A DNA stretch of 64,000 bases from contig SLSZ01000066.1 in assembly GCA_007130125.1 (NCBI GenBank), positions 7,578 to 71,577 of the forward strand, read 5' to 3'. Position numbers and translations under genes: made by a program. This document shows positions 1-64,000 of the stretch, piece after piece (the stretch's first letter is position 1; every line of letters starts with the position of its first letter). The notes beneath the pieces were generated by a model. The model saw nothing but the letters and a program-made list of their open reading frames with translations, was not told the DNA's origin and made no database searches. This DNA comes from Bacteroidales bacterium (GTDB taxonomy: Bacteria; Bacteroidota; Bacteroidia; Bacteroidales; UBA7960).

Positions 1-620
1 CCCAACTCCTCTATCGACTCATCCATCACAGCCCGATCTTCAGCGATTCCTACAACAGTTAGCCATACATTCCCGCATTTAATTTGTTGTCCAATAGGAT
101 CTTCATTACCGAAAAACACAGACCTGACATTGCTTCCAATAATTGCTACCGGCTCTCCGGAAACTAACTGTTCTTCCGTAAACATTTTTCCCTGCCAAAG
201 CTCCAGTTGAAAAACATTGAAAAAGTCAGGTGTAACACCCGAAAGCCTGACCGGCTGCCTCACTCCACTTCGCATAGCATACAAGCTCATTGTTGTTTCG
301 GGACTAACCTTTTTTACAGTAGGTAATACTGACTGTAAGCTGGATGCATCTTCCAGGGTTAGACCCGGGGAAAATCGCCCTTCAAGAATATCTTCATTAT
401 CTTCAACATACAGAGGACGTACAATGATATTGTTAACCCCAACAAGCTTCATCTGCTCAAGGATCTCATGACGTGCACCACTCCCTATTGCGAGCATAGC
501 AATAACAGCAGCAACACCAAAGATGATACCCAGGGCTGTAAGCATTGAACGAAACCTGTTTTGCAGAACAGCTTCTAATGCAACATTAAGATTGTATATG
601 TATCTGCCGGCTTTTGTCAC
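1..620 (-). CDS. ABC transporter permease, MacB/FtsX family (N-terminal part; gene continues past window start)
   Basis: Not in the ORF track (no stop in window). My reverse-complement translation from GTG at 620-618 reads VTKAGRYIYNLNVALEAVLQNRFRSMLTALGIIFGVAAVIAMLAIGSGARHEILEQMKLVGVNNIIVRP...DPIGQQIKCGNVWLTVVGIAEDR with no stop through position 1. The LRSxLTxLGIIxGVAAVI TM1 motif followed by a periplasmic domain is typical of MacB-type permeases. Confidence 0.8.
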   Translation of the reverse strand, partial: MTKAGRYIYNLNVALEAVLQNRFRSMLTALGIIFGVAAVIAMLAIGSGARHEILEQMKLVGVNNIIVRPLYVEDNEDILEGRFSPGLTLEDASSLQSVLPTVKKVSPETTMSLYAMRSGVRQPVRLSGVTPDFFNVFQLELWQGKMFTEEQLVSGEPVAIIGSNVRSVFFGNEDPIGQQIKCGNVWLTVVGIAEDRAVMDESIEEL

Positions 621-803
621 AACTATAAAATTTATTTAAATATAATCCAAAATACTTTAAACCTATATTCTATTTTTTATACAAAAATAAAGTAAAATAT
701 AAGAGAAATTTAAAAATAAGCAATTCATAAATATAACAAGCAAAATATTTTCTGTCTAAGGATATTGATTTAAATAATTTTTTAAAACAAATACTAACTA
801 TAA

Positions 804-841
804 AGCACAAAGGCCACTCATTTAAGAGTAGCCTTTGTGCT
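804..841 (-). terminator. Hairpin terminator downstream of the GH16 gene
   Basis: An 11-bp perfect stem, AGCACAAAGGC (804-814) / GCCTTTGTGCT (831-841), with a 16-nt loop, lies 30 nt past the stop of the minus-strand gene. The flank is moderately T-rich on the minus strand. Confidence 0.55.
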
Positions 842-871
842 CTATATTATAGCTGTATTTATAAGTTTCTA

Positions 872-3295
872 CTAATCCTTTATAAACCTGCCAGATGATA
901 TGGTTTCATCGGTAATTATTCTTATGAAATAAATACCGGATTGCAAACCACTTACATCTAGATCAAATGATTTGCCAGTGCATTTTTCTTGTAATAAAAG
1001 TTTGCCAGTTTTAGAATAGACCTCGACAATACCCGATATTTCTTTATGTTGTACTATTGTCAATTTATTATAAGCAGGGTTTGGATACACATCTATTTCA
1101 CCCTCACTTAATGCCTGTTCTGATAAGTTCAATGCAGCTGATTTTGATGTAGATGCAACGGTAACGCTATTCTCTGCATCCCAGTAGTAACCGGATTTGG
1201 CAATATTGTCTACCGTAACGGTAAAGTCACTAGCATTTCGAATATTAGGAGTTTGAAACTCAACACTACCATTTCCGTCGGTAGTTCCGCTGTCACTACC
1301 GGAATAAGACCCTGACCAGGTAATGTCAACCGCAGCACTTGCAACTGCTTCACCCAGCGAGGAAACCTCAATATGAGCTGTAGCACTTGTGTTTGGCCCT
1401 CTGGAGGTGGTAGTAAGATTAAGGGTATTGGTCATTGGCTGATCTTCGCCACCGCCTTCATCATAAGTTACGGTGATAGAACTTGTTGCAGTGTAGCCTC
1501 CATCAACTGTTGTTACGGTAATTATTGCAGCACCTTCACCAGCGCCGGTTACAAGGCCCGTAGAGTTAACCGTTGCAACGGATGTATTGTCAGATGACCA
1601 GGTAACATCTTTGTTATCTGCATCATGAGGCTCTACATTTTCTTCAAGCTGAACTGTTCCGTTTACTTCAATTGTGGCTTCCGTAGGGCTGACGCTCACA
1701 CCAGTTACTGCTACAGGATCCGGATCTGGTTCCTCACCGCTTCCATCATCAGCCTTATAGCTGTCCAGATTATCCCAGTAATAGGTATCACCAGTAAAAG
1801 TATTAGGTGCAAAAAGAATAACCATATCAGAAATATTTGTGTGAGAAGCACTTCCGTCAGGACGATCAGCAAAATCAAACACAATCCGTTCCCACTCACC
1901 ATTCTTTGTTATCGTACCAAAATAGCGGCTATGCCTTCCGGTTGGATAGTTGGTAGCTGTAGCGTCAGGAGTTTCCAACTGGATGATTATTTCTGTGCCA
2001 ACCGGTGCAGAAGTTAGTACATCCATGTAAAATTTACGATCCCTGTTTGAATATTCTGATGCGTCGGGTATGCTTTGGAGTACATCATAAAAGATGCAAT
2101 CATATTGAGCCTCATTATCTCTTACATACTTAGCTGATTTTTCGGATGAATTTATAGTAGAGGGAGATGGATTATTAACAACAGTTAAGTCTCCGTCTGA
2201 CCCAGTAAACTCAATCAATGCAGGATCGTCAAAATTTTCAAACGAAAAGTCCAGTATGTAAAGCGGTTCTACTAAAACATCCACATTAAGGGTTTCGGTA
2301 CCATCACTGGTTGACACCTCAGCAATCACATCCCCACTTGCGGAATCAAAGTCAATAACTACGTTAGGTGTTCCTTGTCCTGACACAATTGTTGCCCCGG
2401 CAGGAACAGTCCAGTTTACATTAGTATTATTGCTAACATTCCCTATTTTATATTCAACTCCATCAGCCTTAAACTCAACTATACGATCGCCGGTAATATA
2501 AGGCTTGAATCCATCATAAACTCTCACATAGTCAACCTTCATTGTTTGTGGGAAAATATTATCATCAACCTCACCACCGAGGTTGCCTCCGACAGCAACA
2601 TTAAGTATAAAATGAAAATCCTGATCGAATGGCCAGTGATAAGGTGCTATATCTTCTTCCGTTAATGTTTGGAATAAATATCCATCTACAAACCATCTGA
2701 TAACCCCAGGTTCCCATTCAATAGCAAACTCATGCCAGTTACCGGGAAATATTCCGGTATGTTTAGTAAATGTACCACCCATATGTTGGTTGTCAGGCCA
2801 GTCATCCCCGTAATGAATATAGCCAAGTGTTTTATCAGGTTGCCATCCTATGAACTCCATGATGTCTATCTCACCACTTTTAGGCCAGCCACCATACACA
2901 TCGTCGGTTGGCATCATCCAGAATGCGGGCCATAGTCCTCCACCTTCAGGTAGATTGATCAGTGCCTCAAAACGGCCATATGTCCAATCTCCTTTATTTA
3001 TTGTACGAATCCGGGCCGATGTATAAGCATATCGTTGTACTCTTTCTTTTTTGGCAGTAATGTGTAAATGTCCATTACTTACGGTTGCATTTTCAGCCTT
3101 ATAATATTGGAGTTCATTATTACCCCACCCACAAATGCCTTCAGAACAACCATCTCCAATCTGGGGAGTCCACTTGGTATCATCCAAAGAAGTTCCCTCA
3201 AATTCATCAGCCCAAACAAGGTTGGGAGATTGGCCAGATAATGTTAAAGGAAATAAAATTCCTAAAATTAAAATTGTATAAAGCTTTTTTCTCAT
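872..3295 (-). CDS. Secreted GH16 beta-glucanase (laminarinase-like) with CBM-like region, Big_2 Ig-like domain and T9SS C-terminal sorting domain
   Basis: Signal peptide. GH16 block LVWADEFEG...GWGNNELQYY...YTSARI...GLWPAFWMMP...WPKSGEIDIMEF (catalytic ExDxxE). Big_2-like VTGVSVSP...VTWSSDNTSVATVNSTGLVTGAGEGAAIITVTT. C-terminal VYPNPAYNKLTI...GIYFIRI is typical of Por/T9SS CTDs. Confidence 0.9.
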   Translation of the reverse strand: MRKKLYTILILGILFPLTLSGQSPNLVWADEFEGTSLDDTKWTPQIGDGCSEGICGWGNNELQYYKAENATVSNGHLHITAKKERVQRYAYTSARIRTINKGDWTYGRFEALINLPEGGGLWPAFWMMPTDDVYGGWPKSGEIDIMEFIGWQPDKTLGYIHYGDDWPDNQHMGGTFTKHTGIFPGNWHEFAIEWEPGVIRWFVDGYLFQTLTEEDIAPYHWPFDQDFHFILNVAVGGNLGGEVDDNIFPQTMKVDYVRVYDGFKPYITGDRIVEFKADGVEYKIGNVSNNTNVNWTVPAGATIVSGQGTPNVVIDFDSASGDVIAEVSTSDGTETLNVDVLVEPLYILDFSFENFDDPALIEFTGSDGDLTVVNNPSPSTINSSEKSAKYVRDNEAQYDCIFYDVLQSIPDASEYSNRDRKFYMDVLTSAPVGTEIIIQLETPDATATNYPTGRHSRYFGTITKNGEWERIVFDFADRPDGSASHTNISDMVILFAPNTFTGDTYYWDNLDSYKADDGSGEEPDPDPVAVTGVSVSPTEATIEVNGTVQLEENVEPHDADNKDVTWSSDNTSVATVNSTGLVTGAGEGAAIITVTTVDGGYTATSSITVTYDEGGGEDQPMTNTLNLTTTSRGPNTSATAHIEVSSLGEAVASAAVDITWSGSYSGSDSGTTDGNGSVEFQTPNIRNASDFTVTVDNIAKSGYYWDAENSVTVASTSKSAALNLSEQALSEGEIDVYPNPAYNKLTIVQHKEISGIVEVYSKTGKLLLQEKCTGKSFDLDVSGLQSGIYFIRIITDETISSGRFIKD

Positions 3296-3585
3296 AAGTG
3301 AAAATGTTTTTGTTAATTATTTTTTTAGTTATGTAAAAATATTTAACAAAAACCGGGTTTCAAAAAAACACACTACATCTTGAATACATCATAAATTTAA
3401 ATACAAACAAAGAAACACATCATAACTACACCAAATATAAAAACTTGCATTTGGTGTTTAGGCACCTGAGAAGCTTTTAAATGTCAACATGATTAAATCA
3501 AAGCAGCTTTGTTCTGCTAATCAACATTCAAAATTTTTATTAAAATATTCTTAAGGCACTTATGGTTATATATTGGATAGGAAAG

Positions 3586-4836
3586 TTAATTATCCTCCAG
3601 CGTGTAAAATCTCAGACTCTCAGGTTCGCTCGGCATTGTTAATAAAACAACATCCCCTTCGTCGAGTCCTTCATTAATAACTATTTGGTTTTCATTACGT
3701 TTGCCGGTAACAACCTGCTGGCGTACTATTCTGTTATGCAACTGTTGGAAGACATAATTAATTGTATCAAGTGCATTAACAGCCTCTATAGGGACAAAAA
3801 GCACATCGTCTAATTCATCGGTTATTATAGTGTTTTTTGTTGTCATAGCCGGTCTGAGAATAGTATCATATTCATTTATTTCAATATTAACTTCAAACAC
3901 GCGTGCATCAGAATTTGGCCTTTGCTCACCTATATTGGCAACCTCGGTAACCACGCCGGTAAACTCTTTATCAGGAAATGCATCTACAACTATTTTTGCT
4001 TTTTGTTTTTGACTAACCTTGCTAATATCTATTTCATTGACAAAAGTTTTTGAAATCATAACTGAAAAATCGGGCAATGTAGCTACTACATTATCCCAGG
4101 AGCTCACCTGTGAACCAACTGTTATCTTACTACCATCCCATGCACGCCGGTAAATTACCATACCGGGTTTTGGAGCGTGTATTTCAAAATCATCAATAAC
4201 ACCCAACATATTCTCATACCTTCTTTTTTGCTGATTCAAAGAGGCAGTAACTTCCTGCATTTTTGCTTTAGTTTGCTCCAACTTGAGTTGATAATTTTCT
4301 TTTGCCTGTTCATATGATCTTTTAGCTTTTTCAAGATTTATTTCGGCCTGCCTTATTGTGGCAGGCGGTTCAAACCTTGATTGCTCCAGGGTTATTTCTG
4401 CTTCTTCATAAGCATGTTCGAGGTTTATCAAGTCATTTCGTGCATTTCTTAACTCAAGAGTAGTGTCCAACCTTGTTTGAGTATGAAGAGTCTGCAACTT
4501 TTCCAGTTCTGTCTCAAGATCTTTCAGCCGGTTGCTTATCTCAGTCCTGTCAAGGGTAGCAACCCAATCACCTTCTTCAACAACAGTTCCTTCAGGTATT
4601 ATTTCAGCAATTTGCACATTCCAAATACCTACTGTACGCAATCCGCTGGGCCCAAGAATATTTTCACTGTTCTTTGCTTCAAGCTCACCACTGGTATGAA
4701 CACTTATTACAAAATCGCCACGTTCTACGGGAACCTTAATAACTACATCCATTGCAGATTCGCTCCGTAACAAAAACCATAGTGCTAAAATCACAAAAAT
4801 AATTACCGATATAATTATGTACTTTTTGTATTTCAT
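3586..4836 (-). CDS. Efflux transporter periplasmic adaptor (HlyD/MacA family membrane fusion protein)
   Basis: N-terminal TM anchor, a long coiled-coil hairpin (LEKLQTLHTQTRLD...AEINLEKAKRSYEQAKENYQLKLEQTKAKMQE), then beta-barrel regions (IHAPKPGMVIYR, FTGVVTEVANIGE). 416 aa. Confidence 0.8.
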   Translation of the reverse strand: MKYKKYIIISVIIFVILALWFLLRSESAMDVVIKVPVERGDFVISVHTSGELEAKNSENILGPSGLRTVGIWNVQIAEIIPEGTVVEEGDWVATLDRTEISNRLKDLETELEKLQTLHTQTRLDTTLELRNARNDLINLEHAYEEAEITLEQSRFEPPATIRQAEINLEKAKRSYEQAKENYQLKLEQTKAKMQEVTASLNQQKRRYENMLGVIDDFEIHAPKPGMVIYRRAWDGSKITVGSQVSSWDNVVATLPDFSVMISKTFVNEIDISKVSQKQKAKIVVDAFPDKEFTGVVTEVANIGEQRPNSDARVFEVNIEINEYDTILRPAMTTKNTIITDELDDVLFVPIEAVNALDTINYVFQQLHNRIVRQQVVTGKRNENQIVINEGLDEGDVVLLTMPSEPESLRFYTLEDN

Positions 4837-5098
4837 TGTTTAAATATCTAGTGTTAATAATGATATAATATTAAAAGGTTAATGTGGTAGAAAATCAAAA
4901 ATCCGGTGTTAATTTACAAATATTATTTAAATACAAAACATAAGTTGGCCAAAAATTTTGTTTTCCGCTGATAATGTTTATACTCCAGGTGTCAAAAAAT
5001 GTAACATGCCATGCTACTTATCAGCAAATATATTCGCTATTAGCGGGAAACTGATTCTCCGCTTGTTTTATCATTAAAGCTTTAACCATCCGGATTTG

Positions 5099-6883
5099 TC
5101 AATCAAAAATCCTTGTTTTCTTAATCCTGTTATACAAAATCAACCCTGACGTCACAGCTATAATCACCCAGATGGCAGCATCGCTCCATTGACCAAAAAT
5201 TATCTTTCCTGTTGCAAATAACGTTGAATAAGTCATAAAAATTGCGCTTATCCAGCATATGAAAAGGTTTCTGATATTCCCGGGTTTTTTGCTGCCAGGT
5301 TCTTCAAAGGGTTTCCAAAAGCCATCCGGTTGAACTTTTTTATAAAACTTTTCAAGTACTTCCTTTTTAACAGGAGAAGTAAACCTTGTGACCAAAAGCC
5401 AAGCTATTGTGGTAACGCCAACGGTAAAGAAGAATGAACCTCTGTGAATCAGGAAGCTGTCAGGCATAATATTTTCAAGATATAATTTGGCAAATCCATA
5501 GGCAATGAAAGGCGCAATTGTGGCGGCTATTTCAGTCCATGCATTGATCCTCCACCAATACCATCTTAATATCAAGACCAAACCAAGTCCGGCTCCACAT
5601 TCAATTATAAACAGCCATAAGCCACTTATGGTTGTTACCCTTGTAGTAACATATAAAGCGATCAACATTATCAGTAATGTAAAAGTTCTTCCGGCTAGCA
5701 CATAATGCTTGTCGGCCACTTCATCATTAACAAAAGCTCTTCGTGGTTTAAAAAATCTTTTGTACAAATCATTAACAAGGTAGCTTGCGCCCCAGTTTAG
5801 TTGTGTAGAGATCGTGCTCATATAAGCAGCCAAAAAAGCAGTTAGCATCAAGCCTTTCAATCCTACCGGCAAATAATCCTTCATTGCCATAACATAGCCC
5901 ATGCGCAATTCATCGCCACCAAGTTCGGGATATAATATAAGTGCAGCAAGAGCAACTATTATCCATGGCCATGGTCTGATGCAGTAATGAGCTATCTGAA
6001 AAAAGAGGGTTGACATAACTGCACTTTTTTCATCCTTGCAACTCATCATTCTTTGAGCAATATAGCCTCCTCCTCCAGGTTCAGCTCCCGGATACCAGCT
6101 TGCCCACCACTGAAAGCCAATAAAAGCAAGAAAAGCACCAATGCTTATGCTAAGCGTGCCAGCCAACGAAGCTTCATCTCCTCCTATTTGAGGGAAAAAA
6201 CGAAATGTAGAATCGGGCAGCTGATCTTGCATGCCGCTGATACCTCCAACCTGGTCAGTATTTATAACTATAAAAGCTAAAATAATACTTGCGGTCATAG
6301 CTATGACAAACTGCACAGAATCAGTCATAGCCACGCCCCACAATCCTGCCAAAGTAGAGTATATAACGGTTAGCAACATCAAGCCACCTACATACAATAT
6401 TGCCTCCTGCGGAGGAATATCAAAAAACACTTCTATGATAGTCATCATGGCAAGATTTACCCAGGCAATAATCATAACATTCATAAAAATGCCAAGGTAG
6501 ACAGCTTTAAAACCCCTTAAAAAAGAAGCTTCTTTTCCGCTGTATCTTATTTCAATAAACTCAAGCTCGGTAAGTATCTCAGCCCTGCGCCAGTTACGTG
6601 CAAAGAAAAAGGTTGTAAGCATACCACCAATGAGCATGTTCCACCAAAGCCAGTTGCCCGAAATACCGCTCTCACCAACCAACTCCGTTACTGCTAATGG
6701 AGTGTCGGCAGCAAAAGTTGTAGCAACCATCGATATACCGGCAATATACCATGGCAAATTCCTGCCCGTTAGAAAATATGCTGATAAGCTTTTACTGCCC
6801 CTGCGCCTATACTTTAGCCCAATAGCCAATGACAATAAAAGAAAACCAACTATTATAAGCCAATCAAAAATGGATAAATGCAT
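5099..6883 (-). CDS. Sodium:solute symporter (SSS/SLC5) family transporter
   Basis: 594 aa, polytopic. The N-terminus DWLIIVGFLLLSLAIGLKYRRRGSKSLSAYFLTGRNLPWYIAGISMVATTFAADTPL is characteristic of SSS transporters. Confidence 0.8.
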   Translation of the reverse strand: MHLSIFDWLIIVGFLLLSLAIGLKYRRRGSKSLSAYFLTGRNLPWYIAGISMVATTFAADTPLAVTELVGESGISGNWLWWNMLIGGMLTTFFFARNWRRAEILTELEFIEIRYSGKEASFLRGFKAVYLGIFMNVMIIAWVNLAMMTIIEVFFDIPPQEAILYVGGLMLLTVIYSTLAGLWGVAMTDSVQFVIAMTASIILAFIVINTDQVGGISGMQDQLPDSTFRFFPQIGGDEASLAGTLSISIGAFLAFIGFQWWASWYPGAEPGGGGYIAQRMMSCKDEKSAVMSTLFFQIAHYCIRPWPWIIVALAALILYPELGGDELRMGYVMAMKDYLPVGLKGLMLTAFLAAYMSTISTQLNWGASYLVNDLYKRFFKPRRAFVNDEVADKHYVLAGRTFTLLIMLIALYVTTRVTTISGLWLFIIECGAGLGLVLILRWYWWRINAWTEIAATIAPFIAYGFAKLYLENIMPDSFLIHRGSFFFTVGVTTIAWLLVTRFTSPVKKEVLEKFYKKVQPDGFWKPFEEPGSKKPGNIRNLFICWISAIFMTYSTLFATGKIIFGQWSDAAIWVIIAVTSGLILYNRIKKTRIFD

Positions 6884-6951
6884 ATTTGCAAACTTTCAAC
6901 AGCCAGCTGCCTGCTTCAAATAAAAAATCTATGGTATGTTTTTGAAAATAC

Positions 6952-7752
6952 TTAATCGTTAACTGTTCTAAGCGGCAAATAAACTTCAAAACAACTTCCT
7001 TCTCCGGGTTGGCTTGTCAATACTATATGTCCGCCATGTCGTTCAACAATGTATTTAACATAAAACAGTCCCATTCCAAAACCCTTTTGCTTATTGTTAT
7101 TGGAACCGGGTGCCCTGTAAAATTGTTTGAAAACATCTTTCTGGTGTGCCGGCTCTATGCCAACACCTTTATCTGATACGGCAATAATCAAATATTGCTG
7201 CTCATTTCTTGTAGAAACAGAGATCTCTGCAGGTTCGTCAGAATATTTGCGTGCGTTCTCCAAAAGGTTGTCAAAAACATTGGTTAGGTGTATTTTGTCT
7301 CCACTGATAATATAATCCGACGCTTTAAAATCAGTCTTTAAAACTCCATTTTTCTGTTCAAGGATAAACTCGTGAATAAGCAAACTGTCTTCGAGCAATG
7401 CATGAATGTTAACAGGCTCTTCATGAAGCATCAATTCATCTCTTTCTATTTTAGCAAAGTGGAGAAACAGATCAACAGTTTGGCTAACCCTTTTATTCTC
7501 GGTAATGACCATTTTTACTAAACGGTGAGCTTCATCAGGGAGTGACTCCATCTCATGAAGCATTTCCGATGTTAATGTGATTGTGGATAAAGGATTCTTC
7601 ATCTCATGAATAGCATGATAGAAAAAGTTATCGCGATTTTTCGATTTTCGCTTCTTGTCTAAATATAAAAACAACAAAACAATACTAGATATAACAAGTA
7701 ACGAAATTAATATTATACACACATACATCTTCTTGCAATTTACATAAAACAC
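6952..7752 (-). CDS. Minimal membrane-anchored sensor histidine kinase (one TM, no sensor domain)
   Basis: A single TM (YVCIILISLLVISSIVLLFLYL) is followed about 17 aa later by the H-box HEMKNPLSTI. HATPase_c motifs: N box NLLENARKY, G boxes DKGVGI and GFGMGL. No response regulator is adjacent. Confidence 0.8.
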   Translation of the reverse strand: MFYVNCKKMYVCIILISLLVISSIVLLFLYLDKKRKSKNRDNFFYHAIHEMKNPLSTITLTSEMLHEMESLPDEAHRLVKMVITENKRVSQTVDLFLHFAKIERDELMLHEEPVNIHALLEDSLLIHEFILEQKNGVLKTDFKASDYIISGDKIHLTNVFDNLLENARKYSDEPAEISVSTRNEQQYLIIAVSDKGVGIEPAHQKDVFKQFYRAPGSNNNKQKGFGMGLFYVKYIVERHGGHIVLTSQPGEGSCFEVYLPLRTVND

Positions 7753-8080
7753 CGGCTAAAATCTCTCAAAAATAATATAATCTATGATATTTTGACAAAT
7801 ATATAATGGCTTTTTTAAATAATTCTTACACATTTAACCTTAACAAAACAATTATTTACACTTTTTGCAAAAATTTTCCGCCTGACGATACCTTATAGGT
7901 CATTGAGTTCATAGTGCAAACCTCATTCTTCAATTTTATTATCAAAATTCAATGTTTTTAGCTTATATTTGGAACTTAAAATTTTTTGCAGTAATTGTTC
8001 GCATTAAAATATTTTTAGGCTGCTGTTTGATTAAATAACTTTTTTACGATAAATACTTTTTAAACTATAAAGGTTTTGAT

Positions 8081-8908
8081 ATGGCATGGTTTAAAAAAGT
8101 TGACACAGAGAAAAAAACACCCAGAAAAACTTTATGGGTTAAATGTAAAAAGTGTCAATCACATATATTTGCAAAAGAATGGGCAGAAAACCTTAATGTT
8201 TGTCCCAACTGTAATTTTCATGGCAACATTTCTTCTGCCGACAGAATAAAACTGCTTTTTGACAAAAACTCATTTAGCGAATTATATTCTAATATTGAAC
8301 CGGTAGACTCTTTAAAGTTTGTTGATCTAAAAGGTCCTTATAAAGATAAATTTGAGGCCAACAAAAAGAAGTCCGGTATTTCGGAAGCAGTAATAACCGG
8401 TCATGGCAAGATCAATGGCATTCATGTTTCAGCAGCCTTAATGGATTTCCGGTATTTAGGCGGGAGTTTGGGCAGCGCTACAGGCGAAAAAATCTTACGT
8501 GCGGCTAATTACGCTTACGAAAACAATATTCCATATATAGTTTTTTCCGAATCCGGAGGTGCGCGAATGCAGGAAGGGGTCCTTTCTTTAATGCAAATGG
8601 CAAAAACCTGTAACGGAATTGCGCGGCTAAACAAAAAAAACATCCCATACATTTCTGTACTGGCTAACCCCACCACTGGTGGTGTAACCGCAAGCTATGC
8701 AATGATGGGAGATATCAACATTGCCGAGCCTTTTTCTGTTATCGGATTTGCCGGAAGAAGGGTTATTGAACAAACAATTGGTGAAAAATTACCGGACGAT
8801 TTCCAAACCGCTGAATACTTGCTTAAACATGGATTTGTGGATTCCATTGTTAACAGAAAAGACTTGAAAGATTATATCAGCAATGTGTTAAGCTTTTATA
8901 ACCGATAA
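8081..8908 (+). CDS. accD: Acetyl-CoA carboxylase carboxyltransferase beta subunit
   Basis: N-terminal Zn-ribbon CKKCQSH...CPNCNFH, then the carboxyltransferase core (GSLGSATGEKI, SGGARMQEG, PTTGGVTASYA). Confidence 0.9.
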   Translation: MAWFKKVDTEKKTPRKTLWVKCKKCQSHIFAKEWAENLNVCPNCNFHGNISSADRIKLLFDKNSFSELYSNIEPVDSLKFVDLKGPYKDKFEANKKKSGISEAVITGHGKINGIHVSAALMDFRYLGGSLGSATGEKILRAANYAYENNIPYIVFSESGGARMQEGVLSLMQMAKTCNGIARLNKKNIPYISVLANPTTGGVTASYAMMGDINIAEPFSVIGFAGRRVIEQTIGEKLPDDFQTAEYLLKHGFVDSIVNRKDLKDYISNVLSFYNR

Positions 8909-8944
8909 TTTTTTCTTATTTTTCTATTCTCAAAACACTAAAAA

Positions 8945-9826
8945 ATGAGTCACAAATCAGAAAATATTAGTAAAGTTAAAAATACCGGTGAAGCCAAAAC
9001 TAAAAAAGCCAACAACGGTCTGACTGCCTGGGAAATTGTAAAAATCAGCCGGCATTCCGGCAGGCCGGTTTTTCAAGACTATCTTAAACTGATCTTTGAA
9101 AATTTTATACCGCTGCATGGCGACAGGTATTTCGCGGATGATCCGGCAATAGTGGGTGGTTTTGCAGAATTAGAAGGAAACAAAATAATGCTTGTAGGGC
9201 ATTATAAAGGAAAAAATACTGAGGAAAATATTGAAAGAAACTTTGGAATGGCTAAACCCGAAGGATACAGAAAAGCTCTCAGGTTGATGAGACTGGCTGA
9301 AAGGTTCAACATTCCAATTGTAACGATAATTGACACACCGGGCGCTTTCCCCGGAATGGAAGCCGAAGAAAGAGGGCAGGCAGAATCAATTGCAAAAAAC
9401 ATAACAGAAATGGCCAAAATTGAAGTGCCTATAATATCTGTTGTTATTGGTGAAGGTGGTAGTGGTGGAGCTTTGGGTATTGGCGTTGGAGATAAAATAT
9501 TAATGCTTTCCAGGGCTATTTATTCTGTAATTTCACCGGAAGGATGTGCTTCAATTTTGTGGAGGGATGCCTCCTATGCACCTGACGCGGCAAAAGCCCT
9601 AAACCTGACAGCTGACGCACTGCTTAAACTTGATGTTATCGACGAAATTATTGAAGAGCCTGCTGAAGGCGCCCATACAGGCGTCCACAAAACTGCCGAA
9701 AATGTTAAAAATTCAATTATTAAGAACTTGAACCTTTTAGGCAACTTAGATGTTGAAGAATTGCTGAAAAACAGAAGCAGTAAATATTCAAACATGGGTA
9801 AGTATAATGATATTAATAAAGGCTAA
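8945..9826 (+). CDS. accA: Acetyl-CoA carboxylase carboxyltransferase alpha subunit
   Basis: LTAWEIVKISRHSGRP, GMAKPEGYRKALRLMRLAERFNIPIVTIIDTPGAFPG..AEERGQAE, GEGGSGGALGIGVGD. 36 bp after accD, same strand. Confidence 0.9.
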   Translation: MSHKSENISKVKNTGEAKTKKANNGLTAWEIVKISRHSGRPVFQDYLKLIFENFIPLHGDRYFADDPAIVGGFAELEGNKIMLVGHYKGKNTEENIERNFGMAKPEGYRKALRLMRLAERFNIPIVTIIDTPGAFPGMEAEERGQAESIAKNITEMAKIEVPIISVVIGEGGSGGALGIGVGDKILMLSRAIYSVISPEGCASILWRDASYAPDAAKALNLTADALLKLDVIDEIIEEPAEGAHTGVHKTAENVKNSIIKNLNLLGNLDVEELLKNRSSKYSNMGKYNDINKG

Positions 9827-9907
9827 CGAACACAAAAACCCCTTCAACCGTTAGTTACAAACCATAACAAGCGATTAACCATCAATGTTTTACGAAATTA
9901 TATAACG

Positions 9908-11842
9908 ATGACTAAAAAGAAAGAAATTTTAAGAATCACTGATACAACCCTTAGGGACGGCCATCAGTCGCTTTGGGCTACAAGAATGAGAACAGCCGAT
10001 ATACTAGACATCATTGAAACCATTGATAGTGTTGGCTACTATTCCTTAGAGGTGTGGGGTGGCGCCACATTTGATGTATGCTTGCGATATCTATATGAAG
10101 ACCCGTGGGAAAGGTTGCGGCTTATAAAATCAAAAGCAAAAAAAACCCCCTTGCAGATGTTGCTGAGAGGTCAAAACATCGTTGGGTACAAAAATTACCC
10201 CGACGACCTGGTTGAAAGGTTTATAATGGCTGCTCATGAAAATGGTATAGATATCTTCAGGGTTTTTGATGCTTTGAATGATTCCCGTAATCTTGAAGCT
10301 GCAATCAAGGCTATCAAAAAAAGCGGCGCCCATGCCCAGGGGTCATTATCTTATACCATAAGCCCCGTCCATACCATTGAGAAATATGTTGAAGATGCTA
10401 AAAAGCAGGTTAATATGGGAATTGACTCTTTATGCATAAAAGATATGGCGGGATTATTGTCGCCAACCATGTCAAAAGACCTTGTTGCTGCTTTAAAAAA
10501 AGAGCTGCAAATACCAATACAAATTCACTGTCATGCAACCAGCGGTATGGCAAACTCAGCATACTATGATGGCGTCAAAGCAGGGGCCGGAGCTGTCGAT
10601 TGTGCTATATCAGCCTTAGGAGGTTATTCTTCACAACCACCTGTAGAGACAATCATTGCAATGTTCAGTGAAACCGAGCATGATGTTGATCTTGACATCG
10701 AAGCTATACGGAAGGTAAACAAGTATTTTTACGATCTTTCTCCGAAAAGATGCAAGCCAAGAGGCTTTGAACCTGTAATTGATGCTGAGATATTAGTTCA
10801 CCAGATCCCCGGTGGTATGATATCAAACTTCCGCTCACAGCTTGAACAGCAGGGAGCCATAGAAAAATTGCACGAAGCACTTGAAGAGGTTGCTAAAGTC
10901 AGGAAAGACCTGGGATATCCGCCACTTGTTACACCTACCAGCCAGATAGTTGGAACACAAGCTGTGATGAATGTGCTTACCGGTGAAAGATATAAAATGG
11001 TTCCGCAAGAAGTTAAAAACTATGTTAAGGGCATGTATGGAAGGCCTCCGGCACCCATAGACCCGAAGTTGGTTAAAAAAATACTCGGAAAAGAAAAACC
11101 TTTTCACCACAGGCCGGCAGACGACCTGGACCCGGTTTTACCCAATGCAACAAAAAATATATCCAACCCCGAACTTATCAAAAATGAAGAGGATATATTA
11201 TCTTACTGCCTGTTCCCTGATGTGGCGATGGAGTTTTTCAAGTGGAGAGCATTGCCGGAAGAAAACAGACCAAAAACTCCTGTTGAGATAGAGAGTGAAG
11301 AGTTTTGCAAGGAGCAACAAGACGCCGCAAGCCCTTCTCAGAAAGAGGAAATAGAGCCATTACTGAATGAAGAAGATTATTCAGGCATCAATGCCATTAT
11401 TGACAAAGCTTCAAAAATGAAGCTTAATGAAATTGTCATTAAAAAGGGAGATTTTAACCTGGCATTACGCACCAGCAATGGCAACTCTAATCCAAATTCA
11501 GGCATTGAACCCTTCACTGAACAAGCAACCCAAAAAACAGAAGATGTAGCAATAAAAGAAAAAGAAAAAAAATCTGAGGAAAAAGGTGATGCCATTGAAT
11601 ATACTGACACTATTGAAGCAATAATGGCCGGCACTTTTTACCGTGCTGCAGCTGAAAACAAGCCACCTTTTGTTGTTGAAGGCGCTGTAGTCAATCCCGG
11701 AGACACAATTTGCATTCTTGAAGCGATGAAGCTCTTTAATGAAATACAATCGCCGGTTAAGTGCAAAATTCTTAAAATATTGGTTGATAACGGAACAAAG
11801 GTCTCTAAAGGCCAGCCATTGATTGCAATACAAAAATTGTAA
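9908..11842 (+). CDS. 5S-type (oxaloacetate decarboxylase alpha / pyruvate carboxylase B-like) carboxyltransferase fused to a C-terminal AccB-type biotin carboxyl carrier domain
   Basis: N-terminus ITDTTLRDGHQSLWATRM...LLRGQN.VGY...IHCHATSGMA (HMGL-like TIM barrel plus PYC_OADA region). Low-complexity linker from about residue 460 to 560. C-terminus AGTFYRAAAENKPPFVVEGAVVNPGDTICILEAMKLFNEIQSP with the biotinyl-Lys EAMK motif. Confidence 0.85.
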   Translation: MTKKKEILRITDTTLRDGHQSLWATRMRTADILDIIETIDSVGYYSLEVWGGATFDVCLRYLYEDPWERLRLIKSKAKKTPLQMLLRGQNIVGYKNYPDDLVERFIMAAHENGIDIFRVFDALNDSRNLEAAIKAIKKSGAHAQGSLSYTISPVHTIEKYVEDAKKQVNMGIDSLCIKDMAGLLSPTMSKDLVAALKKELQIPIQIHCHATSGMANSAYYDGVKAGAGAVDCAISALGGYSSQPPVETIIAMFSETEHDVDLDIEAIRKVNKYFYDLSPKRCKPRGFEPVIDAEILVHQIPGGMISNFRSQLEQQGAIEKLHEALEEVAKVRKDLGYPPLVTPTSQIVGTQAVMNVLTGERYKMVPQEVKNYVKGMYGRPPAPIDPKLVKKILGKEKPFHHRPADDLDPVLPNATKNISNPELIKNEEDILSYCLFPDVAMEFFKWRALPEENRPKTPVEIESEEFCKEQQDAASPSQKEEIEPLLNEEDYSGINAIIDKASKMKLNEIVIKKGDFNLALRTSNGNSNPNSGIEPFTEQATQKTEDVAIKEKEKKSEEKGDAIEYTDTIEAIMAGTFYRAAAENKPPFVVEGAVVNPGDTICILEAMKLFNEIQSPVKCKILKILVDNGTKVSKGQPLIAIQKL

Positions 11843-11845
11843 CCA

Positions 11846-12772
11846 TCATAAAAACAATGATGCCGAAGGCTTTAAGTGGCCAGGAGTACCCTTTATGGCT
11901 TCATCAATCTGTTTAAGCATACGAGGGTTGTCTTTTGAAAGAGTACCCTCCAGTATCAGGTTATTTGAAACATGATTGCTGCGATAAATAACATTCTCAA
12001 CGTTAAGGTTCTCAATAAAGATTCTTAATTCTTTATAAAGTTCAACAATTGTCTGCTGGACATATTCACCCTTAAACCGCTCTTGAAAATGTTCATGCCC
12101 ATAAGGCATACTTAGAGTAAGTGTAGAAAGGAACTTAGGATTAACCTGATTAATGATTTCGGCTGATTTAATGGCATGCTGTTCGCTGTAGTTTTTCCCT
12201 CCCAAGCCGTTGATTATCATAATAGATGTGTCAATGCCGGCATTATGGGCTTTTTTAATCCCTTCAACTGTAGAGTTAAACGTTTCTCCTTTATTTACAA
12301 GTCTCAAAAGCTCATCATCACCACTCTCAATTCCAATATATAGTAGCTTTAAACCAAGGGCCCGCAATTCTTTCAGCTCATCATCAGACTTTGAAAGAAC
12401 ATCTTTTGGCATGGCATATGAAGATATCCGCTGTAGCCTGCCAAACCTGTTTCGTATCTCTTTCAATACCGGTATAAGCCTCTTTGCCGATAACACAAAA
12501 GCATCACCGTCGGCCAGAAAGATTTTCTTTGAAACTCCGCGATAAAAATCTGCTAATATCTTTATTTCAGGTTCTAGCTCTTCAAAGCTTTTTATTTTGA
12601 ATTTTTTGGAAGCGTACATCTCACAAAAAGCACACTTATTCCATGAACAGCCGGTGGTAACCTGCAAAATTGCAGAACGTGCCTCCCCCGGCGGGCGAAA
12701 TAATGGCTCATCATATTTTAACGGCTGTAAAAACATATAATCGTAGTTTTTGCAAAAATAATTAATTAACAA
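11846..12772 (-). CDS. Radical SAM domain protein (Elp3-like cluster spacing CX4CX2C)
   Basis: TTGCSWNKCAFCEMY cluster motif, followed by FLADGDAF and LYIGIESGDDELL (TIM-barrel radical SAM core). An alternative start, MFLQPL, lies 12 codons in. Confidence 0.75.
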   Translation of the reverse strand: MLINYFCKNYDYMFLQPLKYDEPLFRPPGEARSAILQVTTGCSWNKCAFCEMYASKKFKIKSFEELEPEIKILADFYRGVSKKIFLADGDAFVLSAKRLIPVLKEIRNRFGRLQRISSYAMPKDVLSKSDDELKELRALGLKLLYIGIESGDDELLRLVNKGETFNSTVEGIKKAHNAGIDTSIMIINGLGGKNYSEQHAIKSAEIINQVNPKFLSTLTLSMPYGHEHFQERFKGEYVQQTIVELYKELRIFIENLNVENVIYRSNHVSNNLILEGTLSKDNPRMLKQIDEAIKGTPGHLKPSASLFL

Positions 12773-12939
12773 AACACCGAGGCGAACTTTAGTTTTTAAG
12801 CTTGAGATTTATTTTGAACTTGGGGTTTTGAGCTTTGGATTTAATATCCGGTATTATAAAGCACACTATCAATCTTACAATAATTCTTTCAACCAAAAAT
12901 AATCCCCTCCAATATTTTTCCACACTTCTTTTTTTATTG

Positions 12940-12947
12940 TAATTTTG
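12940..12947 (+). promoter_or_regulatory. Candidate Bacteroidota -7 box (TAATTTTG) upstream of mutA
   Basis: Matches TAnnTTTG, 37 nt before the mutA start. No clear -33 TTTG. This motif is frequent by chance in AT-rich DNA. Confidence 0.3.
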
Positions 12948-12983
12948 CCGCAAATTAACAAGTGACTTTTAAATTTCCCAAAT

Positions 12984-14849
12984 ATGGATAAAAAAGAAAA
13001 AGAAAAGCTTTTCAGTGATTTCCCACCGGTATCTACCAATGAATGGGAGGAAAAGATCCGTGAAGATCTTAAGGGTGCGGATTATGAGAAAAAACTCATA
13101 TGGAACACAATTGAAGGAATTAGAGTAAGGCCATATTACAGGTTGGAAGACAATGAAAAGCTTGATCAAACGCAAGCCCTGCCAGGTGAGTTCCCTTTTA
13201 CGAGGGGTAAGTTTTTTGAGAGTAATGATTGGATGATCCGCCAGGACATTGAAGAAAAAGAGGCCGGTAATGCTAATAAAGAAGCTATCAATGCTATTGA
13301 AAAGGGCGCAGAAAGCATTGGTTTTAATGCATTAAGCATAATAGACAATGCATTACTAGATAGAATGCTTCATGGCATTAACATGAAAAAAACGCCGGTC
13401 AGCTTTATTCATGCAATAAACTACAAAACCCTGCTTGGTTTATTTCTGGATTATATCTCCGAAAAAAAATTCAACCCGGAAGAAATAAAAGGATCGTTTA
13501 ATTTTGACCCGCTAGGGTATTTCTTGCTTTATGGCAGCTTTTACAGCACACCGGAAGAAAATTTCCGTGATGCAGCCGACTTAATAAAAATAGGGAAAAA
13601 CCACCTTCCTCTTTACAAGCTCTTAAATATCAGCGGCCAACATTATCATGAAGCCGGTGCTTCCATAGTGCAGGAAGTTGCTTTTGCCCTGGCACAGGGA
13701 AATGAATATCTTGCACAGTTGACCGAGCTGGATATCACTTTGGAAGATATTACTCCACGCATGCAGTTTACATTTTCCACAGGCTCCAGTTACTTTATGG
13801 AGATAGCAAAAATAAGAGCATTCAGAATGCTTTGGGCCAATATTGTTAAACAATACAAACCCGAATCTGAAGAATATACAAAAACTTATATCCATGCTTT
13901 AACATCTGTCTGGAACAAAACTATTTACGATCATTATGTCAACATACTGCGTTCTTCCACAGAAATAATGTCAGCTGCTATTGGTGGTGTTGACGGCATG
14001 TCTGTTAGCCCTTTTGATATTACATTCAAAAAGCCTGGCGATTTCTCTAAACGTATAGCCCGAAATCAGCAAATTATACTAAAGCATGAGTCTTATTTCA
14101 ATAAGGTGGCTGATCCGGGCGCCGGCTCATATTATATTGAGCAGCTTACCAATGCGATTGCCTCACAAGCATGGGAACTTTTTAAAAACATCGAAAGTAA
14201 AGGCGGATTCATTAAAGTAGTGGAAGATGGCTTTATTAATGAAGAGATTGAAAAAACATGTCAAAAGAGAGACATGAACATCGCAATGCGCAAGCAGGTT
14301 TTTGTTGGCACAAACCAATACCCCAACCTGCAGGAAAAAATGCTTGACAAAATGCAACCCACAGCAAAACTTTCAGATATTGGTGGTTTAAAGCCTTATA
14401 GGGGTGCTAAAGCTTTCGAGGCCATAAGGTTGGCTACTGAAAATCACCGTCAAAAAGGCTTTAGCATACCGAAAGTTTTCTTGTTTACCTATGGAAATCT
14501 CGCTATGCGAAAAGCCAGGGCAGGGTTTACCACCAACTTCTTCGGTTGTGCAGGGTACGAGATTGTAGAAAATCCCGGCTTTAAAACTATTGAACAGGGA
14601 GTTGAGGCAGCCCTGGAATCCAAAGCCGAAATTGTTGTGCTATGTAGCTCTGATGATGAATATGTTGAGCTGGCAGAAGCCGCTAAGCTTATTAAGGAAA
14701 AAGCTGAAAACACTATTGTTATAGTTGCAGGATATCCTAAGAATATTTTGCAACAACTTCAGGACGCCGGTGTTGATGACTTCATTCATATCAAGTCCAA
14801 CGTCCTGGAAGTACTTTCAAAATATAACGAAAAATTACAAATAAATTAA
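12984..14849 (+). CDS. mutA: Methylmalonyl-CoA mutase small (beta) subunit
   Basis: 621 aa, same fold pattern as mutB but lacks the DxHxxG B12 ligand motif. N-terminus FPPVSTNEWEEKIREDLKGADYEKKLIWNTIEGIRVRPYY is typical of MutA. It lies directly upstream of mutB. Confidence 0.85.
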   Translation: MDKKEKEKLFSDFPPVSTNEWEEKIREDLKGADYEKKLIWNTIEGIRVRPYYRLEDNEKLDQTQALPGEFPFTRGKFFESNDWMIRQDIEEKEAGNANKEAINAIEKGAESIGFNALSIIDNALLDRMLHGINMKKTPVSFIHAINYKTLLGLFLDYISEKKFNPEEIKGSFNFDPLGYFLLYGSFYSTPEENFRDAADLIKIGKNHLPLYKLLNISGQHYHEAGASIVQEVAFALAQGNEYLAQLTELDITLEDITPRMQFTFSTGSSYFMEIAKIRAFRMLWANIVKQYKPESEEYTKTYIHALTSVWNKTIYDHYVNILRSSTEIMSAAIGGVDGMSVSPFDITFKKPGDFSKRIARNQQIILKHESYFNKVADPGAGSYYIEQLTNAIASQAWELFKNIESKGGFIKVVEDGFINEEIEKTCQKRDMNIAMRKQVFVGTNQYPNLQEKMLDKMQPTAKLSDIGGLKPYRGAKAFEAIRLATENHRQKGFSIPKVFLFTYGNLAMRKARAGFTTNFFGCAGYEIVENPGFKTIEQGVEAALESKAEIVVLCSSDDEYVELAEAAKLIKEKAENTIVIVAGYPKNILQQLQDAGVDDFIHIKSNVLEVLSKYNEKLQIN

Positions 14850-14862
14850 AAACCAAGGCAAT

Positions 14863-14912
14863 GAGTAGCTGGCTTCCGACTGACCCGTCACCCGCTACTC
14901 GTTACCCGTCAC
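14863..14912. repeat. Heptamer-repeat hairpin element (minus-strand units GTGACGG/GTAACGA/GTAGCGG/GTGACGG) between mutA and mutB
   Basis: Four in-phase 7-mers occupy 14885-14912 (plus strand: CCGTCAC CCGCTAC TCGTTAC CCGTCAC). An inverted unit, GAGTAGC at 14863-14869, can pair with GCTACTC at 14894-14900. The consensus matches the array at 29644-29671. Confidence 0.6.
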
Positions 14913-14925
14913 AAAAAATAAAAAC

Positions 14926-17079
14926 ATGAGACCCGATTTCAGCAACATATCATATCAATCAAAAAACGACTTAACGCTTGACTACAAAAAGTGGGAAGAA
15001 GAAAAGGGTATTAAAAAAGACTGGCTTACACCTGAGAAGATTCCTGTTAAGCCGGTATATCACCCTGATGACCTTTTGGAAATGGAGCACCTGGACTATG
15101 CCGCCGGATTGCCACCGTTTCTCAGAGGCCCATACAGTACTATGTATGCTATGAAGCCATGGACTATCAGACAGTACGCAGGCTTTTCAACAGCCGAAGA
15201 ATCAAATGCTTTTTATAAGAGAAATCTTGCTGCAGGGCAAAGAGGGCTGTCGGTAGCTTTCGACCTGGCAACACACCGGGGTTATGACTCCGACCACGAG
15301 AGGGTTGTGGGTGATGTCGGTAAAGCAGGAGTTGCTGTTGATTCAATACTTGACATGAAAATATTGTTTGATGATATACCGCTTGATAAAATGTCAGTAT
15401 CGATGACAATGAACGGCGCAGTGTTGCCAATCATGGCCTTTTACATCGTTGCAGCTGAGGAGCAGGGTGTGCCTATGGAAAAACTAACCGGCACAATCCA
15501 GAACGATATACTTAAAGAGTTCATGGTACGCAACACCTACATCTATCCTCCGCAGCCGTCGATGAAGATCATTGCCGACATTTTTGAATTTACATCCCAA
15601 AATATGCCAAAATATAACTCAATCAGCATCAGCGGTTACCACATGCAGGAAGCCGGCGCTACAGCAGACATTGAGCTGGCATATACTCTTGCCGACGGAC
15701 TGGAATATTTGCGAACGGGACTAGATGCCGGAATGGACATTGATTCTTTTGCACCAAGATTGTCTTTCTTTTGGGCCATGGGAATGAACCATTTCATGGA
15801 AATAGCAAAGATGCGTGCTGCCAGGATGCTTTGGGCAAAAATTGTAAAACAGTTCAACCCTAAGAATCCAAAGTCAATGGCGTTGCGTACACACTCGCAA
15901 ACATCGGGATGGAGCCTTACCGAGCAAGACCCATACAACAATATCACACGCACATGCTGTGAAGCTATGGCTGCCGCACTTGGACATACCCAGTCACTTC
16001 ACACAAATGCTCTGGATGAAGCTATAGCTCTTCCAACAGACTTTTCTGCAAGAATAGCACGTAACACTCAAATTTATCTGCAGGAAGAAACAAACATCTG
16101 TAAAGCTGTAGACCCATGGGCCGGATCATATTATGTTGAAACCCTGACACACGAAATAGCTCACAGTGCCTGGGAACACATTCAGGAAATTGAAAAGCTC
16201 GGAGGAATGGCTAAAGCACTCGAAACAGGTGTGCCAAAAATGCGTATTGAAGAAGCGGCAGCTAGAAAACAAGCTCGGATAGATAGCGGAAAAGACTTTA
16301 TCGTTGGTATTAATAAATATCGCCTCGACAAAGAAGAACCGCTTGAAATTCTCGACATTGACAACACTGCCGTACGCGAGTCGCAGATAAAAAGAATAGA
16401 AAAGCTTAAAGCCGAACGCAATAATGATGAAGTGCAAAAAGCTTTAGACAATATAACCAAAGCGTGCGAAACAGGCGAAGGCAACCTTCTCGAACTTTCG
16501 GTAGAAGCTGCACGCAAACGTGCTACCCTGGGTGAAATATCTCAGGCTTGTGAAAAAGTCTTTGGCCGTTATCAGGCCGTTACACGTTCAATATCTGGAG
16601 TATATTCTATGGAAATCGAAAATAATGAAAACTTTGCTAAAGCCCGCAGATTGGCCGATGAATTTGAAAAACTGGAAGGGCGCAGGCCACGAATAATGAT
16701 TGCCAAAATGGGACAAGACGGACACGATCGGGGCGCCAAAGTGGTTGCCACAGCCTATGCCGATATGGGCTTTGATGTTGACATCGGACCACTGTTCCAA
16801 ACACCGGCAGAAGCAGCCAAACAAGCTGTTGAAAACGACGTGCATATTGTCGGCGTTTCAAGCCTCGCTGCCGGACATAAAACTCTTGCTCCACAAATCA
16901 TTGAGGAACTAAAAAAACTTGGTCGCGATGACATTATGGTAATCGTAGGTGGAGTAATCCCGTCACAAGATTACCAGCACCTTTACGATGCAGGTGTAGT
17001 AGGAGTGTTCGGACCGGGAACCGTTATTTCGGATGCGGCAATCAGAATACTGAATATTTTGTTGGAAATGAGAAAATAG
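14926..17079 (+). CDS. mutB: Methylmalonyl-CoA mutase large (alpha) subunit, B12-dependent
   Basis: [12 protein letters not shown]...[16 protein letters not shown]...[17 protein letters not shown]-terminal cobalamin domain with [10 protein letters not shown] (DxHxxG). Confidence 0.95.
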
Positions 17080-17091
17080 GTAGGCGCATAG

Positions 17092-17186
17092 TTTTTCGGA
17101 TGAATGGAACACGGATGACACGGATAGAACTGATAATCGCTGATTTTATCCGTGAAAATCCGCCCGATCCGCGTCATCTGCGTTCT
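17092..17186. repeat. Nested palindromic (REP-like) intergenic element
   Basis: Three CGGAT copies (17096, 17112, 17121) are mirrored by three ATCCG copies (17148, 17158, 17167). Outer arms GAACACGGATGACACGGAT and ATCCGCGTCATCTGCGTTC match at about 15/20 positions. The element sits between the mutB stop and the hutI ATG and produces two spurious ORF segments (the first 40 codons of 17100..18482, and 16983..17219 on the minus strand). Confidence 0.65.
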
Positions 17187-17219
17187 ATTAGTATTATAAC
17201 ACCTAAAACATTCACACAA

Positions 17220-18482
17220 ATGAACATTTTAGTTATAAATATCAAACAACTCCTCCAGGTTGAAGAAAGCCAGGGGAAAAAACGCGTTTCGGGCAAAGAA
17301 ATGTCCACAGTGCCATCAATAGAAAATGCTTATCTTTTTGCTGCTGATGGATTGATAAAAGACTTCGGAAAGATGGACTCAATTTCCCAAAGTGAGTTTT
17401 ATAATGAAATGTCTGGCAAGGATGTGCAAACGATTGATGCTACCGGCAAGTTGGTGCTTCCCTCTTTCTGCGACTCTCACACTCATATTGTATATGCTGG
17501 AAGCCGTGAAATAGAATATATAGATAAGATCAAAGGGCTGTCATACGAAGAGATAGCTAAGCGCGGCGGAGGCATTCTTAATTCTGCCAAAAGAATGCAA
17601 GTTGCCAGTGAAACAGAACTTGTAGAACAAGCATTGGTAAGACTTGAAGAAATAAAAAGCCTTGGCACAGGTGCAGTTGAAATAAAAAGCGGTTATGGGT
17701 TAACAACTGAATCAGAGCTTAAAATGTTACGTGTTATCAAAAAGCTCAAAGAGTTAACTCCGCTTACTATCAAATCAACATTTCTGGGTGCGCATGCCGT
17801 GCCGGCAGAATACAAGCAAAATCAATCAGAATATGTTGATATTGTTGTGAATGAAATGATACCAAAAGTAGGAGATGAAGGACTTGCCGACTATATAGAT
17901 GTGTTTTGCGACCGGGGGTTTTTTACTCGTGAAGAAACTGAAAGGATTATCGAAGCCGGCCGAAAATACGGCATGCGCGCAAAATTACACGCTAATGAAC
18001 TGGATTTCTCCGGCGGAATCCAGGCAGGAGTAAAATACAATGCTCTTTCTGTTGACCACCTCGAATTTACGGGCGATGAGGAGATAGAAGCTCTGCTAAA
18101 CTCCGAAACAATGCCTGCATTGCTACCGGGTGCAGCATTTTTCCTTGAAATGGAATACCCTCCCGCACGCAAAATGATCGATGCCGGCCTGCCTGTCGCA
18201 ATGGCAAGCGACTATAACCCCGGATCATCACCCTCAGGAAATATGCAGTTCGTAATGTCTCTTGGTTGTATTAAAATGAAAATGCTCCCGGAAGAAGCCA
18301 TTCACGCCGTAACTATTAACGGTGCTTACGCTATGGGTGTAGAAAGTGAAATGGGTACAATCAAAAAAGGGAAAAAAGCCAATTTCTTCATAACAAAAGA
18401 AATTCCCACATACGCATTTATACCATACAGCTATGGTAGTGATAATGTGGAAAAAGTGATCCTTAACGGGGAAGTTAAGTAA
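17220..18482 (+). CDS. hutI: Imidazolonepropionase
   Basis: DSHTHIVYAGSRE...GGGILNS...EIKSGYGL...LGAHAVP...KLHANELD...SVDHLE...LLPGAAFFL...ASDYNPGSSP aligns along its full length with HutI. I moved the start to ATG 17220 (MNILVINIK); the track start at 17100 reads through the repeat element. Confidence 0.85.
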   Translation: MNILVINIKQLLQVEESQGKKRVSGKEMSTVPSIENAYLFAADGLIKDFGKMDSISQSEFYNEMSGKDVQTIDATGKLVLPSFCDSHTHIVYAGSREIEYIDKIKGLSYEEIAKRGGGILNSAKRMQVASETELVEQALVRLEEIKSLGTGAVEIKSGYGLTTESELKMLRVIKKLKELTPLTIKSTFLGAHAVPAEYKQNQSEYVDIVVNEMIPKVGDEGLADYIDVFCDRGFFTREETERIIEAGRKYGMRAKLHANELDFSGGIQAGVKYNALSVDHLEFTGDEEIEALLNSETMPALLPGAAFFLEMEYPPARKMIDAGLPVAMASDYNPGSSPSGNMQFVMSLGCIKMKMLPEEAIHAVTINGAYAMGVESEMGTIKKGKKANFFITKEIPTYAFIPYSYGSDNVEKVILNGEVK

Positions 18483-18605
18483 GACTTTGCCACAGATATT
18501 ATTTGCAAACTTTTAGTTACCTGACTAAAAATAAGTGTTTTATACCTGTCCTGATAAATATTTTATTATATTTGGGATTATGTAACTCATAAAAACTTTC
18601 AACTT

Positions 18606-19514
18606 ATGAGAACAGCAAAAAGATTTATAATTCCGGTTCTAATACTTTTGATTGCATTGTTTCTGCAGTTTTGGATTGAGTCATTCGAAACAATTCCTGA
18701 AGAATTAGCCACCGGGTTAAAAAAATTCGGCAGAATACTTTTTATCTTAGGTGTTACGTGGGGCTTAATAGCTTTTATCCGCATCACCAAAAACCATATA
18801 CTGAAAAACTTTGATTTTAGCAAAGCTGACAACTTAAAAACAAGAAAGTTGTATACACAATACAACATTCTTGAAAAGATAGTGATATTCATAATTATCC
18901 TTATTGCTGTTGCTATTTCACTTATGTTGTTTGAAAGCTTCCGCAATGTGGGCATCAGCCTGTTTGCTTCAGCCGGCATTGCAGGGTTGATCATTGGTCT
19001 GGCTGCCCAAAAAGCACTGGGCTCTATTTTGGCAGGATTACAGATTGCCATTACCCAGCCCATAAGGCTTGATGATGTAGTCATTGTAGAAAACGAATGG
19101 GGCAGGATTGAAGAGATCAATTTAACTTATGTTGTTGTAAGTATTTGGGATAAACGCAGGCTGGTGGTTCCTTCCACATACTTCCTTGAAAGGCCTTTTC
19201 AGAACTGGACTCGCACCACTGCTGACATCCTTGGCACTGTGTTTATTTATACCGATTATACCATGCCTCTGGAACCATTGCGCAATGAGCTTACTCGCAT
19301 ACTGGAGTCAAGTAAATACTGGGATAAAAAAGTCAATGTACTCCAGGTAACTGACGCGAAAGAAACAACACTTGAACTCAGGGCACTGATGAGTGCTGCC
19401 AGCTCCCCCGATGCCTGGGAACTCAGGGTATATGTCAGAGAAAAACTTATAGAATTTTTACAGAAAGAATATCCGCAATGCCTGCCAAAAACACGAATGG
19501 AGATATTGAAGTGA
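18606..19514 (+). CDS. Mechanosensitive ion channel family protein (MscS-like)
   Basis: Three TM helices, then GLIIGLAAQKALGSILAGLQIAITQPIRLDDVVIVENEWGRIEEINLTYVVV (MscS pore helix plus beta domain). A candidate -7 box, TATATTTG, lies at 18567-18574. Confidence 0.8.
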   Translation: MRTAKRFIIPVLILLIALFLQFWIESFETIPEELATGLKKFGRILFILGVTWGLIAFIRITKNHILKNFDFSKADNLKTRKLYTQYNILEKIVIFIIILIAVAISLMLFESFRNVGISLFASAGIAGLIIGLAAQKALGSILAGLQIAITQPIRLDDVVIVENEWGRIEEINLTYVVVSIWDKRRLVVPSTYFLERPFQNWTRTTADILGTVFIYTDYTMPLEPLRNELTRILESSKYWDKKVNVLQVTDAKETTLELRALMSAASSPDAWELRVYVREKLIEFLQKEYPQCLPKTRMEILK

Positions 19515-19674
19515 TTTTTTTATTGCGCTGTTGTTAAAAGATGTAATTGAAATATGTAGTTGAGTGAAAAAATATTTTAACGGCCAGATAGATATATCAT
19601 CCCTTTCCGATTAGAAGTATTACCTTTGGGGTCAATATTCAGATTTATCATAAGCAAAATATTTTACATCAAAT

Positions 19675-20841
19675 TTGAAAAACACACCTCTCCCCTTCGT
19701 TGCAAAAACCTTTGCCGGCCTTGAAAACGTACTGGCCGATGAGCTCACTCAGTTTGGCGCTAAAGACGTCAGGACAGTTAAGCGTGCTGTTGAGTTTGCA
19801 GGTGATCTTGAGCTGCTCTACAAAGTTAATTTGTGGTGCCGTACGGCAATAAACTTCATGCAGCTTATCAAAAGCTTTGAAGTAAAAGAACAGCAAGATC
19901 TTTATGACAACCTGCGTAAAATAAAGTGGGAGCAATATTTTGACCATTCAAACACCATTGCAGTGAAAGCTGTGATTTTTAATACTGTATTTGACAATTC
20001 TCATTTTGTAGAGCTACGATCAAAAGATGCCATTGCCGACTATTTCTCAGAAAAGTTTGGCTCCCGCCCAAATGTGGACACACGGGATCCTGATATTAAA
20101 ATATCCATACACCTTAGCAAAACCACCTGTAAGGTTTCTCTTGACAGCTCAGGCGCACAGCTTTTCAAAAGGAATTACCGCAGATCAGGGGGCGAAGCAC
20201 CATTAAACGAAGTACTTGCAGCAGGACTTGTTAAACTTACCGGATGGGATAAGAAAAGCACGCTTATTGACCCGATGTGCGGCAGCGGTACAATACCAAT
20301 AGAGGCTGCCATGCTAGCGCAAAATATCCCGGCAGGAATACTGAGAAAAAAATTCGGCTTCCAAAACTGGAAAAACTATGAACCCAAGCTGTTTGAAGAA
20401 ATAAAAACTAAAGCCAAAGAACTGCAAAAACCCCCGGGAAAGACAATCATTGAAGGCCATGATATAAGCGGCAGAAACATAGGCATTGCAAGACAAAACA
20501 CAATGCAGGCCGGTCTGCTTGGAACAATCCATTTACAGAGAAATGACTTTTTTAGTTATACCCCCGTTCACAAAACCGGCACACTTATTATTAATCCACC
20601 ATACGGCAAAAGGCTAAAACAGGATGATCTTATTGAGTTTTACAAAAAAATCGGCGACACCCTGAAAAACAAATATGAAGGATATTCAGCATGGATTATC
20701 AGCCAGGATTATACTCCACTCAAATATATAGGGCTCAAACCTTCGGGGAAACTAACTGTTTACAACGGGCCTATTGAATGCAGCTATTTAAAATTCGAAA
20801 TTTATAAAGGCAGTCGAAAATACACCTCTTATAAAAATTAA
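19675..20841 (+). CDS. THUMP-domain class I SAM-dependent RNA methyltransferase (RlmL N-terminal-like / COG0116)
   Basis: TTG start. THUMP-like N-terminus, then DPMCGSGTIPIEAA (SAM motif I) and IINPPYG (motif IV). A candidate -7 box, TACCTTTG, lies at 19621-19628. Confidence 0.75.
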   Translation: MKNTPLPFVAKTFAGLENVLADELTQFGAKDVRTVKRAVEFAGDLELLYKVNLWCRTAINFMQLIKSFEVKEQQDLYDNLRKIKWEQYFDHSNTIAVKAVIFNTVFDNSHFVELRSKDAIADYFSEKFGSRPNVDTRDPDIKISIHLSKTTCKVSLDSSGAQLFKRNYRRSGGEAPLNEVLAAGLVKLTGWDKKSTLIDPMCGSGTIPIEAAMLAQNIPAGILRKKFGFQNWKNYEPKLFEEIKTKAKELQKPPGKTIIEGHDISGRNIGIARQNTMQAGLLGTIHLQRNDFFSYTPVHKTGTLIINPPYGKRLKQDDLIEFYKKIGDTLKNKYEGYSAWIISQDYTPLKYIGLKPSGKLTVYNGPIECSYLKFEIYKGSRKYTSYKN

Positions 20842-21263
20842 GATGGGATGTTCATGCAAAACAAAAAACCTTTTGATCAACCTCACATCCCGATGCCCGT
20901 CATAAACCTGCCAAATAAATTTCGGCTATCATAAAATAAGTAAGTAAAAAGTTTTGAAATTTCAGAAAGCGAAAATCTTCGCCTCATGATTGAAATTAAT
21001 AATAGCTCAATTTGGGAAAAAGATACACTCCTAATCAAAAAAAACTATTTGTTTGAATAATTATTAGACAGTTTTTTCATAAATTAGATTTTTGTTTACC
21101 TTTGCAAGCTTGAAAAAATCAGAAAGGATGATTTCAATTTGATTGTTTTTAAATTTAAGTTCTTTCAGGAATAAAACATTATTAGCAAAACACATTAAAT
21201 AAACAAAACATTCATAATTAAGAATACTTGAACTTAAATATTTTTTTATTAAACAGAAAGTAA

Positions 21264-22376
21264 ATGAAAAACAGAAATATGAAAAAAAGAGTGTTAGTTG
21301 CAACAGGAGGAGGTGACTGCCCGGGTTTAAATGCCGTAATCAGGGCGATTGTAAATCGAGCCGGAAAAGAAAAAGACTGGGAGGTAATTGGAAGCATAAA
21401 TGCTTTTGACGGCATTTTGAATGAGCCGCAGGAAATAGTTGTCTTAGATGACAAGAAAGTTGCCGGTATTCATATCCGTGGAGGTACAATTATAGGTACT
21501 ACAAACAAGGGCGGCCCCTTTGCATGGCCTATTAAGGATAATGAGGGAAACTGGACTTCCGCAGATCGTTCTGATGAAATGATACGCCGTTTACAATATT
21601 TGGGTGTTGAAGCAGTAATAAACATCGGTGGTGATGGTTCGCAAAAGATATCGAAAATGTTCCATGAAAAGGGAGCTAATTTTATTGGTGTTCCAAAAAC
21701 TATCGACAACGACCTTTCTGCGACCGATTTCACTTTCGGTTTTCAAACTGCAGTACAGGAAGCAACTACAGCTGTTGATAAGTTAGTAACCACAGCCGCA
21801 AGTCACAATCGTGTATTTGTCCTTGAAGTTATGGGCAGATATGCCGGATGGATAGCTCTTAATGCTGCTATCGCAGGTGGTGCTGATGTAGCCCTAATAC
21901 CTGAAATACCTTATGACCTGAATCGTGTGGTTGATAAAATAGATAGCAGGTTTGACGGAGACCGCGGGTTTGCTATAATTGTCATTGCTGAGGGAGCTAA
22001 ACCGGTTAATGGTGATATCCACTTCAAAGAAAGTAATGAGGTAGGATATAATAAAGTACGCCTCGGCGGTGTTGCCACAAAACTCATTAATGAACTGAAA
22101 GAAATCGGCGTTAAAACAGATATGCGTGAAACAGTGTTGGGACACCTGCAAAGAGGAGGCACTCCGACAGCATACGACCGGATACTCGCTACACAGTTTG
22201 GAGTGAAAGCTTTTGAAATGGTTTTGGAAAAGAAATTTGGCCAAATGGTTGCATACCACCACCCGAATATTGTTTCAGTACCACTTGAAGAAGCGATAAG
22301 CCAATACAACTTTGTAAACCCCGGTTCCGACCTGGTTAAAGCAGCAAGGGGTGTGGGGATCTGCCTGGGTGATTAG
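21264..22376 (+). CDS. pfkA: 6-phosphofructokinase (ATP- or PPi-dependent)
   Basis: VATGGGDCPGLNAVIRA, IGGDGS, GVPKTIDNDL, EVMGRYAGWIA, LGHLQRGG. An alternative start is at 21279. Confidence 0.9.
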   Translation: MKNRNMKKRVLVATGGGDCPGLNAVIRAIVNRAGKEKDWEVIGSINAFDGILNEPQEIVVLDDKKVAGIHIRGGTIIGTTNKGGPFAWPIKDNEGNWTSADRSDEMIRRLQYLGVEAVINIGGDGSQKISKMFHEKGANFIGVPKTIDNDLSATDFTFGFQTAVQEATTAVDKLVTTAASHNRVFVLEVMGRYAGWIALNAAIAGGADVALIPEIPYDLNRVVDKIDSRFDGDRGFAIIVIAEGAKPVNGDIHFKESNEVGYNKVRLGGVATKLINELKEIGVKTDMRETVLGHLQRGGTPTAYDRILATQFGVKAFEMVLEKKFGQMVAYHHPNIVSVPLEEAISQYNFVNPGSDLVKAARGVGICLGD

Positions 22377-22428
22377 TGACTAATTGTAAACCCAACAGCT
22401 GAATGACTTACTGGAAAATTAACCTTCT

Positions 22429-24921
22429 ATGCATAACAACAATTACGCTGAAGTGCTGCTACCCCTCCCGGTTAAAGGGTGTTTTACATACCTTGTGCCG
22501 GGTTCATTTGCAGAAAAAGCAGAAGAAGGCAAAAGAGTTGTTGTGCCATTCGGCAGTAAAAAACTTTATGCCGGTATAATAAAAAAGATACACTCGAAGG
22601 CACCTACAGGTCAAAATGCAAAAGAAATATTTACGGTTCTTGACGACAACCCTTTAATAAAGCCAATCCATTTCAGGTTTTGGAAATGGGTCTCGGATTA
22701 CTATTTGTGCCATGAAGGTGAAGTGATGAATGCAGCTATGCCAGCTGCACTAAAACTTTCCAGTGAAACAACTGTTAAGATAAACCCCGAAGCAAACCTG
22801 GAAACAATTACCTTCAATATCCAGGAAACAAACCTGCTGAAGGAACTTCAAAAAAGAAACCAACTAACAGTCAGTGAGGCAATAAAAGCTACCGGAACAA
22901 AAAAAATAATCCCTTTACTTGATAATCTTATTGAAAAAAAGGCAATTGTTGCACGTGAGTTTGTTGAAGAAACCTATAAGCCGAAGAAGACAAAATTTGT
23001 CAGGTTGACTCCCGAATATGAAAATGATGAAGAAAAGCTTAAAAGCTATTTCGATTATGCAGAAAAACGGGCACCTAAGCAACTTAACGTGCTTATGGCA
23101 TACATGAAGCTTTCCGGGAAGCATTCAAATGCCCGGCAAACCGTTGCTTATGAAAAACTGCTTGAGGATACATCAAATGCTGCTCAATCAATTCAAACTT
23201 TACAAAAAAAAGGTGTTTTAAGCATCTATCAAAAAGAGGCCAGTAGGTTTGAACATGCAAAAGCTGATAATGAAGAAATAATTTTAAACAATCATCAGCA
23301 AACAGCATTTGAAGAAATAAAAAAGGGACTTGAACAAAAAGATGTCGCATTACTACATGGAGTAACCTCAAGCGGAAAAACGGAAATATATATCAAATTG
23401 ATCAGGGAGTATATTTCCAGGGGTAAACAAGTTTTATATCTTCTCCCCGAAATAGCATTAACATCACAGATCATACAACGCCTTCAAAAACATTTTGGTT
23501 CGGATGTCGGGATTTACCATTCGCGGTTTAATGATATGGAGCGTGCTGAGGTTTGGAACAATATAGCCAAAGGAGGCATAAAATCGGGAGATAAAAAGAT
23601 CACCTACAAAGTGGTTCTGGGTGCACGTTCTGCGGTGTTCTTGCCTTTTAAGGATCTTGGGTTGGTAATCGTTGATGAGGAACATGATTCAAACTACAAA
23701 CAATATAATCCCGCCCCAAGATATAATTGCCGCGATACCGCCATTTACCTTGCCAGCCTGGCAAACGCAAAAGTCTTGCTTGGTTCTGCCACACCATCAA
23801 TAGAATCTTACTTCAATGCCAGCAAAGGTAAATACCATCTTGTTGAGTTAAATAAGCGTCATGGCGACATACAAATGCCGGAGACCTTAATTGCCGACCT
23901 TAAAAAAGAAACACGGCAAAGAACCATGAAATCGCACTTTTCATCTATGCTCCTCAACGGGATAAGTCAGGCCCTGGAGCAGAACGAACAGGTTATTCTT
24001 TTCCAAAACAGGCGAGGCTTTTCACTTTTCCTAAGATGCAAGGAATGCGAAGCAATGCCTCACTGCAAATATTGTGATGTGTCGCTTGTCTATCATAAAA
24101 AAATTAACCGCCTGAAATGCCATTACTGCGGATATATAACCAAAATACCATCAAGCTGCCAGTTTTGCGGATCACCTAACATTTTAATGAAAGGTTTTGG
24201 CACAGAAAAAGTTGAAGAAGAAATACCGCTGTTTTTTCCAAATGCCCAAGTAGCCAGAATGGACCTGGATACTACACGAACAAAAAACGCTTATCAAAAA
24301 ATAATTGCTGATTTTGAACAACGAAAGGTTGATGTACTCGTGGGCACACAGATGGTAAGCAAAGGGCTTGACTTCAGCAACGTAAGTATTGTGGGAATAC
24401 TCAATGCCGACAACCTGATACATTTCCCCGACTTCAGATCATATGAACGTGCCTTCCAACAACTAATGCAGGTTAGCGGACGCGCCGGAAGAGCAAACAA
24501 AAGAGGTAAAGTAATTATACAAACTTTTGAACCAAATCATGATGTGATCACAAAAGCTATCACAAACGATTATTATGGAATGTATAAACAACAACTTCTT
24601 GAAAGAAAAAACTTTAACTATCCCCCGTTTTACAGGTTGGTGCAAATAAAACTGCTTCATAAAAATCCCGAAATGGTAAACAAAGGAGGAGACATGTTAG
24701 CTGAAAAACTTCGGGAAAAATTCGGGAAAAATGTACTCGGACCTGAATACCCGCTTATCAGTAAAATACGCAACCGGTATCACAAAAATATTATAGTCAA
24801 AATAAAAAAAGATAATAGCTATCTTGAAAATAAACTGCAATTAAAAAAAATTACTGACGAATTTTTAAAACTTCAACAATATAAATCTGTCAGGGTAATA
24901 ATTGACGTAGACCCGGTTTAA
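22429..24921 (+). CDS. priA: Primosomal replication restart helicase PriA
   Basis: Walker A LLHGVTSSGKTE, DEAH-like VIVDEEHD, Cys-rich zinc module CKECEAMPHCKYCDVSLVYHKKINRLKCHYCG...CQFCG. 830 aa. Confidence 0.95.
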   Translation: MHNNNYAEVLLPLPVKGCFTYLVPGSFAEKAEEGKRVVVPFGSKKLYAGIIKKIHSKAPTGQNAKEIFTVLDDNPLIKPIHFRFWKWVSDYYLCHEGEVMNAAMPAALKLSSETTVKINPEANLETITFNIQETNLLKELQKRNQLTVSEAIKATGTKKIIPLLDNLIEKKAIVAREFVEETYKPKKTKFVRLTPEYENDEEKLKSYFDYAEKRAPKQLNVLMAYMKLSGKHSNARQTVAYEKLLEDTSNAAQSIQTLQKKGVLSIYQKEASRFEHAKADNEEIILNNHQQTAFEEIKKGLEQKDVALLHGVTSSGKTEIYIKLIREYISRGKQVLYLLPEIALTSQIIQRLQKHFGSDVGIYHSRFNDMERAEVWNNIAKGGIKSGDKKITYKVVLGARSAVFLPFKDLGLVIVDEEHDSNYKQYNPAPRYNCRDTAIYLASLANAKVLLGSATPSIESYFNASKGKYHLVELNKRHGDIQMPETLIADLKKETRQRTMKSHFSSMLLNGISQALEQNEQVILFQNRRGFSLFLRCKECEAMPHCKYCDVSLVYHKKINRLKCHYCGYITKIPSSCQFCGSPNILMKGFGTEKVEEEIPLFFPNAQVARMDLDTTRTKNAYQKIIADFEQRKVDVLVGTQMVSKGLDFSNVSIVGILNADNLIHFPDFRSYERAFQQLMQVSGRAGRANKRGKVIIQTFEPNHDVITKAITNDYYGMYKQQLLERKNFNYPPFYRLVQIKLLHKNPEMVNKGGDMLAEKLREKFGKNVLGPEYPLISKIRNRYHKNIIVKIKKDNSYLENKLQLKKITDEFLKLQQYKSVRVIIDVDPV

Positions 24922-25075
24922 ATACATTTTGTACAAATGAAAACAAAGCAAAGTATTATGGCAGGATTGTCAAAATTATGAGTAACAAAGATTTATTCAA
25001 TATAATATTATCAAATTGTTATTTTTGCATTTATTAATTAACCGAATAATTTTAATTCATAAAAACACAACCATT

Positions 25076-25765
25076 ATGAAAACAAAAAACATAACACTGA
25101 TATTATTGATAATGACAAGCTTTATTTTTTCATGTGCACAGTCCGGCAACAGTTCCGGTGATCAGGAAAAGTCAGGCACCAGGGTCTTACTGGAAACGGA
25201 CTATGGTGATATGTTGGTTTTGCTTTATGATGAAACTCCTCTTCATAGGGATAACTTCATCGAATTAGCCGAAGAAGGTTTTTACGATGGGGTGTTATTT
25301 CACAGGGTTATTGAAGATTTTATGATACAAACTGGGGATCCTGAGTCAAAGGATGCCAGGCCAAATGAACCTCTTGGAAGGGGTGGCCCCGGTTACACAA
25401 TTGAAGCAGAGATAATTCCCGGACTAATGCACAAAAAAGGAGCCCTTGCCGCAGCAAGGCAGGGAGATCAGGTTAACCCCGAAAAAAGATCTTCAGGATC
25501 ACAGTTTTATATTGTCCAGGGAAGGGTTTTTTCTCACCAGGAACTTGACGCTTTTGAAGAAAGACTCGACAAACCCTTTACAACAGAACAAAGAAAAACA
25601 TATACCACGCTTGGTGGTGTACCACATCTCGACAACGAGTATACTGTCTTTGGTGAAGTGATTGAAGGTATGGAAATAATTGATAAAATAGCAGAAACAG
25701 AAACAGACCAGCGGGACAGGCCGGTTGAAGATATAAGGCTTAAGAATGTTAAAGTGAAAAATTAA
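25076..25765 (+). CDS. Cyclophilin-type peptidyl-prolyl cis-trans isomerase, lipoprotein
   Basis: Lipobox IFSCAQ after MKTKNITLILLIMTSF. Cyclophilin core FHRVIEDFMIQTGDP...GSQFYIV...LDNEYTVFGEVIEGMEIIDKI. I moved the start from TTG 25016 to ATG 25076. Confidence 0.85.
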   Translation: MKTKNITLILLIMTSFIFSCAQSGNSSGDQEKSGTRVLLETDYGDMLVLLYDETPLHRDNFIELAEEGFYDGVLFHRVIEDFMIQTGDPESKDARPNEPLGRGGPGYTIEAEIIPGLMHKKGALAAARQGDQVNPEKRSSGSQFYIVQGRVFSHQELDAFEERLDKPFTTEQRKTYTTLGGVPHLDNEYTVFGEVIEGMEIIDKIAETETDQRDRPVEDIRLKNVKVKN

Positions 25766-25811
25766 TTCCAAACACTAATCCGCTTAAAACAAAAATTACA
25801 AAACCATACTT

Positions 25812-25850
25812 TTAAGCACTGAACAAGAGTACTTAAGAAAGAGTTTTTTT
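25812..25850 (+). terminator. Possible terminator after the PPIase gene
   Basis: Stem TTAAGCACT (25812-25820) / AGTACTTAA (25828-25836), 8/9 pairs, with a T7 run at 25844-25850 (7 nt beyond the stem). Confidence 0.4.
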
Positions 25851-25944
25851 GGTTTCAATAGTTTCTAGACATTTGAAAATTTGATTTTTACAGATATTAA
25901 ATTTAGTGCTTTAGTTGATTGAATCAGCATCTAAGGAGATTATT

Positions 25945-26973
25945 ATGATTGACAGAATTGATACGATAAAAGCAGAGGTAGAATCCTTCGAAAGTTTGAA
26001 CGTTGAAGAGATAGAGCAGTTCCGAATCAGGATGCTTGGTCGTAAGGGATTAATTACAAACCTTTTCAAAGATTTTAAAGAAGTACCTGCGGAACAAAAA
26101 AAAGAAATCGGACAAAAGCTTAACCAGCTTAAAGTCTTGGCAAATAACAAGGTTGAAGAGCTTAATCAAAAAGCTTCCCGGCAAAAGGAAGCTGATCAGA
26201 AAGAAGACAAGCCCGATCTGACGATGCCGGCAAATTTTGTTGAGCCGGGATCAAGGCATCCCATATCTATTGTACGTAACCAGATCAACAGCATTTTTGC
26301 ACGCATTGGATATGTAATCTCAGAAGGTCCTGAAATTGAAAATGACTGGCACAACTTTTCAGCTCTCAACTTTCCTGAAAACCACCCTGCCAGGGATATG
26401 CAGGATACTTTTTTCATTGAAAAAACCCCGGATATAACCCTAAGAACTCATACTTCATCCGTTCAGGTAAGAGTTATGGAAAACACTCAACCTCCTGTAA
26501 GGACCATTTCTCCCGGAAGAGTATTCCGCAATGAAGCGATATCTGCACGTGCGCATTGCATTTTTCACCAGGTTGAAGGCCTTTACGTAGATGAGGATGT
26601 TTCCTTTGCTGACCTTAAACAAACCTTATATTATTTTGCCAGGGAAATGTTTGGGTCTGAAACCAAAACACGTTTTCGCCCGTCATTTTTCCCTTTTACC
26701 GAACCTTCGGCAGAAATGGACATCTCATGCACCCTTTGCGGCGGCAGTGGTTGTACTATGTGCAAATATTCAGGATGGGTCGAAATTCTTGGTTGTGGAA
26801 TGGTTGACCCGAATGTGCTCGACAATTGCAATATTGATAGTAAAAAATATACCGGCTTCGCTTTCGGAATGGGTATTGAAAGAGTCGCAGCCCTGAAATA
26901 TCAAATAAATGACCTTAGACTATTCTTTGAAAACGACGTCAGGTTCCTCAAACAGTTCGAAGCAGTCTTGTAA
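25945..26973 (+). CDS. pheS: Phenylalanine--tRNA ligase alpha subunit
   Basis: HPARDMQDTFF, LRTHTSSVQVR, RVFRNEA.SARAH..FHQVEG, FFPFTEPS, GCGMVDP, GFAFGMGIERVA. Start placed at ATG 25945 (AAGGAG lies upstream); the track TTG at 25915 is less likely. Confidence 0.95.
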   Translation: MIDRIDTIKAEVESFESLNVEEIEQFRIRMLGRKGLITNLFKDFKEVPAEQKKEIGQKLNQLKVLANNKVEELNQKASRQKEADQKEDKPDLTMPANFVEPGSRHPISIVRNQINSIFARIGYVISEGPEIENDWHNFSALNFPENHPARDMQDTFFIEKTPDITLRTHTSSVQVRVMENTQPPVRTISPGRVFRNEAISARAHCIFHQVEGLYVDEDVSFADLKQTLYYFAREMFGSETKTRFRPSFFPFTEPSAEMDISCTLCGGSGCTMCKYSGWVEILGCGMVDPNVLDNCNIDSKKYTGFAFGMGIERVAALKYQINDLRLFFENDVRFLKQFEAVL

Positions 26974-27145
26974 GCAAAAACTACCATAATCAATAATCAG
27001 TCTGGAAACTACCGATTGTGAACTGCCGTCTGCTCTTGGAGTTTTGAGCTTTAGTTTTTTTTTCTCCCCCTGTAACTTTTTTCACCCTGCTTTCGTCTTA
27101 GTATCAAAATCAGCAAAAACAGCTTGTTTTTTGAGATTCGGCAAT

Positions 27146-27197
27146 CTTCTTTCTCCCGGACAGAAAAACAACTGTTAATTCAGCCGGGAGCAAGAAG
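27146..27197 (+). other. Strong stem-loop in the leader of the first GIN-domain gene
   Basis: CTTCTTTCTCCCGG (27146-27159) pairs with CCGGGAGCAAGAAG (27184-27197) at 13/14 positions. The 24-nt loop contains an inner ACAG/CTGT pair. No T-run follows on either strand. It ends 36 nt before the ATG at 27233. Confidence 0.45.
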
Positions 27198-27232
27198 AAA
27201 ATTTTTAAAAATTAATTTAAACAAAAAAAAAT

Positions 27233-27967
27233 ATGAAAAAATTTAAAACAACTTTTACAACAACCTTTCTAATGGTTTTGATTTTTTTATCACAAGGCTG
27301 TTCGGTTAACGGAGTTAATACGCTTAGTGGTGACGGAAATGTTCAGGAAAAGCATTATGAGATTGACGAATTTAACTCTTTAAAACTGGGAGGCTCTTTG
27401 AACATAGTCTTGACTGAGGGAGACAAACCGGGGCTCATAGTAGAAACCGATGAAAATCTTCATCCTCATATTAATATAGAGTCAGAAGATAAGGTATTAA
27501 ATATTTACTCGAACCGCGACATTGTTCTCAGGCCTACTAAACTTAACATCTATATCACTTATACAAGCCTTGAAAAAATCCTGACATCAGGTGCTTCAAA
27601 AATAACAACAGAAACACTGATTAGCTCAGAATCCTTTATTCTTGAAATAAGCGGTGCTTGCTCCGGTGAATTACATATTGAAACTGAAAACCTAAAAACT
27701 GATGTTTCGGGAGCTGCAAGCATTAGACTTAAAGGAACAGCATCATTACACAACATAACTTTAAGTGGAGCCAGTAGCCTAAAAGCGGAAGAGCTTATTA
27801 CTGAAAAAACAGTTATCCGCTTAAGTGGAGCGGGATCTGCTACTATTTACGCTTCTGAAGATTTAGATGCTACACTAAGTGGCGTAGGTTCAATAAAATA
27901 TGCCGGCGATCCCAAAACAAAAAACACTAACGTCAGTGGAATAGGCAAAATAAGTAGTATTGACTAA
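27233..27967 (+). CDS. DUF2807 / head GIN domain-containing lipoprotein
   Basis: Lipobox LSQGCS. Repeated beta-helix-like units (LSGAGSATIYASEDLDATLSGVGSIKYAGDPK, VSGAASIRLKGTA, LSGASSLKA) are characteristic of DUF2807. Confidence 0.75.
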   Translation: MKKFKTTFTTTFLMVLIFLSQGCSVNGVNTLSGDGNVQEKHYEIDEFNSLKLGGSLNIVLTEGDKPGLIVETDENLHPHINIESEDKVLNIYSNRDIVLRPTKLNIYITYTSLEKILTSGASKITTETLISSESFILEISGACSGELHIETENLKTDVSGAASIRLKGTASLHNITLSGASSLKAEELITEKTVIRLSGAGSATIYASEDLDATLSGVGSIKYAGDPKTKNTNVSGIGKISSID

Positions 27968-28176
27968 CTAGAAAAAATAAAGCAACCATATTTAATAATT
28001 TAATTCATACAAAAACGAAACCCTCATCTGCCAAAGTGTATGAACTTAGCGATCTCGCGACCGAAGGGAACAATAAAGCATGAGGGTTCCATCAGGATAG
28101 AAAAACCTAAGCTTAAATATTTGAGTACGTAAATAAATAATTGTAAAACAGTTTAATAACCATAATTTATACACAG

Positions 28177-29640
28177 ATGAAAAAAGCAATATTAATTAAA
28201 GCAATAGCCACCGTAATGTTTGCCATCCCTTTGATCACAGCTGGGCAGGCAGTAACAAAAGAATTTGAAACAGAACCTTTTACAGGAGTTTCGGCAGGTG
28301 GTGTATTTACAGTGTCATTAACTCAAGCCGAGGAATTTTCGGTAAAAGTTGAAACTACTGAAGACCAGTTAGATAAAGTCTCTGTTGATGTAAAAAGAAA
28401 TGTTCTTACATTAAGTTTTGACGGAAGTATTTTCAGAAGGGCTGAAAGAATAAATGTTTATGTTACTGCCCCGGTTTATGAAAAGATCATAGCCGGCGGT
28501 GATGCAGCAATAAACGGAACCAACAAATTTACATCACCTGAGCTTGAACTCACAGCTTCTGGGTCTTCTGACGTCAGACTAAACCTGGAAACAGAAAATC
28601 TGCATTCCAGAATTTCAGGAGCAGCCAATGCAACCTTGCGTGGAATTGCAACCCTACATGAAACTGAAGTCAGTGGTGCTGCCTATTTGAAAGCATATGA
28701 ACTGCAAACAGAAAAAACAGTAGCCACCGGGTCAGGAGCATCTTCGTTGCAGGTAAACGCCTCTGAGGAATTGCAATTAGTAGCTTCAGGCACATCATCA
28801 ATTAATTATCAGCAAGTGCCCAAATCACAATCCATTTCAACATCAGGAGCAGGAAGCATACACTTCAAAGGTGACCCTGCCGATCTTGATGAAACTTCAG
28901 TAAAAGCTAAAGACCAAAAAGATACTGTAAGAGTTAAAGTTGGTGAAAGAGACCTTTTAATTGTTAGCGATGAAGAAAGCCGCAGAAAAAAAACAGTTAC
29001 AAGAAGACGCTCTTTCCGCAGCAACTGGAGTGGTATTGAAATGGGTGTGAACGGCTACCTTACACCCGAACATTCAATAAATCTTAGTGCCGACGACTAT
29101 TACCTTGAACTGGATTACGCAAGATCACTATCGGTAAACATTAACTGCTACCAACAAAACTTCAATCTTATAAAAAACAATGTCGGGCTTTTTACCGGTT
29201 TTGGGTTCGGATTTATAAACTACGCATTTGATAACAATATTACACTTTTGCATGAAGCCAACGAAATAGATTATGTTACCGAAGATCATGGTTTCAAAAG
29301 AAATCGTCTTTCAATGGTAAACTTCAACATCCCGGTTATGCTTGAATATCAAACTGCAAGGACAAGAAAAATAGAACAATTTCATCTGTCAGCAGGAGTT
29401 ATTGGGAGTGCCAAGTTAAGATCTTATACAAAGCAAGTTTATGACTTTGAAGGTGAAAAGCAAAAAGATAAATTTACCAAAAGTTATCATACAAGGCCAT
29501 TTAACCTGGATGCCACTGTAAGGGTTGGCTGGGGAAGAGTAAATCTTTTCGCAACTTATTCGCTTTTTCCACTGTTTCGCAGTGACAAAGGCCCGGAGTT
29601 ACATCCTTTCAATGTAGGAATACGGTTGGTTAACTGGTAA
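28177..29640 (+). CDS. DUF2807/GIN domain fused to a C-terminal outer-membrane beta-barrel domain
   Basis: Signal peptide. GIN-type repeats (ISGAANATLRGIA, VSGAAYLKA, GSGASSLQVNASEELQLVASGTSSINY, TSGAGSIHFKGDP). Basic linker RRKKTVTRRRSFR. About 200 aa of alternating-hydrophobic strands ending in ...FNVGIRLVNW, a terminal aromatic typical of OMPs. Confidence 0.7.
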   Translation: MKKAILIKAIATVMFAIPLITAGQAVTKEFETEPFTGVSAGGVFTVSLTQAEEFSVKVETTEDQLDKVSVDVKRNVLTLSFDGSIFRRAERINVYVTAPVYEKIIAGGDAAINGTNKFTSPELELTASGSSDVRLNLETENLHSRISGAANATLRGIATLHETEVSGAAYLKAYELQTEKTVATGSGASSLQVNASEELQLVASGTSSINYQQVPKSQSISTSGAGSIHFKGDPADLDETSVKAKDQKDTVRVKVGERDLLIVSDEESRRKKTVTRRRSFRSNWSGIEMGVNGYLTPEHSINLSADDYYLELDYARSLSVNINCYQQNFNLIKNNVGLFTGFGFGFINYAFDNNITLLHEANEIDYVTEDHGFKRNRLSMVNFNIPVMLEYQTARTRKIEQFHLSAGVIGSAKLRSYTKQVYDFEGEKQKDKFTKSYHTRPFNLDATVRVGWGRVNLFATYSLFPLFRSDKGPELHPFNVGIRLVNW

Positions 29641-29643
29641 TAA

Positions 29644-29671
29644 GTGACGCGTAACAAGTAACGGGTAACGG
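29644..29671 (+). repeat. Tandem heptamer array GTGACGC GTAACAA GTAACGG GTAACGG
   Basis: Four in-phase 7-mers start 4 nt after the stop codon. The last units form the 5' arm of the terminator hairpin. Same consensus (GTRACGG) as 14885-14912 in the opposite orientation. Confidence 0.65.
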
Positions 29672-29700
29672 GATTAAATTTCGTTACCCGTTTTTTTTTT
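29660..29700 (+). terminator. Rho-independent terminator
   Basis: 11-bp perfect stem AACGGGTAACG (29660-29670) / CGTTACCCGTT (29682-29692), an 11-nt loop, then a T-run through 29700. Confidence 0.85.
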
Positions 29701-29844
29701 GTAATTGGGGTTTAGGCTTTTTAAACAATGTTTTCAATAATTAATTCTAATTATTTTTTATTTTTGCAGCATAGCAAGGCTTAGCCGATGCTATTAAAAA
29801 GCCTGAGTACTATATTTTTAACATTACCTATTAAATAAAAGACT

Positions 29845-30585
29845 ATGGCCGGACACAGTAAATGGTCAACTATTAAGAGAAAAAAGGCAGCCCTGGACGC
29901 AAAGCGTTCTAAAATGTTTTCTGCAGCTATTAAAGAAATTACTGTAGCAGCAAAAGAAGGCGGCCCCGACCCCGAAGCAAACCCTCGCCTGCGCCTGGCT
30001 ATTGCCAATGCCAAAGGTGTTAATATGCCCAAGGATAACATCCAGCGGGCTGTCTCAAAAGCCGGCGACAAGGACGCTGCCAACTTCCAGGAAGTAACCT
30101 ATGAAGGCTACGGCCCCCACGGAGTGGGAATATATGTTGAATGCCTTACAGACAACATACAAAGAACCGTGGCGGCTGTTCGCTCATACTTTAACAAATA
30201 CAATGGCAAACTAGAAACCCATGGTGCTTTGAGTTTTATATTCGATAGAAAAGGAGTATTTACAGTGCCGGTTAATGATTTGGATGAAGAAGAGTTTATG
30301 ATGGAAATCATTGATGCCGGCGCCGAAGATGTAGAAACCGAAGACAATTATTTTACAATATATACTGCGATGGAAGACTTTGGTTCAATGCAGAAAAAGC
30401 TGGAAGAAATGAACCTTGAAGCAGAAAGCCAGGAGTTGCAAAGAATACCTAAAACCACAGTTACATTAAACAAAGAACAGGCTAAGCAGGTTCTTAAACT
30501 CATTGAAGCCTTCGAAGATGATGACGATGTGCAAAACGTATTTCATAACATGGAATTGACGGAAGAAATTATGGAAGAGATGTGA
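29845..30585 (+). CDS. yebC: YebC/PmpR family DNA-binding transcriptional regulator
   Basis: MAGHSKWSTIKRKKAALDAKRSKMF...AAKEGGPDPEANPRLRLAI..AK..NMPKDNI..A. 246 aa. A candidate -7 box, TATTTTTG, lies at 29759-29766. Confidence 0.9.
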   Translation: MAGHSKWSTIKRKKAALDAKRSKMFSAAIKEITVAAKEGGPDPEANPRLRLAIANAKGVNMPKDNIQRAVSKAGDKDAANFQEVTYEGYGPHGVGIYVECLTDNIQRTVAAVRSYFNKYNGKLETHGALSFIFDRKGVFTVPVNDLDEEEFMMEIIDAGAEDVETEDNYFTIYTAMEDFGSMQKKLEEMNLEAESQELQRIPKTTVTLNKEQAKQVLKLIEAFEDDDDVQNVFHNMELTEEIMEEM

Positions 30586-30601
30586 TGTTGGTATAATATG
30601 T

Positions 30602-30681
30602 TAATGTGCCAATGGGATAATGTGCCAATGGGTTAATGTGCCAATGGGTTAATGTGCCAATGGGATAATGGTGGGGTGGAA
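30602..30681. repeat. 16-bp tandem direct repeat, 4 good copies plus 1 degenerate (TAATGTGCCAATGGGW)
   Basis: TAATGTGCCAATGGGA / ...GGGT / ...GGGT / ...GGGA occupy 30602-30665, followed by the degenerate copy TAATGGTGGGGTGGAA. The array starts 17 nt after the yebC stop. A separate micro-repeat, AGTTGTTG x2, lies at about 30691-30706. Confidence 0.9.
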
Positions 30682-30845
30682 TAAGGTTTAGTTGTTGAGT
30701 TGTTGAATTATTATATTAATAATAGCGCTAAAGAATGTTTTTTAAAATCAGCGAACACTGCGGGAAAATTGTAAAAGTTTTGAAATTATAAAACCCCTTC
30801 AGGATAAATTCGCACTACACAGGTTACAAGTAATTTTGTCAGACT

Positions 30846-30876
30846 TTTGTTGTTGGAATAATTTTTGTTATCTTTG
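30846..30876 (+). promoter_or_regulatory. Candidate Bacteroidota sigma-A promoter for ssrA (TTTG-N19-TATCTTTG)
   Basis: -33-like TTTG at 30846-30849 and a -7 box TATCTTTG at 30869-30876 (TAnnTTTG), with 19-bp spacing, 16 nt upstream of the mature tmRNA 5' end. Confidence 0.45.
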
Positions 30877-30891
30877 TATAAGCAAATACAT

Positions 30892-31263
30892 GGGGCTGAT
30901 TTGGATTAGACAGCAAGTGTAGTTGAATTGTAAGCATGCCGAGCGTAGTGAATCTGGCTCGTAAATCTCAGGCACATCGCCTATAAATGGCAACGAAAAT
31001 GACTACGCGTTGGCAGCTTAATAAAAGTTATTAAGCGCCAACTGTTTCCCGGGAAGCTATGCCTGGCTGCGTCCCCAAGGAAACATCAGAAAAAGCCGGG
31101 ATAAGCCGGTTGGTGTTCCGACAACCGGTCGAAAATCACAGGAGCTAGGCAAAAGATAGGGTCGCCTTTTCCCGGTCTTTTGTCAAAAAACAAATAAAGG
31201 CTAAGCATGTAGAAAGCAGTTTGGCTGCTTGCTTGGACGAGGGTTCAAATCCCTCCAGCTCCA
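30892..31263 (+). ncRNA. ssrA: tmRNA (transfer-messenger RNA)
   Basis: The 5' GGGGCTGATTTGGATTAGACAGC... pairs with the 3' ...GGACGAGGGTTCAAATCCCTCCAGCTCCA (acceptor stem plus T-arm; CCA not encoded, the genome reads CTA). The internal tag ORF is GGC AAC GAA AAT GAC TAC GCG TTG GCA GCT TAA TAA = GNENDYALAA, at 30989-31018. Confidence 0.92.
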
Positions 31264-31277
31264 CTAAATATACAAAT

Positions 31278-31328
31278 CCGGAAAGCATTAATGGATTTTT
31301 TGTAATTTTGATGCTTTCCGGGTTTTTT
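31278..31328 (+). terminator. Rho-independent terminator after ssrA
   Basis: 11-bp stem CCGGAAAGCAT (31278-31288) / ATGCTTTCCGG (31311-31321), a 22-nt loop, and a T6 run at 31323-31328. Confidence 0.7.
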
Positions 31329-31353
31329 ATGTTTGAATTTATCATCAAAGGTT

Positions 31354-32355
31354 ATGTTACTAAAAAAAACACACTTCTACACTCTATTTATAATATTTTC
31401 TTTGTTGCTTGTTTCTTGTGGCACACCCGGGAATAAGACAGTTAATGAACAGCAAAATGAAAAAGATCCCGGCATTTCTGTTCCCACTTTTAACAGCGAC
31501 TCAGCTTTTTATTATCTTGAGAGGCAGGTAGATTTTGGGCCAAGAGTGCCAAATACGGATTCTCACCGTCGATGTGCCGAATATTTAAGTGAAACATTAA
31601 GCAGGTTTGTTGATACAGTTTACATACAAGAAACTGTGGTTACCGCTTTTGACGATTCCAGGCTTAATATTCAAAACATCATCGGATCTTTCAATCCCGG
31701 CAATCGCAGCCGCATACTTCTTGCAGCGCATTGGGATACACGCCCTTTTGCCGACGAAGATCCTGATCCGGAAAACCATTACACACCCATTGATGGAGCT
31801 AATGACGGCGCTAGTGGTGTTGCGGTATTACTGGAAATTGCGAGACACCTTTCTGAAAAACCAATTGAAACGGGCATTGACATTATATTTTTTGACGCAG
31901 AAGATTACGGGATACACTCCAGTTATGGTGAAAGCAAACCAGACACATGGGCTTTAGGTTCAAAATACTGGGCTCAAAACCCACATATTTCAAACTACTC
32001 TGCAAGGTTCGGCATACTGCTTGACATGGTAGGAGCACCTGATGCTACTTTTAAACATGAAGGCTACTCAATGTATTATGCACCAAACATTGTAAGAAGA
32101 GTGTGGCAAACTGCCCAGCACGCAGGTTACGGAAGTTATTTCCTAAACCAAAGGGCAGGTTATGTGATGGATGATCATTATAACATTAACAATTACAGGA
32201 ATATTCCAACAATTAATATTATACACCAGGATGATTCAACAGACCATGGTTTTTTCGAACATTGGCATACAATAAATGACAAGGCAAAATTCATTGACAA
32301 AAACACACTGAAAGCTGTAGGACAAACCGTACTTCACGTTATATATGAAGATTAA
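31354..32355 (+). CDS. Glutaminyl-peptide cyclotransferase (M28-fold glutaminyl cyclase), lipoprotein
   Basis: Lipobox LLLVSCG. FNSDSAFYYLERQVDFGPRVPNT..H, RILLAAHWDTRPFAD, DGANDGASGVAVLLEIAR, IIFFDAEDYG. Start placed at ATG 31354; the track TTG at 31333 abuts the ssrA terminator. Confidence 0.8.
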   Translation: MLLKKTHFYTLFIIFSLLLVSCGTPGNKTVNEQQNEKDPGISVPTFNSDSAFYYLERQVDFGPRVPNTDSHRRCAEYLSETLSRFVDTVYIQETVVTAFDDSRLNIQNIIGSFNPGNRSRILLAAHWDTRPFADEDPDPENHYTPIDGANDGASGVAVLLEIARHLSEKPIETGIDIIFFDAEDYGIHSSYGESKPDTWALGSKYWAQNPHISNYSARFGILLDMVGAPDATFKHEGYSMYYAPNIVRRVWQTAQHAGYGSYFLNQRAGYVMDDHYNINNYRNIPTINIIHQDDSTDHGFFEHWHTINDKAKFIDKNTLKAVGQTVLHVIYED

Positions 32356-32634
32356 CTGATGTTTTTTTAATTGTAAAGGTTAAATGCTGTTAAATCAAAC
32401 AATATAAAACCAAAAAAAGCATTTTTTTACAAAATAGTTGCATTATAAATTTGTGATATAATTGTTTGCTTTTTTAAAAATGTTATATTTGTCAACAATT
32501 TAAGTTTAAAAAAACAAGCATCACTTGGTTATTATCTTTAGCCTCAATTATTTAAAAAATTATTAGCAGTTATTGTTTCATTTTTTTTGTAATTTAGCAC
32601 CTTTAAAAAATAAAATGGCTAAAAGGTTAAGGTT

Positions 32635-32724
32635 GGAGAGGTGGCCGAGTGGTCGAAGGCGCACGCCTGGAAAGTGTGTATCCCGTGTGAAGCGGGATCG
32701 AGGGTTCGAATCCCTCTCTCTCCG
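32635..32724 (+). tRNA. tRNA-Ser (anticodon GGA)
   Basis: A 90-nt cloverleaf drawn by hand. Acceptor GGAGAGG/TCTCTCC (one G-U pair), D-arm GCC...GGC, anticodon stem CACGC/GTGTG with loop CTGGAAA, long variable arm ATCCCG-TGTGAAG-CGGGAT, T-arm GAGGG-TTCGAAT-CCCTC, discriminator G. No encoded CCA. Confidence 0.9.
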
Positions 32725-32794
32725 CTATAATCAGTTGGGGATTTATTGTAAAATAATTTAAACATTTTTTAACAAAACCAATAAAATTGAACTT

Positions 32795-33622
32795 ATGAAA
32801 AAATTATTTGTCTTTTTGACATTAGCAGGAATGCTTTCACTTGGGTTAAGCCATGCAGCTTTTGCTGAAGAGCACACTGAGCCCGAAACAGAAGTAACAG
32901 AAACTGATATTGAAGAAGCAGAAGAAGCAGAAGAAGAGCTTACTCCAGCAGAAATTCTGGAAATGGAAGCAGAAGAAGAGGTGGAAGAGGATGTAACTTT
33001 CCACTATGTTTTGAAAGAGCAGTTTATTGAAGGCGATGCAAGATTTATGAGTATCATTCTTTTATGTTTGATAATCGGCTTGGGATTGTCTTTGGAAAGG
33101 ATCATTTACCTTCACCTTGCAAGCACCAATACCAAAAAGCTTCTAAACAAGCTAGAAGAAGCACTAAAAGAAGGCGGTATTGAAGGAGCGAAAGAACTAT
33201 GCCGCAATACACGCGGGCCTGTTGCCAGCATTTTTTATCAAGGCCTGGACCGCTATGAAGAAGGCATGGAGATAGTTGAAAAATCAATTGTTTCTTATGG
33301 CAGCGTACAAATGGGGCGATTGGAAATGAACCTTACATGGATATCGCTATTTATAGCAATTGCACCTATGCTTGGTTTTATGGGTACTGTTATTGGTATG
33401 ATCGGTGCTTTCGATGCTATTGCTGCTGCAGGTGATATTTCGCCAACTATTGTTGCCGATGGTATTAAAGTAGCTCTTTTGACAACTGTTTTTGGTCTTA
33501 TTGTGGCAGTTATACTACAAGTCTTCTACAACTATGTTGTTTCAAAGATTGATGGTATTGTCAACAGTATGGAAGATGCTACAATATCATTCATGGATAT
33601 TTTAATTAGACATAACAAATAA
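32795..33622 (+). CDS. exbB: MotA/TolQ/ExbB proton-channel family protein with signal peptide and acidic N-terminal extension
   Basis: Signal-like N-terminus, an E-rich segment (EEAEEAEEELTPAEILEMEAEEEVEED), and the TolQ/ExbB core (IAPMLGFMGTVIGMIGAF...ADGIKVALLTTVFGLIVA). Confidence 0.85.
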   Translation: MKKLFVFLTLAGMLSLGLSHAAFAEEHTEPETEVTETDIEEAEEAEEELTPAEILEMEAEEEVEEDVTFHYVLKEQFIEGDARFMSIILLCLIIGLGLSLERIIYLHLASTNTKKLLNKLEEALKEGGIEGAKELCRNTRGPVASIFYQGLDRYEEGMEIVEKSIVSYGSVQMGRLEMNLTWISLFIAIAPMLGFMGTVIGMIGAFDAIAAAGDISPTIVADGIKVALLTTVFGLIVAVILQVFYNYVVSKIDGIVNSMEDATISFMDILIRHNK

Positions 33623-33635
33623 AAAAAATCGCCAT

Positions 33636-33950
33636 ATGAGTGAAAATTTTATAGATATAGGCATGTATGTTACATATGGGTTGCTAGCTTTAGCAGCTTT
33701 GCTGGCGGTTATATCCCCTGTCATAAATTTTATAAAAGACATTAGCAAAGCTAAGGGTCCCTTAATTGGACTGGCTATATTGGCTGTAATAGTATTAGTA
33801 GCCTTTTCTCTTTCAACCGGTGAAACATACGAAGGTGTAACCTCTGTAATGTCCAGATGGATAAGTACAGGTATCACAACCGTATTTTTTCTTGCCGGGC
33901 TGGCTATTTTAGCTGCCATTTTTGCCGAAGTTGCAAAAATTATTAAATAA
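33636..33950 (+). CDS. Small 3-TM membrane protein of unknown function inside the exbB-exbD cluster
   Basis: 104 aa with three clean hydrophobic helices. 13 bp after exbB and 29 bp before exbD, same strand. The antisense ORF 33602..33964 was judged spurious. Confidence 0.55.
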   Translation: MSENFIDIGMYVTYGLLALAALLAVISPVINFIKDISKAKGPLIGLAILAVIVLVAFSLSTGETYEGVTSVMSRWISTGITTVFFLAGLAILAAIFAEVAKIIK

Positions 33951-33979
33951 CCAATAAAATTCAAAAGGAGACATTATTT

Positions 33980-34555
33980 ATGGCTCGATCGAGACCCGAA
34001 TTAAACGCAGGATCAATGGCAGACATAGCATTCTTGCTGCTTATCTTCTTCCTGGTTACAACAACCATGGATGTGGATGTAGGCATTACCAGAATGTTAC
34101 CTCCGCCTATTGACCCAAATGCACCCGAACCACCTCCGGTACGTGAAAGAAACGTATTTGTTGTATTGGTTGACAGGCATGACAGGTTGATGGTGGAAGG
34201 TCAGATCACATCCGTTGATCGTCTTAAAGAACAAACGAAAAACTTCTTGTTAAACCCTACAAATGACCCCACAATGCCCGAAAAAAGAATTCAAGAAATT
34301 CCGCATCTCGGGGAAATGGAAGTATCCAGAGGAGTCATTTCGCTTCAGAATGACCGTAATACATCTTACGAAATGTATATAGCTGTTCAAAACGAATTAG
34401 CCGCCGCCATCAATGAAATACGTGATGACGTTTCAAAAGAACACTTTGGCATTGAATTCTCTGAATTAAGAGACCAGGAACTCATTGATGCAGTCAGAAC
34501 GGCGGTACCAATGGCAATATCTGAAGCTGAACCAAAAGATATAGGAGGTAGATAA
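33980..34555 (+). CDS. exbD: ExbD/TolR family biopolymer transport protein
   Basis: N-terminal LNAGSMADIAFLLLIFFLVTTTM (ExbD TM signature) followed by a periplasmic domain. 191 aa. Confidence 0.85.
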   Translation: MARSRPELNAGSMADIAFLLLIFFLVTTTMDVDVGITRMLPPPIDPNAPEPPPVRERNVFVVLVDRHDRLMVEGQITSVDRLKEQTKNFLLNPTNDPTMPEKRIQEIPHLGEMEVSRGVISLQNDRNTSYEMYIAVQNELAAAINEIRDDVSKEHFGIEFSELRDQELIDAVRTAVPMAISEAEPKDIGGR

Positions 34556-34557
34556 TT

Positions 34558-35037
34558 ATGGGTAGATTCAAAAAAGACAGTAAAGGTGGTACACCGAAAA
34601 TTAGCACAGCTTCCTTGCCAGACATTATCTTCATGCTGTTGTTCTTCTTTATGGTAACAACTACACTCAGAGAAACTCAACTCTTTGTCAGAACTCAGTT
34701 ACCAATGGCTACAGAAGTACAAACACTTGAAAGAAAATCGCTGGTAAGCAATATTTATATCGGTCCCCCATTTCAAACAAGAGTGTTTGGTACTGAACCC
34801 CGTATTCAGCTTCAAGATCAATTCGCAACAGTCGATGATATTGCTGCTTTCATCTCTGCTGAAAGAGAAGCAAGAGCTGAAGCTGAAAGACCTCTTATGA
34901 CTACTTCTCTTAAAGTAGACAGAGAAACTACAATGGGTATCGTAACAGATGTGAAACAAGAGCTAAGACAAGTTAATGCTCTTAGAATCAACTACTCTAC
35001 TGCAAGAGGCGAAAGACCCGGAAGCGGCAGGAGATAA
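34558..35037 (+). CDS. exbD: ExbD/TolR family biopolymer transport protein (second copy)
   Basis: ISTASLPDIIFMLLFFFMVTTTL TM signature. 2-bp gap from the preceding exbD. Confidence 0.85.
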   Translation: MGRFKKDSKGGTPKISTASLPDIIFMLLFFFMVTTTLRETQLFVRTQLPMATEVQTLERKSLVSNIYIGPPFQTRVFGTEPRIQLQDQFATVDDIAAFISAEREARAEAERPLMTTSLKVDRETTMGIVTDVKQELRQVNALRINYSTARGERPGSGRR

Positions 35038-35064
35038 ATTACATCAATAAATCATATTTTTAAA

Positions 35065-35094
35065 AAAGGCGTTTTTAACTAAACGCCTTTTTTT
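35065..35094 (+). terminator. Rho-independent terminator after the exbBD cluster
   Basis: Stem AAAGGCGTTT (35065-35074) / AAACGCCTTT (35081-35090), a 6-nt loop, and a T-run to 35094. Confidence 0.8.
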
Positions 35095-35374
35095 ATATAT
35101 ATCGACTTTTATCAATTAATATTTTTTAAAAACAATACGAAATACAATATATTTCCTAATTAAGCATAATCTGGAAAAATCTAACCGCTGTTAAATTATG
35201 TTAATCGCCAATTTTATATGACTATTGAAGATAACTTTGTAATTAAAGTAAATTATTTCAACTATTTTCGTGTAAAAAATGTTTTTTGATTAATTGCTTT
35301 TTTGATGTTGGAAAATCAAAAAATATGATTTGTTACAAAAATATTTATTTTAGAAAACAAAAGCTTAATACGAT

Positions 35375-37012
35375 ATGATGAAAAAAAGAGTCATCATTTT
35401 ATTAATCGTATTACTGTCGGTAACCCTGACAGGATTGGTATATATACAGCTATACTGGATAAGAAATGCCATATCAGTCAAAGAAGTTAATTTTGACAGA
35501 GGTGTCAGTGAGGCAATCTCATCAGCAATATACAAATACAACAAAATTGAATTGGCGCATAAATTGTTGATGCGTCGAGCTCAAAACCAACAAATAGACC
35601 AGGTTTACAATGCTTTAGACTCATTGAACCGTTTATATTATGATAAGTTTTTTACCCCGGGAAACCTTAACAGTGAAGATGGTTTGGCTGATGAAAAGGA
35701 ACATGTCATGGAAGGTCGTGTCTCTATAGATTACCGACAATCTTCTAATGAAAAAACCGAATATTCTTTTGACACGAGTTTTGTGTCAAGCACAGGGCAT
35801 GTTATCAGCGAAGGACAAGGGTATATCCAGAGAAACCCTGTCAGCGGTATTGAGGATGCTCCGTTCAGAATGTTTCGTGAAAGTACAAAGATTATCAACG
35901 ATCTTTTTGATGATCTTTTTCACAATCGCATTTATTATAATATGGCAAACGAAGTAAACCAATTATTGCTTGACTCGCTAATAAACAATGAGCTGCAAAA
36001 CCATGGTATTAATACTACCTATGAATTTGGCATTTATAATCCTGCCTTTAATAAGCTAATATCTGAAAATTCAGGAAAACATTCACAGAAGTTGCTTAAA
36101 GAGGGTTATGTGTTCAGCTTATTTCCAGATGCAGTTTTTAGCAATCCGGAATATTTGCTGATATATTTTCCAAATCAAAAAAAATATGTTCTCTCGCAAC
36201 TGCATTTAATGCTTGGTATTTCATCGGTATTTATCTTCATCATTATTTTCTCATTTGTTTTTATTATATTTACAATATTCAGGCAAAAAAAGCTCTCGGT
36301 TATGAAAAATGATTTTATAAACAATATGACCCACGAGCTAAAAACACCAATATCCACAATATCATTAGCATGCCAGGCACTTAATGATACTGATGTCAGA
36401 AAAACAGAAAAGCTATATCAAAGCTATATTACAATGATCAACGAAGAAAACAAAAGGCTTGGCGCAATGACTGAAAAGGTGCTTCAGACAGCCTTAATAG
36501 ACAAAGGCAAGCTCAAGCTTAGCTTTGCAGGCGTTGATATTCACGAAATTATTAATGATGCAATTGATAAAACTTCTCTGCATCTCAAAAACAGGCATGG
36601 TGAAATAATAACCAGATTCAATGCCGAACACACATACCTCGAAGCCGATAAAATGCATCTTACAAACGTGGTTTTCAACCTGTTGGATAATGCAATAAAA
36701 TATACTATTAAAACACCGCAAATAGTTGTTACAACAGAAAATACCAATAAGGGAATTCAAATAAGTGTGAAAGATAATGGTGTCGGTATTAGCAAATCTC
36801 ATCAGAAAAAAATATTTGACAACCTTTACAGGGTTTCAAAAGGAAACATACATGACGTAAAAGGTTTTGGATTAGGACTAAGTTATGTTAAAAAGGTGGT
36901 TGACCTTCATGGCGGAAATATTGACATTACCAGCGAACCTAAAAAAGGCTCGACTTTTGTTGTTTTTCTTCCATTTGGTTTCAATCAAAAAAACAATAAT
37001 TACAATAATTAG
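35375..37012 (+). CDS. Sensor histidine kinase with large extracytoplasmic N-terminal domain
   Basis: TM1 at about residues 5-27, an uncharacterised loop of about 250 aa, TM2 (ISSVFIFIIIFSFVFIIFTIF), H-box NNMTHELKTPISTI, and HATPase_c motifs (NLLDNAIKYT, DNGVGI, GFGLGLSYVKKVV). Confidence 0.85.
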   Translation: MMKKRVIILLIVLLSVTLTGLVYIQLYWIRNAISVKEVNFDRGVSEAISSAIYKYNKIELAHKLLMRRAQNQQIDQVYNALDSLNRLYYDKFFTPGNLNSEDGLADEKEHVMEGRVSIDYRQSSNEKTEYSFDTSFVSSTGHVISEGQGYIQRNPVSGIEDAPFRMFRESTKIINDLFDDLFHNRIYYNMANEVNQLLLDSLINNELQNHGINTTYEFGIYNPAFNKLISENSGKHSQKLLKEGYVFSLFPDAVFSNPEYLLIYFPNQKKYVLSQLHLMLGISSVFIFIIIFSFVFIIFTIFRQKKLSVMKNDFINNMTHELKTPISTISLACQALNDTDVRKTEKLYQSYITMINEENKRLGAMTEKVLQTALIDKGKLKLSFAGVDIHEIINDAIDKTSLHLKNRHGEIITRFNAEHTYLEADKMHLTNVVFNLLDNAIKYTIKTPQIVVTTENTNKGIQISVKDNGVGISKSHQKKIFDNLYRVSKGNIHDVKGFGLGLSYVKKVVDLHGGNIDITSEPKKGSTFVVFLPFGFNQKNNNYNN

Positions 37013-37026
37013 AAATACAAGTTATT

Positions 37027-37752
37027 ATGGATAAACAAAAGATTAAAGTATTACTGGCAGAAGATGACCCAAACCTGGGCACTATTCTAAAAGCATACCT
37101 TGAAGCAAAAGGGTTTCCTACAACTTTATGTGTTGATGGGCAGCAAGCTTATGATCAATATCTTAAGGAATCATTTGATTTTTGCATCCTTGATGTAATG
37201 ATGCCACTCAAAGATGGGTTCACTTTAGCCAAAGAGATCAGAAAGTTGGATAAACAGATACCAATTCTGTTTCTCACAGCTAAAACTATGCAGGAGGATG
37301 TTATTGAAGGCCTGAAAATAGGAGCTGACGATTATATTACAAAACCGTTCAGTATGGAGGAGTTGCTATTGCGAATAAACGCAATTTACAGAAGATACTC
37401 TCCTGACACAGACAAGTCTTTGCAGAAAACTTATTTCCACATAGGAAAATACACTTTTGACTTTTCACGACAACTGCTTTCAATAGGTGACAAACAACAA
37501 AAGCTTACATCCAAAGAAGCTCAGCTGTTGAAAATGCTTTGTGATAACGCTAATAAAGTTCTCGACCGTTCAGATGCTTTGAAGCAAATATGGTTCGATG
37601 ACAACTATTTCAATGCAAGAAGCATGGACGTCTATATAGCTAAATTGAGAAAATATCTTAAGGACGACCCCGATGTGGAACTTATGAACGTACATGGAAA
37701 AGGGTTTAAGCTTGTTGTGAATGAGAGAAAAGAAGAAAGAGAACAGGGCTAA
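37027..37752 (+). CDS. OmpR/PhoB-type response regulator (receiver plus winged-helix)
   Basis: KVLLAEDDPNLG...DFCILDVMMP..DG...PILFLTAK...GADDYITKPF, then a trans_reg_C-like domain (LTSKEAQLLKML...RSMDVYIAKLRKYL...GKGFKL). Confidence 0.9.
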   Translation: MDKQKIKVLLAEDDPNLGTILKAYLEAKGFPTTLCVDGQQAYDQYLKESFDFCILDVMMPLKDGFTLAKEIRKLDKQIPILFLTAKTMQEDVIEGLKIGADDYITKPFSMEELLLRINAIYRRYSPDTDKSLQKTYFHIGKYTFDFSRQLLSIGDKQQKLTSKEAQLLKMLCDNANKVLDRSDALKQIWFDDNYFNARSMDVYIAKLRKYLKDDPDVELMNVHGKGFKLVVNERKEEREQG

Positions 37753-37881
37753 AACCTTGTGGTTAAAATAACAAGATCCTGAAGCCATATTTTGATCATA
37801 TTTGCAGTATTATATCAATGCCCTTTTTGTAATTTTATTGCAAAAGGGCACTCATAACACAACATTAAACTTTCAGGATAT

Positions 37882-39270
37882 ATGCAGGATGAACGAAGGG
37901 TTTTTTCTCTTTTGGAAATTACGCAAAGTCTCAGATCTGTTATCGAGCGTAATTATACATCCACATACTGGATAAAGGCTGAAGTGGCCAAACTCAATTA
38001 TTATCCGCGCAGCGGGCACTGTTACCCCGAACTTGTTGAAAAGTCCGGTAATATCGTTAAGGCGCAAATGCGCGCTACTATCTGGGCTAGCGATTATCAA
38101 AACATCAGCAATAATTTCCAAAACATTGTAGGAGAACCCTTAAAAGAGGGAATAAGCATTCTGTTCAGGGCTTCAATAACCTTTCACCCCGTTTACGGCC
38201 TCTCACTGAATATTGTCGAAATTGAACCGTCATTCACCCTTGGTGAAATGGCACGTGAAAAGCAAAAAACAATTGAGCGGCTTATTAAGGAAGAGCTCTT
38301 TGAGAAAAATAAAAGCACACAAATGCCGCTTTTACCCTCAAGAATTGCAGTTATTTCGGTAGAAACCAGCAAAGGTTATCACGATTTCTTGAAAATTATT
38401 GAAAATAATCCGCGTAATTTTGCTGTTAAACATACGCTATTCCCGGCAATATTGCAAGGAGACCGTGCCGTAGAAACAATATCTGCACAAATGAGAATTA
38501 TCAGAAAAAATCATGATGATTACGATGCTGTGGCTATAATCAGGGGCGGAGGCGGTGATATCGGGCTCAACTGTTACGATAATTACCAAATGGCAAAAGA
38601 AGTAGCTCTATGCCCAATCCCTGTGATCACAGGAATTGGACATTCCACTAACGAAACTATTGTTGAGATGATAGCCTGGGAAAACAAAATTACACCCACA
38701 GATGTTGCTTACTTCTTAATTCAGAAATTCGAATCATTTTCCGACCGAATGGAAAACAACCAAAGAAGCATAATATATAGCGCTGAAAATCTATTAAAAC
38801 AAGAGAACTTCAGAATCAAACACTCATGGGAAATGATCAAAGCTCATTCGGTCAATAATATTCAAAACAGCTCTTATAAAGTTTATAGCCTGGCAAAGTA
38901 TGTACACGATATATCAAGAAGCAAAATCAGATATGAAAAAAACCAATTGTCGGCTAATGCATCAAAAATTGCGTATTTGCCCAAAAAACACCTTTTTAAA
39001 CAACATTTGAAACTAAATGTGTTTAACAAACTATTTCCGGTTGTTTCTTATAAAAAGATAAGTGAAGAACAAAACAAAATTTCTATAATTGACAACAAAA
39101 CAAATCTTTTAAACCCTGAAAAGATATTACAGAGAGGGTATTCCATCACTCTAAACAATGGAAAGCAAATAAAAGACAGTGCATCTGTTAAGAAAAATGA
39201 TGAAATAGAAACAATATTGAGCAAAGGAAAAATAATCAGTACCGTTAAAAATTTAAAAGATCAAATATAG
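37882..39270 (+). CDS. xseA: Exodeoxyribonuclease VII large subunit
   Basis: FSLLEITQSLRSVIERNY.STYWIKAEVAKLN.Y.RSGHCYPELVEK (OB-fold N-terminus), IAVISVETSKGYHDF, IIRGGGG, PVITGIGHSTNETI. Confidence 0.9.
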   Translation: MQDERRVFSLLEITQSLRSVIERNYTSTYWIKAEVAKLNYYPRSGHCYPELVEKSGNIVKAQMRATIWASDYQNISNNFQNIVGEPLKEGISILFRASITFHPVYGLSLNIVEIEPSFTLGEMAREKQKTIERLIKEELFEKNKSTQMPLLPSRIAVISVETSKGYHDFLKIIENNPRNFAVKHTLFPAILQGDRAVETISAQMRIIRKNHDDYDAVAIIRGGGGDIGLNCYDNYQMAKEVALCPIPVITGIGHSTNETIVEMIAWENKITPTDVAYFLIQKFESFSDRMENNQRSIIYSAENLLKQENFRIKHSWEMIKAHSVNNIQNSSYKVYSLAKYVHDISRSKIRYEKNQLSANASKIAYLPKKHLFKQHLKLNVFNKLFPVVSYKKISEEQNKISIIDNKTNLLNPEKILQRGYSITLNNGKQIKDSASVKKNDEIETILSKGKIISTVKNLKDQI

Positions 39271-39317
39271 TCGCCAACAAGCCAATACCAATACCAATAA
39301 AATTAAACAAAGATAAA

Positions 39318-39548
39318 ATGGATGAATCAATCAAATATTCAGAAGCAATAGAAGAGCTTGAAAATATTGTTAATGAAATCGAAGACGACCGGATCTCATT
39401 AGATGAACTTACAAATAAGCTTAAAAGAGCCTCTTCTCTGATAAAAATCTGTAAAAAAGCACTTTTTGAAACCGAACAGGAGGTAAAGACAATTTTGGAT
39501 GAGATGAATGAATCCTCAACTGAGCAAGAATCTTCCGAAGAAAATTAA
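39318..39548 (+). CDS. xseB: Exodeoxyribonuclease VII small subunit
   Basis: 76 aa. YSEAIEELENIVNEIEDDRISLDELTNKLKRASSLIKICKKAL matches the XseB helical hairpin. It lies directly after xseA. Confidence 0.85.
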   Translation: MDESIKYSEAIEELENIVNEIEDDRISLDELTNKLKRASSLIKICKKALFETEQEVKTILDEMNESSTEQESSEEN

Positions 39549-39652
39549 ACTTATTTAACCTCAGGTTTGTTTATATTTAAACACTGAATTTTTCTGCTTA
39601 GGGTTCCTTGACTCTCTGTGGTAAAAAAATTAACTGTTAAACAGTAAATGAT

Positions 39653-39660
39653 TAATTTTG
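39653..39660 (+). promoter_or_regulatory. Candidate -7 box (TAATTTTG) for the suf operon
   Basis: Matches TAnnTTTG, 80 nt upstream of the sufB ATG. No clear -33 element. Confidence 0.3.
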
Positions 39661-39740
39661 CAAAACATTTTTCTTTGCATTATTAAAATCGTGCAGCTTT
39701 ATAAGCCGGATTAATCAACTATTTTGGACAAATAAACATT

Positions 39741-41189
39741 ATGCAAAACGATAAAGACAACATAATAAACAAGGTTACTCAAGATGACTACAAGTATGGT
39801 TTTTACACCGACATTGAGACTGACAGGGCTCCTAAAGGCTTAAGCGAAGACACTATTCGCTTTATATGGGAAAAGAAAAAGGAACCTGACTTTATGCTTG
39901 ATTTTCGTCTGAAAGCATTCAGGCACTGGCAAAAAATGAAAGAACCCACATGGGCGCACGTAAAATATAAGCCAATAGATTACCAGGACATAACATATTA
40001 TGCTGCTCCGCGCAAAAAACCCAAATACGAAAGCCTGAACCAGGTAGATCCTGAGTTACTTGAAACCTTCAACAAGCTTGGAATACCAATTGAAGAGCAA
40101 AAGATGCTGTCGGGAGTCGCCGTTGACGCTGTTATGGACAGTGTTTCAATAGCAACAACCTACAAAAAAAAGCTTGCAAAACACGGAATTATCTTTTCAT
40201 CTTTTAGTGAAGCTTTACAGGAACATCCTGAGTTAGTTGAAAAATATATTGCAACTGTAGTACCATATACCGACAACTTTTTTGCTGCACTAAACTCAGC
40301 TGTATTCAGCGACGGCTCTTTTGTTTATATACCAAAGGGTGTAAAATGCCCAATGGAACTGTCAACATATTTCAGAATAAATGCTGCCAACACCGGGCAG
40401 TTTGAAAGAACACTTATAGTGGCTGAGGAAGGCAGCTATGTCAGCTATCTTGAAGGGTGTACAGCACCTATGAGAAGCGAAAATCAGTTGCATGCTGCAA
40501 TAGTGGAAATTATTGCACACAAAGATGCCGAAGTGAAATACTCGACAGTTCAAAACTGGTGGCCGGGCGACAAACAAGGCAAGGGTGGCGTATACAACTT
40601 TGTTACTAAAAGAGGTATTTGCAAGGAAGAAAATGCAAAAATATCCTGGACACAAGTAGAAACAGGCTCATCAGTTACATGGAAATACCCAAGCCTTATC
40701 CTCAAAGGCGATAATACCATAGGGGAATTCTTCTCCGTTGCTGTTACAAACAATATGCAGCAAGCAGATACAGGCACAAAAATGATACATCTCGGTAAAA
40801 ATTCACGAAGTACAATAATAAGTAAAGGCATCTCTGCCGGAAACAGCAACAATAGCTACCGGGGTCTTGTAAAAATGTCCAAAGATGCCGTCAATTCAAG
40901 AAATTTTTCTCAATGTGACTCATTATTGCTTGGAAATAAATCCGGCGCACATACATTTCCTTATATTGATGTAGCAAACAAATCATCGGTTGTTGAACAT
41001 GAAGCAACCACCAGCAAAATATCTGAAGATCAACTGTTTTATTGTATGCAACGAAGTATTGACATGGAAAATGCCATAGGATTGATAGTAAACGGCTATG
41101 CCAAAGAAGTGCTGAACAAACTGCCAATGGAGTTTGCTGCTGAAGCACAAAAGCTCCTGTCAATAAGCCTGGAGGGAAGTGTTGGTTAG
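39741..41189 (+). CDS. sufB: Fe-S cluster assembly scaffold SufB
   Basis: 482 aa. YKYGF.TDIE, EGCTAP, QNWW...[37 protein letters not shown]. Confidence 0.95.
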
Positions 41190-41271
41190 AGGTTATTGGT
41201 TTGGTTTTATAATTCAGAAAGCGAGTTCTTAGGATAAAATTATAGTAGAGTATTTACAAAGCAGAATTAAG

Positions 41272-42027
41272 ATGTTAAAAATAAAAAATTTAAACGTTTC
41301 CGTAGAAGGGAAGACAATATTGAAAGGCTTGAATCTTGAAGTAAATGAAGGGGAGGTGCATGCTATCATGGGGCCTAACGGTTCGGGAAAAAGCACCCTT
41401 GCATCGGTTATTGCCGGACGTGATTACTTCACTGTGGAAAAGGGTGAAGTAACATATATGGGGAAAAACTTGCTGGAAATACCTCCTGAAGTTAGAGCGA
41501 AAGAAGGAATATTTCTTGGTTTTCAATATCCAATTGAAATTCCGGGAGTCAGCATGACTAATTTTATGAGAACCGCTATAAATGAAAAGCGCAAGCATTT
41601 AGGACTCAAGCCCTTGACGGGCGCTGATTTTCTTAAGCTTATTGAAGAAAAAAAGAAATTGGTTAAAATTGAATCTAAACTTACCAACAGGTCGGTAAAC
41701 GAAGGATTCTCGGGTGGTGAAAAAAAGAAAAACGAGATCTTCCAAATGGCATTACTCGAGCCCAAGCTCTCTGTTCTTGATGAAACTGACTCAGGACTTG
41801 ATATAGACGCTTTAAAAGTAGTGGCTAATGGAGTAAACACGCTTAAAAGAAAAGATAATGCTACTATTCTTATAACACACTACCAGAGATTACTCGATTT
41901 TATCATTCCTGACTTTGTACATGTTCTTTATGACGGTCAAATAGTAAAAAGTGGTGGCAAAGAGCTCGCACTGGAGCTCGAAGAAAAAGGATACAACTGG
42001 ATCAAACAAGAGGTCCAGGCAGAATAA
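41272..42027 (+). CDS. sufC: Fe-S cluster assembly ATPase SufC
   Basis: Walker A GPNGSGKST, ABC signature FSGGEKKKNEI, Walker B LSVLDETDSGLD, H-loop ITHY. Confidence 0.95.
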   Translation: MLKIKNLNVSVEGKTILKGLNLEVNEGEVHAIMGPNGSGKSTLASVIAGRDYFTVEKGEVTYMGKNLLEIPPEVRAKEGIFLGFQYPIEIPGVSMTNFMRTAINEKRKHLGLKPLTGADFLKLIEEKKKLVKIESKLTNRSVNEGFSGGEKKKNEIFQMALLEPKLSVLDETDSGLDIDALKVVANGVNTLKRKDNATILITHYQRLLDFIIPDFVHVLYDGQIVKSGGKELALELEEKGYNWIKQEVQAE

Positions 42028-42051
42028 CTTAACAGCAAAATTTTGAAATAA

Positions 42052-43467
42052 ATGCCTGAAAACATAAAAACATCAAAAAAACAGGAAGTTTTCAAAAACA
42101 CCATGGAGGAGCTTTTTGAGAAAAAGTATGACCCCATAATGGAAAACTCTTCCCCGGTAATACAAAACCTAAGACAGAAAGCTTTTGAAATTTTCAAACA
42201 AAACGGGTTCCCCGACAAAAAAACTGAAAACTGGAGGTTTACCGATCTTGACCCATTATACCGAGATGATTACACTATTGATCTTGAAACAAAGTTCCAA
42301 AAAACAGATGTAAATAAAATTTTCACTTGTGATGTTTATGACCTTGACACCTATTGTGTGACACTAATAAACGGTTGGTTTGCATATAAAAACTCGCCTC
42401 TGACACAGTTGAAAGACGGAACGGTAATTGGCAGCCTTTTTAAAGCAATGGAAGTTTATCCGGAGATTGTTGAGAAACATCTGGGTTCAATTGCAAAACT
42501 CAGTGAACCGGGCTTTGTACCATTAAACACCATATTTATGCAAGACGGGTTATTTATTTATGTCCCCGATGACGTAAAAGTTGAAAAGCCTGTTCAGGTC
42601 ATAAATATTGTTGATTCTGAAAACCCGGTTTTTCTGCAACCAAGGAACCTTATTATTGCAGGGAAAAACAGCAAGATCACACTGATACATTGTGATCATA
42701 CATTAACCCATAATATAAGCTTTACCAATACTGTTTCTGAGGTGATCGTACAAGAGAATGCATATGTTGATCATTATAAAGTCCAGAACAAAGGACGGAA
42801 TTCATCATTGATAACTTCTTTATTTTTCAAACAGGAAAAAGATAGCCGGCTACTTAATAATGCCATAACCCTGAACGGAAAATTCACGAGAAATCAGGTT
42901 GACCTTTCTATAACAGGTGAAAATTGCCATGCAGACCTCAACGGACTATATCTTGTTGACAGCAACCAACATGTTGATAACCAGGTGTTTGTTGACCACA
43001 TGGCTCCTAACAGTTTGTCAAACCAGCTATACAAAGGTATTCTTGATGATCAGGCTAGCGGCGTATTCAGCGGCAAAGTTCTAGTAAGGAGGGACTCTCA
43101 AAAAACACAAGCCTATCAAAATAACAAAAACTTATTATTGACTGACGAAGCCAAAGTCAACACACAACCATTCCTTGAGATTTACGCCGATGATGTAAAA
43201 TGCAGCCATGGAGCCACAGTAGGACAACTTGATCCAAATGCTATGTTTTATCTAAGGTCGCGAGGACTCTGCGAACTTACGGCCCGCCAATTACTTATGT
43301 TTGCATTTGCCGATGAAATTGTAAATAAAATTTCTATAGAACCGCTAAGAGATAACATATCCAAGCTGGTTGAAAAAAGACTCAGGGGCGAACTGTCAAT
43401 CTGCGACCAGTGCATATTGAATTGCAGCAGCAGAGAGCCAAGGTTTATTCAAAATTTTATGGATTAA
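42052..43467 (+). CDS. sufD: Fe-S cluster assembly protein SufD
   Basis: 471 aa, positioned after sufC. The C-terminal beta-helix region has NQLYKGILDD.ASGVFSGKV.V....QKT.AYQ.NKNLLL...A.V.T.P.LEIYADDVKCSHGATVGQLD. Confidence 0.9.
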   Translation: MPENIKTSKKQEVFKNTMEELFEKKYDPIMENSSPVIQNLRQKAFEIFKQNGFPDKKTENWRFTDLDPLYRDDYTIDLETKFQKTDVNKIFTCDVYDLDTYCVTLINGWFAYKNSPLTQLKDGTVIGSLFKAMEVYPEIVEKHLGSIAKLSEPGFVPLNTIFMQDGLFIYVPDDVKVEKPVQVINIVDSENPVFLQPRNLIIAGKNSKITLIHCDHTLTHNISFTNTVSEVIVQENAYVDHYKVQNKGRNSSLITSLFFKQEKDSRLLNNAITLNGKFTRNQVDLSITGENCHADLNGLYLVDSNQHVDNQVFVDHMAPNSLSNQLYKGILDDQASGVFSGKVLVRRDSQKTQAYQNNKNLLLTDEAKVNTQPFLEIYADDVKCSHGATVGQLDPNAMFYLRSRGLCELTARQLLMFAFADEIVNKISIEPLRDNISKLVEKRLRGELSICDQCILNCSSREPRFIQNFMD

Positions 43468-43555
43468 TTTGATTACTGATATAATATTAACAAAAAATAT
43501 TGCAAACGAAAGTTATAAGCTGTAAAGATCTTCGATTAAAAAAATTAAAATTAGA

Positions 43556-43648
43556 CCACAGAGAGTTACCCAGAGTAAACTAAAGTTTATAAGTAACGGG
43601 CAGTAAGCTAAAAAATTAAATTCTGTGTAACTCTGTGATGCTATGTGG
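43556..43648. repeat. Imperfect inverted repeat in the 218-bp sufD-sufS gap
   Basis: CACAGAG(AG)TTAC (43557-43569) pairs with GTAACTCTGTG (43627-43637), 11 bp with a 2-nt bulge. A second partial copy, CTATGTGG, lies at 43641-43648. A GTAACGG unit lies at 43593-43599. Confidence 0.45.
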
Positions 43649-43685
43649 CTTAACATTTTTAAGAACTTCAAATAATCTAAATTAT

Positions 43686-44906
43686 ATGAATTTTGACATT
43701 CAACAACTGCGCAAACAATTCCCCGCTTTACATCAGCAAGTTAACAAAAAGCCTTTTGTTTATTTTGACAATGCTGCCACTACTCAAAAGCCAAAGATAG
43801 TCATAGACCGGCTCAATGATTATTACAACAATGAAAATTGCAACATTCACCGCGGAGATTATCACCTGAGCCGTAAAGCTACAGAAGCTTATGAGAATAC
43901 TCGAAAAGCAGTGCAGACGTTCATAAACGCCCAACACCATCATGAAGTCATCTTCACACGTGGTACTACGGAAGCTATCAACCTTGTAGCTTCCTCTTTT
44001 TCAAAAGAATTCATTAATAAGGGTGATCAGGTGCTTATCTCGGCAATGGAGCACCATTCCAACATAGTACCATGGCAATTAGCATGCAAGGAAAGAGGTG
44101 CAGAGCTTAAAGTAATTCCCATCAATCAAAAGGGCGAGATCATCATGGATGAATACTATAAAATGCTCAATGATAAAACCCGCATTGTTGCCGTTGCTCA
44201 TGTTAGCAATTCACTTGGAACGATAAACCCCGTAAAACAAATCATTGAAGCGGCCCATGAAAAAGACATACCAGTTCTTTTGGATGGAGCACAGGCAATG
44301 CCTCATATAAAAGTTGACGTAACTGAACTCAATTGCGACTTCTATTGTTTCTCGGGGCATAAAATGTACGGGCCAATGGGTGTTGGTGTGCTATACGGTA
44401 AAGAAGAATGGCTCGAGCAGATGCCCCCATACCAGGGAGGAGGTGAAATGATTAGCGAAGTGACTTTTGCTAAAACAACATTCAACGAACTGCCTTTCAA
44501 GTTTGAAGCCGGAACACCTAACGTTGCTGATGTACTTGGACTAGAAAAAGCTATGAGCTTTATATCTTCACTGGGGTATAAAAACATACAAAAGCATGAA
44601 AAGGAACTTCTGGAATACACAAAAAAGAAAATAAAAAATATTGATAAAATTAAACTGATTGGTACTGCAAATAATAAAACTGCCGTATTTTCTTTCCTCT
44701 TCGAGGATATTCACCCCTATGATACCGGAGTTATTCTGGATAATTTAGGTATAGCAGTAAGAACTGGACATCATTGCACACAACCCTTAATGGATTACTT
44801 CCAGATACCCGGCACAGTAAGAGCATCAATGGCTGTATATAACACAACCGAAGAAGTGGACAAGTTTATTGAAGGTTTAAAGACGGTGAGGAAAATGTTT
44901 GGGTAA
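43686..44906 (+). CDS. sufS: Cysteine desulfurase SufS (class V aminotransferase, group II)
   Basis: YFDNAATTQKP, HRG.H.LS, EHHSN.VPWQ, SGHKMYGP.G.GVLYG (PLP Lys), RTGHHCTQPL (catalytic Cys loop). Start moved to ATG 43686 (MNFDIQQLRKQFP). Confidence 0.92.
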   Translation: MNFDIQQLRKQFPALHQQVNKKPFVYFDNAATTQKPKIVIDRLNDYYNNENCNIHRGDYHLSRKATEAYENTRKAVQTFINAQHHHEVIFTRGTTEAINLVASSFSKEFINKGDQVLISAMEHHSNIVPWQLACKERGAELKVIPINQKGEIIMDEYYKMLNDKTRIVAVAHVSNSLGTINPVKQIIEAAHEKDIPVLLDGAQAMPHIKVDVTELNCDFYCFSGHKMYGPMGVGVLYGKEEWLEQMPPYQGGGEMISEVTFAKTTFNELPFKFEAGTPNVADVLGLEKAMSFISSLGYKNIQKHEKELLEYTKKKIKNIDKIKLIGTANNKTAVFSFLFEDIHPYDTGVILDNLGIAVRTGHHCTQPLMDYFQIPGTVRASMAVYNTTEEVDKFIEGLKTVRKMFG

Positions 44907-45017
44907 AAAAATAAGAGGATTTTTTCCCCACAGATTCTGTTTTCCTATAATTACTTTATAAGCATATCTGCAGAAGATAAATTTTCACAAAAATTCAACA
45001 ATTAAATTTTAAAGCTT

Positions 45018-45494
45018 ATGACAGACAAAAACCCCATTGAAGCATATAAATTAATCACGAGAACTTATGGTATAATGTTTATTGCCATAATTGTTTGCAT
45101 CGTTTCAGTATCTTTATATGTTAGCAACCTGGGAAGTATTATTGACGCTGAAGCTTCTTCTGCATTTTTTATGCAATTAGGGGCAGTTGCCATAACGATA
45201 GCTGTTATTCCGTTTGGATATATCTCCTCGCAAAAAATTATAAAAAACATTGACCCCGCACTATCTTTGTCAAAAAAGCTTTTGCCTTATCGCAAAGCCT
45301 TGACACTGCGTTTCACATCTATTCTTGCAGCCGCTTTTTTTGTCAGTATGTTTTTTTGGTTTACTGCAAACACCAACCTCATGATCATCCTGGCAATAGT
45401 TCTGTTATTCTATCTGATCAGTAAACCTAATCCTTTCAAAACAGCCGATGACCTTAATTTAAGCGAGGAAGACAAACATAAGCTGATGGGATAA
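45018..45494 (+). CDS. Hypothetical 4-TM membrane protein between sufS and sufE
   Basis: 158 aa with four hydrophobic segments. Same strand as the suf genes, with 111-bp and 82-bp gaps. I recognise no motif. Confidence 0.6.
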   Translation: MTDKNPIEAYKLITRTYGIMFIAIIVCIVSVSLYVSNLGSIIDAEASSAFFMQLGAVAITIAVIPFGYISSQKIIKNIDPALSLSKKLLPYRKALTLRFTSILAAAFFVSMFFWFTANTNLMIILAIVLLFYLISKPNPFKTADDLNLSEEDKHKLMG

Positions 45495-45576
45495 TAATAA
45501 CCCGATTTCAAACCAAATTGTTTTATTTTTGTTTATCATTAAACAAGTTGTTAATCTATAAACATAAAAGTAAATT

Positions 45577-46005
45577 ATGACATTGAAAGATATTGAAACT
45601 GAAATCATTTCAGAATTTGAGATGTTTGATGACTGGACTGACAAGTACAATTATCTGATTGAACTGGGAAAGTCCTTGCCGGAGATAGATGAAAAATACA
45701 AACAACAACAGTATCTTATAAAAGGTTGTCAATCGCAAGTTTGGCTTCATGCAAGTTATGAAGACGGTAAAATTAATTTTACAGCTGACAGTGATGCCTT
45801 AATTACCAAAGGTATTGTAGCTTTATTGCTGCGTGTTTTGTCAGGCCGAACACCTGACGAAATAATCAATTCCGACCTTGCGTTTATTGACAAGATCGGT
45901 CTTAAAGAACACCTATCTCCTACACGAGCAAACGGGCTTACCAATATGATCAAACAAATAAAACTTTATGCCATGGCTTTTAAAGCCAAATACGAAAAAG
46001 AATAA
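45577..46005 (+). CDS. sufE: SufE-family sulfur acceptor protein
   Basis: 142 aa. YLIELGK.LP, IKGCQSQVWLHA (active-site Cys motif), LLLRVLSGRTPDEI, LSPTRANGL. Confidence 0.85.
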   Translation: MTLKDIETEIISEFEMFDDWTDKYNYLIELGKSLPEIDEKYKQQQYLIKGCQSQVWLHASYEDGKINFTADSDALITKGIVALLLRVLSGRTPDEIINSDLAFIDKIGLKEHLSPTRANGLTNMIKQIKLYAMAFKAKYEKE

Positions 46006-46246
46006 AATATAATTTCATCGATAAAAAGGAAGGCAAATATATGTTGGGATTTGCCAATTATCAGCTGATATAAGCATATAACCTATAAAAAACTGCAGAC
46101 TATTGATCTTCAACTTTTTTATTTGGAAAAATGTAGATTTTAACCTTTGCACTTAAAAAAAAGGTTGTATTTTTGACCCGTTGCAAATTGGTAATTATTT
46201 AACAACAAACTTGTTTGATATTAATTATTAATAAAAACTTAAGCAT

Positions 46247-46624
46247 ATGAAATTTCCTGAAAATTTAAAGTACACAAAAGATCATGAATGGGTAAAAGTG
46301 GAAGGCGATGAAGCTTATGTAGGAATTACTGACTTTGCCCAAAATGAGTTGGGAGACATTGTATACATTGAGGTTGATACTGAAGGCGAAACTCTTGAAA
46401 AGGAAGAAACTTTTGGAACGATTGAAGCGGTAAAAACGGTATCTGATCTCTTTATGCCTATTACAGGTGAAGTTCTTGAATTCAATGAAAAGTTGGAAAG
46501 TTCACCTGATTTAATAAATAAAGATCCATATAATGAAGGATGGATCATTAAAATAAAAATATCCAATAAAGAAGAGTTGGAAGAGCTGCTTTCGGTTGAG
46601 AAATACAAAAAGTTGGTAGAATAA
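46247..46624 (+). CDS. gcvH: Glycine cleavage system protein H
   Basis: [31 protein letters not shown], and the lipoyl-Lys motif [10 protein letters not shown]. Confidence 0.95.
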
Positions 46625-46670
46625 TTTTAAAGCAATAAAGCTGGAACAGAAAAATCATAAAGGCTTTAAG

Positions 46671-47063
46671 TTGTTTTTACACTTGCTGCCTGCAATAATG
46701 TGGGCATTAGGGATATTTATTATAATTAGCTTACCAGGCAGTTCTATCCCTAAAAGCAGGTTTCTTAATATTGAAAACATTGATAAGGTAATACATTTTC
46801 TTTTGTTCTTTGTTTTTAGTTTACTCTTGAGTTTTGGGTTTTTCAGGCAACAAGTTCTTGAAAATGCACAAAAACATTATGTAGTTTATACTTTGGTGAT
46901 AAGTATATTCTATGGCGCTTTGACAGAATTTTTTCAGGCTGTAATGCTCCCTTCCCGTTTTGGGAATTTTTGGGATTTTCTAGCCAATTCAGCAGGAGCA
47001 ATTAGCGGGATCCTGGTTTTCAAAGTGTTATTAGAAGGAAGGTTTATAAATAAAACAACATAA
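46671..47063 (+). CDS. VanZ family membrane protein
   Basis: 130 aa, 4 TM, D/H-containing loop (NIDKVIHFLLFF), C-terminal DFLANSAGAISG, typical of VanZ-like proteins. TTG start in the track; an in-frame ATG lies at 46698. Confidence 0.65.
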   Translation: MFLHLLPAIMWALGIFIIISLPGSSIPKSRFLNIENIDKVIHFLLFFVFSLLLSFGFFRQQVLENAQKHYVVYTLVISIFYGALTEFFQAVMLPSRFGNFWDFLANSAGAISGILVFKVLLEGRFINKTT

Positions 47064-47167
47064 TCAAATATTAAGCGTTTACATTATAAACCATTAAAAA
47101 TTTTTTTTGTACTTTAGCAAAACAAACAGGATTGAAATAGATTTTTAAATAATAATCAATAAAAATT

Positions 47168-47842
47168 ATGGATCCAAAGAAATCAAAAAAAGCTGACCTT
47201 GAAAGCAAAAAAAGCCTGTTTTTTCAAATAGGCGTAGCGCTGGCCTTAGTGGCTGTGTTTTTTGCTTTTGACATTAAGCAATATGAAAGGCCGGATTTTG
47301 ACCTGGGCACATTAGAACTGGACATCATTGAAGAGGAAGATATTCCAATAACCCGCCCTGAAGAGCCGCCACCACCTCCTCCACCGGAAGCCTCACAAGA
47401 GCTTATAATTGTGGATGATGATGTGGAAGTTGAAGATGAGTTTATCATTGATGCAGAGGCTGATCTCGATGAGGCTATCCCGGATTATGAGCCTGTCGTA
47501 TTTGAAGAAGAAGAAGAAGCTGATGATTATATCTTTACAATTGTAGAGGACCAGCCTGAGTTTCCAGGTGGACAAGAAGCCATGTATGAATTTTTGAGAA
47601 AAAATATAAGATATCCTACAATGGCACGCGAAGCAGGAATTCAGGGAACCGTATTTGTTACGTTCGTTGTTGAGCCCGATGGATCAATCACAAACGTTGA
47701 GGTTGTCAGAGGTATTGGCGGTGGATGTGACCAGGAAGCTGTAAGAGTAGTAAGAAGCATGCCACCATGGAACCCAGGAAAACAAAGAGGTCAGGCAGTA
47801 AGGGTTCAGTTTAACTTACCGGTTAGATTCCAGTTGAACTAG
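47168..47842 (+). CDS. tonB: TonB family energy transducer
   Basis: N-terminal TM, proline-rich spacer EEPPPPPPPE, acidic stretch, and TonB_C domain (PEFPGG..A...FL.KN.RYP..A...GIQGTVFVTFVVEPDGSITNVEVVRGIG.GCD.EA.RV...MP.W.PG.Q.G). Confidence 0.9.
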   Translation: MDPKKSKKADLESKKSLFFQIGVALALVAVFFAFDIKQYERPDFDLGTLELDIIEEEDIPITRPEEPPPPPPPEASQELIIVDDDVEVEDEFIIDAEADLDEAIPDYEPVVFEEEEEADDYIFTIVEDQPEFPGGQEAMYEFLRKNIRYPTMAREAGIQGTVFVTFVVEPDGSITNVEVVRGIGGGCDQEAVRVVRSMPPWNPGKQRGQAVRVQFNLPVRFQLN

Positions 47843-47864
47843 GACATAAATAAAAAATCATAAT

Positions 47865-47907
47865 AAAAAAAGCGGCCTTTGGTTAAATACAAAGGCCGCT
47901 TTTTTTT
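47865..47907. terminator. Bidirectional rho-independent terminator between convergent tonB and asmA-like genes
   Basis: A6 run, stem AGCGGCCTTT (47871-47880) / AAAGGCCGCT (47891-47900), a 10-nt loop, and a T7 run (47901-47907). Confidence 0.85.
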
Positions 47908-47940
47908 ATTAAATGACAACTCTATTTATTTTATTAACTG

Positions 47941-50793
47941 TTATTCTTCGCCTGCTCTAATACGTTCTGCTTTCTTTTCTGCTTCATCTATTATTCTTTG
48001 AGCTTTTTTCTCTCCTTCTTGTTCGAGTTGGTCAGCTCTTTCATTTGCCTTTTTTATAAGCTCCTCTCCTGTTCTTCTGGCGGCTGCTTTAGCAAGAGGG
48101 CCACTGGCTTCTGCTTCTAGTTTTGCAGCTTGCTCTTCTGCTTCATCTCTCACTTTTTGGGCCGCTCTTTTTGCCTCCTCTCTAACACGCTCAGCTTGTC
48201 TGTGAGCTTCAGCCAATACCTGCTCCGCCCTTTTCTCTAACTCCTCACTTACACGCTCGCCGGCTTCATCAATATACTCATCTACTTCTTCGCGTATACG
48301 TTCTTCGGCCTCATCACGCAAACGTTCAGCTTCTTCTTCCAATTGATCACGAATACCCTCCGTTGCACTCTTCCTCATTTCCGACAAACCCAGTGACAAT
48401 TCAGGGTCAGTAAAAGTTCCTGTTACATTTGCATTTATCTTAACATCTTCATCCAACTTAATATCCAACCCCATTGCAGAAGCCTGGGAAACCATTCCGT
48501 TTACAATCTGGTTTGCGCTTTCCCCCAGTTCGCTGCGAGGCATACGAAACTCCATATTATAATTGATACTTTGGTCAAAATGGGTTTCGCCGGCAATTGT
48601 TGCTGAAGATTTACCAAAGCGTATATCAAAAGGGTCAAATACCAGTTTCCCTTCACTAAAAGTAAACCTAACCCTAAACTCATCAACCTCCAACCTTTTA
48701 AGTCTGTCCATTTTCAATCCTTCAGCAATTTTCTGCATAGAAGGAGGCCCTTCCACTCTAATACCGGAAGAACTTAAAAGGCCGCCACCTTCCATGCTTT
48801 CCAACACCGGGTTAAGCTCATCATCAAGTCTTGATTTCAGCTTTACTGAAGCATTGAATTTGCCGTGAGAATATTCACCCACCGGCGCAAGAATCTGCAC
48901 TGTATTAAAGGTATTAAAAGTATTTTGTATATCAAAACCTACTATATCCAGAGAAAAGTCAACATCAGCAAAATCTTGTTCTTTTGTACTGTATGCACCG
49001 TTAATTGACAGCTTACCATCCAATAGGTTCATGTTTAAGTTATCCATGCGAGCCTGATTATCCACTACCCTGATTGTACCATTTACCTCCGTAATGTCAA
49101 GATCACCAAAAAGAATATGGTCTATACGGGAATTCAAGGTAAAATCAATATTTCCGGGCACTTCTATAATTGACAACTCCATTGGCTCTGTCTCTTCTGC
49201 AGGTTGCTCAGGCGTTTCAGCCATGAATTGATTTGCATCAACATAATTTGCCCTTAAGTTAAATATGCCATGTAAAGCCTGGTCGCTGAAAAGATAACCG
49301 AATATATTATCAATACGCCCATCTGCTAATAGCTGTGTTTCACCATATTCAAAATCAAATGATGATAATTGAAAATGATGCGGAGATAAATCAAAAACAG
49401 CATCATTCAAAACTATCCTTTCATCAAAAGCAGGGGATTTATATTCAACATCTTTGAATTCAAGCAACCCTCTTGCCTCTAACTCGTCATACCTTTCCTG
49501 TTCAATTGAAGATAATCTTCCCCTGGCGAATATGTCACCCTTTATATTTCCGCTTATATCTTCTTCCGGTGGCAATGGATATATTTTATCTATTTCTGCC
49601 AGGTCAACATCGCATTCAAAAACAAAGTCAAACTGAGGATCTGAAACAGGGGTTTTTAGGTTAAACCTGGCACTCACCGGATTCTCTGCCATTAGAAAGC
49701 TAAACCGGGAAACATCAATAACCGTATTATCTACTTTATTCCCCTCGTTTACAACTTCAGCTTTTATTTGTATATCATTCACCGAGCCGGGCAGATCTGG
49801 ATAAGTAAAACTACCGTCTTCAAGCAAAATGTTTAATCCGAAAGATGGGATTATTTCTCCACTAAGAATCCCGGCCAAATGGCCGTCAAGAGCAAAGTGA
49901 CCCGAAGTTTGAATAGACTCAAAATCTTGTGCATAAATTGCAGGGATCATTGATATAAAAGTTCTTATATCAGATTTTTTGGAAAAGAAGGTTATGTCCA
50001 TATTCATATCTTCTCCGGGAGGCATGGCAAAATAACCATCAAAGCCGACAGCAAGGTCATTTAGCAAAAGCTCATTCTCTTTAAAAGTAAAATGAAATTG
50101 TGAAAAGATCACATCAATATCTGCTACCAAATCTAAATACACCCTGGTAACCAAAGGTATTCCTTCTATATGCATAGTGAAAGAATCGGCAGTTGTATAA
50201 GGTATTGACAAAGTCGCATCATCGGCAGTAAAATCACCACTAAGCTTGTGGTTCAGATTCTTAAGTTCAATATAAACTTCAAACGGAGCATCATCATAAA
50301 TAATATTGCCCCTTCTTATTTCAAAGCTACGTAAAGCAAGGTTAAATTCAAAAGGCTCTTTATCTTCATCTATCTCTTCTTCAACAATTTCTTCAGATGG
50401 TATCATAATATCCCAGTTAGCCTGTCCGTCCTCCAAAACAATTACATTCACCTCAGGATCATCAAGTCTTATAGAACGTACTTCATAGGTGTCTCCTCTG
50501 AATAAACTCATAATATCAATGGTTACAAAGATTGAACCTATATCAGCAAGCGTAACTCCTTCAAAAGTATCAACACCCTTAACCGACAGGTCGTTAAGCC
50601 TTAAAGACACATTCGGGAAGTTACGAATAAAAGACAACCTAAATGTGCCAAAGTCAACTTCGGCATTTACACTTTTGTTTATCTCTTCTTTTGCAGTTTC
50701 AACAATCTTGCCCTTAAATGCATATGGCAAAATAACAAGCAATGCAAAAATGATTGCAATTACTATTGCTGCAATTTTGAGTATTTTTTTCAT
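47941..50793 (-). CDS. AsmA family protein with C-terminal Glu/Arg/Ala-rich helical tail
   Basis: N-terminal TM anchor plus an AsmA-like beta-rich body (950 aa). The last ~150 aa are RDQLEEEAERLRDEAEERIREEVDEYIDEAGERVSEELEKRAEQVLAEAHRQAERVREEAKRAAQKVRDEAEEQAAKLEAEA... Confidence 0.7.
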   Translation of the reverse strand: MKKILKIAAIVIAIIFALLVILPYAFKGKIVETAKEEINKSVNAEVDFGTFRLSFIRNFPNVSLRLNDLSVKGVDTFEGVTLADIGSIFVTIDIMSLFRGDTYEVRSIRLDDPEVNVIVLEDGQANWDIMIPSEEIVEEEIDEDKEPFEFNLALRSFEIRRGNIIYDDAPFEVYIELKNLNHKLSGDFTADDATLSIPYTTADSFTMHIEGIPLVTRVYLDLVADIDVIFSQFHFTFKENELLLNDLAVGFDGYFAMPPGEDMNMDITFFSKKSDIRTFISMIPAIYAQDFESIQTSGHFALDGHLAGILSGEIIPSFGLNILLEDGSFTYPDLPGSVNDIQIKAEVVNEGNKVDNTVIDVSRFSFLMAENPVSARFNLKTPVSDPQFDFVFECDVDLAEIDKIYPLPPEEDISGNIKGDIFARGRLSSIEQERYDELEARGLLEFKDVEYKSPAFDERIVLNDAVFDLSPHHFQLSSFDFEYGETQLLADGRIDNIFGYLFSDQALHGIFNLRANYVDANQFMAETPEQPAEETEPMELSIIEVPGNIDFTLNSRIDHILFGDLDITEVNGTIRVVDNQARMDNLNMNLLDGKLSINGAYSTKEQDFADVDFSLDIVGFDIQNTFNTFNTVQILAPVGEYSHGKFNASVKLKSRLDDELNPVLESMEGGGLLSSSGIRVEGPPSMQKIAEGLKMDRLKRLEVDEFRVRFTFSEGKLVFDPFDIRFGKSSATIAGETHFDQSINYNMEFRMPRSELGESANQIVNGMVSQASAMGLDIKLDEDVKINANVTGTFTDPELSLGLSEMRKSATEGIRDQLEEEAERLRDEAEERIREEVDEYIDEAGERVSEELEKRAEQVLAEAHRQAERVREEAKRAAQKVRDEAEEQAAKLEAEASGPLAKAAARRTGEELIKKANERADQLEQEGEKKAQRIIDEAEKKAERIRAGEE

Positions 50794-50931
50794 ATCAAAA
50801 GTCTTTTAGTTTAAGCTTTGGTATTTAGTACTTATTCAATTGTATAAAATGTATTTGAAATTCTGATTTTTAATAAAGTATATCTGTCAATGTTTACGTT
50901 TTTAGTTCTTAACCCATGGGACCCTCATGCT

Positions 50932-52026
50932 TTACACATTCACTTTATTTACATCTGAGGATTTCTTTTTCAAATAATGGTCCATGATCACCATAGCCGC
51001 CATCCCTTCAACAATAGGCACTGCCCTGGGCACAACACATGGATCGTGCCTGCCTTTGGCAGAGAATTTTGTTGAGCTCCCGGTGTTATCAATGGTAGTT
51101 TGTTCTTTCCTTATTGTAGGCGTTGGTTTAAATGCAACTCTGAAATAAATATCCATTCCATTACTAATGCCGCCCTGTATGCCGCCAGAGTTATTGGTAG
51201 AGGTTTTGATCCGGTCATTTTCCAAAACAAAAGGGTCGTTATGTTCTGATCCTTTCATTTTAGCACCGGTAAAGCCACTACCATATTCAAATCCTTTGAC
51301 AGCATTTATTGAAAGCATAGCTTTGCCAAGAGCGGAATGCAACTTGTCGTAGACTGGTTCTCCCAGGCCGGGTTTAACACCTTTAACAACACATTCTATT
51401 ACACCCCCCGTTGAATCTCCCTCTTCGATAAGTTTTTCAAGATATTGTACCATTTTTTTTGAAGTTTCATTATCAGGGCATCGTACAGGGCTTTTTTCTG
51501 TGTTTTCAAGGCTTAGTTCATAATATGGTTTATTAGCTTCAATCTCCCCAATACTTTTGACAAAAGCGTTTATTTTAATGTTATGTTTTTTAAGAAATTG
51601 TTTGGCAAGTGCACCTGCAACTACCCGGGCAGCTGTTTCTCGCGCGGAGGATCTGCCTCCACCACGCTCATCACGAGTACCGTATTTTTTTTCATACGTG
51701 TAATCACTATGTGATGGCCTGTATAGGTTTTTGAGATTATCATATTCGGCAGACCTGGAATCCTTGTTTTTTATAATAAAAGCTATAGGAGAGCCAAGAG
51801 TTCTGTTTTGGTAAATTCCGGACAAAAACTCAACGGAATCCTTTTCATCACGGGGGCTGACCAACCCGGACTGACCGGGACGGCGTCTTGATAGTTCTGT
51901 TTGCAGATGGTTATAATCAATTTCAATCCCTGCAGGGTATCCATCCAATACACCTCCCACACAGCAGCCATGAGACTCACCAAAGGTGGTTAATACCAAC
52001 ACACTCCCAATACTGTTACCAGCCAT
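50932..52026 (-). CDS. aroC: Chorismate synthase
   Basis: TTFGESHG...[57 protein letters not shown]. Confidence 0.95.
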
Positions 52027-52099
52027 ATCATTAAAGTTTTATAAGAAAAGCTAACATCTAAGTTAATGATTTTTCAAATCAACCAATTATAAAAAACAG

Positions 52100-53671
52100 T
52101 TAATTTAACGGAAATCTTTCCGGCTCATCAGCTACTTTAGCAGCTATTGCAAAAACAACTTTTATAATGTTAGTGAGATTATCATAGTTGATCTTATCCG
52201 GTGTATCGGTAGGTTTGTGGTAATCGGGGTGCATTCCCGTATTAATTACAACAGCAGGAATTCCATTCTTAACAAACGGGTAATGATCGGACCCAAAGTA
52301 GTACATGAGTGTCCCAAATGAAAGTCCTGCACGTTCAAGCACAATATTATCCATTGATTTGTCAATCCTTCGAAAAGTGCGCCACAAAGGCCTTCTTAAC
52401 CCCGACATGACATGAACATTAGCATATCCGGCCTCGCCAACTGGATGGTCAGACCGCCCTATCATATCCATGTTTATAACAAGTGCAGTTTTGTCCAGTG
52501 GAAATACAGGGTTTGCCACATAGTATGATGATCCGTTAAGCCCGCTTTCTTCAGCTCCAAATGCGATAAAAACAACACTTCTTCTGAAATCCACTCCATT
52601 GGATTTAGCTTGCGCGAACATACGAGCCAACTCCATAACCGCAGCAGTACCTGATGCATTATCATCCGCTCCATAATAAATGTCATCCCCTCTTTTACCC
52701 AAATGATCGTAATGCCCGCATATTATTACCACCTCTTCTTTCAGGTCAGTTCCCTCAATATAACCAATAACATTATCATCATATTTAACAACCTCCATCA
52801 ATTGAAAAGAAGTTGTGAATCTAAGATCCTTATAAATGGGTTCCGGCAACACTCCTTCACGCTCGGCAAGCAAAGCTTCATTATGCCGGTCTTTCAGAGA
52901 TTCTTCAAAAAAAATTGTAAAAAAACTTTCATCAAACAAGAAAACACCTATGTCATTATCCATAACAGGCAGATAATTGTACAACCAATCTCTTTCTTCT
53001 ATAACGCTCATACCAAAAACTCCATCGGGATATTGATGACTTGAAATACTGCTTTCAGCGGAAATAATTTCTTGTACTTCACTTGTAAAAATATCGGTTA
53101 GTTTTTTTCTTTCACCCCTTATAGCAAACCCAAAAAACTTAGCCCCGGTATTTTCAGCAAGATCTTCCAGTCTCCTTGTAGCATCAAGCATATCTTCAGC
53201 AAGAAAAAAAACAAGGGTGTCCTTGCCTGTGTAGCCAACCATATCTCCTGATGAATAACCAACAAATTTAACGGGCATCTCTGCAGGCGAATCATGAGAG
53301 CCTAAATTTAACGATGTAGTTGCTGCAAATGAGTGCATTGACAAACCAGACAAGTAAGGAGAACCATCGTGATATACAAATGTTTCTCCCCTGTTAATTT
53401 TACTTACAGGAATTTTTTGAAAATATGGTTCATCATTATTATTTATACCTTTTAGCCCGGCAAGACCAAATTGCTCAGCAATATAGCCGGCAGCCATTTC
53501 CCTGCCTTCGTCAGGAAATTTCCGCCCGCGCATACTGTCAGAAGCAAGCGTAAAAACATCATTAATTATTCTTTCTTTTGATGCCTCTATTATAACAGGC
53601 TTATAATCCGCAGCAGCAGAAAAAAGATTAACACTTAAAAAAAGCAGTAAAAAAATTAGTGGCTTACACAT
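52100..53671 (-). CDS. M28 family metallopeptidase (secreted)
   Basis: Signal peptide. HYDHLG, GADDNASGTAAVMELAR, AFGAEESGLNGS, MDMIGR, SDHYPF (M28 zinc-ligand blocks). 523 aa. Confidence 0.85.
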   Translation of the reverse strand: MCKPLIFLLLFLSVNLFSAAADYKPVIIEASKERIINDVFTLASDSMRGRKFPDEGREMAAGYIAEQFGLAGLKGINNNDEPYFQKIPVSKINRGETFVYHDGSPYLSGLSMHSFAATTSLNLGSHDSPAEMPVKFVGYSSGDMVGYTGKDTLVFFLAEDMLDATRRLEDLAENTGAKFFGFAIRGERKKLTDIFTSEVQEIISAESSISSHQYPDGVFGMSVIEERDWLYNYLPVMDNDIGVFLFDESFFTIFFEESLKDRHNEALLAEREGVLPEPIYKDLRFTTSFQLMEVVKYDDNVIGYIEGTDLKEEVVIICGHYDHLGKRGDDIYYGADDNASGTAAVMELARMFAQAKSNGVDFRRSVVFIAFGAEESGLNGSSYYVANPVFPLDKTALVINMDMIGRSDHPVGEAGYANVHVMSGLRRPLWRTFRRIDKSMDNIVLERAGLSFGTLMYYFGSDHYPFVKNGIPAVVINTGMHPDYHKPTDTPDKINYDNLTNIIKVVFAIAAKVADEPERFPLN

Positions 53672-54245
53672 TTTTGGTAAAACTTTTTATACGTTCAATA
53701 CAATATTTTAATTAATTAAGCTGTAAGGTTACTTATAAGTTCTAATAACTAAATGATAAAACTAATTAAAAGGAACATCAAATTATTCGGGTATAGCAAA
53801 ATATCGCAAACAAATTTACATAAAAAAGATTGTAATTTATTTAAGATACTTATTAGTCTTTAATAAAAATCCTGATAATGTCATCAGTTTAGGAAAATCA
53901 TTATATTTGTTTATTGTTGTTAGCTATATAGTTCAAACAAAACAAAATATTAACCTGGATTAAACATAATATTTATAGTATTTCAAAGATATTCAAACAG
54001 ACATGAACCCTGGGTGATGCCTGGCTATGATATGGCATATAATATTCTTGAATATGCTTTGGTTAAATTGAAAAATATGCCCGATGATAAGCATTCATGC
54101 CAGTTTCCGGTTATACTCGTAATAAAAAATTAAATCATACTGTATTTTGACATCGAAAATTTTTACTTTTACAGAAAAAAAACAACAACGTGTTGCATAT
54201 ATCTTTTAGTTACAACGAAACATTAATTAACAAAACTATAACCCA

Positions 54246-55283
54246 ATGAACAGCCTTTTTGTAAAAAACCATGCAGTTGTATTTTTCTTGTTATGTGCAA
54301 TTGCCTTTTCTTGTGTTCCGGCAAGAAAATATGAAGACCTGCAAGCGCGCAGGCAACAATGCGAAGACAGTAATGTTGAATTGCAGGCTGAAAACGAAAA
54401 GCTTCACACCAAAAACACTGAATTATCAAGCCAAATAGAGCAGCAAGAAAAGTCTATTGAAAATCTTGTAAAAGATACTACCAGGATGGGCGAGAATTAC
54501 AGAAGTTTAAGAAAGAGCTATGACCAACTCCATAAGACTTATCAAATACTTCTGGATAAGAACGAACAGTTGCTGGAGGGCGACCGTAGTGAAACTCAGC
54601 GTATATTGGAACGTTTACAGGAAACTCAGAAAGATCTTCAAAAACGGGAGGATGAATTGCAAAAAGCAGCGCTTGAGCTTGAAGAAAAAGAGAAAAGACT
54701 TAATGATCTTAACCAAAAATTACAAGCTTCCATTAAAGAAATGGAGCTTAAAGATGCCCGCCTGACGGAGCTTGAATCAATTCTTAACAAGCAGGACTCA
54801 ATGGTTAATGCTTTGCGTAAAAGAGTATCTGATGCTTTGCTTGGCTTTGAAGATAAAGGCTTGTCTGTAGATGTTAGAAAAGGAAAGGTTTATGTTTCAC
54901 TCGATGAAAGTTTGCTTTTCGAATCCGGCAAGTACGAAGTTGACCCGGGTGGCGTAAGAGCTCTAAAAGAGCTGGCAAAAGTTCTGGAACGCAATCCCGA
55001 TATTAACGTTATGGTTGAAGGGCATACCGATGATGTTCCGCTTATTCCTTCAGGCGACTTACAAGATAACTGGGACTTAAGCGTTATGCGTGCAACTTCA
55101 ATTGTCAAAATATTATTACAACAAGGCAATATTGATCCACAAAGACTTACTGCCGCCGGCAGGGGAGAGTATATGCCTATTGACCCAGCAAAAACCCCCG
55201 AGGCAAGAAGAAAAAACAGACGCACAGAGATAATACTTACTCCTAAGCTTGATGAACTGTTCCAAATTATTGAATCCAATTAA
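54246..55283 (+). CDS. OmpA/MotB-domain lipoprotein with long N-terminal coiled coil
   Basis: Lipobox AFSCV. About 170 aa of heptad-like coiled coil (LQAENEKLHTKNTELSSQIEQQEK...LELEEKEKRLNDLNQKLQ). C-terminal OmpA_C-like domain (VEGHTDDVP....NWDLSVMRATSIV..L......RLTAAGRGEY.P.......EARRKNRRTEIIL). Confidence 0.8.
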   Translation: MNSLFVKNHAVVFFLLCAIAFSCVPARKYEDLQARRQQCEDSNVELQAENEKLHTKNTELSSQIEQQEKSIENLVKDTTRMGENYRSLRKSYDQLHKTYQILLDKNEQLLEGDRSETQRILERLQETQKDLQKREDELQKAALELEEKEKRLNDLNQKLQASIKEMELKDARLTELESILNKQDSMVNALRKRVSDALLGFEDKGLSVDVRKGKVYVSLDESLLFESGKYEVDPGGVRALKELAKVLERNPDINVMVEGHTDDVPLIPSGDLQDNWDLSVMRATSIVKILLQQGNIDPQRLTAAGRGEYMPIDPAKTPEARRKNRRTEIILTPKLDELFQIIESN

Positions 55284-55324
55284 TCTCAATTTAAATGTAT
55301 TTCTAATCAAAAAACCTTGTTAAT

Positions 55325-56782
55325 ATGAAAAAAAACAATCTTTCCCTGGAAAATTTAGAGGCAATGCTGCCTGACGATCTTACTCAACAACAAAAAGCTA
55401 AAGCTAAAACCCTGTTTTACAAAGAGCTGGCGTTAAAAGCCCACAAGTTTTATAACGGTAAAATGCAAACTTTACCCAAAGCTCCTGTTTTAGGGTTTAA
55501 TTGGTTTAATGCATGGTATACACCCGGGGTTTCAAATATTTCAACTACAATAAGAGACAACAATGACGCTTCTTTTGAATTATCCAACCGTGGCAACCTG
55601 GTAGCTGTTGTTAGTGACTCAACAAGAGTATTGGGCGATGGAGACTGCACTCCCCCCGGAGGTTTGGGTGTTATGGAAGGCAAAGCCTTTCTTATGAAAT
55701 ACCTTGGAGGTTGCGATGGAATTGCTGTTTGTGTGGACAGCCGTAACGAAAAAGGAGAAAATGACCCTGATAAGATTATTGATTTTGTTAAAATGTGCCA
55801 ATACAGTTATGGAGCTATAAATCTTGAAGACATATCACAACCAAATTGTTATAAAGTTCTTGATGTGCTAAGGGAAGAGTGTCAAATCCCAGTATGGCAC
55901 GATGATGCCCAAGGAACTGCCTGTGTAGCTCTCGCAGGCCTGATAAATGCTCTAAAGCTGGTTGATAAAAAAATAGAAGATGCAAAGATCGTTTTTTATG
56001 GAGCAGGTGCTTCAAATGCTACTATTGCCCGAATCGTTACTACTTATGGTGCAGACCCTGCAAAAATCATAATGTTCGACTCTAAAGGTTCTCTTCATTC
56101 CGGCCGCTCCGACATTGAAAAAGACAAAAGATTTTACCGGAAGTGGGAACTTTGCCAGGTTACAAATCCAAACAAAATAGAAACAATGGAAGAAGCCATG
56201 AAAGGAGCGGATGCGCTAATCTCAATGTCACGACCAGGACCGGATGTAATTAAACCGGAATGGATAGAAGTTATGGCTGACAAATCTATTGTCTTTGTTT
56301 GTGCAAACCCTGTTCCCGAAATATATCCATACGCAGCTAAAGAAGCCGGTGCACATATAGTAGCAACAGGACGCGGAGACTTCCCAAACCAGGTAAACAA
56401 CTCTGTTGGATTCCCCGGCATATTAAAAGGAGCCTTAATGGCAAGAGCTAGCAGTATTACCGACAACATGGCAATAGCAGCTGCTAAATCTATCGCACGA
56501 TTTTCTGAAAAAAGAGGAATTAATACAGACAACATAATTGCTAAAATGGATGAATCTGAAGTATTCCCTTTTGAAGCTGCAGACGTTGCTATGCAAGCAA
56601 TTGAAGATGGAGTGGCAAGAAAAAAACTAACATGGCAGGAAGCATACGATTGGGCCACCGCTGACATAAATAACGCCAGGGAATCAACCCACAAACTGTT
56701 TGAAGCAGGCCTTATCGAAAACCCTCCTGAAGATATGATAAAAAATGCTTTGGACAATGCAATTAAAAAAGTTAAAAGCTAA
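55325..56782 (+). CDS. NAD(P)-dependent malic enzyme (short form, no PTA domain)
   Basis: YTPGV, VAVVSDSTRVLGDGD....GGLGVMEGKA.L.K.LGG.D, NLEDISQPNC, WHDDAQGTA.V.LAGL.NAL, FYGAGASN. 485 aa. Confidence 0.9.
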   Translation: MKKNNLSLENLEAMLPDDLTQQQKAKAKTLFYKELALKAHKFYNGKMQTLPKAPVLGFNWFNAWYTPGVSNISTTIRDNNDASFELSNRGNLVAVVSDSTRVLGDGDCTPPGGLGVMEGKAFLMKYLGGCDGIAVCVDSRNEKGENDPDKIIDFVKMCQYSYGAINLEDISQPNCYKVLDVLREECQIPVWHDDAQGTACVALAGLINALKLVDKKIEDAKIVFYGAGASNATIARIVTTYGADPAKIIMFDSKGSLHSGRSDIEKDKRFYRKWELCQVTNPNKIETMEEAMKGADALISMSRPGPDVIKPEWIEVMADKSIVFVCANPVPEIYPYAAKEAGAHIVATGRGDFPNQVNNSVGFPGILKGALMARASSITDNMAIAAAKSIARFSEKRGINTDNIIAKMDESEVFPFEAADVAMQAIEDGVARKKLTWQEAYDWATADINNARESTHKLFEAGLIENPPEDMIKNALDNAIKKVKS

Positions 56783-56813
56783 CCATTAAATAAATTAACA
56801 AACGTTAATAAAA

Positions 56814-56866
56814 ACAGCCTTCTGGCGGTCAACAATAAACATAATGACCGGAAGGCTGTTTTTTTA
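56814..56866 (+). terminator. Rho-independent terminator after the malic enzyme gene
   Basis: Stem ACAGCCTTCTGG (56814-56825) / CCGGAAGGCTGT (56848-56859), 11/12 pairs, a 22-nt loop, and a T-run to 56866. Confidence 0.75.
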
Positions 56867-56946
56867 ATAAAAAAACAAGACATGCGAATTGTTAATATTT
56901 TTTTAATTTTGCTTTCCGGTTTTTAGTTAATCAAATATTTTTTGAT

Positions 56947-57537
56947 ATGATAGCTTACATTGAAGGTTTAATGGTAGAAAAAAACCCGGCTTATGTTGTT
57001 GTTGAATGCAACGGAATTGGTTATATGATAAACATATCATTATACACTTATTCACACCTTCCTGAGTCGGGCAATGTTAAGCTTTTTACTCATTTGGCCA
57101 TCAGGGAAGATGCCCATGTTCTTTTTGGCTTTTTCACTGTAAATGAAAAAGAATTATTCAGGGATTTAATTTCTGTGTCGGGAGTAGGCCCCAACACAGC
57201 AAGGGTTATATTGTCATCCTACGCCCCGGAGGAAATTAAAAAAGCTATTATTGAAAACAACCCTCAAATATTGCAGTCGGTAAAAGGAATTGGAGCCAAA
57301 ACAGCACAACGTGTGGTTGTTGATTTGACAGGTCGTTTCAAGAAAGAAGCTTTAACAAAGGACGAATTTTTGTCAACAACAAACAATACCACCCGAAATG
57401 AGGCGTTATCTGCTTTAGTAATGCTTGGCTTTGCCAAGAACACCGTAGAAAAAATACTTGATAAAATCACTGGTTCTTACGAAAGTAAAAACCTTTCTTC
57501 TGAAGCTCTCGTTAAAGAAGCTTTAAAAAAGCTATAG
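56947..57537 (+). CDS. ruvA: Holliday junction branch migration complex subunit RuvA
   Basis: MIAYIEG......P.YVV.ECNGIGY...ISL.TY, RED...LFGF, E.ELF..LISVSGVGPNTAR.ILS, L..VKGIGAKTAQR. Confidence 0.95.
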   Translation: MIAYIEGLMVEKNPAYVVVECNGIGYMINISLYTYSHLPESGNVKLFTHLAIREDAHVLFGFFTVNEKELFRDLISVSGVGPNTARVILSSYAPEEIKKAIIENNPQILQSVKGIGAKTAQRVVVDLTGRFKKEALTKDEFLSTTNNTTRNEALSALVMLGFAKNTVEKILDKITGSYESKNLSSEALVKEALKKL

Positions 57538-57664
57538 TGTGTGAAATGAAGTGAAAAAGCATGGCTGATATTTAATGATCTCTTAAAAGAAAGATGCCGA
57601 AAATCGCTGGTTTATTCTGTTTCACATCCTTGATAAGTTTTGTTGTTTTTAAAATAAGAATTGG

Positions 57665-60600
57665 GTGCATATATCGAAACACGTTAGTATTCAGTTTGCT
57701 TTAATATTTCTTGCTTCTGTAAAGCTTTTGCAGGCAGCTCCAGGTAATTTTGAAAACCATGGCTACTGGAAAAACCCGGAAGAAAGTTCAAGCTATGCAA
57801 TTTCTGAATCTAACGATCCTGATACAGATAACCCTGAAGAAAATGAGCCCACCACTGAAAGCGACCAACAGGAGCCAATATTACCATCATATGTTCTTAA
57901 TGACCCTCCACATGAAGGAGTAAGCATGGGTGATCCTCCCAACATAAAAACTGAATATATCTACGATCCGGAGGCAAATCAATATCTCAAGGTGCGAAAA
58001 GTGGGAGATATGATTATAGGCCGTCCTATTGTAATGAGTTTTGACGAATATCTTGATTATGATATGGATAAAGCTTTGCGTGATTATTGGTTTGAAAAAT
58101 CCCGTCCACAAGACTTTGAAAGACGCGACGGTATAATACCTGAAATATACGTCAGCAGTGAATTGTTTGAACGAATTTTTGGCGGCAGCACAATAGATAT
58201 CAGGCCAACAGGCTCGGCAGAACTTATTTTTGGCGTGCTTTCAAACAAAAGGGAAGACCCGTTCCTGGATGAAAGACGAAGAAGACAAACAAACTTTGAC
58301 TTCCAGCAAAAAATACAGGTGAGCGTTGACGCACAAGTTGGTGAAAAAATAAGGATTAGTAGTAATTATAATACTGAAGCAACATTTGATTTTGAAAATC
58401 AGCTAAAAGTTGAATACCAGGGTACGGAAGATGACATATTGCAACTTGTGGAAGCCGGCGACGTTACTTTGCCTTTACCGGGTACTCTTATAACAGGAAA
58501 CCAGGGATTGTTTGGCATAAAAACACAATGGAGATTTGGAAACACAACGATAACCAGTGTGTTTTCTCAACAAAAGACCGAAACACAAACCATTGAAGTA
58601 ACGGGCGGTGCACAGGTCAGTGAATTTGAAATACGTGCCGATGAATATGAAAGCAATCGCCACTTCTTTATTGGTCATCATTTCAGGGACAGATACGAAG
58701 ATGCTCTTGAAACTTTACCGGTTGTTAGCTCAAACATTAACATAACCCGTGTCGAGGTATGGGTAACCAATATTGGCGCTGCTACCGAAGATAACCGTAA
58801 CATTGTCGCATTTGCTGACCTTGGTGAAAATGACCCATATAATCAAACTATTGGGGGAATACCTGGACATCCGCCATCTAATGAAGCCAACGAACTATAT
58901 GAAATGGTAGAAGATAGCCCGATCAGAGATATATCACAGGTTAGCAGCTATCTTGCTCAGCATGGCTTCTCTGCAGGAATTGATTATGAAAATATTGAAA
59001 TGGCTCGTAGGCTGAGACCCAACGAATATACCATAAACACAAACCTCGGATTTATATCATTAAACCAATCTCTCAACCCGGACCAGGTACTTGCGGTTGC
59101 TTATGAATATGAAATAATTGGTGATGACAGAACATATAAGGTTGGAGAATTCTCGAACGATATTTCCTCTCCCAATTCATTAATCGTTAAAATGCTCAAA
59201 AGCACCACTGTGAACACAAGGATCCCGATGTGGGATCTAATGATGAAAAACATCTACAATATTGGTGCTTACCAGGTTAACAGGCAGGACTTCAGGCTTA
59301 ACATATTTTACGACAGTGAAGAGCTGGGTGTTCCAATAGGTTTCCTGAATGAAGGGCCGGTTGAAGGTGAGCCGCTTATCAGGGTAATGGGCCTGGACAG
59401 GCTTAACACTCATCTTGACCCCAACCCCGATGGAGTATTTGATTTTGTTGATAATGCAGCTACAAGAGGGGGTACAATAGAATCAGCAACAGGGAGAATT
59501 TATTTCCCTGTATTAGAACCCTTTGGGTCTCATTTAAGAAAAGTTTTAGAAAATGAAGAGCTCGGAGACAAATACGCTTTCGACTCGCTCTATACAACCA
59601 CAAAGCACCGGGCCCAACAGTTCCCAGAAAAAAACAGGTTTTTCCTTGAAGGAACATATAAATCTGAAGCCGGATCAGAAATTTTTCTCAACGCAATGAA
59701 TATACCTCCGGGCTCTGTTATCGTCACAGCAGGAGGAACCCCGCTTACAGAAAACGTTGACTATACAGTTGATTATTCTCTTGGCAGGGTGCAAATCATT
59801 AATGAAGGCATTCTTAATTCAGGAGCACCAATACGGATATCTCTTGAAAGTAGTGACATGTTCAGCCTGCAAACCAAAACCTTGCTCGGAGCACATGTTA
59901 ACCACAGGATCAGTGATGATTTTAACATCGGTGGTACCATAATGCGTTTATCAGAGCGCCCAATGACACAAAAAGTATCTTTTGGTGATGAGCCTATTGC
60001 AAACACTATCTGGGGACTTAACACAACATACACTACCGAATCACTTTTTATTACACGAGCCCTTGACCTGCTTCCTTTTTACAGTTCAAACACACCTTCA
60101 AGGATTACTTTTGACGGTGAGTTTGCTCACCTCATACCGGGGCACTCTCGTCATATAGGCAGTGCCGGTACTGCATACATCGATGATTTTGAAGGTAGCA
60201 AATCTTTGATCTGTTTGAAAAATGTTCATTCGTGGCACATAGCATCCACACCACAAGGTCAAACAGCGCCTCACATGTTTCCGGAAGGAGCTCCCGGAAC
60301 AGAGCTTGCTTTCCGTTATAATGTCGCTAAAATGGCATGGTATATCATTGATCCACTGTTTGTAAGAAATGACAACCTTACTCCGGCACATATACGTAAT
60401 GATGTTGAGCAACAATCAAGCCACTTTGTAAGGGAGGTTCTGGAAACTGAAATATGGCCAAACAAAGAAAGCCCTACAGGATTACCTGCACCAATACCTG
60501 TTCTAAACATGGCATACTACCCTGATGAGAGAGGGCCATACAATTATGATACAGAACCATCACCTTATAGCCACGGCACGGATGAAGACGGAAGGCTTAA

Positions 60601-63600
60601 CAACCCTGAAACTCGCTGGGGTGGAATAATGCGCGGACTGCACACTACTGACTTCGAGGCTGCCAACATAGAATATATAGAGTTTTGGATGATGGACCCA
60701 TTTGTATATGATGAAGATCACTCTGGAGGAGACCTGTATTTCAACCTGGGAGATGTGTCGGAAGATGTGTTGCGCGACGGAAGGAAAAGTTTTGAAAACG
60801 GGTTGCCTATTGATGAAAATGCAATTAATGTAGATACAACCATATGGGGCAGAGTCCCCACTCAACAAGATATTACAGGAGCTTTTGACAACGACCCGCA
60901 ATCAAGGCAGTACCAGGATGTCGGCCTTGACGGATTAAGCACTGAAGATGAAAGAACTTTTTTCTCCGAATTCCTTGACGCAATTGCCGCAATTCATGGT
61001 GCTAATAGTGTTGCATATGAAAAAGCTTTCGAAGACCCATCTGCAGATAATTATCAATACTATAGAGGCACCGAACACGACCAAAATCAAACATCAATAC
61101 TTGACAGATACAAAAATTATAATGGACTGGAAGGTAACAGCCCAACAGCAGAGCAAAGCCCCGAACCATACCCTACAGCGGCAACCAACCTGCCCAACAC
61201 TGAAGATATCAACCGTGACGGCACACTAAACGAATCCGAAAGATACTTTCAATACCGCGTAAGCCTGAGACCTGAAGATATGGTGGTGGGGGATAACTAC
61301 ATTACAGATATCCGGGAAGCAACAGTGAGGTTAAAAAACGGTGAAACGGAAAGTATTCGCTGGTATCAGTTTAAAATTCCTTTACGCGACCCTGACAGAC
61401 AAGCTGTAAACAATATACAGGACTTCAACTCTATAAGATTCATGAGAATGTTTTTTAAAGGATTTGAAGAAGAAATTATTTGCCGTTTCGCCACACTATC
61501 ACTTATCAGGGGAGACTGGAGAACATATGACAGATCTTTAACTGAAGCTGGAGAATATCTTCCTGTCGATGATGAACAAACCGCTTTTGAAACATTTACA
61601 GTAAACATAGAAGAAAACGCTCACCGCCAACCAATACCTTATGTGCTGCCACCCGGCATAGAAAGAGAAGTAGACCTTGGTACTACAGCACTGCAGCAAA
61701 GAAACGAGCAATCACTTGCAATGCGGGTCAGGGATTTGAAAGACGGTGATGCACGTGCAGTATATAAAAACACAAGCCTTGATATGCGCCAATACCGCAG
61801 AGTGAGGATGTTTGCTCACACCGAATCAATTGGAGAAGATGACGACCTTAAAGATGGTGAACTGACAGTTTTTATTCGACTTGGAACGGACTTTACAGGA
61901 AACTATTATGAGTATGAAGTCCCTATGAAAGTCACCAGATGGGGTTCTTTTAATCCCAGGGAAGTGTGGCCGGAGGAAAATGAGTTTGACATCTACCTTG
62001 AAAAGCTACAAGAATTAAAGTTGCAAAGAAACACTTTGTCAAGACAAGCAAACTCAGGAGTATCCGTCAACAGGCCATTTATGATGGAAGATGGTGATAA
62101 TAAAATGACTATCATTGGAACCCCAACTTTGAGTGATGTTAAAGTAATAATGATCGGCATCCGCAACCCTAAAAAAACAATAAACAATTCCGACAATGAT
62201 GGTATGCCAAAATCAGCAGAGATTTGGGTCAACGAATTAAGATTATATGATTTTGAAGACCAGGGAGGCTGGGCAGCATCAGGCAGGCTAAATGCGCAAC
62301 TTGCTGACCTTGGTAATCTTACTTTGGCCGGAATGATAAGCACTCCGGGTTATGGATCTATTGAAAAAAGAGTAAGTGAGAGACAAATTGAGCAGTTCAC
62401 CTCTTATGATATTGCTACTAACCTGGAGCTGGGAAAATTTTTCCCTGAAGATTTCGGGTTAAGAATCCCTATGCACTTTAGTTATTCCGAAGCTTTAAGC
62501 AATCCACAGTATAATCCTCTGAACCCCGATGTTTTGTTTGAAGACGATCTTGACTCTTATGAAACCAAAGCCGAAAGAGATTCAATAAAAAGAATTGCCC
62601 AGGACTTGACTCGTCGCAAAAGTATTAATTTCACAAACGTATCAAAGAGCAGAACTCAAAGAGGATCTACGCCTCGGCTGTGGGACCTTGAAAACTTTAG
62701 TGTCAGCTATGCATATACAGAAGTATACTCAAGGAACATAGACATAGAGTACGACAAGAGGCAAAACTGGAGAGGAAGTCTTGGGTACAATTTCACTACA
62801 ACACCTGACAACGTTACACCATTCTCTAATTTAGAGTTTTTAAGCCATGATGCATTCAGCCTCATACGGGATTTTAATTTTTATTATAAGCCCCGAATGC
62901 TTTCTTTCCGAACTGATGTTGAGCGTGGCTATAATGAAATTTTGATGAGAAACAAAAGTGAAGGCTTAATCATTCTTGAACCGAACTACGTAAAAACTTT
63001 TAACTGGGACCGCCTCTATGACATGCGCTGGGATTTGACAAGAAACCTGAAGTTAGAGTATTCTGCAATAAACAACTCACGCATAGACGAGCCTCCGGGG
63101 CGTATTGACAGAGGTGACGATGAGGGGTATCAGGAATATCGCGATGAAGTTATGCAAAGCATAAAAGGCTTTGGAAGGACAACATTCTTCAACCAAAGGG
63201 TTAACCTAACATACAATATACCTATAAACAAATTGCCTTTGCTCGATTTTGTCAACGCCAATGCCGGCTATACAGCTAACTATGACTGGGCAGCATCACC
63301 ACTTGCGGTGCAGGAAGATATTGGAAATACCATTGAAAATGCCAATACAAAAAGTCTGAATATAAATGCAAACTTCGTCAACCTTTACAATAAAATTGAC
63401 TTTTTACGCAGGGTAAACCAGGGTGGACAATCGCGAGGCCAGCAAAGACAACCGCAAAGACAGCCACAAAGAGAAAGAGGCCAGCTAAGGGGAGAAAACC
63501 TTGAAAGGGAAGGTATAGATGATGATGACGACCAACCAAACTATTTGTTAAAAATAGCGGAAGGTGTAACAAGAGTTATGATGGGCCTCAGAACTGCATC

Positions 63601-64000
63601 CATAAGTTATTCAGAAACCAATGGCACAAGACTCCCCGGGTTTATCCATTCATCTCAATATTTAGGCCAAAACTGGGATAAAGACGCTCCGGGATTCGGC
63701 TTTATATTCGGCAGCCAGGAAGATATTCGACATCAGGCTGCCAGGGAAGGATGGTTGGTAGATACTATGCTGAACACCCCTTATACCACAAACAAAACAC
63801 AAAACATATCAGGGCGTGCAACTTTCGAGCCTTTGCCGGATTTAAGGATCGACCTCTCTGTTTTAAGAAATAAAGCGCACGGCCAAACTGAATACTTTAG
63901 AGCTGACTCACATGGAAACCTCAATCAATCAAACAAAATGGAATCAGGTAGCTTCAGCATATCTTTCCTGTCGATAAATACTGTTTTTGACGATGTGGAT
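57665..64000 (+). CDS. sprA: T9SS translocon / cell surface protein SprA (Sov), N-terminal 2112 codons; continues past window end
   Basis: Not in the ORF track (GTG start, no stop in window). I read one open frame (positions = 2 mod 3) from GTG 57665, the first start after the in-frame TAA at 57650. Spot checks at 58442, 60002, 62342, 63422 and 63962 show no stops. It has a signal-like N-terminus (HISKHVSIQFALIFLASVKLLQAAPG). Text typical of SprA: GGSTIDIRPTGSAELIFG, NFDFQQKIQV, VEAGDVTLPLPGTLITGNQGLFGIKT, NRHFFIGHHFR, TRVEVWVTN, YFPVLEPFGSHL, EDINRDGTLNE. All listed minus-strand ORFs here are antisense artefacts. Confidence 0.9.
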   Translation, partial: MHISKHVSIQFALIFLASVKLLQAAPGNFENHGYWKNPEESSSYAISESNDPDTDNPEENEPTTESDQQEPILPSYVLNDPPHEGVSMGDPPNIKTEYIYDPEANQYLKVRKVGDMIIGRPIVMSFDEYLDYDMDKALRDYWFEKSRPQDFERRDGIIPEIYVSSELFERIFGGSTIDIRPTGSAELIFGVLSNKREDPFLDERRRRQTNFDFQQKIQVSVDAQVGEKIRISSNYNTEATFDFENQLKVEYQGTEDDILQLVEAGDVTLPLPGTLITGNQGLFGIKTQWRFGNTTITSVFSQQKTETQTIEVTGGAQVSEFEIRADEYESNRHFFIGHHFRDRYEDALETLPVVSSNINITRVEVWVTNIGAATEDNRNIVAFADLGENDPYNQTIGGIPGHPPSNEANELYEMVEDSPIRDISQVSSYLAQHGFSAGIDYENIEMARRLRPNEYTINTNLGFISLNQSLNPDQVLAVAYEYEIIGDDRTYKVGEFSNDISSPNSLIVKMLKSTTVNTRIPMWDLMMKNIYNIGAYQVNRQDFRLNIFYDSEELGVPIGFLNEGPVEGEPLIRVMGLDRLNTHLDPNPDGVFDFVDNAATRGGTIESATGRIYFPVLEPFGSHLRKVLENEELGDKYAFDSLYTTTKHRAQQFPEKNRFFLEGTYKSEAGSEIFLNAMNIPPGSVIVTAGGTPLTENVDYTVDYSLGRVQIINEGILNSGAPIRISLESSDMFSLQTKTLLGAHVNHRISDDFNIGGTIMRLSERPMTQKVSFGDEPIANTIWGLNTTYTTESLFITRALDLLPFYSSNTPSRITFDGEFAHLIPGHSRHIGSAGTAYIDDFEGSKSLICLKNVHSWHIASTPQGQTAPHMFPEGAPGTELAFRYNVAKMAWYIIDPLFVRNDNLTPAHIRNDVEQQSSHFVREVLETEIWPNKESPTGLPAPIPVLNMAYYPDERGPYNYDTEPSPYSHGTDEDGRLNNPETRWGGIMRGLHTTDFEAANIEYIEFWMMDPFVYDEDHSGGDLYFNLGDVSEDVLRDGRKSFENGLPIDENAINVDTTIWGRVPTQQDITGAFDNDPQSRQYQDVGLDGLSTEDERTFFSEFLDAIAAIHGANSVAYEKAFEDPSADNYQYYRGTEHDQNQTSILDRYKNYNGLEGNSPTAEQSPEPYPTAATNLPNTEDINRDGTLNESERYFQYRVSLRPEDMVVGDNYITDIREATVRLKNGETESIRWYQFKIPLRDPDRQAVNNIQDFNSIRFMRMFFKGFEEEIICRFATLSLIRGDWRTYDRSLTEAGEYLPVDDEQTAFETFTVNIEENAHRQPIPYVLPPGIEREVDLGTTALQQRNEQSLAMRVRDLKDGDARAVYKNTSLDMRQYRRVRMFAHTESIGEDDDLKDGELTVFIRLGTDFTGNYYEYEVPMKVTRWGSFNPREVWPEENEFDIYLEKLQELKLQRNTLSRQANSGVSVNRPFMMEDGDNKMTIIGTPTLSDVKVIMIGIRNPKKTINNSDNDGMPKSAEIWVNELRLYDFEDQGGWAASGRLNAQLADLGNLTLAGMISTPGYGSIEKRVSERQIEQFTSYDIATNLELGKFFPEDFGLRIPMHFSYSEALSNPQYNPLNPDVLFEDDLDSYETKAERDSIKRIAQDLTRRKSINFTNVSKSRTQRGSTPRLWDLENFSVSYAYTEVYSRNIDIEYDKRQNWRGSLGYNFTTTPDNVTPFSNLEFLSHDAFSLIRDFNFYYKPRMLSFRTDVERGYNEILMRNKSEGLIILEPNYVKTFNWDRLYDMRWDLTRNLKLEYSAINNSRIDEPPGRIDRGDDEGYQEYRDEVMQSIKGFGRTTFFNQRVNLTYNIPINKLPLLDFVNANAGYTANYDWAASPLAVQEDIGNTIENANTKSLNINANFVNLYNKIDFLRRVNQGGQSRGQQRQPQRQPQRERGQLRGENLEREGIDDDDDQPNYLLKIAEGVTRVMMGLRTASISYSETNGTRLPGFIHSSQYLGQNWDKDAPGFGFIFGSQEDIRHQAAREGWLVDTMLNTPYTTNKTQNISGRATFEPLPDLRIDLSVLRNKAHGQTEYFRADSHGNLNQSNKMESGSFSISFLSINTVFDDVD

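Follow-up and report, generated by a model that had tools for sequence, protein, structure and literature searches.

The gene at 9908..11842 of the 64-kb stretch of DNA analysed here (the window) encodes a 644-residue protein in which a carboxyltransferase (CT) of the 5S/PycB/OadA type is followed by a complete AccB, which runs from its N-terminal segment through a linker to a biotinyl domain with a thumb. Its gene shares a conserved three-gene operon with accD and accA, for the carboxyltransferase of acetyl-CoA carboxylase (ACC), and the protein is filed in databases as an ordinary "pyruvate carboxylase subunit B". We read it as the organism's probable ACC carrier protein, co-expressed with AccD and AccA, with a pyruvate/oxaloacetate CT grafted onto its N-terminus. 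At a probability of about 0.6, the carrier is charged by an AccC whose gene lies elsewhere, and this one carrier supplies AccDA as well as the tethered CT; one swinging biotin would then probably be shared between malonyl-CoA and oxaloacetate synthesis. The features referred to below are as follows.

7753..8080, + strand: AT-rich intergenic region of 328 bp upstream of accD-accA-fusion, presumed from the sequence read to be the promoter region
8081..8908, + strand: accD, carboxyltransferase beta subunit of heteromeric ACC, 275 residues (TIGR00515; Carboxyl_trans and Zn_ribbon_ACC)
8081..8212, + strand: AccD N-terminal peptide (MAWF...) and Cys4 zinc ribbon (alignment to E. coli AccD)
8945..9826, + strand: accA, carboxyltransferase alpha subunit, 293 residues (NF004344)
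9908..11842, + strand: fusion gene, 644 residues (domain and PDB matches)
9929..11314, + strand: pyruvate/oxaloacetate carboxyltransferase domain, residues 8-469 (TIM barrel plus PYC_OADA helical domain)
11315..11371, + strand: linker 1, residues 470-488 (acidic, low-complexity; low pLDDT over 474-484)
11372..11473, + strand: AccB N-terminal segment, residues 489-522, EDYSGINAIIDKASKMKLNEIVIKKGDFNLALRT (homologous to E. coli AccB residues 1-34 by alignment)
11474..11605, + strand: linker 2, residues 523-566, low-complexity tether of the swinging domain (pLDDT below 50)
11606..11839, + strand: thumb-type biotinyl domain, residues 567-644 (match to E. coli BCCP 1BDO/1A6X)
11846-12772, - strand: convergent radical-SAM gene between the fusion and mutA
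12984-14849: mutA
14926-17079: mutB

The three ORFs lie on the + strand exactly where an earlier note on this DNA had placed them. The gaps that it reported, 36 bp between accD and accA (8909-8944) and 81 bp between accA and the fusion (9827-9907), were confirmed, and no terminator-like site was found on the + strand inside the unit. Upstream, the ORF of a divergent histidine kinase ends at 7752; promoters were scanned for with a sigma-70 model, which does not cover Bacteroidota promoters. The same note had claimed that the 64 kb encode no biotin carboxylase (BC), and none was detected there by tblastn or by profile HMM at E<=1. There was likewise no BC gene in the contig extensions of the window or within 10 kb of any of 63 accDA-linked modules.

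An HMM scan of the fusion returned HMGL-like, PYC_OADA and Biotin_lipoyl domains. The catalytic motifs of the CT are intact (RDGHQS, residues 16-21; KDMAG, 178-182; HCHATSG, 207-213), and all the motifs quoted beforehand (RDGHQS, HCHATSG and GTFY...EAMKLFNEI) are present. AF2 gave a confident TIM barrel for this domain. The closest solved relative is the pyruvate carboxylase (PC) beta chain 5KS8_C of Methylobacillus flagellatus (464 bits; PMC5059739), with OadA (2NX9) at 461 and transcarboxylase 5S (1RQB) at 422 bits. The curated model NF006761 ('pyruvate carboxylase subunit B') matched the fusion end to end with 801 bits (cutoff 402), and TIGR01108 (OadA) gave 707 bits, under its cutoff of 756.5. 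Public sources label homologues of the fusion PycB or OadA, and many of the JGI homologues are named OadA.

The best PDB match of the carrier was E. coli BCCP (1BDO/1A6X, 7e-13), over the full domain including the thumb, compared with about 1e-6, core only, for the 1.3S and MMD-gamma carriers. A thumb is characteristic of the BCCPs of heteromeric ACCs; carriers of the 1.3S and MMD-gamma kinds lack it, as does that of human ACC2 (PMC11926652). In the fusion it occupies about residues 579-587, after GTFY (575-578), and the biotinyl-lysine is K608 in EAMK (codon 11729-11731). Residues E605-A606-M607-K608 are invariant across 39 homologues, and the Gly-to-Lys spacing of 33 residues is that of E. 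coli AccB. Full-length E. coli BCCP (4HR7_B) aligned to the tail over chain residues 25-175 (1e-12), and among curated models TIGR00531 (BCCP) fitted every tail tested best, over its whole length; on the fusion of the window it aligned from model position 4. On these matches the AccB-type carrier originally claimed holds. The "low-complexity linker" before it was only partly correct: the two linkers are there, and the 34-residue AccB N-terminal segment lies inside that stretch. A helix is predicted by AF2 at 488-503, and a segment HMM found the AccB N-terminal segment in all accDA-linked and all accC-linked fusions. The accDA-linked tails diverge more from canonical BCCP (TIGR00531, 94-120 bits, on either side of the cutoff) than do the accC-linked Firmicute tails (166-182 bits); the window tail, at 94 bits, falls just below the cutoff of 115.2.

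AccD passed TIGR00515 (362 bits, cutoff 317) and AccA passed NF004344 (429 bits, cutoff 357), the latter match beginning only at model position 34. In E. coli, AccD residues 2-23 and the Zn domain form the binding element for BC and BCCP, and a pocket at the BC dimer interface receives AccD Trp-3 (PMC11160672). All of the modules (62/62) carry that tryptophan, and the Zn ribbon has been retained. The N-terminal alignment showed that AccA is without the approximately 55-residue two-helix element of its E. coli counterpart, ie the helices that touch the BC C-terminus. The system resembles E. coli-type heteromeric ACC (AccA/AccB/AccC/AccD) in its equivalog-level AccD and AccA, its BC-binding Trp-3 peptide and the whole design of its carrier, from N-terminal segment and flexible linker to EAMK. 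It differs in that AccB, a free protein of about 156 residues in E. coli, is here the C-terminal quarter of a chain that carries an unrelated second CT, and in that accB is operonic with accD-accA rather than with accC.

The order accD-accA-fusion was invariant in 63 loci from Bacteroidota, Spirochaetota and other (higher-GC) lineages, so the gene order is kept in relatives and reaches beyond Bacteroidota; accC was never part of the operon. The flanks vary, the most widely shared flanking gene occurring in no more than 14 of 53 loci. Because the three-gene order recurs with differing flanks, the arrangement is far beyond chance. This conserved synteny across several phyla strongly supports the proposal of the earlier note that AccD/AccA and the fused carrier are functionally linked. 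About 60 related fusion genes with thumb-type carriers stand alone among unrelated genes. Since it is common for the genes of related fusions to lie at a great distance from BC genes, the lack of a nearby accC carries little weight.

A homologous fusion (47-51% identity over the full length) occupies the housekeeping accB slot at 12 Firmicute loci, in the order fusion-accC-asp23-nusB-folD at all 12. AccC-Asp23-NusB-FolD is the canonical Firmicute accB-accC neighbourhood, and the Firmicute fusions still contain the ribosome-binding site and the start codon of the ancestral accB. The adjoining BC, of 448 residues, is an AccC equivalog (TIGR00514, 747-760 bits, cutoff 626.5), and the fusion family therefore works with housekeeping AccC in this clade.

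In the preferred reading, an AccC-type BC encoded elsewhere would carboxylate the biotin on K608 with ATP and bicarbonate. The biotinyl domain, on a tether of about 45 residues behind the AccB N-terminal anchoring segment, would deliver CO2 to one of two sites: AccDA, where acetyl-CoA becomes malonyl-CoA, or the CT of its own chain, where pyruvate becomes oxaloacetate. One carrier and one BC would therefore serve ACC and a pyruvate carboxylase. The whole AccB tail, the 63-locus synteny, the Firmicute accC, AccD Trp-3, the intact CT motifs and the absence of a BT-like domain all support it. The earlier note had held a shared carrier with a distant accC as an alternative; it is now the better supported account. 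Counting against it are the diverged accDA-linked tails and the AccA helix loss, both of which could reflect relaxed BC constraints. No BC gene was found within 10 kb of the 63 modules, and we infer the BC partner in the window organism, as well as the sharing of the carrier and the direction of flux. It is also not obvious why a pyruvate carboxylase would be needed, since PEP carboxykinase is the source of oxaloacetate in many anaerobic Bacteroidales.

The fusion could instead be an ordinary beta subunit of a two-subunit PC (PycA/PycB) with its own BC only, its position beside accD-accA being meaningless and a separate accB serving ACC. Its passing of the 'PycB' model, the public PycB or OadA names and the large class of solitary thumb-type fusions are all consistent with this, but we consider it unlikely. 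The fusion shares with PycB the CT-then-carrier order on one chain. It has no BT-like domain, the defining feature of beta subunits of bacterial two-subunit PCs and their clamp on the alpha subunit (PMC5059739), and no HGE motif for clamping the PycA C-terminal helix; 5KS8_C reaches only the biotinyl core of the tail (E = 0.029). Without a BT-like docking domain, the fusion could contact a BC only in the manner of AccB/ACC, not in that of PycA/PycB. The carrier is AccB-type, with a thumb and an N-terminal segment that has no known role in PycB. The BC next to the Firmicute fusions, which fill the accB slot, is an AccC equivalog and not a PycA of about 471 residues, and the accDA synteny persists despite variable flanks.

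Next in rank, and improbable in our judgement, is a BC-independent transcarboxylase, in which the CT loads biotin from oxaloacetate and AccDA makes malonyl-CoA without ATP; genomes with the module may then lack BC. Both half-reactions are established for homologous enzymes, oxaloacetate to biotin in OadA and biotin to acetyl-CoA in AccDA. Exactly the three needed parts, never with accC, make up the 63 operons, some canonical ACC features have been lost in the accDA-linked tails and AccA, and the CT is equally close to OadA, 5S and PC beta. This parallels the 12S/5S/1.3S logic of Propionibacterium transcarboxylase (1RQB, 1DCZ), in which one carrier likewise runs between a CoA-ester CT and a 5S-type CT encoded in an operon of just those parts. 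In the window, however, the split AccD/AccA takes the CoA side in place of a 12S (PccB-like) hexamer, and the carrier is thumbed and covalently fused to the 5S-type domain, where 1.3S is a free thumbless peptide. The invariant Trp-3, a BC-pocket residue in E. coli, the housekeeping accC beside the Firmicute fusions, the ACC-type thumb and N-terminal segment, and the distance from BC that is normal for the family are indirect evidence that disfavours such independence. We also know of no precedent for BC loss in free-living bacteria that retain AccDA. The parts for the ATP-independent transcarboxylase that the earlier note favoured are present, yet on balance the evidence points away from it. 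Sharing of the carrier would nevertheless be enough to make oxaloacetate:acetyl-CoA transcarboxylation chemically possible: both CT half-reactions are reversible and ATP-free, so CO2 could in principle pass directly between oxaloacetate and acetyl-CoA, and oxaloacetate-to-malonyl-CoA transfer would be an inherent side capacity.

It is very doubtful that the fusion is the alpha subunit of a membrane-bound Na+-pumping oxaloacetate decarboxylase. The many JGI names and the 2NX9 and TIGR01108 scores point to OadA, whose CT-then-carrier order the fusion shares, but the TIGR01108 score is under the equivalog cutoff, no oadB/oadG was found nearby and no membrane-subunit neighbour is conserved across the surveyed loci. 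The AccB N-terminal segment, moreover, occupies the position that the OadG-association domain has in OadA. The comparative data largely refute a methylmalonyl-CoA:pyruvate transcarboxylase of the succinate-propionate pathway, made of the fusion and AccDA and coupled to mutA/mutB. The start of mutA is indeed 1.14 kb downstream, near the 1.1 kb given earlier, but the convergent radical-SAM gene lies in between and mutAB is a separate transcription unit, adjacent to the module in just 2 of 63 cases, those of the window and of its closest relative, and AccD and AccA pass the ACC cutoffs while reaching just 78 and 47 bits against the methylmalonyl-CoA CT model TIGR01117 (cutoff 999).

Actinobacterial acyl-CoA carboxylases use one BC-BCCP alpha subunit (AccA3) for several CT beta subunits, and resemble the arrangement preferred here in having one carrier and one BC for different carboxyltransferases. 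Theirs are crotonase-fold acyl-CoA CTs with the carrier on the BC, whereas the second CT of the window is a TIM-barrel pyruvate CT to which the carrier itself is fused.

The unit and the gene immediately 3' of it are arranged in the window as follows.

8081-8908, plus strand: accD
8945-9826, plus strand: accA
9908-11842, plus strand: the fusion gene, an ORF of 644 aa
11846-12772, minus strand: radical-SAM protein of 308 aa, with weak matches to B12-rSAM methyltransferase families and without a B12 domain

The positions and common strand of the first three ORFs, and the gaps of 36 and 81 bp between them, are as described in the earlier note; a scan found no plus-strand terminator-like site within the unit, and a 328-bp AT-rich region lies upstream of accD. 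AccD passes the cutoff of TIGR00515 (362 bits against 317) and contains Zn_ribbon_ACC, and AccA passes both NF004344 (429 bits, cutoff 357) and TIGR00513 (389 bits, cutoff 319). Judged by these models, the two are equivalog-level subunits of the acetyl-CoA carboxylase (ACC) carboxyltransferase. The domain calls for the fusion were HMGL-like, PYC_OADA and Biotin_lipoyl. A biotin carboxylase (BC) had been noted as absent from the 64 kb, and indeed tblastn gave no match and neither did a BC profile HMM at E<=1; the contig extensions beyond the window were likewise without a BC. A search by tblastn for a Bacteroidota AccC gave no Bacteroidota record among plasmids in the organism tally or in 60 sampled rows, and viral contigs yielded one unrelated partial hit. 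The radical-SAM gene converges on the fusion gene, their stops being 3 nt apart, and sits between the module and mutA/mutB. Some 8-10 close relatives likewise have it directly 3' of the fusion.

Residues 8-469 of the fusion constitute a pyruvate/oxaloacetate carboxyltransferase (CT) in which the RDGHQS, KDMAG and HCHATSG motifs are intact. Against solved enzymes this domain scored 464 bits with the beta subunit of two-subunit pyruvate carboxylase (PC beta, 5KS8_C), 461 bits with OadA (2NX9) and 422 bits, with conserved motifs, with the 5S subunit of transcarboxylase (1RQB). It is nearly equidistant from all three, so its physiological direction cannot be assigned from sequence alone.

The region following the CT had been called a low-complexity linker. 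Parts of it are linker, but its middle is the N-terminal segment of AccB (N-segment), giving the order linker, N-segment, linker; residues 489-522 (EDYSGINAIIDKASKMKLNEIVIKKGDFNLALRT) align with residues 1-34 of E. coli AccB. A thumb-type biotinyl domain occupies residues 567-644; its K608 lies in an invariant EAMK, and the Gly-to-Lys spacing of 33 residues equals that of E. coli AccB. The proposal that the carrier is of the AccB type was upheld. Residues 440-644 match full-length E. coli BCCP, the ACC biotin carrier (4HR7_B, chain residues 25-175), at 1e-12, and the full-domain alignment including the thumb reached 7e-13; the 1.3S (1DCZ) and MMD-gamma carriers match the biotinyl core only, at about 1e-6. 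The thumb is reported to be a feature of the BCCP of heteromeric ACC, and not to be present in 1.3S, MMD-gamma or human ACC2 carriers (PMC11926652). Compared to the free, thumbless 1.3S, the carrier here is thumb-bearing and fused. It is also not a free small protein encoded with accC, being attached to a 470-residue CT with no accC nearby. The best curated model for the tail is the BCCP model TIGR00531, which covers positions 4-155 of 156 with a score of 94 bits, below its cutoff of 115.2. Other accDA-linked tails score 99-120 bits, and Firmicute accC-linked tails 166-182 bits. A segment HMM detected the N-segment in all accDA- and accC-linked fusions. An AF2 model, made from a 39-sequence alignment, had a mean pLDDT of 68; the TIM barrel and the biotinyl domain were confident, and a helix at 488-503 matches that of the N-segment. 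Residues 505-564 were of low confidence, as were the two strands of the N-segment and both linkers, ie only the helix of the N-segment is supported. The conclusions rest on alignments to PDB chains and on curated HMMs, and not on the E. coli AccA/B/C/D sequences that served as guides.

Hundreds of homologues of about 640 aa occur in Bacteroidales/Bacteroidota MAGs, where they are named PycB or OadA at source. Gene context was surveyed in 80 genome loci and 80 metagenome loci, and fell into three classes. The conservation of gene order that the earlier note wished to see checked was found in 63 accD-accA-fusion modules from Bacteroidota, Spirochaetota and several higher-GC lineages. All three-gene modules of this class carry the AccB N-segment, the median gaps being about 41 and about 63 bp. 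The DNA around the 63 modules, about 2 Mb in total and reaching out to 10 kb, was found to be free of any BC. The flanks are variable, with no neighbour gene common to more than 14 of 53 loci, so accD, accA and the fusion act as a self-contained unit. The most frequent neighbour, in 14 of the 53, is a minus-strand ORF of about 175 aa immediately 3' of the fusion (eg L027:4141-4668). In a further locus, L163:495-4783, about 1 kb is inserted between accA and the fusion, which has 562 aa and is without the N-segment; this module may be an intermediate or a decaying form.

The second class consists of 12 Firmicute loci, including those of Desulforadius tongensis, Ammonifex thiophilus and Desulfothermobacter acidiphilus, in which the fusion is followed by AccC, Asp23 (YqhY/RfaA), NusB and FolD. 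In Bacillus, the AccC-Asp23-NusB-FolD setting is the canonical accB-accC neighbourhood. The Firmicute BC has 448 aa and scores 747-760 bits with TIGR00514 (cutoff 626.5), making it an AccC equivalog, and by their own scores of 166-182 bits the Firmicute tails are unambiguous AccB. In the third class, about 60 higher-GC loci (L096-L165, eg L106, L155 and L165), the 5S-type CT is joined to a thumb-type biotinyl domain without the N-segment and with the motif EAMKLFNP/Q; their neighbours are unrelated housekeeping genes, and neither accDA nor a BC lies close by. On PycB-like proteins, carriers of the thumb type appear to be much commoner than in the textbook picture. Thermotogota have CT-only genes, and in Anaerolineae a CT-only gene is followed by a separate carrier of about 158 aa of the EAMKMENEL type. 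In three such loci from Anaerolineae/Caldilineae the CT-only gene, of about 510 aa, overlaps the start of the carrier by 4 nt (L080, L081) or about 20 nt (L074), and the carrier's N-terminal half is odd and repetitive (…TVEGTAYEIEIE…VTVNGRPF…). This arrangement shows the CT family in its unfused, non-AccB state.

The AccB segment of each of the 12 Firmicute fusion genes (L062-L073) opens with an in-frame codon that is ATG in 7 loci and GTG in 5, and a Shine-Dalgarno sequence (AAGGAGG; AAGGGAGG in L071) lies within the coding sequence 6-10 nt upstream of it. Two examples are:

L068, fusion ORF start 10001: embedded start around residue 468
L063: embedded start at residue 476

The ribosome-binding site and start codon of the ancestral accB therefore survive inside the fusion, which suggests that the Firmicute fusion originated by read-through; internal initiation could possibly yield free AccB beside it. 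The window fusion gene has GAA at the equivalent position, and no in-frame Met nearby. The Firmicute copies provide a clean snapshot of a multi-domain biotin enzyme arising by read-through fusion.

Indirect evidence suggests that a BC takes part with the fusion carrier. The Firmicute arrangement shows the family at work with the housekeeping AccC, and nothing of the ACC-type carrier has been lost from the fusion. In the cryo-EM structure of E. coli ACC, residues 2-23 and the Zn domain of AccD contact BC and BCCP, and AccD Trp-3 enters the BC dimer pocket (PMC11160672). This Trp-3 does not vary among the modules (62 of 62), whose overall AccD identities go as low as about 55%, and the Zn ribbon is retained. 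As the third context class shows, it is normal for a gene of this family to lie far from a BC gene. In the reading we prefer, with a probability of about 0.6, an AccC encoded elsewhere would carboxylate K608 of a biotinyl domain held on a tether of about 45 residues behind the N-segment, a segment predicted in E. coli to oligomerise and to anchor BCCP in the holoenzyme (PMC11160672). The charged domain would then visit either AccDA, giving malonyl-CoA, or the CT of its own polypeptide, giving oxaloacetate.

Neither CT half-reaction requires ATP and both can run in reverse, as established for OadA, transcarboxylase 5S and AccDA. With one carrier reaching both CTs, the module could in principle act as an oxaloacetate:acetyl-CoA transcarboxylase. 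That it does so in vivo, either free of BC or as the dominant flux despite a BC, is unlikely in our estimation; which flux dominates cannot be told from sequence. Such an enzyme would supply malonyl-CoA for fatty-acid synthesis free of ATP, the oxaloacetate being furnished by PEP carboxykinase. If true, anaerobic Bacteroidota and members of other phyla would start fatty-acid synthesis in a way not recognised before in bacteria.

It is rather improbable that the fusion is a plain PycB with no connection to ACC, although it scores 801 bits with the PycB domain model NF006761 (cutoff 402). Between its CT and its BCCP, PC beta has a conserved BT-like beta-sheet domain with an HGE motif, by which it docks on its BC and which clamps the C-terminal helix of PycA (PMC5059739). 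The BT-like domain was undetectable in residues 440-644 of the fusion, where the 5KS8_C match was limited to chain residues 565-615, ie the biotinyl core, at E = 0.029. The HGE motif was not found between the CT and the biotinyl domain, a region which aligns to AccB. A plain PycB is at odds with the lack of a BT-like domain and with the presence of the AccB N-segment, as well as with the synteny and with the position of the Firmicute fusions in the accB slot. In further contrast to PycA/PycB systems, a dedicated PycA of about 471 aa was not found near any accDA-linked module, and the 448-aa Firmicute AccC falls under the cutoff of the 471-position model.

A transcarboxylase operating with no BC at all is, in our judgement, decidedly unlikely. 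Against a BC partner, or for an altered assembly, stand the greater divergence of accDA-linked tails from BCCP (94-120 bits, compared to 166-182), the fact that accC is never part of the accD-accA-fusion operon, and the form of AccA. The window AccA and that of every aligned module lack the N-terminal two-helix element, about 55 residues in E. coli AccA; the region concerned is as follows.

8945-9100, N-terminus of AccA: a short, basic, poorly conserved stretch in place of the helices

In E. coli these helices stack the ACC rings into tubes and touch the C-terminus of BC (PMC11160672). Short AccA families exist in NCBIfam (NF008971, a 256-position model); the missing helices are therefore compatible with AccA membership, and are a weak point against a BC partner. 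They also fit a holoenzyme architecture that probably differs from the E. coli tube, in which the AccB N-termini lie in the lumen, since every AccB N-terminus here bears a 470-residue CT. With regard to transcarboxylase itself, the fusion gave 522 bits with the 5S equivalog NF008984, under the cutoff of 827, and the CoA-side CT is a split AccD/AccA, unlike the single-chain, PccB-type 12S.

Two other readings are poorly supported and very improbable: an OadA sodium-pump subunit, for which TIGR01108 gave 707 bits, under the equivalog cutoff of 756.5, and no conserved neighbour of any kind, oadB/oadG membrane partners included, turned up in the surveyed loci; and a methylmalonyl-CoA:pyruvate transcarboxylase tied to mutAB, a link the earlier note had drawn. 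Of the modules, just the window and L026, its closest relative, have mutAB adjacent, and in the window the convergent radical-SAM gene divides the two units. Neighbours were also considered as pathway clues; none was conserved, and the link to mutAB was dropped.

Each of the parts belongs to a known family, and the novelty lies in the wiring, ie the housekeeping carrier of ACC joined covalently to a second, unrelated CT and the fusion kept in an operon with AccDA across phyla. In the literature searched, whose incomplete coverage makes this weak evidence, neither this operon nor any AccB fused to a 5S-type CT was found described, nor, with the same coverage, was an oxaloacetate:acetyl-CoA transcarboxylase occurring in nature or a carrier that ACC and a pyruvate CT have in common. 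Sharing of the carrier, if real, would couple the committed step of lipid synthesis physically to the pyruvate/oxaloacetate node; both reactions would compete for the same carboxybiotin and could swap CO2 directly, which would affect regulation and energetics in anaerobes that are common in sediments and soda lakes. Because annotation pipelines name the fusion PycB or OadA, genome-scale reconstructions of these Bacteroidales MAGs will show accB as missing and ACC as incomplete; a pyruvate carboxylase or sodium pump may also be inferred where perhaps none exists in that form. For engineering, the tethering of an AccDA-compatible carrier to a 5S-type CT, as it occurs in nature, could be a ready-made scaffold for an ATP-free supply of malonyl-CoA.

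Several other genes in the window were recorded.

875-3295, minus strand: GH16 glycoside hydrolase with a Por secretion tail
21264-22376, plus strand: phosphofructokinase
55325-56782, plus strand: malic enzyme
about 57665-64000, plus strand: SprA-type gene of giant size (2429 aa in the source contig), running off the 3' end of the window

The malic enzyme is a further enzyme of the pyruvate/C4 node, and bears on the setting of the oxaloacetate and pyruvate pools. The SprA-type gene and the Por tail are hallmarks of type IX secretion, and are consistent with a Bacteroidota origin.
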